From NCBI GenBank assembly GCA_051362555.1, contig CM120642.1:6882001-6946000 (forward strand): a DNA stretch of 64,000 nt, given 5' to 3'. The notes beneath the pieces are model-generated. The model had not been told where the DNA came from, searched no databases, and worked only from the letters and a program-made list of their open reading frames with translations. How positions within the stretch are numbered: position 1 is the stretch's first letter; every line of letters starts with the position of its first letter. A program made the translations under genes and the position numbers. Source of the stretch: Lingula anatina. Taxonomy: Eukaryota > Animalia > Brachiopoda. Of the stretch, positions 1-64,000 are shown piece by piece.

Positions 1-511
1 ATGCTACCATACATGATCATAACTTTAGACTGCATTTCATTTTTGTATAATATATTGAATATAGTCAAGGGCATATACTTACTTGTATGTAATAATAATA
101 AAGACCATTGGATTTCTGCTGGTATAGTTCTGAATAATACACACAAAAAGTAGAATAATGGAGATAATAGACTGTTCAAGTTGGATTATTAAGCTACCTG
201 CATAGGAGTGTCGGGTGTGACATAAAGATGACGTACCATCACAAACCAGTGCTAACTGCACGTATTCAGTGCCAACATCGTTCTGTGAAGTTCAGACATG
301 TTGTTTTTTTCAGATTTAAATAAAAAAATCCTCCTTTTTTCTCAGCAGTTTTCTACCTTTTCATGTGGTGCCCGATCTCCAGTTGTAAGGCCACTTTTTT
401 TCCTCTTTATTTTGCTGACAACCCAAAACTGTGTCTGGATGTTACCTCATGAAAAGGGCAGTGCACAATGGATCTCTCACATTATCTGGATTGCAGAGTT
501 GCACATAAAGA

Positions 512-712
512 CACTGACAGATCCAGGATTGAAGAAGAGGGGTATCAAATTATTATTTTTTTAACCCTCTCTTTCCATCTTCGATATTGAACATTTAAAA
601 AAAAAAAAACTTTTGGATTGTTTGTCATTTTTAAGTAGGTGAATTAGGATTTTGTGACCCACACTGAGACTTATCTTTCTTTTTGGGAGAAAGGGCCCTG
701 GATCTGTCATTT
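512..712. mobile_element. Degenerate MITE with CAGTGGCGGATCCAGG-like termini
   Basis: Perfect 13-bp inverted pair tgacagatccagg (515-527) / cctggatctgtca (697-709) around an AT-rich interior. Similar single ends occur near 9290 (aaaatcctggaaccacc) and 51750 (aatatcctggatccacc). No clear TSD. Confidence 0.5.
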
Positions 713-2647
713 TGTTTTTTCAATTCCTACCCCCCCAAAAAAAATTAATTAATTAATTAAAAAATAATAATAAAATCATCTATGAGCTGAATGGCTACAT
801 GTACTATAAGCTTGAAACTAATCACCGAGTCAAACTTAAGGCAAGTCTAATATTGTTAACGTAAGTAGAAAAACAAAAGCTTGTTTTGGCTATTTCCCTT
901 ATATAAAATAAATAATGACAGTAGTAGAGTAAAATCTACATCAGAGTTCTGCAGTTTTGATCCAGTTAATTGGCTACTTCATGAAGTTAGGATCACTTAT
1001 TATAAACAATCAAGATTGTGGTTGACTGTCTAAGTAGCACACAGATATTTAAATATGACGCAACATGAACGACTGTTCTTTTTGCATAAAACTCATTTGA
1101 CATGAAAGCTTATGAGACAGGCAATATGCTTGCTATGACAACTCAAATTGTTTTATAATGAAGTCACGAAAGTTCTGGCAACATATAACCTATCCTAGTG
1201 GGTAAACACATCTGAATTAAGTTAGTCTTTGCATTAAAGTAACATATGTATTGAAAAATATGTTGGAAATTTAAAATAATGTAAAGATTATATTGTTCAT
1301 CTTGGTTTTAATATGCTCAGTTTTTTTGTTAAAATAATCTTCCAGGGTAACTTTGCTGAACTGCTTCTATTAAGTTAAAAGCACTGCAAGTGCTGCAAAG
1401 ATAATTGAAAATCCCATTAAACATTTCTTGACTGACATTGGTGAGAGTGAGGAAGATGCCTTCCTAAAGATATTATGGTCATAGTTTTAGTCAGTATGAT
1501 TGTAATCTTTGTGACAATAGCTAGCACTAGTATTGGGTTATTTTGTTTCAAAGAAGTGCAGTTTTTTGTTAAATTTTCATACAGTGCTCACTTTATATGT
1601 TGTGTATATTAAATTCAGTCAAACTAGGCATAAATAAATAAATAATTAGATTGAGAGTATAAAGCAATGTAAACTGAATAATGTACAAAATCTTGGTCAA
1701 ATATGGCATAATTGTTAGCTTCAAAAACTTTCTTATAGTCAAATGAAAAAATTGAGCCAAATCAATTTGAAAAGCATCACTCGAGATCTCTCTCTAAGTC
1801 AACAGCAAGAAAAACTTCTAATATACATGTGGCAAAAGAATTACAAAGGTCTTTAAACAAAGGTAAAGTTGTTACATGTATAACAGCATCAAATTTTATG
1901 CTGAAAATTCTTCATGTATCACTAGCAGATTTTATTATAAAAACATACATAAATACAATGGATATTATTGTAAAACATGTTTCTACTAGGCTTAAATGTT
2001 TAGTTTGTTACTCGGCCAATGACCACTGTTAAGTGCAACCTTGTTAAGTTTGTAACATTTGACGGTTTCTCAATCATCGTCTCAGGCATTGTGGGTGTTC
2101 ATGTTAAGAGGTAACTTGATTTCCCTGAAGAGGAGTAGGGTATCTCATTAAACGTAGATCACTCATTTAAGAAGGTGGTAGCACAGATGAATAAATGGGA
2201 ATGTTGGATTAGATTTTGATTGGATGAAGTGTAATTTCCTCAAGGTGCAATCAAAGCGATAGTATTTGTTACTTGTTAAAAGTCGATCTGCAGAAAAACA
2301 AATGAAAATCCTGACATTTGGGATACGAAATTGGTAAAACGATCCCTATTTTTTCCTACAGCAAGAGAACTAAAAACGTGATTATTAACAGTGGCAAATT
2401 CTATCTTGAATTGTGTTTGTAAGTGATAAGCAATTGGAAAGAGGAGCATTTCACACTTGATAAGTCTGTGACATGTTTCCAGGATGAGATGTGTTTTGCT
2501 TACACAAATGGCTGCACACTGTTTAAAGATTGCATGTTTTGATATTTCTCAACTTGTTTTTCTGTCATGGCATAAGGAGATTTCTGATGAAGGAGATTTC
2601 TGGAGACAGTGTCTCATTTGACCTACCACTGTAGACAGCATGCAAAT

Positions 2648-2926
2648 GGGGCTGTTTTTATAAAAGAACATACGTTTTAACTTTTTGACAAAAACTTTGG
2701 TCCACTTTGATTTTTCTGAATAAATTCATTGCATTTTACTTCAAAAAATGTAAGTATTGGTCAGAAACATTAACAGTTTTTCTAAATGCCATAAAACAGG
2801 CGCTATATTTATATTTCATTTATTGGACTACTACTGATTTATTTTGGGTCAAATTCAGCTGAAATTTTGGTCTATAAGTTTAGCCCAATTTTAGAGTTTA
2901 AAAGTTCATTTATGAAAAAAGGTCCC
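2648..2926. mobile_element. Possible old MITE remnant (Harbinger-like ends)
   Basis: Imperfect terminal inverted repeats ggggctgtttttataaaagaac / gttcatttatgaaaaaaggtccc; degraded. Confidence 0.3.
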
Positions 2927-3630
2927 TGGGCTAATTTTGTCCCCAACTATTCAGAAAAAAAGACCACGACATGCCAGCTTGCTCATTTGCACCAACCTTC
3001 ATTTCGTGACCTCGCAATAACACCGCTAATACTGTCTCATTTCTCCAGAGAAATCCCACAATGTTTTGATTCTAGTAATATTACAGTCTGTTAGGATGCA
3101 ACCAAGCAAGAGCCCCCAGATTCATTATTCTTTCAATCCTTTTTTCCCACTGCAGAAAATGAAATTGATTTTTCTTGAGTGGGCTATCATCAGTTCATAC
3201 AACGTCTTAAAGACCTAATGGGCTGAGTAAAATGCGATGTGAGAGTCACTGTAGAAACCGCTATCGTTTACACCCTGTTCTTTTGTTGTGCACCAAAGTC
3301 GAGAGAAACGTGTAATGCTATACGAAGACCCAGCATTGTTGTGCCTTTTTTTGGCGTATCAAAAGAAACTAATTTCTCTTGAAAGGGTGGTGTACAGATT
3401 CCTCTTTCTCTGGTATCTCCTCTTTTGTGTATTCTGCGGAGATGATTCATAGGACGCTTTAATAATACTGGCATCCAGTTGATGCCTAGTAATGTTGAGA
3501 ACGCCCTGCAACTTGTCACCTTCTATAATGAAACTGTCAATTTGCCTGCCTTGCGTTGCTCGATCCAGCCTGCTGTAATGATGGTTCCCCTAGCCTGGAA
3601 TATCTCTAAAAATAGTGCTATTCATCATTT

Positions 3631-3632
<2 letters not shown>

Positions 3633-3680
<48 letters not shown>
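3633..3680. repeat. Compound microsatellite (GT)n(GA)n
   Basis: Directly visible. Confidence 0.95.
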
Positions 3681-4623
3681 AAGATGGACTTGAAAAAATC
3701 AAATGCTGTGCAGTTTAGCATTCTGAGGACAAGGTAGAATTGCAGTGGGAATGATTGAGGAAAAGCAAACCTTAAAAAAAAGAAATCAAACCCAACAAAA
3801 TCACTAGACCTAGACAATTAGTAAGATATGGCACTCGCTCGATAATTGGCTTTTAAGATACCAAAACTATCGGCATTTAATAAAACATAATGTCTGTCTT
3901 CATCTGTGCTAAATTTCCATAGCCTAAATGGCAGTCAAAACACAATCGGAGTTTCCGGAGTCATTGTGTAAAGGTATCCAGGCTTTTACATGCATGAATT
4001 CTCTGAACATAAAATGTCTGTCAAAAGATCCATTTATGTTTTTTTATTCTCGTGCCATTCTGTGTGCAATGATACACAACAAAGCTGCCTATCTCAGTGG
4101 TAAGTAAGGTAGTCGTTGCATGCTGTTAGGAAATACAAAAATGAAGTAGTAACGTTGACTGTTATGGCTGTGTTAAAAATACATTGTTGTTAAAATTTTT
4201 AATTTATCTGAGTTTGATCAGGTTTCCCATTCTTTAAGATTTATTATTAAAGGATGGGAGTGCATTTTTTTCTTGCTTTTAAATTCTACGAACTGATTAT
4301 TGACATCATTACAACTGCCTACAGTTTTATTCCTACATTGAACCTAAATGCAGAAAAAACAAATACAGTAATTAATCAATCACAGTAATTGAGACTTCAA
4401 AGCCTAAAAGCCAGTATACAGGATTGAAATATTAATAACATATATACTTTGACTTCGTTGAAAATGGTTGTAAATAGAGAAATGTTAGTTTAGAGCCAGA
4501 TACATGTACATCTATTTGTATGTTGCCTGAGACCACAGAACCTGAGGTGCACCCATTTCACATAGAGTGGTACAGTTTTCTGTATCACACCAGTGTGACT
4601 GGTCCTTTTCCATGTAATTACCC

Positions 4624-4624
4624 T

Positions 4625-4655
<31 letters not shown>

Positions 4656-4660
4656 GGGGG
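4624..4660. repeat. (TG)n followed by poly-G
   Basis: Directly visible. Confidence 0.9.
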
Positions 4661-7600
4661 CACTGCCTTTCACAAGGTTGCTTACAACTGTTTGGACCAA
4701 TCAAAATGAATCCATGCAAATCCAGTTAACTTGCGATGTCAGATCATGTCGAGCATAAGGGCTCTGTTTAGGTGATTTTGAGTTAGGTAATAGCCAGGCT
4801 ATGAAGTTTTCTATCTCTCCCAAGGGTGTGAAACAGCATAGTCTATTGCACAATGTGAAAAGAGTCGGAGTTGGAGTGGGGTTTGTAAGTCTACAAACCT
4901 GCCCTTTGCAAACAGAACCTATGTCTCAGATACTTAAATTAATTAGGTTTGTTCATAATTAGTCTGCTAGCTTGTACGGCATTTCAGCTGAGACAGTTTC
5001 TTCCTAATACATTGATCTGAAAATGAACCTTCCCTGAGTTTTGGATTGATGAGGTGCATGTTTCTTTAATTTTAAGTTGTCATATTTGTCGATTGAGATT
5101 TTAAAAAAATGTAACAGCTGACATACATGTACATGAGACCTAAATTCAGGGCACATATAGCTGTACCAAGTTTGTCTGGGCAGTAATATCAAGCTTGTGT
5201 GACATGAAATTGAAGCAGATATGTTCTATCATAGATCAATGTACGGAACACTTGTTGATATATAAAATTGATCATTATGGAAGTAACGTTCCACGTTACA
5301 TCCTTAAATGAATTTATCATGGCCTCTAATTGCTGTAAAAGCAATATGGTGTCACATAGTACTGAGGGTAATGATTAGTGGAAACAAAAGGTAAAACGAT
5401 ACCATGATTATTTTGCACTTACGAGCTGGAGAACAAGATGACAAAAGGAATAATTCATTTGATGACAGAACATTGTGAATTATTGAAGATGAGAGAAATG
5501 GAACAAGGAAGTGAAAGGGAAAAAATTTAATTGAAAGGGACTGTAATTGTTTTGCACTTGCAGGTGGATAAAAAGATACAAGCATTGTACAATTTAATTC
5601 AAGGGATAAAGCTTCAATTCAAAGCAAACAATGTAAAACATCTGCAATGTACTTGTACTATTCAGATGAAATTTATTTTGACCTTCCAGCATGTTTGGAA
5701 TGCATTAAACATAACCAAATAAATAATAAAAGAATAAATAGTTACTTATTATTCAACTGATTTTACTTATCAGAAAGTTTACTGGCAGACAAAACTAAGC
5801 TGATATGCAGTTTTTACCCTTTTTCAAAAGAAAATGTTTTGCCCTAAATTTCCCTTTTATAGGATCTACAACTGAAGCTGCTATAGATTTGGCTATTTTG
5901 ACATACAAGGATTAAAAAAAAAAAAAAAAAAAAAAAAAACGAATGCTTTTGTTAAACAGGGATACATTAATTACAGCTTTATGCATGGAGTTTTCCAATG
6001 TCCAAAGTGCCTATGTAACCAGATCAATAATTGCATAAAAACACTGATTACAGATATTACTTAATATTACCTTCCCATTATTGTGAGGAATCGTAGGAGT
6101 TGTGATACCAACAAAATAAGAGCGCAAGATACACAGATATTACACACGGAGGAGCACAGTTATCAGAGACCTCATCTCCATACGAGGAAGATAAGAGATA
6201 CGATATTAACCACATCAACATGATATATTTTTATCACTTTTGATTTGCATCTAGCTTGCCCTAAGCACTTGCAGCACACTCCATACCACTTGGTGGGAAG
6301 CCTGTGACCTGAGCTAGTTCCCGCTTACCCTTGAGGAATACACAAAATAAACAAGTAAACAAATACCATTATCAGCATGGTGTTTGGGACGTCAACCAAA
6401 AATGGAAAAATTGCGGTAAAAAATGGTTAACCTTGGTTGCTGATATGAGGTGTCTTTTTATGACTGATAACAAGTTTTTATAATGTTAACTGTCATATTC
6501 ATATCTGCTTGATGGATCTACATTATTTTCAGCACGTATGATTCGAATACAGTCTACATATTTAAGTGCTGTAATCAGTCAAGAACGTTTTTGTACACTA
6601 GACTCTAGAAGTTGAGCAGCTGCATGGAGGAGAACAGGAGGGGCAATTTCCAGGAGACGAGAGCATCAAAATATCTCAGATCATTGCTAACAGTTATTTC
6701 TATCACTCGACTCCTAAAAGGCATGGGGCATGAAGATAAAATGTTGTAACATTATTGTGATTGTGATTTTTTCTTTTGGTTAAACAGAATGGTCATAGCA
6801 GATTTCATGAAAGAAATAATAAGTCCAGATGTAAAGTTTTCAAATTAATTTGACAAAATTTTTCACGACTTTAAAATCTTACAGCCACTGCATGGTTATG
6901 AGTGATATAAAAGAAAAAATGTAACTTGAGTAGAGATAAAGTGATTCAATTGAAAATTTAGAAGTCTTAAATTTATTTATATATCAACCTTAGAAAAGGA
7001 ATATAAATGTTTCAAGGATTCCTTGCTGAATGTGCTATGCATAAAGGATATGTACCAAGAAAAAAAAATAGATATAAAATGACAAATTCATTTACAAGTT
7101 GCAGTCAATTTCTGAGTCAAAGATGTTAAATATTCTTTGTTTAAAACATACAAGAGCAATAAATCCTTTTCATACACTGAGTTTAATGAGCATCCAAACA
7201 TTTTACCAGACAATTTACTAAGAGAGTGTCTAAGTGGGACTTACAGTGTTCTTCAAAATTTTAAAACCGATAGATTTTGCCATTAAAGTAACTGCTGAAC
7301 TAACACTATTTATGAAGTGCTTCGCTGTATGTTGAAGATGTACATTGACTGAAGAACATGAAAAATTTTCTTAAATCTTTGCCAGCTCCTCTGCTTTGAT
7401 TAAAAGTCCTGATTCAACAAAGAAATTAGCTTGAAAAATTATAACCACAGAGAGCACAAGGCTCCAATATTTATATTCTGCTACTACAAGTAATTGCCAG
7501 ATCATTTTGAGCTTTGAAAAAAAAACAACATAAATCAGTTATCATTACCCAGACCAATCCTTCCATGGAAAGAGTAATGCCTGATGAATAAAAAAATACC

Positions 7601-10600
7601 ATTCGAACCATAAAACACATTACAACAGACTGATATTTAATGTGCCTCCCCTTTGGCAACCCCTATTGCTACGATATTTCACAAAAGCTATAGCAATTTC
7701 AATTTAATCATTCTAGCCATCCATCTGTTGCTCTCTGGGTGATGGCTACTGAACAGGCCAGTGAGCAAAGGCTGACAGTTGCTTTTTTCCGTCAAGTCTA
7801 GCATATCAATGATTGTACCTATCTCTGTTTATTACAATGCACCCAAGTGACCCCAGCGCTTATGCACATCATATCATGGTAAATGCTTTGATTTTCACTG
7901 AAATCATCAAAATACAGTCCAGGGGCCCTGTTACGAGTCATTACGCCTTGGATTTGTATGAATCACATGAAAAAATGCCCTGCTGTGTGCGGTCCCTCAT
8001 TGTGGTAAACAGGGCCCTGGGAGCTGTGTAGGCATAATGGGCACGCTACATTTTATACAGCCATCAAAGTTTAGATGATGAGAGAGCGCTGCGGAGTTGG
8101 CAGAAAATATATGTATAGAGGAAGGAGTGACGACCATGATACATGGACGCACATGAAAGAAAACTGAGCTCGTTTGGGTTCACTATGGATGGCATCCACG
8201 GGTTTTATATCCGTTAGGTAAGGAGTGATGTTCTTGGCTTAAAAAAGGCACATGGTTAACTGAAGAGGTTTTTGTATTTAAGTTTATAAAGCTGTGTCAC
8301 ATGGGCTACCCAGACTGCAGTAAGGACTGAATAGACCATGTTCATTCAACTAAAAGGATTTCAGTGGAGATGAAAATTCACTTCCCAGTCAAAAAATGAC
8401 AAAAACAGAGACAGCATATGGTGATTAGTAAGTATATTCTCATGTAGGTTGCTCATATGCAGAGTGGTTGAATACTACGTATTGTTTCAATTAAATTTCA
8501 ATAGTATTTGAAACTTCGCCTGAGGCTCAACAAATTAATGTACCACCATATTGTCTCGTGTATTGTGGAAACGTATGTTTCACGTTCCTTGTTGTTGGCA
8601 AAATTGCAGGACTGATGATGAAAAAGGCTCTGTTCCAAATGGTTTGATTAGCACACTATGAAAGTAGGAGCACTCACAAGCTTTAAATAGATTGGGTTTC
8701 TGCTATTGGGGATATAAGCACCAGTAGGAGGGGGGGGGGGGGGGGGAGGGGGCTTTGACAGATGGGGGAAAATTTAATAATTTTCAAAGTTGAAATGTTT
8801 TGCAGTATGTTGGTTGATGACATTAATTACACAGTACTAGTATACAGATGAGTGAATATCATTTCCAATATGAGCAGAGAGTGAGGGGGAGGGGGAGTAT
8901 GGGAGATGGGAAATATTTCAACACATTTTCAAATATGTTAAAAAGAACATTGTAAAATTTAATTAGTATGATATGACATTTACATACAGGTGAACTGATG
9001 CACTTACATAATGTAAAGAGTTTTTTTTACCATAAGTGCAGCCCACATTTAGAATCTACATGTAGCACAACACTGACAAGTTTTTGGGTGGCAATTAATA
9101 TCAAAATTTAATACCACTCTCCAATGAGGAAGCTGGACAGAACCATTCATATGTGAACCATATTTGGACCAATCTCAGGAAGAAATAGTTTTCATCTCTT
9201 CCTAAACATTGTATTAGGGTAAAAATTGTCTACTGTTTTATATTTGCCTTGCTTAGGTTGGAATTTTTTCATTCTTGTGCCCTCTAGCAAAATCCTGGAA
9301 CCACCAGAAATCCAATGTGACCAAGATGTTCAATTGCATTTTGGTTCTGAAATTTATTATTTTTAAAAGAATTCTTGTTAACATAGCGCGCCAATGTCAC
9401 AAAGAGTAATTTTGTGGATATCCACCTTCCCTTTACCCCATGGAGCCTAGAAATATATTCAGCCAGTTGTGATTATAACAGCTCATTTTGGTGGAAACCA
9501 ATCATATACAATGTATTACACTGACTTTGTCATGCAAAACCATTTTTGATCTGTCAGTCAGTGGAAATACAATGCTAAAAAGTCAGTGTCATTCACATTT
9601 CCAATCTGCCTAATGCGTTTTAACGCACTGTTCCTAGAAATTAGCGAAACTGAATAACATGAAGCAGCACTCTAGTTGCCTGTGAATGTTTCCTGGAAAA
9701 TATTTTGAATACAAGAGCTTTTTTCAGACATCTCTGGAGAGCACAGTTATAACCTGTGGATCTGTGAAAAGTGGATAATATTATCATGCTAGAGTAGTTG
9801 AAACACTTCTACAAAAAAAATTGCTTCTGACTTGTTGTGCATGTACATTAAATATCTCTGTGGGACTATTGTAAAAATGCATCAAAATAATGCATGAGCC
9901 CATATTAAATGTTTATTGCATAAAATACTTGCATATGGGCCTATATGTAAATTAGTCATAAGGTATGATTGATATATGAGTAGAATATCAAATTTGATTA
10001 TGAAGGTCAAGGTGATATTCAAGGTGAAGGTCAGGTGAAATATAATAAAATATCATGAAACAAATATTCTTATGAGGGTAATGAAAAGAGAGGGTGATAG
10101 GTACAAAGGTGTTGGGTTAATGTCTCTGTATGTTCAATGATACTGAAAATAACAACATGATTTAAGGCAATCAAGATTAAGATGATTAACTGCTGGAACA
10201 TGTGTAGACTAATTATCTTACCAACAGGCTGTGATTAAAATCTCAACTTTACGTCTGCATCACATTAAAATGCAACATGCAATTAAAAAAATAATAATAA
10301 AATCTTCAGGCTGTTAAGATATATTTTTTTAAGTGCTGAGGGACCCTAACTACTAGTTTACCTATAAAAGTACATAGTAGAATGCACCCAAGTTTCATAT
10401 GTGTTCAGTACAATACTGTGATTTATCTGTGTCTTGGACAAACTTCAAGGTAAAATTATCTAAATGGCAAGCTGCAAATATATCTGAGTTCAGGAACTTG
10501 AGGTGTATTCTGATCACTTTTACTCTCCGTTTGTGCCATGCCTGATTAAAGGCAGCCTTGGGTACACTGTATGAGATCATCTATGGAACTGAAAGATAAA

Positions 10601-13037
10601 TATTCTATTTTTTTTTTTTTTTTTTTTTTTTTTTTGCCAGCATAAATTGACATTTTCATTTCTACTCTTTTTATGCACAGCTTTTCATTCCTCCCCCTTC
10701 CTCTTTTCTTCTTTCTCTCATTCTCTCTTCAATGCATCCTCCCCCCCCCCCTCCCACACAGACTCACACACACACTCCTCATCAAACATGACAATAAATT
10801 TATGATTGCAGGATAAAGGTTATGCTCTGTGTCCTGAGCATATTGTTATGTGACCTCTCAAAGTGACATAAGCGAAGCACATTTGGCACTGGGTCATTAA
10901 TGGCGTGAGACATCATTTTCACAAAGATATTAAAATAACTTCATCAACACAAAATTAATAAATAAAGATTTAAATGCACGGGATGGGCATCTGTGCCAAA
11001 AAGGAGTGTTAATATGGTTTTTGTAATTTAAATGTATATTTAATTAAATCTGACTTTTGTGTCAGATTTATAGAAGAAATATTTGGCAGTGTTAGCATCT
11101 CAGTGGTTTTATTAAACTATTACATCCTTTTATGTTGATTATAATATATTGTATTCTTCACACCAACACTGACTTGATTGGCTTGATTTTTGCCAAATAT
11201 TTTCCCAAATAACTGGATTGATTTTCTTTAATATTCTGTCTTATTTCATCACATTTTAATTGGGAGTCAACATGAGGTGTTACATAAATTGAGAACATGT
11301 TTGGCGCAACTTGCAACCAAGAACATATTGATTGTCTTTATTTAATTGACCGACAAGGCGCATGTTTAAATATCAAAAAGAGCATGCTGCCTGAAGTGAC
11401 TTGTATCACTAGTTGTAAGTAATATGAATTTTATGCAAGGATTGATTATAATTAACTGCTTTTATTTTTAACCTACATTTTCAGTGACAAGCTTTCATCT
11501 CTGGGTTTTAATTGGCATTAGTTACTTGTGAATATACAAGACACTCTCATGGCTGAATGCAATATACAAGAAAAGAAAAAAACTGAAGAAAAAAACTTGG
11601 GGTTCATGACTTTGATCATATTGATTTGTTTCAATTTTCAGATTTGAAGATCTGAAGAGAATTTGCTGTTTTAGCATTGAAGAATCTTGCCTGAGGATTT
11701 CTAGATACCAAGGACATTTAGTGAGCACAACTACTACAAATGTAAGTAGACTCAATATATTTTTTGCACTGATTAAAAAAGTAGTTTTTTATTCTGAACA
11801 ATTTAAGCTCAGCATACCTTAATTAGTACTCAAATAGCACAGTCAGCAAGTGGACCTTAAAATTCTGTATGAAAAAATAGTTGTATTCAGATTTTTTTTG
11901 AAAAAGTCAAACCCTTAAATGACAATAAGGGGTAATAATGATATTCAGAAATAGAATTGGAGCTGTTTTTGATAAACCTGGCTGTAAGTGCAAGCATTGA
12001 AGGGGCACAATTCTGTATGGATGGTCGGGGGAGGGGAAGCATGACCCCTTGGAATTTTTTAAAATAAATTTTTCACAAATATCTTGATCTCTGGATAAAT
12101 TGGGAAGACTTTCTTCTCTATATATTATGTTTTGGAAGCAAAAGTTATCAAAATTATATATTTACATTGGCAATTTACTTTAAGTCTAGGAATGAACACA
12201 CAATATAATATTTTTGCACCAAAAAGACTGCAGCATATTTAACCACATTTTTTTTTTTGCAAAACAAGTCTCCCAAAGAGCATGTTTAAAGATAATGTTT
12301 TTCCGTTAAAACAGCAGCCACAAAGTGCTGCACCTGTACATATTAAGTTACAGCAGGTGACACATGTATTGTTGTTCTGATATTTTATAATACAGAAGAC
12401 AGAGATGCATCAATCTGTTAGTAGAGTATAAAAGTGACTTCCTACTTACAAGATCTCTTATAGTTCTTCAGTGTATGATACTGCCAATAGTGCACTGGCA
12501 TTGCTAAGGAGGATACTTTAAAAAAAGGTCTCAGATTGAAAATATGGAATCGAGTGAGGAAAACATCAAGAAAAAAACTTGTTCTTTTTGTCTCATCTTA
12601 TTCTTATTTTAAAGCACTTTTTAGATGCACAAGTTTGCTGGGGTGGATATTTCTAATAGGTCACATTCAAGTTGGTTTAGGCAAGAATCTGTTGCTTTTA
12701 AAAATATTTTTATCTGACTCGGAAAAACTGTATAAAAATGTAGCACCTGCAGTTTAAGGCTTGGCTGAGGAGCATCAAAAGGTGTCCATAAAGGGCTGGA
12801 GATTTTTTATGGTTCATTTACATCATGAAATATGAAAAAAAAAACATCCTAAGTCTGCGTTACAATTGAAATTGCCAAAAAGAGTGACAAATGAAGATCA
12901 TTTTTGTATAAAATTTTCAGTGTGATCACTGTTGTATGTATGGACAACAGAGAACACCTGCAGACAATACCCATAAGAAAATATATGTGCATTAGGGCAG
13001 TTTTTTCACATATCTTGTGTGCAGCTAAGCTGACAAA

Positions 13038-13216
13038 CATGCCCTTGGACAGCACTTTGAAAAGTTTTTTTTTTACCTGAAAAGAGGACCTTTTTACCCC
13101 ATCTTATTACCCAACTTGAGAAACACCATAGAACTTAGATCAAATTTTGATTCATAGTGGACCTTTCTTGGCCAAGAGGGTGGCTCTTTCATCCCAACCC
13201 CACACCTATGGACTTG
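13038..13216. mobile_element. Degraded copy of the CAGGCCCGTAGCCAG MITE family
   Basis: Colinear with 27862-28019: catgcccttggacagca ... ctgaaaagaggaccttttt ... atcaaattttga ... agtggacctttctt ... ctatggacttg. Confidence 0.6.
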
Positions 13217-14299
13217 ATTAAAAACCTGCAATAAGTTTAATTGTGATGCTTGAATTAAGTCAGAGAAAGGTATTAGAAAGCGGGCTATGTTAAAAAGACC
13301 AATTTTTGATTCTTGTGACCCATAGGTAACCTTTCATGATATCTGATCACGCCCAGAAGTGAGAATTGCTTTGGGGGAGAGATTGTGGAAACCCTTTTTT
13401 GTCATGATCCTTATGTTAGAAACATGTTGAAACATTTTCTGTGAACTTTTTTTGCCAAATTAAAGGCTATAAACATAACACAGTTTTAAACACATCATTT
13501 CATGTTTTGAATTTCATTTTTTATTGTTGTTGATTTTTACCCCTTATTGTATGATAGGATAGCATCATAAAACAAAGAGGAATGAGTAATATTTTACAGA
13601 TTTGGGTTTAGAATGACTCCTTCTTCATCTTGAGTATCTGTTTAATAGAAAATGATTGATTTAAGGCATTGTTGATATTCCCATTTAATGTGTGGCATCA
13701 CCACTATACAAAAAGTAACCTTCTAAAAGTTTAAAGATTTGGTCTAGAATTCCCTTTTCTTTATCTGGTAAGAAAGACAAAGTCAATTGTTTAAAAGTCC
13801 GAGTGAAAATTGATCTAAGTGCGAAATGGGGAAGTGTTTCTTCCTAAGTCTTAAGACTGTTAAGTCAGTCAATTTAATACTCTGGCATACAAAATTATGG
13901 CACCACTTTTCAAACATAAAAAATAACAAGAAGTATCCACTTTAGCCGTGTCCTTACATATCTCTCCTATCCAAAGTATTCATTCTCTCTTGGAAACAAA
14001 TTCCATTGATTAACTTTGTTAGATAAAAAATATATGAGGCACTGTGCACACACTTAAGGAGTGCGGATAGATCCCCATCTTGTATATTAACTTGTGAACT
14101 ACTGTGTAAATGTTGACTGAATCCAGTGTACACATTTGCTCAGGAGAAAGTGTTTTCAAACAATAAACATCATAAGTTTGATTAGAGAGTTTACACGTAG
14201 GGTATGATCCCGCTGGTCCACCTGCTTATATTGGGTGTTAATTAGACAGACTCTGCACAGGGGAAGACTCTTGATTGAGGCAAACAAACTATGTGTGGG

Positions 14300-14626
14300 C
14301 TTTCTTCAGGATTTTAGAGTACTTACGAAACAGTGTTTGTCCCAGGGGAGGATATCTTTTAAAAAAGGGGAATTTTTATTTTAGAAAATAGCAATGGAAT
14401 AGTTAACATTAGATTGGGGCAAACAAGCTAAGACTGTTTTTCCCAAATGTAAGAGCAAAAACTATGTATTTCCCACATGGGATATATTAGAAAAAGGGAG
14501 TTTTATCATAGAAAATGGCATTGGAGCTGTTTACATCAGACTGGGGCAAACAAGCTAAGCTTGGTATTTTCTCTGGATTTAAGAGTAAGAAACAGTGCAT
14601 TTCTCAGGAAAGATCTTTTAGAAAAA
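14300..14626. repeat. Degenerate ~127-bp tandem duplication (~2.5 copies)
   Basis: tggggcaaacaagctaag at 14415 and 14542, with colinear flanks (tagaaaat(a/g)gca, aagag(c/t)aa, gatcttttagaaaaa). Confidence 0.75.
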
Positions 14627-14629
14627 CCG

Positions 14630-15127
14630 CCCCTCAGTCTGCTATCTGCGAGTTCCACCCGTGGGCCTCCCATCATCTTATATTAATGTATGGTAACTAT
14701 CCCTCTGTCCGCTGTCTGTGAGTTCCACCCCTGGGTCTGTACGCATCCTACACCATGTATGGTAACTGTCCCCCAGTCTGCTATCTGTGAGTTCCACCCC
14801 TGGGTCTGTATGCATCCTACACCATGTATGGTAACTGTCCCCCAGTTTGCTATCTGTGAGTTCTGCCCCTCGGTTCATAGGCATCCTACACTGTGTATGG
14901 TAACTGTCCCTCAGTTTGCTATCTGTGAGTTCCGCCCCTGGGTCCGTAAGCATCCTACACCGTGTATGGTAACTGTCCCCCAGTCTGCTATCTGTGAGTT
15001 CCGCCCCTGGGTCCGTAAGCATCCTACACCGTGTATGGTAACTGTCCCTCAGTCTGCTGTCTGTGAGTTCCACCCCTGGGTCTGTAAGCATCCTACACCG
15101 TGTATGGTAACTGTCCCTCAGTCTGCT
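14630..15127. repeat. 69-bp minisatellite, ~7 copies
   Basis: Unit approximately gtaactgtccctcagtctgctatctgtgagttccacccctgggtccgtaagcatcctacaccgtgtatg; produces 23-aa periodic ORFs on both strands. Confidence 0.95.
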
Positions 15128-18100
15128 TAGCATAACTGCTGTGTTCACAGTGGCAGATGGATGTGTAACAGACCTATGAGAGGTGATTAGTTGTGGTGGC
15201 AGGCGGTGAGGCGGGTGTTAAGACAAGCATTTAGACAGCCATAAGGGCAGACGGCAAATCAAGCTTCTGGTAAGTGTCAAACTGCTCCGCCCTCCTGTCC
15301 CTGTGCCATTTAGCTGCTAATGAAGAAGGTAATTAGTCGTAAAATGAGCCGTTGCTGAGCTGCGACTGACTAAACAACTATAGCGGGCTACTGGTGGTAA
15401 GCTAATACCTTGGTCAGGGAGAGACACATAATACTTTGTCTACAAGGGAAAACTATGGGACTTTTAAAGAATATGTTTTGATGCTAAGAACGGTGTGTAC
15501 AATGAGGTGGATTTATTAACTTGATTATGTGGTTTCCAGCAAGACAGGTAATGAGCTGGAAGATAGTTTGTTATTGTGGTAGCAAGGCAAGGAACTTAAA
15601 AAGCTGGTTACTGCTAGTTGTTGTGGCAGAGTGGGGGATACTCTGTTAGACCAAGGAATTGAATGACTGAAAAATCTGAATGAAAAGCTTTTGGCTGACA
15701 AATGCCGGGTTGTCAGCTAAGGTGTTAATGAGGTTAGGCAGCAGAAAAGTACAGAAAAAGTTAGTAGCTGGTTGTATTTAGTATGTGAAGATAGAAAAAA
15801 TGCATGTACAGGATCTCACAAGTACTAAGAATTGTACTTTCCAGGTAAATATATTTCCATCATAAAAATTGTGATCACTAAGATTTCTGTGGAAGATAAA
15901 ATAATTAGATTTTCTAAAAGAGAATTATAGTCATTCTACTGCAGTCTGAGTCTGAAAGAAAGCTAATCATCGCTGTTCCTATTTCTCATCAAAGAGCAAC
16001 CAGGCTTTTACACCAGGCACTGAAATCATAACTCCCAGGAGCCATTTAGACATACTATCAGGGCTCTTTAATAGATATTTCAGCAAATGGATTAATTGTT
16101 GTAGCTGATTGATCTCTGGAAGTGCCAAAGCTGTAAGGGACCTCCGTGTCCTGAGTGGTATGGTAATCACCCATTAAATTTGAACAAAATGAATTAATAA
16201 TTGTGTTCAGAACAATGGTATATAAGGAATAGTTTTAATTTGATTCACTCGTTGTGAAAAGTTTGTCGTCTTTGTGTCAAAAAGTCCTTTTTATGATTTA
16301 CCAAAAGTTATAAATCTTTAAAAAGAAAGACTTAAATAAGTGAAGAGTATGAAATTTTAAAGTAATTACTGTAAAACTGAATGTCAGAAATGAGGTGCTG
16401 ATTATGTGTAATTGAGGTAATTTATCTTTTCATATCCTCGGACTCTTTAATAAAAGTCACCAGTTATCTAAACTTCAGTGTCACATGCTTGATGGATTGT
16501 GGAATTTTTCAATCTCTTTGTTATTCTTTTTAAATATATGTTGAATGTTGTAAGTTGTTATGAAAAAGTGGAGTTGTGGGCATTATCAAGGTTCTAATGG
16601 AGTGGGTGATTATAAAATAAACAACTCACAGCCAGGATGCAGAAAGCATAACATATTGTGATTTTATACAGATCTTTTCTTTCCTTTTTTTCAAATGAAA
16701 AACCCAATTTGGACAGAAACAAAATCACATTTATTTTGTCTAAAACTTTAAACAGCAATAAAAAGTGAGCAACTGCCACTGCTTACTAGTAAATAGGGGC
16801 AATAGCACGTAAAAGCACTTGGTGTCTGCGAAGTAATTAAACGAGACCCGAAGCTTCAGTCCAGTTTACAGTTCAGCTCTCCCAGGTGTTCATAGATTAG
16901 AATAAAGGCCTCTATCTGTCAAACCTAAACCAGGGGTCCACATAAATTAATAGGGGCAATATTGGAAAAGATAAAAAAGAACTTGTGATATCGCAGTTTG
17001 AGAGGTTATTTAGGAGAGGAATAAGATGGAACTGCCTCTTATATGTTATCCATGCTGTACAACTTATTACATACATACTAGAGATTAGTGTGTTTAATGT
17101 TAGATTTATGATTTTTTAGAGTAAGGCATGATTGATTTTCATGGCAGAAGTGGAATGTTTTCAGGAAATATCAAAAGTAATGTGTGAAAATGTGTTTCAA
17201 GTTGTGCATATATATTTTTTTAAAAGAAATCCTACTTTATAATAATCTAAAAAAAAACACCCAGTAAAAATGCAAGGCTTTATTTTTGGAAATTTAGAAA
17301 GATAGTCTAGTGAGCGTGCCTGCAAACCTTGTAGACATAACTCCTGTGTCGAATGTGTTGACATTTGATTTTTGACCCGATTTTTTCACTTTGAGTTAAA
17401 ACAAACAGTGTTTGAAAAGATTATCACCTGGGATATTAAAACTGATGTGTACTTATATGACAGCCTCTCAAAAGTGATGTGTTGGCATGCCCCTTGCAGG
17501 GTACGGCAATTCCTCGTTATTTTCAAAGACCTTTTTTATTTTATGAGAATTCAGTGATTGGAACTCTATTATTCCCTATAGGCTATTATTAAAATGCAAC
17601 CTAACTTCCTTAGTAAACAGTCTGTTATGATCATGTCACATGATTATGTTGTGCATTTTTCTCTCATGTTTTTTAAAGGTGAACAATAACATTCACAGTT
17701 TTATCCTCTATTTTATTCTATATTACTTTCTTTTTAGTTACTCTCAGTCTCATTTCTCAACATAAACCTGACTCAAATTTGAAGAACTTTTTGAGAGATC
17801 TTTATTTTTAGGCATTTCTTACAAAGCATTGTGTTTTGCAAACAATAAATCAGTTGTGTGCGAATTCAGGGTGTAATTACCGTATGAGGAGTTTAGTTTT
17901 AAGCTTAAGGCTATGGAGTGGGGATACTGATACAGTAATTGAAAAAAATATGTGCACATTATGTTCAAATATATTTTGAGGAGTTTAGAGTGAAGTTTGT
18001 GTTGTTGGAGGAATTACTTGGCAAAATACTTTGTTTGCCTTGTATGTATTGAACTACACAATGGTGACCTGTACCTGTAGTGTTAAGGTTGCACTGTTGC

Positions 18101-21100
18101 AAAAACTAAGATTTTGAGTAGAAAATATATCATCTTGTTATCATCATTTTTTATAAAAATGTGCATTCTTAAGTGATGGAAGAATGGGTCTACTTTGTGC
18201 ATACATCGTATTTAGCTAGCACAATCAGGGATTTAGCTTTATTAAACCCAGAAATAAATACTTGAATTTAGTTCTTGTTTGCAGTTTCTGCACCACCGTA
18301 ACAAACCTTAGAACTCAACAGTATCATCCCCACACAATTCCAACCATAGCACAATATGCACGCTTGAGATCGGAAATTTCCAAACCCAACAGTCAGCATG
18401 GCACATTTCTTGCAAATTTACCTGGTCTTCTCTTTCAATGGTGAGTAAACAGTTCGGGGTTCTAGCTCTGACAAGTGAGTTTGTTTTAGTGTCCCGAGTC
18501 AAGGATTACGGGAAAAGGCTGGTAAATATGTGTAAATACATGTAGACTGGTACGCAACATACGAGATGTTTGCTGTGTAACGGAGCATATGAGTCTGTCC
18601 AGGGGGGGAGAGAGAAGTTCTAATTCAGAATGAAGGCGGGAAACAGTGAGGATGGTTTATGATGTCTGAGGTTGAGAGTGCCCCGTTTTGAATTTGGCAT
18701 TTGCCGTTTTAGAAGGTGGGTATGATTCATATTGTGATGGAAGGAAGCAGACAGAGGGATAGGTTGTGATCTGTTTTTATTATATCTTTATATATAACTG
18801 AGAGCACTCAATAAGGAACAAATTATCATTATTTATCAGATTATTTCTGAGGTTTTGAACTGAGTCATGAAACATGCTGTTACAGGATTTAATTTGTAAG
18901 GACACTTTTTTTATCAAATTTATGATTACTACCTAATTTCAAATCAGTATTTTAAAATTAGCCTGTATTTAGTAGATATTGGTAAAAATGGCCTTATACT
19001 AATGATGTGAGGACCTGAGAAAAGCAGGTATCTATAGATTAATACAACAACTTTAAAATCAGGAATTTCCAGAAAAAAAGATCTTGTAAGAAAATCTGAC
19101 CCATAGTATTAACTAAGTCACTGTGGAAATTTTGCCTTTGCATACCTGGTAGTAAGCCATGGAATATTCAAATATATCAACTAAAAATATACTTCTGTTG
19201 ATGACGAAGTACAATGTCAAGCTCATTTAATATTCTTATAATACTCTACTCAGTATTGGAGATCACTTGTTTTAATCAAGGACTGTCTGTCGGAAATTTC
19301 AAAGAAAAATGTGGAATAGAAATGCTTGCTAAATATAGAAGATTGATTATTCTGCATCATATCTTGTGATTGTACAAACAATTTAAAGTTAAATATTTAC
19401 AAAATATCCCCCTTTAAGTCAAATCACTATCAAAATATATTTATGTTTTCTGAATTTCCTTGGAAAAATAAAATAAATAAACAAATTACATGTATAAAAT
19501 CAGAGGTTTTGAACAAGACATCATGATATGGTATAAAATAAAATAAGAATAAAAAAAGAAAGATTGTAATCATACTGAAAAAATTAATCTCCCAAATCAA
19601 AATAAATATGTTGCAAATTATCATGTCAGTTCATTAAAATAAGATTTGATAACTAGAAAAAAACACCTGCATCGCACTGTCAACATACTGTCTCTATAGC
19701 TAGCTCTATACTCACTATAGTATCAGAGTATTGTCCACTTATGACACTCTAATCTAATGCATTATTCCAGTGGAAGGTCCTCTTCAGACCTCGCCATCCC
19801 GCTATTCCTAGCTTAACTTGAGGACCCTCACGCCATCGACCGTTCAACAGTAATGGTTATAACTGATACAGTTTATGCTATGGAAGAGTGTTAATCCGAG
19901 AGAATAATGGGGGACTTTTTGTGGAGTGGTTTACGTAATGGCTTTCCAACAGTCACCTCCATGTACAATAGTCATCTAGAGTGCTCTTTATCATTCATCA
20001 TACTCTCTGAGTTTTGTGCTTGAAGTTAATTAGGCCTTCATAGCTGCCATACATAGCCACAGATTGCAGCTTTGGTGAATTAAGGAATATGAGAGAGGCT
20101 ATGGGGAGATTGGTCTTCTGTAATGGTCTCTTTAAGCAAAGCAATACTGACATGCTACATTCTACAAGGATGGGAGGTTAAAAGGCAGTGCTTTGTCTAA
20201 CTCAAGTCTTATTCAGTGTAAAGAGCCGCCATCCCCAGGGACTTAAATTATGTGGCTAATGCACTTTGACAAATAAACCAACATGGATACAATTTATCAC
20301 TTATGTCAGTTAGTGGTATATATGTGATCATTTGGAAATATTTTTTGAACATTAGATTAAAAGTACATCCATAGTGTATTGAGTGTACTATATGGATATT
20401 AATTCTGTGCATATACATAGGAAAAATCATTAAATAGTTAATAAATTAATGAATAAACAAGCAAACGAAGATAAGGGTACAAAAGTAAATTGATGAAACA
20501 GTCAAGTATAACACAGTTTGCCTGTGGCCACAGTGGACTTGTGTGTTTTACTTGCAAGCTACAGGTGAAAATATTACTGTGCCAAAATGATGCTTGACTG
20601 TAGTATTCTCTCGCTGATACTGCACTGAAGTTTATTTGTTATTAAAGCATGCATATAACATGTTTAAGCTCATTTGCTATATAAATAACTACTATCTGAC
20701 CAAACAGTATATAGTACACAGAAAGACCCAAAAGATGATGCTTGTTGACATGGCAGCAAAGACTAAAATATTCAGTTAAGGTTGATGAAACTTTTTTAAT
20801 TGAAAAGATAGATTACAATTAAGTGTTTTGAGTAGCTGTCCATGGTGAAGGACAAAGGGGGGGTATCCCTTTATGTTGTTTTTTAATGTTTTTTCACACA
20901 GAAATTTCCATTTTATGAACTGGGTTTTGAATGAAAGGGTTAACTTGGTAAATTCAACTCTCCAGCAAGACAAGCTAGGTTCTGTGTTCATGTTGTCAGT
21001 ATCCATTTTTTTTTCCATTATCGAGTGTTTCTCAGAAATACTGAGCTTTTTCTACAGCTATAGTGAAGTGATTTAGTGGTTTTCTGTTTGAAGTTACGCA

Positions 21101-23779
21101 ATCAACATCAGAAAACTAAAGGCAAAATAATCTGGAAAGTAAATGTTTTTCTCCAGCATCTGACAACTAATAGAATAAGGAGATCACAACAGACTTTAAA
21201 GTTATCTTATGTTTTTTTATAACAATGTAAAGCCAACTGTTGCAGAAGATGGATATATTGGTTCAATAAAAACATCTCGGTTTTTAAATGTGCATGTGAA
21301 TTACTTCTTTGTTAGTGGTTAAAAAATTACATGAAAACTGTCACATCAGATTCTACTTCCAGCTATTTTTGCCAGCTGAATGGTAAAAATTTTATGATAT
21401 TTTTTGTCATTTCACCATCGAATAATTGATTTTTTTCCGTAACAATAGACAGTCTCTGCACTTCACAAATGATAACCTAAAGGTGTGATCATCATGTTCA
21501 TGAAAGTACTTCAAAGTATTGAAGTTATCAAACATAAATATTCATCATTTTCCCACCTATTGCTTTCTGCTTTAGTAAGCAATCTGTTAATTTTCACCAG
21601 GTGTGTTAAAACCAATATTGAAATATGTCATAACTGCTGATAGGCACTTTTGACTGTCATGGATGAAAACTTAATCACAATGAAGATGAAATAATATGAA
21701 ATAAAGGGACGGAAAACTGGAAGTTTTACCAAAAAGTTAGGCTGCAACTCTAAATGTGAAATTTGAAAAAAAAAAAAAAAAAAAAAAAACTGGCCAAAAA
21801 AGTAAATTTAGATAGGAGTTATTTAGCCTCAACATTCGAGACACATGGAGGAGTAAATTGTTGAGAGGTAATTTACTATTGCCTCGGGGACGGTGCGATA
21901 TATGTGCAGTGATTACCAAGTGAAAGGTTTTCCTCTAAAACAGAAGAGCAACTTCCAAGTACTTAAATACACTAGTGTAAAGAGTTATAGGGTGCAGCCA
22001 TGAAAGGTTTATTTGTACGGGGTTAGATATCATGGCATCAGCCAACTCTCTTTGGTTATGTTAACATACAGACGTATTGTTTGCCAGCAGACATGGGCTG
22101 ACAGGTAAAAGATTCATGGTGTTTCTTTTTTTTTCTCTTTTTTTAAAAAAATTTATGGTGAAATTTATGGTGTATATTTCTGTTATGAATTGTAGGAAAG
22201 AGGAACCACATGCGAAAGGGTTGAGAACATAATTTAGTGCCATAATTGATAATTCTGATGTTTTTGAAGTTTTTTAAGTGCATCTTGACTCTGATTTCAA
22301 AAGAGGACTTAATTCTTTCAAAAAACTGTGTGAAAATAAAAACATGGAAAAACACATTTGAAATCCTAGGTCGGTCCTGCTAAAATACCTACACTATCAG
22401 ATGGTGTAGAAAATGCTTTTTTCCTACACCTAAAACTAACGCCTGTGTACACAAAACACTTCACGTTAGCAATTTGATGCTAGGGGTTAGATACTCAGTG
22501 GCAAAAAATTGGAGATACAGTGACTATATCTGAGGAAAAATGAAACGGCAAGTAATTTGCTCAAACAAACTAGAAGCAGGTGGACCATATTAGATTCTTT
22601 TTATCGGAAAAGAATCCCACTCATGGCATGCTCTGAGACAGTATTCTGCCATCTAGTGAGAGGCCGCCATCTTGCTATGCCATACCACTGCGATAAGGTG
22701 AAAGCTAAGAATAACACACAAGATATAAGGGTCTGATAACACACTAAAACAATCTCGAGCTAATTTCTGGGCACATTTGGAGGTAGATGAAGGGCGAGAT
22801 AAACTGAAGGGTAGTAATTGCTGCTAAAATTACGACCCAACATGTAAGAGTGCTTGAGAAGTCTGGTAAATATTTGGATGAAATCAGAGAAAATGGCTGT
22901 GGAGACTTGAGACTGCTTCCTGTGTCTATGTGGTCTGGAGAAGTGAAGACTTGTTGTGGTTTCCTTTAAATTCACAGTTCAGCCCAGTTCAAGAGCCTTT
23001 TTTGTGTGAAAAAAATTGAAATGTTTTTCATGAGATTTATTAAAAAAACAAACATTTTTAATCACAATGGCAATATATATTTAAACAATTGAAGAATGAT
23101 AAAAGAGGCACTAATATTTTTTACATTATTTTCTTTAAAAATAAAGCTCTAAAATGTTTATTTCTACCAAAACTCACAGAAGGCTTGAAAAACTCAACTT
23201 TTCAAACAGTTATAAGACATAAAGCAGTATACCTTCCTGTTATTTATTCTTTTTTTTATTTATTCTTGTTAATCAGAAAAAATTTTTTAAAAAAATGTGA
23301 AGTGAACATGGTAGAATAACATGAAAGAACAGTGTACCATACTTACTGACTACATAACCAGAAGAAACAAAATTGACCAGTGTGTAGATTAAAATAATGT
23401 GCACTTTTTATCAGGTTTGTTTTTACTTTTCGAAGAACCTTGATTGAAAGCTAGTTTTAGAACCAGCAGATTGAAAGCTTCACTTTATATCTCACAAATG
23501 GAGCTTGACATGCCTATTTCTTCCCTATTTATTTTTTCGACAAACCCGATACTTTTCCAACAGGTATTTTGGATTAGTTTTCTAAATGCCAGCTACTTAT
23601 CTCTTTTAGTCATTTACTTTTTTTCAGAAGAATCCTTCTGAAAAAACAGATCACTTCTTCTCTTATACCAGGATCAATTCAACTTTAATCATCGGACTTT
23701 GAAATAAAAAAGAAGAAAAACAAGCTGTTTTATAGAATTTACACCACACCCATCTCCTTACATGTTACCTCAGTAGACC

Positions 23780-24120
23780 TGTGGTTATTACTTTTCAATT
23801 CAAGGACATCAAATGTTTATGAAAATCATATGTAAAAAGCACTTTGGACATTAAACACTTACAAAATTAAAAAAAAAAAAGAATAAGTTGATAACTTTTC
23901 ACTTCAAGCTTAGTAAGGTTGCAGTTTCATAGGCACTTTGGACATAAAATATAAACATACAAAAAGCCAGAAGATGTGAGTAAATTTCAGTTTTAAGCTC
24001 AGCAATTACTTAAATAAAATTTAAAAAGCTTGATTATTTATAAGTGCAGTCACAGACTCTTTGGATAAGAAACATTCTTAAAAATGCAAAATAACTTTCC
24101 ACTTCAAGCGTATAGTAACA
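23780..24120. repeat. Degenerate ~100-bp tandem repeat (3-4 copies)
   Basis: Recurrent gcactttggacat / actctttggata and ataactttt(c)cacttcaagc blocks. Confidence 0.55.
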
Positions 24121-24224
24121 TTAACAAGTTTGGTAATCTTAAAGAGCATTCTGAAATTAGATCCATGAATTGACCCTTGTTATATCCATAATTTTAATTC
24201 ATAACATAGTTCTCATACAATGTC

Positions 24225-25675
24225 ACCCCTTTTTGCAATCAATGGTTCCAAAAACTCCTGCTATAATTAAAGGTTCTTAATGCATTGATCAGTATTAGCC
24301 AGGTATCTATGTGCTTCACCAGTTCATAATGATAAGTATAGTGTTTGTTGGCAGGACTCCTCTTGCTAGCATAAAATTATTGATAGACATGCTTGAAAAT
24401 TCAGTGATATCTATTTGCGTCTATTTCTTTACTAAATTAATTTAACAATTGTTCTTAATTAATTTTTATATTATTTGCAGAGGTAAAAAAAGTCTTTTCT
24501 TCAGAGTTTAGATTTTCTTTTATTTCTTATGCTAATACTCAGTCTGATAGGTGTTCAAGATGGCCTAACACCATTATCATATGCTTAATGTTTTTAAATA
24601 TTTACCTTAAAAGCTTACTGTGCCCCAAAATAAAAAAAAGTCAAAATATCCTGCAAAGCTACTTACATTAAAATGTTTATTAAAACTCCTTTATGTAAAA
24701 AGCACCTTGAGGTCGATATTTCTTTCTGAAACACCAGTAAACCATGGCAATGTCAGTGGTAATAATGGTTTGTTTAGAAGTAAATTACGTTATTAGATCT
24801 GATTCAAAGTATCAGAGCTCAAGTGCAGTTACTGGCCAAGCGATGACTTGGCTAGGAGGATTTTTTTCCTTTAGCAGAAAGTTTTTTAAAAACTTATGAA
24901 AAATACCTTTTAGCAAATTTGGTCAGGGAATGCCCCTTAATTAGTTTATATCTCCTGTGAAAAGGACATGTTAAATTAATTTGACATCAATCACATAATG
25001 TTCATTTAGAACCACCCCCTTCGAGGTCAGGGGTTTCAAAAATAACGATAATTATAGGGTAAACACAATACCTAATATGTGAGTACCTTTCATATTTATA
25101 ATGAATAATACTGTTTCTGTTCTGACTTTTCATACAAGCATAATATTATTTATAGACATCTTTGAATATTCACCAATAAACATTTGCTTCAATTTTCTTA
25201 CAAAATTAAGTTAAAAACCATTCTCACTTGAAACTGATATTATTTTAAATGAGCTAAAACAAGTATTTTATTAAAAACAAAATTTCTTAGTTGATAAATG
25301 CTTTTTTTAGGGATCTAAACTGACTTTGATTAGACCTCATTTCCCCAGATCTTTTTCTACATTAGTTTTATAGTAACATACTAAATTATGATGTATTTAA
25401 TAACTTAAATATAAGTTACCCTTTTTTCGATCAAGGGTTCCAAAAATCTGTTATTAGTTCGTTGTATCGAAGGTTCGCAAACACCATTGGTTGGGTCTTG
25501 TACCTATATAACTGGCTAAGTACAGTCTTGTTAGGACCTTCCATGCAAGCATAAAATTATTAATAGACATCTTTAAAAACTCATTGATGAACATTTGCCT
25601 CTAAATCTTAATTTATTTAAATAACTAAGATAATAATCCTTTTTTAATTATTTTAATTTTTAAAACAGGTAAACA
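24225..25675. repeat. Three dispersed degenerate copies of a ~250-bp segment
   Basis: Core gcataa..ttat..atagacat..ttgaa at 24369, 25138 and 25549. Each is preceded by (g)ggtt(t)c(c)aaaaa and followed by atttgc.tc. Confidence 0.7.
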
Positions 25676-27260
25676 TAACAATCAACAGACAAAAAAAATA
25701 AATAAATAATAATAATAATAATAAAAAGAAATAAAAAGGAATAAAGAGATAAAAGCACAGAAGTTATATGCCAGCACTGTGCTTTTAAAGAATCTTAGCT
25801 TGAAAGTTTAAATTTACTAAATGCCCCAAAACTCTGCAGTAATAATTAGTTATTTTCTCTTGTTCAAGTGACATTAACAGTCCGTCTCCAATAATGTTCA
25901 AAATACATATTTAAGATACACATAAAGCATGCATGGATTTCCAATGCATATAAATCACTTATACTAGTTTCTTATATGACTAATATAAAGTCAATATGCT
26001 TAGTCATAATAATTATCCAAAAAAAAAAATTCATTTGGTCAAAACAAAATCCATTTTTATTTTATTTCAACTTGATTCCAACTGATTCAAAGTCACCCCC
26101 CCCCCAAAAAAAAAAAAAAAAATTGTGTCATTAATTATATCCTAAAAAATAAATATAAAAATAACCTCTTTCTGAAGCATGTATATAACATAGTTTTTAT
26201 TCCATAACTAATTATTTGGTTTATTTCATATTTTATAAAGTCGCAGAAACAATTTGGAATCACTTCTAGACTTTAGTGAAAAAAAGTCTGGCATAAAAAA
26301 CTTAATTGGTATTTACTTGTAAGTGAAAAAAACTATTTTGGGTGTGTGTTTGGGGAGGGGGGGGGACATATCTATGAATTAACTGCCCCTATGGGGAAAA
26401 TACCCCAGAACTGCCACATTTCTCCATAAGCACATTATAATGCATACAAATGATGTGCCACATAGCAATGTAAATGGATGATACGTGAAGGCTGCCTATC
26501 TCTTTCTTTCAAAGGACAACTGTCTCAGCTGGCATATAAGAGGGCTACTTCCAGTCTGAGAAAGAGTAAAGAACTTTGGTAGTGGGAAGTTCAGGTGATT
26601 TCAGCTTCAAATTTGGCGTAGATCACAATGATGTCCTTTATGTAGTTTTGCTGGCTGTGGAAAAGGTATTAATCTTTTTGGTAAGGAAAATAACTGTAAT
26701 TGTTTTGCATACATAAGTTTGGTGTAGACTCAATTTATTATAGTAGAAATTCCAAAGATAATTATTAAACATTTTCCTGTTGATAACATCATTATGGTCA
26801 CTATGTATTATCTTTTAAATTGCTTGTCTTCACAGGTTTTGTGATTTCTTAGTTTGAAAGATGACGTAATAGGGGCCATAATATCGGGTAACATTTTCTT
26901 CTGTATAGGTATATTATCTAAGAGAACTGTTTTCTTCGGCTTTTACCCTTATACGGAAATGAAATTAATGTGATAAAATCAGATTAATTCTGTAGAAATA
27001 ATATATTATTAAGCTTCATGCTGTAATCCTATTATATGGATTTAGGAAGAGGAAGCCAGCAAAGCAAGGAAACGAGATCAGCAAGAGTGGTTTTAAGTCA
27101 ACAAAGTTTTTTCAGCTGGCTTGTAAACTCAAAAAATGAGGTTAAGGCAAGTAATGGGAGTAAATAAGCAGACACATGTAAGGGGTTGGTAACTGAAGCA
27201 GATGCCTCTGGATCATGAAGAGGCTGTCCTGTGGTGTTTTCTGGTAATTATAATTACAGT

Positions 27261-27262
<2 letters not shown>

Positions 27263-27297
<35 letters not shown>

Positions 27298-27342
27298 AGG
27301 GGTTGTGAACACTGTATTCTTTAGCTGTATACACCAAACTGA

Positions 27343-27378
<36 letters not shown>
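27263..27378. repeat. (TG)n and (AT)n microsatellites
   Basis: Directly visible at ~27263-27296 and ~27345-27378. Confidence 0.9.
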
Positions 27379-27381
<3 letters not shown>

Positions 27382-27861
27382 TATGATGGGTGTGTAAGGA
27401 TACTACTAGGTGTAAATATATATATGTTTGTGAAGGGTATTTTCCTTTATTAAAGATTAGATATGTCATATTGGCAGTATGAAAATTGTTAAGTTGTAGC
27501 CTTGGGCAAAAATTTGCTTGGGTCAGTCAAGAAGTTGTTACAACTTCTTGAGTCAGTAAAACCAGTGTTTGTGTTGTGTATCAACAGGAGATTTAAGACT
27601 TGGTATGCTTTTCAACAAGTAGAAAGTAGCTAACTTGAATGTGTTATTCAAGGGATATGTTTTAGTTTATAACTTGATGGAGTGAGTGTAAGCCTTGGTA
27701 AAGGATACCTGGACATTTGTTTTTGTGTGCTATTGATGATGCATTTTGGCAATTTATATTGGCAATTTATGTAAGTAGATATTTCAAAGTAATTTAGCAC
27801 TATATGTTAGATGTGTATTCAAAGGTAAAGGTGCATAGCTTTTTGCATGTAAGAGATCTAT

Positions 27862-28019
27862 CATGCCCGTAGCCAGCAAAGTCAAAAGGGGGTTTCTCTT
27901 TCTGAAAAAGTGGACCTTTTTCAATGAAACTTACGTGTACCTAAATCAAATTGTACCCAAAGTGGACCTTTTCCTGACAAAAGGGGCGGTTCTTTCGAAC
28001 CCCCCTGGCTATGGGCCTG
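27862..28019. mobile_element. 158-bp MITE, 15-bp imperfect TIRs, 5-bp TSD (TCTAT)
   Basis: TCTAT|catgcccgtagccag ... ctggctatgggcctg|TCTAT; internal repeat aagtggaccttt; related copies at 13038 and 35691. Confidence 0.8.
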
Positions 28020-28485
28020 TCTATACATTATGAAAATTAATGCCAATACACATAAACACATACAGTTGTAGTAATAAGGGGGAAAAAAGAATAAGAATAA
28101 ATAAGGAAAAAAGATTTTTGTCAGTATAAAACTACATCAAGCATGGAGATCATAGTAGTTAAGTTATACAATACACTGAACCTAACATGCAAACCATTTA
28201 ATCAAAAAAAGAAAACTTTAAATAATGTATTCCTGTTCATGATATGTTTTTATTCCAGCAACCTAATAACAAAGCACTGGTGTATCATTTCCCTGTTAAG
28301 GAAAAAAAAAACACTCACACAGAGAAACAGAAACAAAGCGCAGTCATCTAACTGAAGCAATTTATTTATTAGAAATCATGAATTGATGGATCGTAAAGTG
28401 ATGGGGTTTCTCCCTCCTGGCAATTCTGCCGCATGAATGATTGCAGCACAATGCCTGATACTATTACTTTGCTTATTATTTCCAG

Positions 28486-28703
28486 ATTCATCACTTTACC
28501 AAGGGGATAAAGACGACAGTTCCCTGGGTCAGTAGCAACAAGAAGAAGGCAATCACTGAACCAGAGGACAAACTATCTGCGCCATGGAAATATAGTGAAG
28601 GACTCTGTGCTTAATGAACTGATGTCACATTATGAGGAGAGGGTAGACGCTGCGCTTGGATGCACAGAATGAGCAAAGACAAGTCTGCGACACACAAAGG
28701 AAA
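28486..28703 (+). other. Probable 5'UTR part of the LRR gene coding exon
   Basis: Pyrimidine tract and AG acceptor (ttactttgcttattatttccag|) at 28485; in-frame TAG at 28644-28646 lies upstream of ATG 28704. Confidence 0.55.
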
Positions 28704-31067
28704 ATGCCGACAACAACAGCAACAAAGCGGTTCGGGAAAATTTCTCTTTGGGTTTTTATTCACATATTGGTAGGCTGGGTTACTCAGTCTTCGACGACGT
28801 GTCCAACAAACTGCATGTGTGAAAAACGTGACACAGTTGTCAGATGTGTGAATTTACAGCTCTCCTCTATTCCGACATTGCCAACTTCGGTGCAGCGGCT
28901 GTACCTGTCAGGAAACAAGCTCCAGGTCATCCAGAACAACTCGTTTCAGAACTTAAATCAGCTGAAGTATCTGGAGCTAGAGAACAGCCAGCTGAGGAAG
29001 CTGGAGCCCAATGCTTTTAAAGGTCTGGATAACCTTCAAGTGCTCAAACTGGGACATAACAGATTGACATCGCTTCCGAGAGATTTATTTGACCCGACAC
29101 GTCTTCTTTTACACTTGGACCTCAGTTTTAACTCCTTTAGTGCAGTACCCAATGACTGCATGCACTACTTGACAAAACTCAAAGTGCTCAATGTCAGTTA
29201 TAATGAGATCACCAATCCTACCCTTGGCCCCACATTTCAGTTCACAAAACGGCTCCAGATTTTGGATTTTACTGGAAACCGCATGGAGAGACTGGATGGG
29301 AGTGTATTTCAAACCATGCTGTGGTGGGAATCCATTCCCAAGTACCTGAATCTGTCAAACTGTAATATTAAGTACATCCATGCTGACACTTTCGAGAAGC
29401 TCTACTACCTGGTGGATTTCAACTTGTCTGGAAATACTGGGATTCCCACCCCAGTCCTGCGGGATGCTCTCAAACAAATGGAAGCAGCAAGTCTGAAGAG
29501 ACTGACATTGTCATATATGAATATCTCTGCCCCGTCAGAAATCTTCAGCACCCTGCAGCTGACAGGGCTGGAGTATTTAGATCTATCCCATAATGATATC
29601 AGCTCCCTGGGCTTGAGGGGGTTCAGTTATTTGAACCACTTAAGTCAACTGGACCTCAGCTACAATCTCATTAGTGAAGTTGGCGACATGACAGGACTAT
29701 CAGATTTGAGGAAGCTGTCACTGGCACACAATCTCATCAGCAATTTGGATGATACTGTCTTTGAAAAGCTCCAAGCTTTGACAGATTTGGATCTTTCCTA
29801 TAACATGCTCCGAGAGATAACTGATGGTCCTTTCGAAGAGCTTTGGGAGTTAAAGTCTCTGGATGTCACTCGGAACTACATCCAGCGCTTTGAGATAAGT
29901 TCGTCCTTGGAGAGCCTGGAGGCCCTCAATCTGAGTGGAAATAGTCTTACAGACTTGGGCTCAATTCCCCTATTGTCTCGGCTCAATTTATTGGATGTCA
30001 GTCATAACAGGCTTCAGGCTCTCAGAGCTGATCTCTTTTCTCGGTCTAACAATTTAAAAAGTGTGAACTTCAGCAGTAATATTATTACAGAGGTATCTGC
30101 AAATACATTTACATCTCATGCACCAGATATCATCGATTTGTCCAGCAACAAAATTACTCGTTTGGAGAACTATGGCTGGACACACAAAGAAATCCACGCA
30201 TTGATGCTGAAAAACAATGGCATTCGAAGCATCTCAAATGATGCATTTGCTGGGCTGCGTTGGCTGAAGGTGTTAGACCTCAGCAAGAATTCACTCCAAG
30301 ATATCCACCCGGAGGTGTTCAAGGACCTCCAAAACTTAGAGAACTTAATTTTGAGTGATAATAACCTTGGTGGTATGCTCCAGTCGGCCAGCCAAGCATA
30401 CCTTTTCAATTATCTCCGCAGCCTCAAGACTCTTTACCTTGACGCCAATAACATTCTAGTGCTCAACAACAACTTGTTCAAAAATATCACATCTCTTTCC
30501 AGCTTGGATCTTAGTCAAAACTCTATGCAAAATATATCAGAAACTTTGCTTGAAAATTTACATTCCCTAAAATATTTAAATCTTTCTTGTAATAATTTCC
30601 GGACATTTCCTGTAGCAACTTTCAAAGAATTATCTTCACTAGAGGAGCTTGACATATCTCATAATACTTTTGCATGCAGTTGCAATTTGCTTGAACTCCG
30701 CAGCTGGATGGAAACTACAGGTGTTTCTGTAGCTTCTTTAGGCAAAATGGACGCCCATGTATGTAGTTCTCCGCCTGAGTGGAAGGGACGACCGGTGATG
30801 TATTACCGTCCATCTCCAGATATGTGTAGTGAAGTATTCAATACAATGATCATTTACATTATTGTAGCAGCCGTGTCAGTTCTCATAATCCTTGTTATCA
30901 TCATCGCGTGCGTGTGTCACAGAAAACGACGATCGCGACGACGGAACTGTCATCATCACAATCAGTATGGTATTGTTAGGGGCAGTGACAATACTGGACT
31001 GCAAGAGCCTATGAAGCCCCTCCAACAACAACAGAATGGCAAGAAAGATGGCAATGTGTGGTTATGA
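28704..31067 (+). CDS. Leucine-rich-repeat type-I transmembrane protein (TLR-like ectodomain, no TIR), 787 aa
   Basis: The ORF-track start (28656) is TTG; the first in-frame ATG is 28704. Hydrophobic signal-like N-terminus, LRRNT (CPTNCMC...VRC), ~25 LxxLxLxxN repeats, LRRCT (NTFACSC...W...C..P..WKG...C), TM (MIIYIIVAAVSVLIILVIIIACVC), basic stop-transfer RKRRSRRR, ~50-aa tail ending VWL. No introns in the CDS. Confidence 0.93.
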   Translation: MPTTTATKRFGKISLWVFIHILVGWVTQSSTTCPTNCMCEKRDTVVRCVNLQLSSIPTLPTSVQRLYLSGNKLQVIQNNSFQNLNQLKYLELENSQLRKLEPNAFKGLDNLQVLKLGHNRLTSLPRDLFDPTRLLLHLDLSFNSFSAVPNDCMHYLTKLKVLNVSYNEITNPTLGPTFQFTKRLQILDFTGNRMERLDGSVFQTMLWWESIPKYLNLSNCNIKYIHADTFEKLYYLVDFNLSGNTGIPTPVLRDALKQMEAASLKRLTLSYMNISAPSEIFSTLQLTGLEYLDLSHNDISSLGLRGFSYLNHLSQLDLSYNLISEVGDMTGLSDLRKLSLAHNLISNLDDTVFEKLQALTDLDLSYNMLREITDGPFEELWELKSLDVTRNYIQRFEISSSLESLEALNLSGNSLTDLGSIPLLSRLNLLDVSHNRLQALRADLFSRSNNLKSVNFSSNIITEVSANTFTSHAPDIIDLSSNKITRLENYGWTHKEIHALMLKNNGIRSISNDAFAGLRWLKVLDLSKNSLQDIHPEVFKDLQNLENLILSDNNLGGMLQSASQAYLFNYLRSLKTLYLDANNILVLNNNLFKNITSLSSLDLSQNSMQNISETLLENLHSLKYLNLSCNNFRTFPVATFKELSSLEELDISHNTFACSCNLLELRSWMETTGVSVASLGKMDAHVCSSPPEWKGRPVMYYRPSPDMCSEVFNTMIIYIIVAAVSVLIILVIIIACVCHRKRRSRRRNCHHHNQYGIVRGSDNTGLQEPMKPLQQQQNGKKDGNVWL

Positions 31068-34000
31068 AATCAAAATATTACATAAAAAGTACTTAAATGC
31101 TGTTTTACTCTTCTTCCTTTGCCTGTTACATGTTTTTAGCTTTTGTTTATGAAGCGCCATCATCATTGTGTCATGTTAATTATAAGCCAATTAGAGAAAG
31201 TGTCTTCAGTCACTTTGTATATATTGACCCACATATAGAAGGTTCAAGTGCCATAATATTTGAGCTAAATGATTACAGCTTTCAGTGTAAAAACCGATTA
31301 TAGACAGGAAAAGGCGTCCTCTAAAACAACCAACTTTACTGAATCAGACACGTTTTAGCTGTATCAGATACAAGCATGTCAATATTCATTTTTAGTTTTT
31401 CATTGTTTATTTCACAATTATTCACAGAAACAGAAGCGCCAGTATATAATATAAGTCTGACATAATGTTTGAAAAGATCGGCCACATTTATGACAAGTAG
31501 TTTTTATATGAACAGGTGACGAATGGTACCTGTAAAACGTTAGCTCTCTTTTATGTGATCGATTGATATGGAATATAAATATTTATATTATTGATGTGAA
31601 ATCCAAGTAATAATTAATGACTCTTTTGTTATAATGTAATATTCCCAAATAACCCATACCCCTTGGCCCCTATACTGGTCCATTCCTTGCAGCAAGTGGC
31701 CCTACATTGGCCTATCATGGCCGATTCCTTATCTGAACCTGTCACTGTTATTTGTATGGAAATACATATATTTTCAGGAAAATTTAATATGCTATTTTTG
31801 CACTGTAAGAATTTGTTCTTGCTGCCTATGAACAAATGCTGCAGCCATGAGATAAGCCAATGAGACAGAAATTTATTCAAAAATAAAATTAAGAATTGCA
31901 AATCCTCATCTCTAGCAATAATCACTTTTGTGGAAATCCGGAAAAGTCTTCCTTTTTAATTGTAAAAGGGTGTGAAGAAACTTTAATATAGATTTTTCAA
32001 TGATAAATTCACAAAAATGAAATTCGGGGGAGCTCGAGGGTTTTCCTCCATTTTCAGCAATTTTTGTTCTCATTCCTTTGAAAGTTAACAAACATCCCTC
32101 AAAAATTGCTAGCAGAGATAGTTCATGGAATGTGAACAGAGGTTTAGCCAGGAAGTACATAGGTTAATGTAATTATCGAGTAAGCTTACATTTGTCGACA
32201 AAACAGACTGCCAACATGTGAAGTAGTCCTTTGAAGACCTGACAAATCACGTTATGTTTATTATGAACTATTGCTGTGATTTTCAAAATGCCATGTAGTA
32301 GGTTGAAGACCTTTGGGCATACCAATGAAAGTTCACTGCACTTCTTATGTAGAACACTTAAGATTACTTCTGTCTGTTCAATGTTTTGCACACATTTGTA
32401 TAAAAATTTCTTTCATATTGAAAAAAGATTGTTCCCAAATACTAGTTTGAAAGATTTGATCACCAAAGATAATGAGAAATGTTTCCCAAGTTGCCCTCAT
32501 GTTATAACAATTTTCATCTTCTTGATTTTCAAGTAGGAAGATAACACCAAGTTCAACATCAACAAATGTTTTAAATAGATAATAATAATAATAATGGATC
32601 CGGAATAATTATTTAAAAAGGCTGTGAAAAGCAGCTGTCTTGAAATTTGGAACCCCCTGTACTGTGAAATACATGTACTAAGTACTATTACTACTACTAC
32701 TGCTACTATTGATAAAAGCTATACTTTAAACCTTTAGAAAGACTTCTGGGTATACCCTGAGAGTACTACTCATAATGTTTGTCAAATTACTTGATACAAG
32801 AAATCATGATAAAGACACATGGCAAAAACAGACGAAAACCATAATAAAAGCCAATTTCACAAAAAGAAAATTTGCAGAAAATTAATACATATTTTAAAAT
32901 ACTTTAAAGAGTTCAAAATTATGGCGCACATAGTTCAAATATAATACTTAATATGAAAAAATTCAAATTATTTATTTCCACAAATTCTTTCTATATACTA
33001 TTTCATCAACTATTTAAAAAAAAAATGCAGACCAAAATACCGTGACCTCAGCAGTAATACGTTAGTCTGTATTTTTCATGTGAATGTCAAATTGATTACA
33101 AATGTGAAGCATGTTTTTCATATCTGACTACAACCAACTCATAAACAAAGAGTATTTCTTTGATGTGCTTGCCAGCCCAGGGCACATCCCTAACTTTTAT
33201 GATTCATATTTAGCAGCCTGAAATATAAACTACTGTGTTAAGTCGAGCACTACAGCTTTAGTAACCAGAATGGTTGTGTGTTCTTCCTTCAAAGGACACG
33301 ATGGCAAATGTGTTTGTATAGATATATGTGAGACTTTTTTTTTCATAAAAGAACATTACATAGCTTCAATTTATTTAGCGCATTTTTGTCTATCGATTAT
33401 TATTGTTACAGTATTTTGTTTTAAGACAGAGGAGATCTACCCATAGGAGAGAACGAAAATTCTAAAAAAAATTCATGTTTTATTGGTATTATAAGCTATA
33501 CATGTATTTATCAACTGTACAGGAGTAAAGCTTTTATGTGTCAAAAAGTTGAGGGGTATTTATATCTTCATTTTTACACTGAATGGGATGGTATCAAGAT
33601 TTACATTAGAAATCTCAATGGTAATGTTTCAGAGCAGTCAGTTTTTGTATGATATTGTTCAGTGCTGACAAAAAAATATGTATGAAGAGATTCAACCTGT
33701 AATTTTTTAAAAAACATAATTGATGAAATTTGAAAACAACATGCAGGCACACTCAGATGTTCAATTATCATTGTTTCTTTCTTCATAGATGTACTAGAAA
33801 CCTACATTTTAAAGAATGTTTATGAAAATTGGAGCTATACTGTTTGGAATCTTGTTGACTAGCTTGTCTACTGTAAGACCTTAGAAAGAGTACTGGTAGG
33901 GATTGCCAATTGCATCACCTTACATCTCTAGTTGTGATCAAGTCTGAATGAGCTTTGGACAGAACTATATTTAAGTTCAAAGGGGGTAGAACTAAATTTT

Positions 34001-35690
34001 CATGAATACTCTTCAACATTTACAGATTCAATGCACCAATTTTCTCATTTTACCAGGAGTTATGTATATTATCTGAAGTGGTTTATCTGCTTGCATTTTG
34101 CACATGTATTTACCATGGGAAGTTCTTTTAACCACATGCTTTTGTCATTACGCACCATTCAACATCAGTGACCTTCATCACAAGTTGGGGATTTCTATGA
34201 AGAAAATGAATTCAATGACTGGGATTATTTGTTTGGGTGCGTCTTAGATCGATGTTAACTTTAAGGAAACAAAAACGGCCAATCAACTGCATGGACATCT
34301 GTCTGAGGACGACTACATGTGACCACTGAAGTTGCACACTAACAAAAGCATAACATTAATATTTTGGTTGTGGTTAAGGAAACTCTCATGGATTTACACT
34401 GCATATATCTAGCTTAACAATATTTGGCCTGGAATACTAGGGAGGATTATTAAGTTTGTACTTGGCAAATAAAATACAAGATTCTGGCATACTTGTATAT
34501 TTTAGTTTAAGGTACTTCTGTATAAATATTTATGCTTTGAAATCCTTTAACATGTATTTGTATATTGTGAAATACACCAAGAGTGTCTACATCCAGTATT
34601 TTGCTTCATTATATCATAATACTGTTATTTTGAAAAATGATTACTCCCACAAAAATGTTTTTTCATGCTGCAATTGCTCCACAAGCAAGGACATTTTGAT
34701 AATGGCACAGGTACTGTAGGAGCACTTCTTTCTCACGTCATATAGAGTTTTTCAAAAGCCCATCAGTACACCATTACCAATCACTTACCCTACAATTTAA
34801 TTCTCCAACTGTTCCCAGTTCTCACTGACCAGTAAATTTATAAAAATAACGTAAAATCTGAATATTTTGTGTAATAATACCCGTTTTTATACCTTCATGT
34901 TCATGACTCGCAAACATGCAGGCATTTTGCTTTATATCCACAAATAGCTCTGTTTGGTCTATTTTTAACTGGAGTATTTCAAATTCATTCATTTTTGCTA
35001 AATACCCAGTCCTGTTTTACTAGCAACCTCCTGAGGAAAAAAAAAACCATTGTACAAAAATGAGAAATGGCACAGAATCTAAATCTAAACTTTGATTCAG
35101 AGTGGAACTTTTTCCAATCAAAAGGGCGATTTGTAACCCCCACCCCATCACACCTGCCTACATGCATTATGACCTTTGTGCCTTTGTTTGTAAAATGACT
35201 CTCCAACTGTACTAGTTGACGTCTAGTCTAAAAATCTAAGAATTGTTTATCAATGAAACAAGAAATCTGAAACAAAAGCCTCTAGCTCCTTTCTCACATA
35301 AATCGATGGATGACCTGTGGCTAGTGAAAGGAGATACTTTGTACAAATGACTGAAATGGATATTTTAAGTGATTGACTAATGACTACGACCTAATTGTAA
35401 TTACTACAGGACATAATTATATTCGACAATGGAAATGCAGCAGAGGCCCAGTTTCTGAAGATTATTCAAGACAGAAAACTGGATTAGAAATGCTACACTG
35501 TGTGACCGAGCTGCATCTTAAGGCCCATTTCTATTCAGGTTGTGACAGCTTACCTTAGTTTATCCAGCCATGGTTTGGTAACACCACCTAACTTTAGACC
35601 AAAAGTTGATATTTTCTTGTGGGCCAAAAATTGTCCTACTGCTTCCAGTAAGGATCAATGTGCAGTAGTCGACTAAAGTAGAACTTTTGG

Positions 35691-36109
35691 CAGGCCCGTA
35701 GCCAGCAATTTCAAAGGGGGGGTTCTTTTTCTGAAAAAGTGGAGGCGTCCTCCGAACAATCTGAGACTAGTCGCAAGATTCTGTGTGGGATTGGAAAATC
35801 AGGTTGAGATTCAATGTCTGCGAGTAGTCTCCCGCGCCCTCCGACTGAATCGAAGGCGCCCTGCGACGATTCGTATGCTTTATGTGATCGTCTCTGACGA
35901 ATCGTACGGTGGAAATGTAGTAAATCGCCGTGTATATAAGGGCCCCCACATATACCCAGGGGGAAAAAAATTACAAGAAAAGACGCTAGCAGATATCGTC
36001 TCCGATCGCCTCCGATGCAATGCTAGGATTGTTCAAGGATTCTTTATTTTCTACGACGACCCCCGGCCAAAACTAATCCCCGACAGATCGCCGACATTGT
36101 GACTGGGCC
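35691..36109. mobile_element. Composite CpG-rich transposon remnant: CAGGCCCGTAGCCAG-MITE left end joined to another element ending tgtgactgggcc
   Basis: 35691-~35743 matches the left end of 27862-28019. The sequence then switches abruptly to CpG-dense DNA ending in a Harbinger-like terminus (reverse complement GGCCCAGTCACA). Confidence 0.55.
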
Positions 36110-38334
36110 ATCAGATGTCACAACATACATACTATTTGTTGTTGGTTAGAATACTGCTTTTGTACTAAGATGGATGTTTAAATGTAACATCTCTTCAATA
36201 TATTTGACCGGAGATATATGTTTTTGCACACCTTTACAATTTGTGAAAATGTACTTCACAAAACAGACCTATTAGTATCTACTGACTGTCAGAAAATGTT
36301 CATCAAAAAATACAAAAATTAAAAACAATCCTACCAATCACCACTTTAATTCACATCGTAACACTTATCATGACACTTCATTTTTATCAAAATCACAACA
36401 TTCTATCCATGAGACAAGAAACATGTCTCCATACCTCCGTCAATACCCACAACACATGAAAAATAAATGGCCACAGACAGTATCGGTACTTTCTTTTAAT
36501 AAAGTGAACAGTAAGAAATAAAACCCTTTTCATGAAAAGGATAAATAACATCACAATATCTATATATTTTATTAAACTATCACACCTGGGTGCTTCACAT
36601 GACTGACCAAATAATGGACAATTGCTGAGCCCTCTAGGAAAAGAATAAACGTTGTTTTGTGAGTGGAAAGACATCAAGTCTAGTAAACATCCATTGATCC
36701 ATCAGCAGGTGCAGCTGCACGGAGCGCCTGTGGTCATTCCACCGACTGACCAACTGGTCGAGATGGCCAATTACAATGATGTGGAATGACAGATTGATGT
36801 CTTCCTCAATGTCTGGTTGCGTTGTGAGGAGAGGAAATGTTTTCAAAGGTGGACAATGGTGGTGACGCAGTGCACTTTTATCTAAAAATCAAGCCCTTGT
36901 ATTTTTTATTCGTTTTCAACTGTCAATATTCACTGGTGTATTAATGACTTCCATCTCATTTATGCAGCTTTTATCTTTTTTCTTTTCTCTTTGATTTTTT
37001 TCACTTTCTTATTTTCTTTCTACCAATGCAGCATGCATGCACAACAAAAGCAAAACAAGTCATACATTATTCTAGGCTTCATTCATCAATATTAAGTTTC
37101 AATGACAGCGTGTTTTATCAGTTACAATAAGCCATTTTTTATTTCATTCACCTCGTCTTTATTTTCCCCTCGTTTCATTTTCTTTCTTTCATCTTTCCTT
37201 CCACCAATCCAAATATCAAAACACCATACAAATTATCCTATACATTTTGTATTACAAATCACAAATTCTATCCATGAGAGTCTGACTCACTTTACGATCT
37301 CATGTGACTTAACAATTCACATGGCTGTTCCCTGTGAACCCTTTGCGTGTTCTGATCTTGGGGAGGTAATCAAGCATGTGGACATGAAGACTTTCTTGAT
37401 GTTTGACACTTAAAAAACAATGAAGACGCTTCATGCTTCACTGCATTATCACAAGACTAAAATCCAAGGAGAATATGAATCGATTCCCATAGCCATGCAA
37501 CTTAATCTAAGCTGCCGTGTTTTATGAACATCAAAATTTGCAGCTGCAATAAAAAAAAGTTATTCCAACGTGTGCCAGGCTACAAGTCGACATATTGTGT
37601 TCCCTGGACTCTTAATCATAGAAAAAAATATGACATACTCTTCGTGTGACACATTTATTCTCTTCTACACGGCATGTTCTCATGCACAAGGAGGAAAAAT
37701 TGAATGAAAACAAAGGACAGTAAGAGAATGATTCATTTCTAATATAAACCTGTGTTTTCACAAACCCTTTAAAACATTGAATTCCACCTATTTCAGTTTT
37801 TTTTAGATAAGTTTAATCTGTGACTTGAAAATTCCAATGGCAAATCAAAGATTTTACTAAAACGGCAGAGAGGATTTTTCTTTCTTTTTTTTTTTTTTTT
37901 TTTTGTTTTTGCATTGATTTAATAGGCATGTTTGCACATACAATATTGTTTAAAAAACCAGAGTACACCCACCCATTGTAGACCCCTTTGGGTCTTATTA
38001 TGGACTTAAAAAGGAAGAAAAGCAGTTATGTCCCAATGTTATCAATATTAACATCAGATTCTTCATAAATTATCAAGCAAAGTGTGTTTTCAGAAAATAA
38101 GAAATGTCATTTTTTTTTTCAAAAGAGAGAATTGAATAAGTCCAGCAAGGGTAACTGTCATTATTTTTTACTCTCAATAGCTGACATCAGCACAAGTTTT
38201 TAAAAGATGACATACATAACTCAAGCTTTCCAGAAGCATAAAGCAGCTGCTCTAAAGATCATACAACATCCCTCTGTTAAAATTTACCTTTATAATATAT
38301 ACCACTGTCATATACCTACTGACATAACCATATG

Positions 38335-38501
38335 TCATGTGCCGTCATCAGTCACTTTAATATGATAATAATTTTGTTCTTCCGCAGAAATTCTTGCTGG
38401 AGCATCACTCATGATGTCTCTTCCTACAGAAGTCTTGGGAAAAGCGATCACATCACGAATACTGTTGGCCTGACATGCAATTGCAACCAGTCTGTCCAAA
38501 C
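38335..38501 (-). CDS. DARS2: Mitochondrial aspartyl-tRNA synthetase, last coding exon
   Basis: ctctacag| then (G)LDRLVAIACQANSIRDVIAFPKTSVGRDIMSDAPARISAEEQNYYHIKVTDDGT-TGA: motif 3 GLDR and IRDVIAFPK of bacterial-type AspRS. Confidence 0.95.
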
Positions 38502-38789
38502 CTGTAGAGACAGTAATTAATTATACACTGAGGAAGATTTAAATGAGATCACTGTTCTATGTTCAAAAGATACAAATTGCTCTAAGTGAATTGTTCAACT
38601 AATGTAAATTTCTTACAAAAAGTTAATAAATGAATTAATATTAAGTAAAATATTTAAAACATTAATACAAAATATGAATCAACCCTCTGACCGATTCATT
38701 TCAATGTTATATAAATACAAAAAAATCAGGACTGGAAAATGTTTTCCTGTTGTCATACTACCATTGCCTCATTGTACTATACCTATGCG

Positions 38790-39796
38790 TAAACACCCTG
38801 AATAACAAGACTACCTAAAGTTATACCCCCCCCCTCCATGTGGTAGATGTTCTGGGTAACAAGCTTACCTAGTGCTACACCCCCATGTGGTGGATACCCA
38901 GAGTTACAAGCTTACCTAGTGCTATACTTCCATGTGTTAGACGCCCTGAGTAACAAGACTACCTAGTGCTATATCTCCATGAGGTGGACACCCTGAGTAA
39001 CAAGTTTACGTAGTGCTATACCCCCATGTGGTGGACACCCTGAATAACAAACTTACCTAGTGCTACACCTCCATGTGGTGGACACCCTGAGTAACAAGCT
39101 TACCTAGTGCTATACCCCCTGTGGTGGACACCCTGAGTAACAAGTTTACCTAGTGCTATACCCCCATGTGGTGGACACCCTGAGTAACAAGTTTACCTAG
39201 TGCTACACCCCCATGTGGTGGACACCCTGAGTAACAAGTTTACCTAGTGCTACACCTCCATGTGGTGGGCATCCCGAGTAACAAGCTTACCTAGTGCTAC
39301 ACCCCCATGTGGTGGACACCCTGAGTAACAAGTTTACCTAGTGCTACACTTCCATATGGTGGGCATCCTGAGTAACAAGCTTACCTAGTGCTACACCCTC
39401 ATGTGGTGGAGACCCTGAGTAACAAGCTTACCTAGTGCTACACCCTCATGTGGTGGACACCCTGAGTAACAAGTTTACCTAGTGCTACACCCTCATGTGG
39501 TGTACACCCTGAGTAACAAGCTTACCTAGTGCTACACCTCCATGTGGTGGGCATCCTCAGTAACAAGCTTACCTAGTGCTACACCCTCATGTGGTGGACA
39601 CCCTGAGTAACAAGTTTACCTAGTGCTATACCCCCATGAGGTTGACACCCTGAATAACAAGCTTACCTAGTGCTATACCCCCATGTGGTGTACACCCTGA
39701 GTAACAAACTTACCTAGTGCTATACCCCCATGTGGTGGACACCCTGAATAACAAGCTTACCTAGTGCTATACCTCCATGTGGTGGGCATCCTGAGT
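38790..39796 (-). repeat. 47-bp minisatellite, ~21 copies, derived from a DARS2 exon end plus splice donor
   Basis: Plus-strand unit gacaccctgagtaacaag(c/t)ttacctagtgcta(c/t)acccccatgtggtg. tacctag-type cores recur at ~47-bp spacing from 38812 to 39758; the last unit overlaps exon 39761-39836. Confidence 0.97.
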
Positions 39797-39836
39797 CTAA
39801 TGCCTGAAGTAAGTGATTAAGCTGGCTGGAATCCTC
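39761..39836 (-). CDS. DARS2: DARS2 exon (76 bp)
   Basis: cattgcag| [25 protein letters not shown](G) |gtaagc; reading phase joins both neighbours. Confidence 0.95.
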
Positions 39837-40088
39837 CTGCAATGAGAAATTAAGTTAATAGCCATTCCCAGTGCATTGGAAACTAATCAAATATTATGAA
39901 AATTTGTTTTTTAATCACAACATCAATACTGCATTAATTGTACAATCTTATAAATATGCTGGATTTAGAAGGCATGCAACAGTGCATGAATAATGGATTT
40001 TTGCCCTCCACCCTGGTTAAGTACACACATCACGCACACATGCAATAACACAACCACACAAATAAAGAAAAATACATTTTGTGATTAC

Positions 40089-40199
40089 CTTCAAGATTTC
40101 TTCTAGTACATATCTTTGCATTTGGGAATTATGAATTCTTATGGACCCTCCTCCAATCTCAGTCCCATTTAGCACCAGGTCATAATGCTGACCTTGGAC
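40089..40199 (-). CDS. DARS2: DARS2 exon (111 bp)
   Basis: gatttcag| [37 protein letters not shown] |gtaatc; AspRS signature [18 protein letters not shown]. Confidence 0.97.
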
Positions 40200-40438
40200 C
40201 TGAAATCAACAAGAGAGCACATGTCCTGGGCTCTGGGGTCCGGTAGGGGAGCATAAATTTATGAATTTATTCAGAATTTAAAATATAAGACTTTATACAT
40301 TCTGCAGAAAAAAAGCTTCTGTCTGAGCAAATACAGACCTTAAACATTCTCAAGAAGACACTTGAGAAAACCATTTTGTCACATCTCTGAAAATCAACCA
40401 ACACAATGTCGCCCCTAACGCAATGACAAGTACTATAC

Positions 40439-40518
40439 CTTCTCTGGGTGAGTATATAACAGTTCTTCCTGCCCAGGCTGAGGGGCTGTGAATGGATGGT
40501 GAGCAGATTCCAGACCCT
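40439..40518 (-). CDS. DARS2: DARS2 exon (80 bp)
   Basis: atatttcag| (E)GLESAHHPFTAPQPGQEELLYTHPEK |gtatag; AspRS HHPFT motif. Confidence 0.95.
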
Positions 40519-41839
40519 CTGAAATATTAGAAATATTGATATTAACTGTACTATATATAATGCTTACACTGTGGATATGGAATACAAACTTGTACATGAT
40601 GTCTCTCTCTCTTATGTGCTGAACCATAGTAAAAGGAACCTACATAAGTATCATATGTATCACTGAGTGTTCAATAAATTACTAATATTGTCATTTCTAA
40701 GATGTCACCAAAACTTATGCAATAGCATACATAATATACCTCTTACAAATACTGCCTTAAGCAGAGTGAAGTTGGCAAGTTCATTTGTAAAAAGGCACAA
40801 CTTTTTTCTTTTTTTAAAAAATCTAATGTACAGGGTCAGATATAGCATTTTGTAGCTACTACTTATTTAATAAAATCATGATTGCAATATTACTTATTGT
40901 TTGTGTGTGTGTGCATGCATGTGTGCATGTGTGTATAAGTGCAAGTGTATTTTGTTACAGGGTTAAGAACATAGTTGAGACTACTAATAGAAAAAAATCA
41001 TACAATTTCCAGAATACCCCAGGTAAGCGAGTTAATAGTTTCATCAAACATCAGCCAATCATTAATTAACTCTCATCATGATCATCTCTTTTTTTCTTTT
41101 TTTCCGACTATTAAATCATGCTTTTGTCTGTTTGATATATGGAGAGCAAAGAATTTCACAGACAGGTCATCCAGGCTCAGTGCATCTTCATAAAAATCTC
41201 AACTCAAGGGATCTTGCCGTTATTGATGCTGTTTTATTTATTATGGCACAATCAATCAAAAATGGAAGATGAAACAAGGTTCAAAATTCCAATCCATGAA
41301 CTCTCGAACTCCACCATCTCCCCCAAGGAAAAAAGCTTGAACATACCGTAAATCATCAAACCAGTAAATAGGTCATTAATTTGCCTCGATCCATTGACTA
41401 ATTCCTTTTTGATGACAAATTGATGAGCCTTTATGATCAATAAGCCATTTTGATGCGACTTGTGGGACTCTTTCAATCACATATATGTTCACTCACATCT
41501 TGGTTTAATAGATGCTTACCATACACAACATTTAGTTTATTAATTCTGCAGAAAAAGAAGTGGTCTCCAAGGACATTTCAAAAATGCTTTGAGCTCAGCT
41601 CGCAACTAAATTTATGATCGAATGGAAGAAAAGTGATAGGTATGTATGTTTTATAAGTAGTAAATAGATAATTCTGGTAAATAAAGAATTTACGATATGC
41701 AAATTACTGCTAAAAATATTTATTTGTTGTTAATCTCAATTGCAACTATTTAATAACAATATTACAGACAAGAACAAAATTAAGCTTTCATGCAATTTAT
41801 ATTCATAATATAAATAGCTACTAATAATCTACAATTGCT

Positions 41840-41841
<2 letters not shown>

Positions 41842-41875
<34 letters not shown>
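41842..41875. repeat. (GA)n microsatellite
   Basis: Directly visible; intronic in DARS2. Confidence 0.9.
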
Positions 41876-41878
<3 letters not shown>

Positions 41879-44800
41879 TTTAATTAGAGGTTTTGATTGA
41901 AATAATCTTAGAATAAATTTTATCACTTTTCATGAGAAGACAAGGAATAAAATCCTCCAAATTGGAGTCTGAAATCTTGCCAGGCAAATTTCAATTCAAA
42001 GCATCTTTCTAGTTAACTCTGACTGCCTCCTGGAAGTCCAACTAAGCAGTTTAAAGTCCACCCCCCCCCCTTACTTGCTACAGTAGGCAACTGTAACTGC
42101 TGTCATCACTACTAATAACAGCGTTTTAACTAAAAGACATTCTAAAACCCGGACAAACTTGAATGTTAAACAAATAGAAATCAAGGATGGTTTTAATTCA
42201 CAAATAATTATTTCTATTATTTATATTTTTCCCGTTGCTGAATGAAACCAGCTTTATTCTCTGATCATGAACATGAAGCCTACTGTACATGTATAAAATG
42301 TCTTGAACATGTTTTGTAGATCACCTAGGCTTGGCTCCAAGTCTTTCTATTTTCATCAAGACATACAGAACAGTTTATGTGACTGGATAAGGAAGGACAG
42401 GGAGGCTACAAGTTATTTTGTCATATCTAATTCATTTAGTTCCTTACATTGCTGTGTTCCCAAAGTTCTTTGGCTAAACAATGACTGCTGAAATTGGTTA
42501 CACTGTAGCAAACTATGTACAGTCAACAGTGCTATACAGGTATTAGAGCTTTTAAAATTGATTGGTCTACAGTCAATTTATTTGACATACCTAAATGGGC
42601 TACTGTCACCATTGAGAGTAAAAACTTTTGTCAAGATGGTTAGAATTTCCTCAAGGAGTTTATTTAAAATATTTCCAAAAATGAGGTTAACTGAACAGAG
42701 CTACAATGGTTTGTCAATACTGCATTAGCAGTAATGGCACGGTAGTGATGTTGGGCATTTCTGTTGTATTGAAAAAATCATACTCCCAACTTTTTCAAAG
42801 ATCAATCTTCAAATAACATTGAAAATACTCAGGCATATGATAACCCAATCATCATTAAAACCAATTCTCAATTTTTTTTCAAACTGACACAACAATTTTG
42901 ACATAGCATGACATGACATGAAACAGCAGATCATGACACTGCATGACAAAATTAACAAAAAAAGGAACATGCTATAACATAAAGTTACTGTATTATAAAA
43001 ACATAACTGTGAAAGAAATGTGTACATTGTAAGAAGCATAGGTACCTCAAATATATGTATGTTTAATTTTACTGTAATGCCTCAAGAGATGGTGCTATAT
43101 ATAATTATTATAAAATGGGATATGGAAACAATCCATTACATTGTCTGGATAAAATCCTGTACTGTTTGGATTAACACTAATCATAATTAAAATTATGATA
43201 TAATCTGGCTTTCTTTAATCTGACACAAATCAATAAGAGGCCTACAGTCTAAATACTTTTATAGACAAAACAGTTTTGAGAGAGAGAGAGAGAGAGACTG
43301 CATGCTCACTAGCCAACTTCATTGTGTAACCAAATCACACACCATTTCAATTTATTTGTGATAATCCTGCTTACGCCTGTGCTTCGTAACACACATAAGT
43401 TACAAAGAAGCCGACATAATGACTTTTCAGGCAACTTCTGTGCCTTCTGTACTACCCACACATTTTCATAAAAGTAACAAAATGAAGACATCCATTCACC
43501 ACACCCACCTCTCTGTTATCGCCTATCAAAAAAAAAAAGCAATAACATTACGGAGATATTATTAGATGTCTAAATTGACTTCTACTTGAAAATTCTAGAA
43601 GACTGTCATCAATTCGGTGACATTATGAGATCTTTAAATTGAACCCTACTTGAGAAATCAAGAGGTGTGTTATTACTTTGGGGGCAGCAAATCAAGGGAT
43701 GATGAGCTCTGGTCAGCCAATCAGTCGTCCTAAAATGAGCATCAGGATTATATGGGAATAATCACTTTGATTTCATTTTCAAGGAAATTTAAACCAGAGT
43801 AATTATTTATTATCCATTTTTCTTTTAAATTTGTGGTTCCTATTTTACATTTAACATTAACATCTTACAATACAGTATCTAAAAGAGTATTTTTGATCTT
43901 TTTTTTTTTAGTGAGAACAATACCAAAATGTGGTCAAAGTGTTCTGTACTATAACTGTGTATTTTGCTAATAATAAATTCTAAGGAGGGTAGAAATTAAG
44001 TAGAATACATATTTTGAGCCAGTTAACCATGGTTAACATCATATTATGATATTCTCCTGAAATACATTCTACAGTAGGATCCTGCCCCTTCCCCCCCGCC
44101 CCCCCCCCCCCCTCCACAACAAAGAGGGAGGGGGAAAAGCAAAGGTGTAATGTCTCTATATCCCTTATAGTGACAGGCTCGATGTTCTTGACAAGGCCTG
44201 ATTATGAGCCCAGATAAACCTTATTTTCCACCCGCTATTCCCACAACCCCCGCTGATCTCAGTTTTCTTTCTCTTCCTTCCATCCATTGTCGTCTGTGTA
44301 TCAGAAAGCCTAGAAGCCTGGAAGGTGCACGGATCTGTTGTTTGCAATCAAAAATCTACGAGCAGAAGATGAGCGTATTGAGGAAGTCTGCGGGAGGCCT
44401 AATAGGTTCATTTGTTGGACAGGTAATGAGATAGCATAAGTGCTGCAATGTATACCTCTCTTAATATGAGGTGGTCTGAACGTCAACCACGTCACCGCTA
44501 TCAAACTGAGATTTTAATTTATCACGCTGACAAGCACATGTTAATATATAACCACTAACCACTAATTCTTAAGAACTACCAAAGAGTTTGATTAACTTAT
44601 TGCAATCGCCTTACTAAAATTTAAATTAAACATCTCTTAACAGGAATCAGGGCTTACGTTTGTTCAATTGTACTAACTTTTGGTTCTAAATTTAATCTAT
44701 TATGCTAAAATGACCTTGTATGCTAGTAAATTGAAAGGAGATTCATCCAAGGTTAAAATTGAACCACTGGGGGCTCTAAATTATACCACTGTGCTTTTTA

Positions 44801-45259
44801 CTCCTGCCTCCCGCTGGGAGTGGTGTACATGTAACAATGCTTGAGGATGGTGAAGAAAGGAGAAAGATATCATCATCTTGACTTCAATAACATCTAAATA
44901 ATGCCTTTTTTTTGTTTTAAATATGAACAGGTTATGTCACTTCAAATAAAAAAAAAAAATCAATTAGTATCTCCGATCTAGCAAAGTACATAATTTATAC
45001 CATTCATAGACACAAAAGTGGCTAATTTTTGGTGAAGATGATTTATACCTAACAATTTGAATTCAAATACATTTTATTTCTTAAAAATGAAAAAAAGTAC
45101 TACTTTAAGCAATTTGTCACCACAGCAAAGAGAGATGGGATATAGTCATTATGTAATCTATATTGCCTCTGCCAGAGAGGGTGTGTTTTTGTCTTTGTTG
45201 ATTTTATTAATTAACAACCTACATGTAAAGAATCAAAGAAAAAGAAGGGGGTTGCTTAC

Positions 45260-45346
45260 CTGTGCCATCTTCTTTTGGCAGGAACAATGGAAAGTCATAT
45301 ACCCACAAGAAATTAAGGGCACTCGGATCTTGAAGCTTTCTTCTCT
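45260..45346 (-). CDS. DARS2: DARS2 exon (87 bp)
   Basis: gtttttag| (E)RRKLQDPSALNFLWVYDFPLFLPKEDGT |gtaagc; FLWVxDFPLF motif; phase 1 at both ends. Confidence 0.93.
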
Positions 45347-47163
45347 CTAAAAACAAACAAATGTACCCCATAAGTAATATCACAACTAAAAGCTAACTGG
45401 AATATGTATAATTAGCTAGTATCGTAAACTTAAAGTAAGCAGTAAAACTGACAGACATTTAAGGGTGTTTTATCAACTTCTACGAAATACATCAACCTTA
45501 AAAAACAGAAATGATTCAATTACTGATATTTAAGAGAGTCACCTAGACAGAACCCATAAGCTTGACATGGCCAATTTTGATTGGCCCAAACACATGGAAG
45601 CTAACTCGAGAAAGGGAGCAAAAAACCCATAGTTTAATTACGTGTAGGACCACCCTATGTGTTTCAAATATAATAGATAAGTGTAACACACAACGTGGAA
45701 AGGGCCTCTGTCAGGGTAAAAGATCTGTCTCAGACCATATAGCAAAACTCTAGCTCTGCGCTGACACAATTACTGCTAAAAGAATCCCCCTTAAGTTAAA
45801 GGTATTTTCAGGGAGAAGGGGGCTGTTTTATTAACCTCCCACTTCTCCAATACATAAACTTTCCTTGTACCTAATAATAACAAAGAATTCACCTCAAAAT
45901 ATCACCTTTTTGGAAAGATTAAACACTTTCTAATATCACATATTTATAAAAGCAAACAGACGTTAGCTGCCTATTTACATATTCATTAAGGAAAAAAATG
46001 GGCATTTTATTATTAAAGTGCAATCTAGCTTGTTGACATTCTGACAATTCTCATGACATTATCCACTTTTCCTACGTCCGGTACAATGGTCAAGGGTTAA
46101 GTAAACTGATTGGTGATGTTGTCCAGCAAAAGCAGACCAATACAATAAATCCTAATGCAATATTTCTCAGTGCAATGGGCGGGACAACAACAAACGGAAG
46201 TGCCAAAAACAACTTTTTGTTCCCCCAGAGTTGTTGTTCTTGCACTCCCAATGGTTCCCTATCACATCCCACCTCTGACCCCTCCTCTATTGGTCAGTTT
46301 GAAATGTGTACGCTACATTTGTCACAGTTATGATAAAATGTAAACTTTCGGGTAGGTGCTAAAATTCTCAATCTAGGACTACTTAGGAAGTACATTATAA
46401 ACTGTGTTAACTTAGCTAAATTGGCAAATGTGTGTTTATCAAGTGCCCAAGGTGTATTAGTCTATTGAAATCTGATGATGGCTATCATACACTAAATATG
46501 AATTGATAACTGAACCAAACGGAATATAGGACACTTCCAATTTGATTAAGGGTACTTCATGACTGTTTTTTTTTTAACCCAAAACTTTTTTTAATTGAAA
46601 GATCATTATGTGACCTTCCAAAAGACCTTTCTTAATAAGCACAGAATTTGACAACCAATTCCTTCCTGTGCTCAAATGATGTGACATAATTTCCAAGCAT
46701 TATATCTGTTAATACTTAATATATACTTTTTAATATATGTGTGATATACTAAAAAACTGAGAAAGAAAATGCAATGTGAACTCAAACACACCGGACCATG
46801 TAATAATATCCTTTTGGCAGGAAATAACATTTAAATTCTGATCAAAGCAAACTGGTTTCAGTTCCATCTGGAATCAAACTGTGAATACGCCTCAACAAGA
46901 ACGCTGGAACTGGAGACATTCTACAACGTTAATCCAAGGAAAATAATTCTGCCTGAACATTAGCTTACGACACGTGAACAATAGAAAACCTATTATAAAG
47001 CAAGGATGAAGCACATCATGGGCTCTTAACCCTCTCCATTAACTTAAACGCGACTGAATGAGAACTAATGGATAATAGTGAATAATTCCCCCTCCTTCAA
47101 TACAAGTGGGTTTTTACGCCGAAGGATGTGTTGACATAGTTATTTGATCGTGTTATACAATAC

Positions 47164-47218
47164 CTTCTTCGTCAAAACTGTTTGTGCTCTCTAGTCTGAC
47201 TCTTCCAAGGAGCGCGCA
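47164..47218 (-). CDS. DARS2: DARS2 exon (55 bp)
   Basis: ttttcttttcttag| CALLGRVRLESTNSFDEE |gtattg; matches the LGxLRL segment after the GAD domain; phase consistent. Confidence 0.85.
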
Positions 47219-49519
47219 CTAAGAAAAGAAAAGAAAATAATTGTATTTTATAGCTGCTATTAAGAGGGTTATAAATATGAAATGGAATATAGGATCGCCT
47301 GTGGCATCCCAACACTGGGGCTTTTTTCTCAGTGTAGAAACAAACCACTGCGAGTGTGTCTCTCAATGCAACGAGGGCGATCCATTACAATTAGGTTAGT
47401 CAACCATGAACAATACCACACGGTCTCTTCAACATTTGTGCATTAGCTTGGCATGTGAGGTTGCGAAAACACACACATTGTAGGTAAGCGAAAGTCTGAT
47501 TTTCAGATTACACACACGCTATGTTGATAATGAGTGCGCAAAGACGGTAAACCGTGACACATGCGATTACATCACAAGTTTTGAACATTTATTGTGATTC
47601 TGATTATATAAGCAACGGGAAGCCATCTTTCAGAAATGGCTGAATGATACAGATGGGAAACCTGTTGCTGTCAAATTCGTGTATGCCTATGTGAGGATTC
47701 ATGTTTGTGACATCTACACAGATGGATGAAGGTTTGAATATGAAGCATTGATCAAAATGTCAAAATAAGCTTTATTCTATCTATGGGTTAAATCAATATG
47801 TTGCTTAGTTGCATGAATCAAACCAACACCCTCTCCAAAATCTGACATATATCAGCAATCTTTCAGACACATAATTTACTTTTAATTAAGAAAATAAGCA
47901 TGGTTCCTTCAATATTATATGGCAGTATAGTTTGGAAATGAGAAAAAAATGTTAGTAACATATACACCACAAGCTATTTTCCTAAAAGTTTAAGTGCAAT
48001 GCAAACAACAGTTCTAAAGTAGTGAAATAGAACCGTGACTCCATTAACTTATTCCTTTCTTTTATGTCAAAGTCAGCTGGTACAGTATTTGTCATGTGTA
48101 TCAAAAGTTTACGTAACTTGTGTGCACAAGGAAAAATATAGCCTGCTTTTTGTCACAGCACTCAGACATAATAGAAGTGCTTGGAACTGATAGGGCTTCT
48201 GGACTGAGTATCATTCAATGAAATCTTTTTCTGCTTTGACAACAGATTGAATGGTTTGAGACTAAACAGAGAAATGTGTGACCATTCGATATGTCTGTTA
48301 ATATTTACATATATAATTGATAGGCTGTACTGGTGCATAAATATTTCCATAGTTGTAGGGCCATGCAAGGAGTTGCTTTCTTGTTTCATGTCAATTATAG
48401 AATATAACTGGAAATGTTTCTTTTATTTCTGAATCAGCAGTTTTGTACCAAAATAGCTGCATTCTTGTTCACTAAAAAATGCAGATGGTAAAGAGAGAAA
48501 TAAAAGAAAATTTATGTTTAGCAAAGAATAAGTAAAAAGGGTACACTGCATTACTTGAAATGAAATTGATGAACTTTTAACCTAATGTCATCATCCAAAA
48601 ATTAATAGAATTATTACATGAGAGAAACAAAGTTGTAGATATCTTCTTACTGTTAACTAAAATTCTAATGAAAGATTACTCGAGTTCATTCAGTCTTCTA
48701 ACTCGTGCAAAAGCAGCCACAAATATCCTTGGGAATAACTGAAATCAATTATTAATGATAAGAAAACACGAGTGAGTAGCTTGCAGGTTATCGAGTACGG
48801 GGGCAATACGCTGGAGGGAACACGGAACAGTTACAGCATATTGCAGCACGGGGTTCTAATACATCACCTGGGCACACAAAACTATTATTACTAATATTAT
48901 TTTATGCGGTGCTAATTGTTGGTCCTGTGTGCGTGAACTGCATTGCTTAATCCGTCCGAATGAACACACAAAAAGCCAACCAGTTCGCACTGTTGTGAAA
49001 GGCAACCGAATGACCCAACACTAAACTTGCCAATTACAATGGCCCGGTTGGCGGGGACAAAAGCGCAAATGAACTGTTACATTTCCCGATCAATATGCTG
49101 ATTTCATGAATGAAAAATCAAAGGAAATGACTGAGGATAAGCCTGCAAATACCCTGCATAAGCATCTCAAGGCCAGAATTACCAAAATACACATTGAAAC
49201 GGAGAAAGGGGGAGTCTGAATTTTTCGTCCTATAGCTGGAAAAATATTAGTTCACTTGGTACAGTGTAAGTAAGCAAAAGCTGACCAAGGTCAACTTCTT
49301 GACCACGTCCGGAGGCTTATACCAAAGGCATTTTTAAAAGAATACATAAGCCAGGTAAGGAAATGCACAGACATCTGTAGCTGTTTATTCAGTATACACG
49401 TTTCTTTAGGAGTAATGGTATGGGATAGGAAAATATTTCAGATTTTTAAAGTCTGTGGAGGTATTTGTTGGTGCTAAATGTTAATATGTTAGACAGAAGA
49501 TTAACTTATTTTATCCAAT

Positions 49520-49522
<3 letters not shown>

Positions 49523-49605
<83 letters not shown>
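49523..49605. repeat. (AG)n microsatellite, ~41 units
   Basis: Directly visible; intronic in DARS2. Confidence 0.95.
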
Positions 49606-49609
<4 letters not shown>

Positions 49610-49832
49610 GGAGGGGAGGAGAGAAGAGGTGCATCCATTTACATATGTAAAGCAGCCGTATCAATAACAGGCAGACAGATGCATAGACACACACATACAG
49701 AGAGGCAAAAAGAAACAATCATATATCATTCTAAAAGGAAACTTAAATGACTTAAACGAAGAAAGCACCATCACACAAGTTTTCACTGGCCAACACCAAT
49801 TACTTTACTCTGTCAAAAAAAAGTCAATTTAC

Positions 49833-49985
49833 CGTTGCATAAGTCTCCCCAGCAGACAAGAAGACCAAATCCCCAGGCTCCATACCAAGATGAGTGATCA
49901 ACCTGGACCTGGTGTCTGTGCTGAGAAACTTGGCCATACTTCCTTGGAGAGAGAGATCTTCTTTCATTTTAATGGGGATCAAATT
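49833..49985 (-). CDS. DARS2: DARS2 exon (153 bp, GAD insertion domain); most 5' exon recognised
   Basis: ttaattgcag| NLIPIKMKEDLSLQGSMAKFLSTDTRSRLITHLGMEPGDLVFLSAGETYAT |gtaaat; GDLxFxxAG motif; phase 0-0. Upstream exons were not recognised in the window. Confidence 0.85.
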
Positions 49986-50964
49986 CTGCAATTAAAAGAA
50001 GTAATGTAATTAAGGAGTGTCCAGTAGAGGTATTCTAATTAAGTAAACTAAAATACTTATTTAATTAAAGCCCATCAGGGAAATGACTTTGTTATTAAAA
50101 CTCTGATATTGCTAATTAAAATGTATCTGGAAAAACAACAATGCTTGCTCATGAGAAAACTTTTCTCAGACTTGATGTTTCTATTTACAGTATTTGGCTC
50201 TTAATGATTCTTTTTCCAAAACCTGGTGCAGCAAAATTAAGAGCTAACACAATTTTGTATTGATACTCTAGGGTAATTTCCTCTGGCATAATTTGTTTTT
50301 GTTGATAAACAATGTTCTCTGACTTACCAAAATCTAATCTGAATAAATAAATAATAGTGTGTAGTGTCAGGCAATCTCTTTACAGTTACAAACACTGCTC
50401 AGGTTAAGAAAATGCAAACATATACACCCTGGCACCCTGATCATTATACTTTTAAATATTTTAATGTGGTAATCAATAAAAAAAACTCAATGTTTTATTT
50501 GGTTTGAAAAAAAATGTTCCTTTGCCTTTGAGATCTAAAGCATAATATCCTCCCACCTGCCCTAATGAACTAATCACCTTGCTTAACAATCTACAAGTCA
50601 CTTTCCAAGTCAATCCCCAATCAACCTGTTTTAAGCAATTACCTAGATTGTATTATTACAGTGATTACGAGCAGGGAGACTTAAACTGTTCAGCCAGGGG
50701 GCAAACCCCTTAATTGTTAACGCTGGAGGAATCCATTAGACTTAATCATGGGTTGCCGCATATGTAATGTAGTAAGGATAAGCCTCTGTCGGTTCCTTGC
50801 ATAAGCGTAAGTAATGTTACGTTATTAGATTGCTAGATCATGACTGACAGGGAATTATGACACATTGTAAATTAATGACAGTCAATACTTAGTGACCTGG
50901 TATGCTGCAGCTGGAGGCAGTGGTGGTCCTGGGGGCGGGGGGAAGGGTAACAGAAAGTGTCTAT

Positions 50965-51511
50965 GAGCGCATTCTCAACGAATTTTAAGCCAGGCTTTAC
51001 AAAGCCGGTGACCTAAAAATGGCGGACGTACATGAAAGAAAAACCGCCTAATCTTTTAATAGTCTCTCCGCCTCCCCACACGTCGTCCCTGCGGGGTACA
51101 GTAATTAAATCGCGTCTCCGTTCGCCATGCGGAAGCTACCTGAGAAATATTAAGTGCGCATGCTCATCAGTTAAACTCGTGGTGAAGAAAGCATGGCGGC
51201 TGAAGGCGATCGAAGGAAAAAAGCTCTTCTGTTCTATTATCTTTGAAAACAGAGACGAAGAGGAATAATTTGGCCCGTAGAGCAGCAATGAATCGACTAT
51301 CTACGGAGATAATATCACCAGAGATATTCACGGAAATATTAATGTTCGGAGCCGAGATTTAATTACTGTACCCCGCAGGGACGACGTGTGGGGAGGCGTG
51401 TGAGAGGCGGAGAGACTATTAAAAGATTAGGCGGTTTTTCTTTCATGTACGTCAGCCATTTTTAGGTCACCGGCTTTGTAAAGCCTGGCTTAATTCGTTG
51501 AGAATGCGCTC
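50965..51511. mobile_element. 547-bp non-autonomous DNA transposon (MITE) with ~155-bp TIRs and 3-bp TSD (TAT), PIF/Harbinger-like
   Basis: TAT|gagcgcattctcaacgaatt ... aattcgttgagaatgcgctc|TAT. Arms 50965-51120 and 51347-51511 are near-perfect reverse complements; CpG-rich. The superfamily is inferred from the 3-bp TSD and GAGC terminus. Confidence 0.88.
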
Positions 51512-54500
51512 TATGAAACAAAACATATGAGCAAGCCCTATGTAGCAAATATTGCTACTGAGAGAGAGGAGCATCATAATCATTATTGGAGTGCTCCCTT
51601 TTCCATCTCTAAAAACAGTATAACATGCAAAATGAGACGAAAAACTGAGCATTTTTTAAAATCTGTTGCCCTGCATATCACAGCAGTATGGACCCTGTAT
51701 GCCACTGTTTATATTTTCATCCTTGCCCTCCTTCTTTCCCTTTGCAGCAATATCCTGGATCCACCAATGAACTCGGAAGTGTAAAATACAATTTTTTAAA
51801 TCTATTTTTGCTAGGTCAATATCTTTTCTGTGGCGAAAAAAAAAAAAATCATGCAGCCTCGAAGGCACAAACAGACTCAATACAGTCAATTAGTTTACTT
51901 GACAGCTTAGTGTCCCAGCAGATGAGCCTTTGTCCATTACAATTAACCTATGAAGATCCGTGCAAATTGCATTGTTCTCCATGAAGTCATTCTCACCTCT
52001 GGGAATTGGAGAGAGATGACCAATAGGGTTTTACTGTCTGTAAAATGCATGCTCATCTCCGTCGCTAGAGTGATTTAAAGGGTTCAACTGAGTGCGATCC
52101 AGCACTGGTATTCTCTGGCGCAGGTGGTTTCATGTGACTTTAGGATAAAGTTGATGATGATTTACGATGAATCAAGTCAAGTCCATGGCATTTGACAAAG
52201 CACTCTGCTTTTGATTGACTGCCTGTCTGCCTTTCTGTCAAACATCCATTTCTATTAAAAATAAAAATTTCATGAAAATAACATCCATATTTCTTTTAAA
52301 ACTGTACTGATGGTTTTGTTCAAATCTCATCTGGACTTTTTCACAACCACTGAGATTTGGAATAAACCCATAACAGTATTCTAAAATGTATGGACCTAAT
52401 CTTCATGTTTACAGATCCAATGAAACTGTTTTCTAATGTGCATGTCTGTTACCTTACAGTCACAAAGTTAACCCAATATCGTTATTTAGATTTAAATCAC
52501 ATTCACTCTCTAGTTCTTGTGGTTTGATTACAGTTCGAATTTACCTCGCTTGACCTTGACTTATATTTACAACCATTCACATTGCAAATTGAATTATATG
52601 ATATTTAAAATGATTACCGAAGGACAAATAAGAAAATTATCCATATACATTCTTTTAAATCTCCTACTTTTATTTTGTACATTTACTGTTTATTTAATGA
52701 ATCCCACTTTTTTGTGTATGTATTTATACTGATTATGTAAAATATCCTTAAAATCCTTTGTATTTACTTTACTGTAGCATATAGAGCACCTGAATGTGGA
52801 CACATTTACTGATTACTTAAATGATCATTATTATGATTTATAACAGGTGGAGCAACATGACTTTATATGTATATAATAGATTTAAGTGTTTTGTCAACTG
52901 AGCAACACTTAAAATAAACAATCTTTTCCCTAGACCCATGAAAAAAAAAAAGAAAACTATCAAATGCCATCCATTAGGCTACATTTTAAGACTTCCATAC
53001 ACTTAGGGTATTTTGCTTTCCTTTGGGATATCACCGTCTATGGAGAAAAAAGCATTAAAATCTTTAACAACCATGTAGTTCAGAGGCTTAATATGGTCAT
53101 GTTCTCCGTGAAAAAGTTCTCATCAGTTGCCTTTATTATTCTTCTGAGACTTATGTTGTGACTGCCCACACAGTATTTTCTACTGGACAAAAAAGAATTA
53201 TTGGATCCATGTCTCCAAAAAATCTTTCTGCATCAAAATTTACTTATAAAATATATTTCTCAAGAACAAGTACAGTAATAGGCAAATCATGTTACTACGA
53301 AATAAGATACATTTGTTGGAAAAAATAATTCACCAACGTTTGCAGAAAGGAAATGTTCCTGCCACAGTGCTTGATTTGAACATCAAAAAACATCATCAGC
53401 GTAGGCATATAAAAACAAATCAATTCTCCAAGGTTATGCGACTGGTGTGTACAGTATAGATAGCAGTTCCATGGGTAGAACAATGGCTGCAATCACTGGT
53501 GGTCACAGCTGCCATCTCCCCTGCACGCTGCACACACACGCTTGATCTGTCGTGATTCTCAGTCGCAATCTGGCTCTTTTGAGAAGAAATAATGAAGCTA
53601 ATCCCAATGTTTCCTGTGCTAAAATTACCTCATTTCCTTCCACTAAGATACGGTTTTAACTGCAATCATGCTTGAAATGTATTAGCTCCTGAACAATCCA
53701 TCCAGCCCCCAAGGGAACACAACGCAAATACAAAAGAGGTTTCTTTTAATGAAAAAAAAAATCTAAAAAAAATCTAGCTTTTAGTGCATTGCTTCTTTCA
53801 GCAGTTAATCATTCCTTATCTATCTTCAAATCATTTCCCCAATCAATTTGCAATCATAAATCCGACGATGAGTTGACATTTTTATTCAATAAAATTGATA
53901 ACAACAACAAAACCTGCTGACCTTACAGAGGTTGAAATGAGGCCATTTTGCATTCGAACCAACTCAGACTGGAAATAAATTAATTAACATCAATAGTCCA
54001 TAATGTAAAATGGGGACCCCTTTCTAATCTGATAATCTTAATGATGTCATTAAGCCAACATCTGATCAAAGTTAGTCACAATGTGAACACGGCTTGAGAG
54101 TAAACAAGGACCATACTTCAAATGGTCTAATATTAGGGCTTAGGGTTACACATAACCTAGAAATGTTTGTGACACTTTGTCTTTATACAGACAGAAAATC
54201 TAAAATATTTTATTAAGATGGTAGCTACTTAAACAGCTAGTTTTAACACTAACTGATTTTGTCCATTCAATGTATGACCTCTGTGCTATGCAGCTGAAGC
54301 TTTAACGCAATCTAGAATTATACAAAGGTACCTTGAAACAACCTTGCTTGTCCTGCATGATGCATTTATAATTTATTGATTAAAATCAGGCAATGTATCA
54401 ATTAATCGACAAATCAGCCAAAGACATTCTATAATGTCAACTATTACAACTTTCTATTGGTAACTGAAGGCAAATATACATGGTATAATGAAATATATTT

Positions 54501-57500
54501 TGATGGCAAATTTATAATTTATGGCAGTCCTTTTCTCAGGTCAACTTTCACATAATGTCAACTGATAATCAGAAATCTTCTTTGACATCAAATCAAAGAA
54601 CTAGCTTTAAAAATAAATCTTACTCCTCAGTTCGCATCTTTTGACCAAACCCAATAAGACAGCGATGAGGGTCTCTGCCTTTGAAACTGTTGAATAAGTG
54701 AAGGTCTAAACTTGGCTTATGGCTCAAGTTAAAATATTAATGTAAGTGCACTTCATAAGAGGAGCAGCAACCCAATATTGATTTTGTCAGCAGAAACGCC
54801 AGCAAAATTTAGCATGCTTGGCTGCAATGACAAATGCATGTCAAGCGAAAGGCACACTGGACATGCGCTGCCACCTTGTGACACCTTAAAGGTATCTGCC
54901 CAACACTACGGCGCATGAACTGCACAAACAGGGCACGAAAGATCTGTCAACCAATCAATAGTCCCATGAACCATCACATATTGCAGCAGCTGCGGGGGAA
55001 TTGAATCTGAGAGACCAAAGCAGATTCAGTTGATAGTGTATTAGATCAATACAAATTAACTTAAAGTGAAGAACAAATTCTGCTGTTTTCTTTGCTAGAC
55101 ATCTTCGGGCTGTTTGCAGTCATGGGGAGAAGGGTGCCGTAACGAACAGCACAAACATTATTGTATTGACAAATCAACTTCCTGACGGAAGGATAGAAGA
55201 GAACAGTTTTAGGCAAAGTCGGGACAAGTCGAAAAGGTGATGAGGAAAATGACTGTGATTTTCTCCCTGCAGTTATTATTTTAAGTTTCTACTCTGAAGG
55301 CCTGAGGTGAGAAAATAACAAATGCAGCTATTGATCAACCTATACAAACTGGGTGATGGAAATGATGTGTTTCTAGATTGAGGAAATGATACAATATCAG
55401 TTCTATTGTTGTTGTTTTTTGTCCCTTTCAGATTCAGAAGAATAAGTGTAGGCTACTGCTTCCACATCTCTGCACAGGAAATCAGGACTAAAGGTATGCA
55501 TTTTTTTCTCTGTCTGCAACAATAACAAATCTAATTTAAATAAATCTGAATCAATCATAATTGAAACATGTAGTTACTCTGCAGTGGCAAAGATAATGAT
55601 GCACAGCTGCAAAACAATATAGTTTTATACATAGTTCAGGTACAAAAAAAAATACATGATATTATGTAAAGCATTATGATTAATTTTTTATAATTTGATA
55701 CACTGTTTGGTGTCATAAAAGACTTTCTCCTTCAAAATAATGGCGTGTGTGTGTGCGTGTGCGTGTGAGTATGTGAGCATGTGTGTATGAGTGCATGTTT
55801 GTGCTTATATTGGTGCATGTGTGATTGTCTTGCCATTTGATTCAAACATCACATTTTTACCCTCTCCCCATTATTTCCAACCAACATACAGAACAACATA
55901 CATAAGTTCAACCAATGGTGCACATTTTCTCACGATGCAAATCAATGTTTTTTCCTCGCGGGCACTATGCTAACTGTACAAGATGGCCAATTTGTAACAA
56001 GTGGTTCATGTACACGTCTCCCTGAAGAAATGAGCATTTCATGATCACAATGGTTTTCTTAATATATCTGCAATGATTAATCCAAACCTATTACATCTTT
56101 AGCTTTTTTTCATATGAACTACACCAAGGCTGTTCACCTAGAAATAAGTCCAACTGCTTTTATAAGGATGGTGGAATCTAGAAGAAATCCTATAATACAT
56201 TGGAATATGAAATGAGAAATAATCTGGCAATTCCCCAAATAGCTAACGTTAAATTGTATTACTGTTTAGTAATCTACTTTCCTATTCATTATTGATAGAT
56301 TCCTCTGAGAAGTTTTATATCTGCCATCTTAGAACTGTATCCATCAAAATTATTCTACATCTGACCATAATCCAAGAACCTGCATACTGATAATTGCCTC
56401 CTCCAATGAAACACAAAATTTTCCTTCCCACTGGTTGGTTGGTTGGTTTGGTAGCGAACAGGATAATTCACAAATTAATATGAAATTCTGATGTGAAGAT
56501 ATTTGAGAGGAGGGGTGGAGTGCTTGTAGTTGGAACTAAAACTGGGTCACTTTCTTTTTGAAGAGATATATTATTCTTATTATTCACAATTTGCCTTAGC
56601 AGAGACCTATCTGCACCCTCAAACTGATCTGATATTTGATAATGTGTTTGTTCTATACAATATGTTTGATGGAAAGAGCACTTATTACAAAACCTGTTAA
56701 GTCAAACTAATGGAAATTGATGTAAAAAATATTTCCAATAAAAACCCATCTTTTAAGCTTCTATGTTTCTTCAATTTCTATAAATACACTAAAATGCACA
56801 AACAGCAGCAGCACCAAGTCAACAGAAAGCAGGAAACTGTAAGTTTGTAATACTTCATCATGATGAACAGTTAAATAAAAAGGGCTCAAAATTAAATATA
56901 TTTCTGAAAACAATGCTTCATAAGTAATGCCTACAAAGGCGAAACATGAATTTTTGAGAATCAAGTCAATATCAGAAACTAGATTTTTGTGAACAGGACA
57001 AATACATAAATCTTTATGTGAAAAAAAAAGATACCCAAATAAGAGACGTACTTGAAAATTATGAGTAATTACCATAAACATAAAGCTAGTTATCAACACC
57101 ATCTTGGAGAGATTAATCAGAGAAAAGATAGTTAAGATCGACCTATTGATTCGCAAACAGTCAAAGTGCCACAACTTATCTGGTTGAATGACAAGTTAAA
57201 TCAGAAGCCATTTTTGTTCAGCTTATTTTGTGATTTCCCCCAGGCATTTGACAAGAGTGGCATTTCTTTATAATCATTATCTTAGCTGAGGACCCGTCTC
57301 CCAAAGGAAACAGATAAGACACCCAGAAATCACCCCCAATCTTCGTTTAACCAAATTCTCTGCAGAAAAAAAAGTGAGTGCTTCAGAAAGTAATCAAGAC
57401 CTGGTTTTGGCTTTCAGGGTCTCAAGAGATTTTTTCCAACTATATGAATAAATAATGAGCTTGATCTTTTTACCTGTTCACTTATATTAACAGATATGTT

Positions 57501-60500
57501 TGTATTAAACAATGATTTCATTCTGTACATATTATCGCCTATATAATTAAGCATAGTAAAGGTGGATTTATACTCAAACTGAGCTGATGTATCTTTGTTT
57601 GACCTATCGTAGCAGACTGAGGCCCTTTTCACATCAAGCAGTAGCTTTCAGAGTGGCACCTCTTTGCAAGATTGGATGACTTGGCATTTGACAAGTGCCA
57701 ATCAAAAGTCAACCTGCAATCTGGTACCTTTTTTATGCGACTGGTCAATGTAAGTAATCTCCACAGTTTGATTCAATTTTTCATCTACAATTCCCTGAAC
57801 TTGATGCATTTTCCCCACAAAAAATGACAGCACTTATTCAGGTATCGGGCAATCAATATTTTTCCACAGTTCTAGGTGGTACTTGATACAACAAGTCAGG
57901 AACTTTATGAAAAATATTTCCTTAGCTTGGAAGAATGTGAGAAAGGCTGAAGGATAGTGAAAGTCTAAAAGATACTTAATCAGTAAAGTACAGTAAAAAT
58001 GCAAATGTTTTACTGACTTACATTAAACTAATACCCAAATATGGAAGCTCTTTCTAGGTAAAAGAGTTCACCCATCAAGGTGAATCTTTGAGTGATTTCC
58101 ACATTAATAAAAAAAAAACATACAAAACTGTGGCTCATTATTTCTAATAAAACCAAATCTGATGAAATATACATAAGTTAGTCATTCTCAGTTTCATATG
58201 ATTAATCAAACGTTTGTACGGGAGCAGGAAAAACTGCCCATAAGTTAACTTCTGACTACTAAATGTGTGCACACACACATGATATGTAAATGTATTTGTG
58301 GGTGACAAGTGTCAATATGTGTGTATATGTGCACACCCTGTTTACTTGCAATGCCAAATATCAAAACTGTCTGTGATATACCTTGTCCCAGTCATCTATA
58401 CTATTTATCAAAGCAATAAAATGCCCAAGGCCCTTTTGTCTGCCAACAATAAAAGTAACATTTTTTATGTAAAAATATATATTTGCTCATCAAAAATATA
58501 ATAAATATAAGTATTAGTATCAAAAATCAATTTTGATTATCAATATGTGTCCATTAAACAAATTTCGTGTAAAATGTATGGCTTTGTAGGAATGCAAATT
58601 AGATTTTCGTGCAAAATTGAGTGCACAGATTGCTTGCATTCAAGCTCCCCAGAGTACTGGAGATTGTTTGAAAAAAACTCCTCGCAAACACATCGACACA
58701 TGTTCACGCAATCAGGAGTATCACAGTTCGCACTGATGTTAATCGAATCAGGAGTGAAAGTGACACCGGGCCACCTGGTGGGGGGTTTATCAACCACAGC
58801 AGCCATATGTTCATGATTTTTGTTTCCCCGAGTAAAATTCTCATAAACGTCCTTCATCATCAAGAGAATGATGTTATATCTAAATACTCATACGTGACTT
58901 GCATGTGCAACTTACATAATCAAACTGTGTTTTAGATCATAGCATTTTTTTCGACATTGCCGTCTTTGATGTGAAATTAAGTCACTGCCTTTCAATTAAT
59001 ATAGCTAATTATTCTAACGTAACACTTGAAATGAAATGTTCTTTTGATAGAAAAAAAATCCTCAGGCAAATATATTGGCACATCATTACTTAAGAAACAT
59101 ATGGCATCTACTCAGAAATGATAGAGGGTTGCAATTAAAAAGACTTATTTACTTACTTAGATATCCAGACAACAGCAATTTCAACACTTTGACGACACTT
59201 TTGAAATGAACTAATCATTACATCATTATATTTTCTGAGATTTAAGTCCTATCAAATCCAGGTATTTTTCCATCAGTATTTTCCTCTCCATCTGTTTGCA
59301 GCATTTGCCCTTTGATATCACTATTTCCGTTTGTATTGTTGGTCCTAACAATTCTTAATAATCAGCCAAAAGACCTTGTTATTTTAAATATCTGTTACCT
59401 TCACAGAACTATTTACTTCTAGCAAACCCTACACATTTTCATAATGCAAATCATGTTCAATTCAACGTTTTTCATTTTGATTTCCTTTCACTGAAATTAG
59501 CTATTGATTTATATTTAATTAAACTAATTTGACAAAAAGGTAAAAATATCAGTGATAATGCAATCTTTATAACTGTTATTGAAGTACCCAATGACCCTTT
59601 CCATGGAAGCATTGAATTGTCATAGCTTGCAAGTTATGACCATGGATCATTCTTATATAACAGTGATACTACTCTATCAATCAAATCCACTTTGATTAAG
59701 AAAAAAATAATTGATTTTCCACTGGAGTAAAACTGCCATCAACATCTATCTTTTCTGAACTTAATTTACACAGAATGTTCACTTCATCATTTTTCATCTG
59801 TGAATCCTAAACTTTTTCTTCCTATTGCTTGTAAGAAATGTGTTTGACATGTGCATATAACAGATAACATTTATTGAACGGGCAAACACAATGACAACAC
59901 GCTCAGTGGCATGAACAGCCAATGAGCAGATACTGTTGTTCCTTCCCAAGACGTCTTATAAGAACACAAAGAGAGGAGACAACTTGTCAATTTCTTCTCC
60001 AGACAACAAGGGAGAACATATTACAAAGACAAAGAATTTGTAATACAGGAAGTCTCGAAAAAAAAATAAAGAAAAAAAGCGAACTGGTCCCACTGGGAAC
60101 ACTGAAATCCATTCTACTCCAGAACTAATAAGAATAAAGAACAGCCAGTGATAAGATAGAACTGTCCAACAAGGACCTGAAAGTGTCTGGGGAAAATTAA
60201 ACTTTCCAATTTCCAATCTTAGTATTCAATTAGTCTGCATGTACTGTATCTACAGGACAAATAAACAACGAGGTATCTCGGCCAGAAGACAAATCAATCT
60301 TGTCTGTTCAAAAATAGGGTGAATTATCTTAGTTTCAATACAAATCTTGATTGCAGCTTACCATGTTTAAAATGTTCATAATGCACCAAATATGACCCTC
60401 TATCATTTCCTTCCTTCTTCATTCCGATTTCGCAAATACACCTTGGATAATTTCAAGTAGATAAGAACAATCTTAAATTGTGCTAGTAGAGAAAAGTTTC

Positions 60501-61241
60501 TGCTGATGGTAGATTCAACAATGATGAAAGCAGAGGCCAGTTTCTCAGACACAAGCACTTATTCAAGTTGATGTATTTCTGGTTAAACTAAGCTCATGAT
60601 CTCAGTGGGCACTGACCTTTCCATAGACACCAGGTGGCAGTGCAATAGCAAAATCAATCAACTCTGTCCTCCAAAATACTTACTTAAAATTTGGTCAATT
60701 GTTTTTCTTTTCTAAAATAAACCTATTCCTTTGTGACAATTATCTCTCATAATGCTGCATCTGATACATTTTTAAGTTCTGATGTTTAATCAACTGTTTA
60801 ACGCATTTTCAAGTGGAAAATCATGCTCAAAGATTTCATAAAATATTTCTCCTAAAACACATTTTAAGACCTTGCAAACTCAACTTTTTAAAAACATTTT
60901 TGGCTACATTTTAATCACTTGAAAAAGGGGCCAAAAATCAGAATGATTTTATCAGAAGATGAATTAGAGACGTGATGTAATTTTACTTGAAAACTCATGA
61001 ATATTCATGCAGATTTACAAACACAATGGGAGACCCATCAGCTGAGTCATCCTAATATGATTGCATACTTTATATGCAAAACAGATGCTTAATTGGAAAA
61101 TGCAATTGACTGTTAATCAGATAATTTTTTAGTCCATCCTTAATAAGTCGTTATGAAGGGAAGTTCTGGCTTTGGTCTTAGTTTCTCCCCAGGACATACA
61201 GTTCATTGACGGGACACATACTGACCTGTGAACCTATCTAA

Positions 61242-61277
61242 CCCCCCCCCCCCCCCCACACACACACACACACACAC
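61242..61277. repeat. poly-C followed by (CA)n
   Basis: Directly visible. Confidence 0.9.
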
Positions 61278-64000
61278 CTTTTCCCCTCCTTTAACCTTTA
61301 AAACTTTATGTTTCTGAAGTCAAATGAAAAAACTTATATTTTTCTACAACTGCAATTACAGATTTTATATTGTTTCATTTATAAATGTGTAAATTTGCCT
61401 TATTCTATTTTTTTTTTCAGTCTTTCATCTGAATCTTTGACTTGGCTCTCCTCATTCTACCATCAAATTTGTTCCATTTTCCTCAGTTCCATTTCTCTCT
61501 TTCATCTTGCAAACCAATATTTTCCATTCTATCTAAGTGTATTTCTGCATATTCTGAGCATTTCCCTATCCATCTATCTTTCAAATCATAAAAAATATCT
61601 GCAGCCTTAGTGAAAACATCAGCCCTATGCCTAACACCCTTCCATCTTAATGGGGTAATTACAAGCACACTTTCAGCATAAGTGCTAAATAACCAAGTTA
61701 CATACAATTACACAGGGGGACATGGTAATTTCCATGAACCCACCCAACGTGTAATTATGTCACTTTAACTCATTAACATGTGTATACAGAAATTTTACCC
61801 AATACCTGTGGGATATGTAAATAAAGTAGGATGTATTTATAAAACTTGGTTAATGTGTTGACGAGGGTGATGTAATGAATGTGCATCAGTTTCCTAGAAA
61901 TGGATTTGACTAATATCAATCCTACTGAGACATTCCTCATAAAAAAGCAATAGTATGTGAGAATAGCTAAGTAGAATCATCAGCGTGAGCAGTGTACAAT
62001 ATTTAGTGCTATATCTTTTTAAGACAAATGGGTTTCTTTAATATGTTGCCTGTTAGTATAGGCTTCCTCTCGTTTTGTTATAAATAATCAATGAAATAAA
62101 AACAATTCTGGTATGTTATTAATACACAAAATGAAAAAGAAAATCTTTTATTATGTATGAAATATGTGATACCTCCAGTAAACAGACCAGTGTTCTACAT
62201 TTACAAGCTGTTTCATTTCACTCCTGAAACCCTTTAAAACGTGTTTTTAAAAATGACAGACTTTTTTCCCATCCTATCTAGTCTATAGCACTTATCCAAA
62301 CACCACCTTCCCCCTACCACAGCGCACTCATGCAAAACTACCATCCTGACTGCAAAAGATGAAAATATCTAAACATTTATTTTGGGCGGTACATCGGGAG
62401 CTGTTGGGACAGCTGAGGGAGTTGTAAGCTTAATAGAATGGGAAGAGTTATGTCAACAAATAATTTGTGAAAGAAATCACCAATCAGCGCACAGTAGTGA
62501 TGGTGCAGAAGGAAGGCATAAAGTACGCTCAGATGGCAAAGGTGGATCCGGAAGACGATAAGGAGGCCAAATACAGGTGTAGCGGATAATTTCATCTCGG
62601 TGCTAATACATATATCAGCTTTAAGGGCCGGGTGGTGAAGGGGGATGTTAAATGCTAACTATCAATTAGATATGTATATTTGTCTAGTGAAGAAATTTGT
62701 AGGTAGACCAGCAACAGTATATATAAGAGCATGCCAGATTTTTACATCAATCAAAAATGCCACCATAAATCACTTGTATAGATGAAAGCTATATGTCTTT
62801 CGATTTCCACAGATGAAACAATAATTTTCAATTTGTGGCTATAAGTATTACTGAAACAATGAGGTGCACTTTATTCAAATGACAAAAATTAAAATAAATA
62901 ATATTCACCCTTTAAGGTACTAAAGATTTCGTGTCTTGAATAAATATTCTCAGATCAGCATATGACAGAAGAAAGCAAATCAGCAATCATTTGATTTAAA
63001 TAATAATAATGATAATAATAAGCTTTAAGAGCAGATCTGACAGAGGAAGAGAAACACGGCTGACTAGCTCTTTAACTAAACACCTGGCACACCTGAAAGT
63101 CCACCTGTCTCAATGGATGCTTATCAAACAAAATAAAACCCATGTTTTTTCCTGCTGACCACAAATTCCTCCTCATTTCTGCAGCTGGTCACCTCAATGA
63201 TAACTGTAACACAGGAAACCACAGCTATGTACTACCTTTGTCAAGAGTGTTCCCATGTGTTTTTGTACTACTACGGACAATGTGAGAAGTGGTCTGGTGA
63301 CTTCCAAACTACACTTTTGGAGAAGTCTACGGAAACCACACTAAAAGCTACAATATATATTTGTGTCACTAAATTTTTGCTGTTTTTATTACAAAGGCCC
63401 CACTTTGAAACAACACATATAGAAAAGAATTACAAGGAAACCCCACTACAAGCTGTTTATTCAGGTCACTAAAATTGTTGGTTTTATCATACCGAAAGCA
63501 AAATTGAAAAATGTCATCAAGCATCAAAGGGGTTTTATTTGTTTATTATTACTCAAAAAACTTCCGATTTAGTTCTTTCAATAAAAAACTTTTTAAAAAA
63601 TTATGGCATTAATTCAATACATCTTCTAATTTTAACATGTTGATATACGGATTACCATTCTGTAGATTTTTTTCATTTGGTAAACAAAATCCAAAAACAA
63701 ATCTAATAGTCTTCTAATGGATAGCATAAATATAAATAAACCTTTTAACCCCCTTTTGTAAGTGGTTTTACCTCCATGGATACTAAAGCAATCTATTCTA
63801 TTCTACCTCCAGCAGTACAGCATTCTCATTATGGGAAGCCATAAATAAACCTAGCTTTTTTTTACGGACAGAAAATACAACCAGTGGGTCCCCGGTGGTC
63901 AGAAAATGAGCCTTTTGGGAATGCAGTTTTAAGTCTCTAACAGACCACTGCTTTAAATGCTCCTAGCGATAGAAACATACGAATGCTGGGATAAAAAAGA

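Follow-up and report, generated by a model that had tools for sequence, protein, structure and literature searches.

A 47-bp minisatellite repeating an exon end and its 5' splice site in the mitochondrial aspartyl-tRNA synthetase gene (DARS2) of the brachiopod Lingula anatina

Tandem repeats that carry an exon/intron boundary within their unit were named mirages in amphioxus, and the accessible parts of the two reports describe splicing as undisturbed by them (PMC3087553, PMC3902484). The genes given there are Adh3, troponin C, the globins BflGb6 and BflGb9, and PGBD5, while the accessible excerpt of PMC10078293 contains nothing on mirage-type repeats. Human genes offer further cases, according to the accessible text of PMC1557585. 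In F7, the repeated pseudo-sites are functional yet silent, including those with a better match to U1, and mutations demonstrated that the donor is chosen by its position. For F7, LAMIN B2, and PDGF, use is confined to the first donor. Such silence of pseudo-sites is not universal, because the nearest ones are used in the interferon-inducible gene 6-16 and in CBS (PMC1557585), the VNTR of the latter being recorded as c.1444_1467+7(16_21) in the part of PMC2630376 that could be consulted. Here we describe an array of this kind in a window of 64,000 nucleotides of Lingula anatina DNA, the whole stretch that was analyzed, and compare it with these systems.

The host gene and the anatomy of the array

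Residues 207–448 of the Lingula anatina protein P0001, named mitochondrial aspartate-tRNA ligase in its source, map onto seven minus-strand exons of the window (Table 1), and the last exon matches P0001 with 98% over 54 residues. The best solved relative of P0001 is the human mitochondrial AspRS 4AH6 (E 2e-163), and Pfam finds the class II D/K/N catalytic domain PF00152 (E 1.6e-99) together with the GAD insert PF02938. Judged by these matches, the gene is that of mitochondrial aspartyl-tRNA synthetase (DARS2). The start of P0001 corresponds to residue 154 in the human chain, and the protein is without the anticodon-binding domain. Neither the 14 kb beyond the exon at 49985 (50006–64000) nor the rest of the window yielded an exon for its residues 1–206, which places the 5' part of the gene outside the window or past a very long intron. 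P0001 agrees with a splice that joins 39761 to 38501, and the reading frame is intact via the donor at 39761. The 12-residue segment that is encoded by the repeat unit, which we take to be the start of motif 3 of class II aminoacyl-tRNA synthetases, is uninterrupted and without any insertion in both P0001 and human 4AH6.

Table 1. Positions of the array, its donor sites, and the DARS2 exons in the window; a slash within a motif marks the splice junction.
Feature	Position	Strand	Basis
Minisatellite with a 47-bp unit across the exon/intron boundary; 20 junction copies beyond the authentic one	38790..39796	-	Tandem Repeats Finder, junction splitting
Authentic 5' splice site TAG/GTAAGC, cut after 39761; donor of the traceable spliced reads	39755..39763	-	sequence and RNA
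Nearest decoy donor TAG/GTAAGT, cut after 39714	39708..39716	-	sequence
Second TAG/GTAAGT decoy donor, cut after 39057	39051..39059	-	sequence
First in-frame stop (TAG) on exon extension into the array	39720..39722	-	translation
Penultimate coding exon, 76 bp (EDSSQ...PPHGGIAL-G); last 34–36 bases = first repeat unit	39761..39836	-	sequence, protein match, RNA depth, joint 39835/40088
Last coding intron, 1259 bp, GT...AG, phase 1	38502..39760	-	sequence; zero RNA depth 38524–38780 in 4/4 runs
Last coding exon (G-LDRL...DDGT-stop); transcribed 3' UTR beyond, at least to 38150	38335..38501	-	sequence, protein match, RNA
Preceding DARS2 exon, approximate start; control for exon polymorphism	40089..40202	-	protein match, RNA
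Four further DARS2 exons, approx. 40522–40436, 45347–45261, 47227–47165, 49985–49830	40436..49985	-	protein match

The strongest tandem array of the window according to Tandem Repeats Finder extends from 38852 to 39796, with a period of 47, 20.1 copies, 89% matches, 0% indels, and a score of 1449. When cut at the exon/intron junction, the assembly contains 21 copies, of which the authentic one lies at 39761 and the 20 extra ones extend down to a decayed copy at 38815 at the far end, and the spacing is 47 bp throughout, bar one interval of 46 and one of 54. An earlier, sequence-only reading of the locus had described a minisatellite built from an exon end and its 5' splice site, with about 21 copies and the true exon as the terminal one, and this description is borne out. 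Its estimate that the array fills about three quarters of the 1259-bp last coding intron (38502–39760) agrees with the 72–77% measured here.

Among the 21 junctions, ten read AG/GTAAGC (the authentic one and nine extra ones), six AG/GTAAAC, two AG/GTAAGT, two AG/GTAGTC, and one AC/GTAAAC. The extra copies thus keep GT in 20/20, AG/GT in 19/20, and AG/GTAA in 17/20 cases. Six AG/GTAAAC copies had also been counted before, whereas the 11 extra copies said to keep AG/GTAAG were judged an overcount against the nine extra AG/GTAAGC copies. Two AG/GTAAGT copies exist as claimed, at 39714 and 39057, but the former had been placed at ~39711. The decoy at 39714 indeed matches the consensus better than the authentic donor (8/9 versus 7/9 letters), and extension of the exon into the array gives the read-through peptide that had been predicted, with the stop ending at 39720. 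The full-length units number 19, and 18 of them are distinct, with a mean pairwise identity of 89%; this set excludes the decayed terminal unit and one unit that has lost a single base.

No further copy of the 47-bp unit occurs anywhere else in the window, and no boundary duplications were found at the six other DARS2 exons. The window also holds a second minisatellite at 14631–15127 (69 bp x 7.2, 89% matches) with one open frame per strand (147 and 179 aa), which has no Pfam match and could not be assigned to any exon; a decayed tandem pair of ~130 bp, 73% alike, lies directly before it (14362–14626). On the plus strand, a single open frame of 806 aa (28647–31067) contains numerous leucine-rich repeats (Pfam LRR_8, E 4e-88). 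A signal-like segment and a membrane-spanning one are recognizable in it by eye, and it likely encodes an LRR surface receptor. An inverted repeat at 50965–51511, upstream of the DARS2 exon at 49985 and with arms of ~160 bp that are 90% alike, may be a small DNA transposon.

Donor choice in RNA reads

Of nine raw RNA runs that carry this species label, Lingula anatina, six (X11, X12, X13, X14, X17, and X18) were aligned to the unique stretches flanking the array, so that use of the inner donors was assessed only indirectly. Between 6 and 26% of each run was read, and the counts below are small, with mates that are not independent. The acceptor side was covered by X11, X12, X14, and X17 and the donor side by X11, X13, X17, and X18, so that only X11 and X17 covered both sides.

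On the donor side, loose ends at 39759 led into the last exon in 13 reads of X13 and nine reads of X17. In the boundary bin, the depth of spliced reads was 2.0 in X11, 9.0 in X17, and 4.0 in X18, with no run-on reads in any of the three. The first donor was therefore used in 15/15 reads, for which the lower 95% bound of 0.78 is too optimistic since mates are not independent. In X13, the same bin contained 13.4 spliced reads and 7.6 reads running on, about 21 in all. On the acceptor side, 22 loose-ended reads entered exon-end sequence (X11 3, X12 10, X17 9), and the X12 consensus was identical to the window's own first unit; X14 contributed two reads without a junction call. The intron part from 38524 to 38780 had zero RNA depth in all four acceptor-side runs. 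At this low depth, no read was identified in which the last exon follows a later donor. The junction count that the sequence-only reading had suggested as a check favors the first donor, in all reads of three runs and in 13 of ~21 in X13, but the other seven to eight X13 reads are mostly array-internal. It should be kept in mind that the presence of the array is demonstrated in the X13 sample only, and the X11, X12, X17, and X18 animals may have shorter arrays or none.

Some X11 and X17 junction reads carry array-like letters and were considered as candidates for decoy use. This was rejected, as the same letters occur in reads that cross the unique part of the exon without insertion, which identifies them as exon alleles. 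Structural masking of the decoys was likewise rejected as a discriminator. A small hairpin covers the donor in 4/4 copies that were folded singly, the authentic one included, and among the predicted accessibilities of all 21 donors that of the authentic site does not stand out. Position therefore remains as the likely cue.

In X13, four reads with three start places step back by 47 bases into a unit of the inner type, the junction of which reads GTAAAC, and this unit carries a letter that is absent from the window copies. The tandem structure is present in real molecules of another sample. A change at 39767 was found in 6/21 X13 reads and not in the other three donor-side runs; it would replace Ala by Thr if it were in the exon and is more simply explained as an array copy. 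The array reads are on the sense strand, and at least four of the ~7.6 run-on reads are array-internal. With all units collapsing onto one, the array reads would correspond, under retention of the entire array, to ~5–7% of the transcripts, with a range of ~1–13%. This RNA could be unspliced RNA or could stem from the use of a late donor.

Taken together, the locus shows four of the features by which mirages are described: a unit of minisatellite size in head-to-tail order, the exon/intron boundary inside the unit with the authentic junction as the terminal one, splice signals that are kept, and a main mRNA that is spliced at the authentic site, as seen at low depth. Another mirage feature is copy-number polymorphism between alleles, on which the reads bear only through the unit variants of X13 that are absent from the window. 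We regard the array, with a probability of about 0.8, as a mirage minisatellite that arose from the end of this DARS2 exon together with its donor and that is tolerated, with the first donor being used. A 47-bp duplication across the exon/intron boundary would have given rise to it, and slippage or unequal crossing-over would have expanded it. The first donor is likely chosen by its position, as the most upstream site that works, through exon definition or an oriented scanning process, an explanation that we transfer by analogy from human F7, where it was tested. The view that the spliceosome ignores the extra donors, one of the two options raised from the sequence, fits the RNA reads as well as the behavior of this repeat class as far as the accessible texts describe it (PMC1557585, PMC3087553, PMC3902484).

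A variant of this picture, which we consider rather unlikely without dismissing it, is that the first donor dominates but the array leaks, with a few percent of the transcripts using nearby decoys or retaining the intron. Waste of mRNA, perhaps more of it with longer arrays, would then be an unselected side effect, and human 6-16 and CBS, in which two nearby pseudo-sites are used (PMC1557585, accessible text), provide a precedent. The sense-strand array RNA in the polyA run X13, with its ~7.6 of 21 boundary reads and the four steps back, fits such leakage, with the upstream intron showing no depth in this run. However, equal retention would predict only ~2 reads for that intron, and its zero is no clear contrast. 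Moreover, the four step-back reads enter an inner-type GTAAAC unit and not the exon, and therefore give no evidence that decoy 1 is used, and the 15 boundary reads of X11, X17, and X18 include no run-on read.

The sequence-only reading had also proposed a VNTR splicing rheostat, in which the array length sets the ratio of productive to NMD-destined DARS2 mRNA and the array is retained for that purpose. The read-through stop lies 6, 53, 100, and 147 nt before the junctions of decoys 1–4, and this position so close to the junction of the nearest decoy results from the location of the array in the last coding intron. According to the 50–55 nt rule for EJC-dependent NMD, as given in the accessible part of PMC8339359, and presuming that there is no 3' UTR intron and that the rule is valid in brachiopods, decoy 2 is borderline, whereas decoys 3 onward place the stop at least 100 nt before the last junction, which would suit a rheostat, as would the preserved AG/GTAA of most extra copies and the array RNA in one run (X13). 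However, the strongest and nearest decoy (39714) would yield a product that escapes EJC-dependent NMD, as its stop is only 6 nt before the junction. Being outside the rule, this product should show in ordinary polyA RNA, yet it was absent among the 15 boundary reads of X11, X17, and X18. In addition, the survival of donors requires no selection among copies as similar as these (89%), the array decays toward its far end, and the F7 experiments argue against competition by downstream copies (PMC1557585, in the text available). As none of the spliced reads was assigned to a later donor, the rheostat found no support here, at a depth that was low and with NMD active. We consider it very improbable, and the DARS2 array is likely tolerated rather than regulatory.

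Even less credit can be given to the idea that the array is a reservoir of microexons, with a unit being spliced in as a 30-nt in-frame exon that duplicates the ten residues before the catalytic arginine. Most units (38869–39747) do contain TTAYTCAG/G, a weak CAG/G acceptor 30 nt before the donor with phase 1 on both sides, and a route of this kind was proposed by Ebner et al. for intron gain from mirages (PMC3087553, accessible part). However, a polypyrimidine tract is absent, P0001 is without the ten-residue duplication, and neither a 30-base step-back joint nor such an insertion was listed in 4/4 runs, where listing needs three reads. Finally, an assembly artefact has a practically negligible probability, since the units are nearly all distinct, the X13 reads from another sample show the 47-base tandem step together with a unit variant absent from the window, and two contig sets, one of which may be the window's own source, contain 0.77 and 0.60 of the words of the array-bearing stretch (the array being ~37% of it). 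The number of 21 copies is that of the assembly.

Probable sequence exchange between exon and array

The spliced reads of different samples differ from each other within the 36 exon bases that are repeated, namely at 39795, 39792, 39789, 39786, 39774, and 39765, the last of these resting on the loose-end consensus of three X11 reads. As checked codon by codon, all six differences are silent. Five of these six silent exon letters are found among 18 window copies, although only 7/30 possible silent changes are found there (P 0.0008); with transitions only, P is 0.0013, without the CpG-linked site 0.003, and by site 0.025, where all of these tests were chosen post hoc, contain linked and hence non-independent sites, and combine DNA and RNA that are not from matched animals. 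The letters of the window exon at 39789, 39786, and 39774 are carried jointly by three of the 18 copies, and the copy at 39714 equals the X11-type exon allele at all five shared sites.

Silent diversity also appears to be raised in the repeated bases, with differences at 6 in 10 silent sites compared to 7 in ~33 in the neighboring unique coding sequence (P 0.044); the change at 40098, being non-silent, does not enter this count. This change, from Glu to Asp, was seen in three reads of X18, and the other 12 listed exon differences, with 39767 excluded, are silent. Non-silent letters do occur in the array, at 39770 (Ile to Val) in 11/18 copies and at 39775 (Gly to Glu) in 4/18, and neither is among the differences listed for the exon reads.

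A single founding duplication cannot have put both letters of five sites into the exon pool and into the array without parallel mutation, and exchange after the birth of the array is therefore likely. We regard it as fairly probable that exon and array exchange sequence in some direction, and the excess of exon diversity leans toward the direction from array to exon. Misaligned recombination or gene conversion between the exon unit and the inner units would shift letters both ways, and selection would retain only the silent swaps on the exon side. Going further, the intronic array may be a sequence donor: through misaligned recombination, its letters would time and again replace those of the 36 exon bases that form the first unit, with only silent swaps surviving selection. 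We put this forward tentatively, with somewhat more doubt than confidence. If true, the mirage would be a local mutator and a reservoir for an essential active-site segment and not a passive by-product. No reports of exon–array exchange in mirages, or of the present array, were found in a search that left subscription literature mostly outside.

Significance and relation to known systems

Although mirages are already known as a repeat type, the DARS2 array extends them to a brachiopod, in which an essential gene probably tolerates 20 decoy donors. For the Adh3 mirage of amphioxus, somatic instability has reportedly been observed. If exchange takes place, mirages would feed variation into their parent exons. 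Diversity and codon statistics would then be skewed at exon ends of this kind, and conserved sites would bear a small mutational load. As the nearest decoy matches the consensus better than the authentic donor, the DARS2 locus is a ready non-mammalian test case for the selection of the first donor.

In architecture, the DARS2 array is very close to the 31-bp VNTR in intron 13 of human CBS and to the 6-16 minisatellite, whose units, present in ~15–25 copies, are derived largely from the exon end and include a few bases of the intron, as far as the accessible text of PMC1557585 describes them. The two nearest pseudo-sites are also used in CBS and 6-16, whereas no such use was identified for DARS2 at the low depth available. 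The 37-bp VNTR in intron 7 of human F7 resembles the DARS2 array in that an authentic donor is followed by repeated pseudo-donors (PMC1557585, same text). However, the F7 unit includes four exon bases and is present in 5–9 copies, whereas the DARS2 array includes 34–36 exon bases, has 20 extra copies, and resides in the last coding intron. In F7, mutations served to test the mechanism, which is inferred for DARS2.

The amphioxus mirages, as described in the accessible parts of the reports, share with the DARS2 array the boundary-spanning unit, the terminal position of the authentic junction, a splice signal that is mostly kept, and normal splicing of the mRNA. The DARS2 array differs from them in being in a brachiopod and in a different gene, with a unit that contains 34–36 coding bases of a conserved enzyme motif. 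A further difference concerns homogenization: the boundary units of amphioxus are excluded from it according to the available text of Ebner et al. (PMC3087553), whereas the exon unit of DARS2 shares polymorphic letters with the inner copies.
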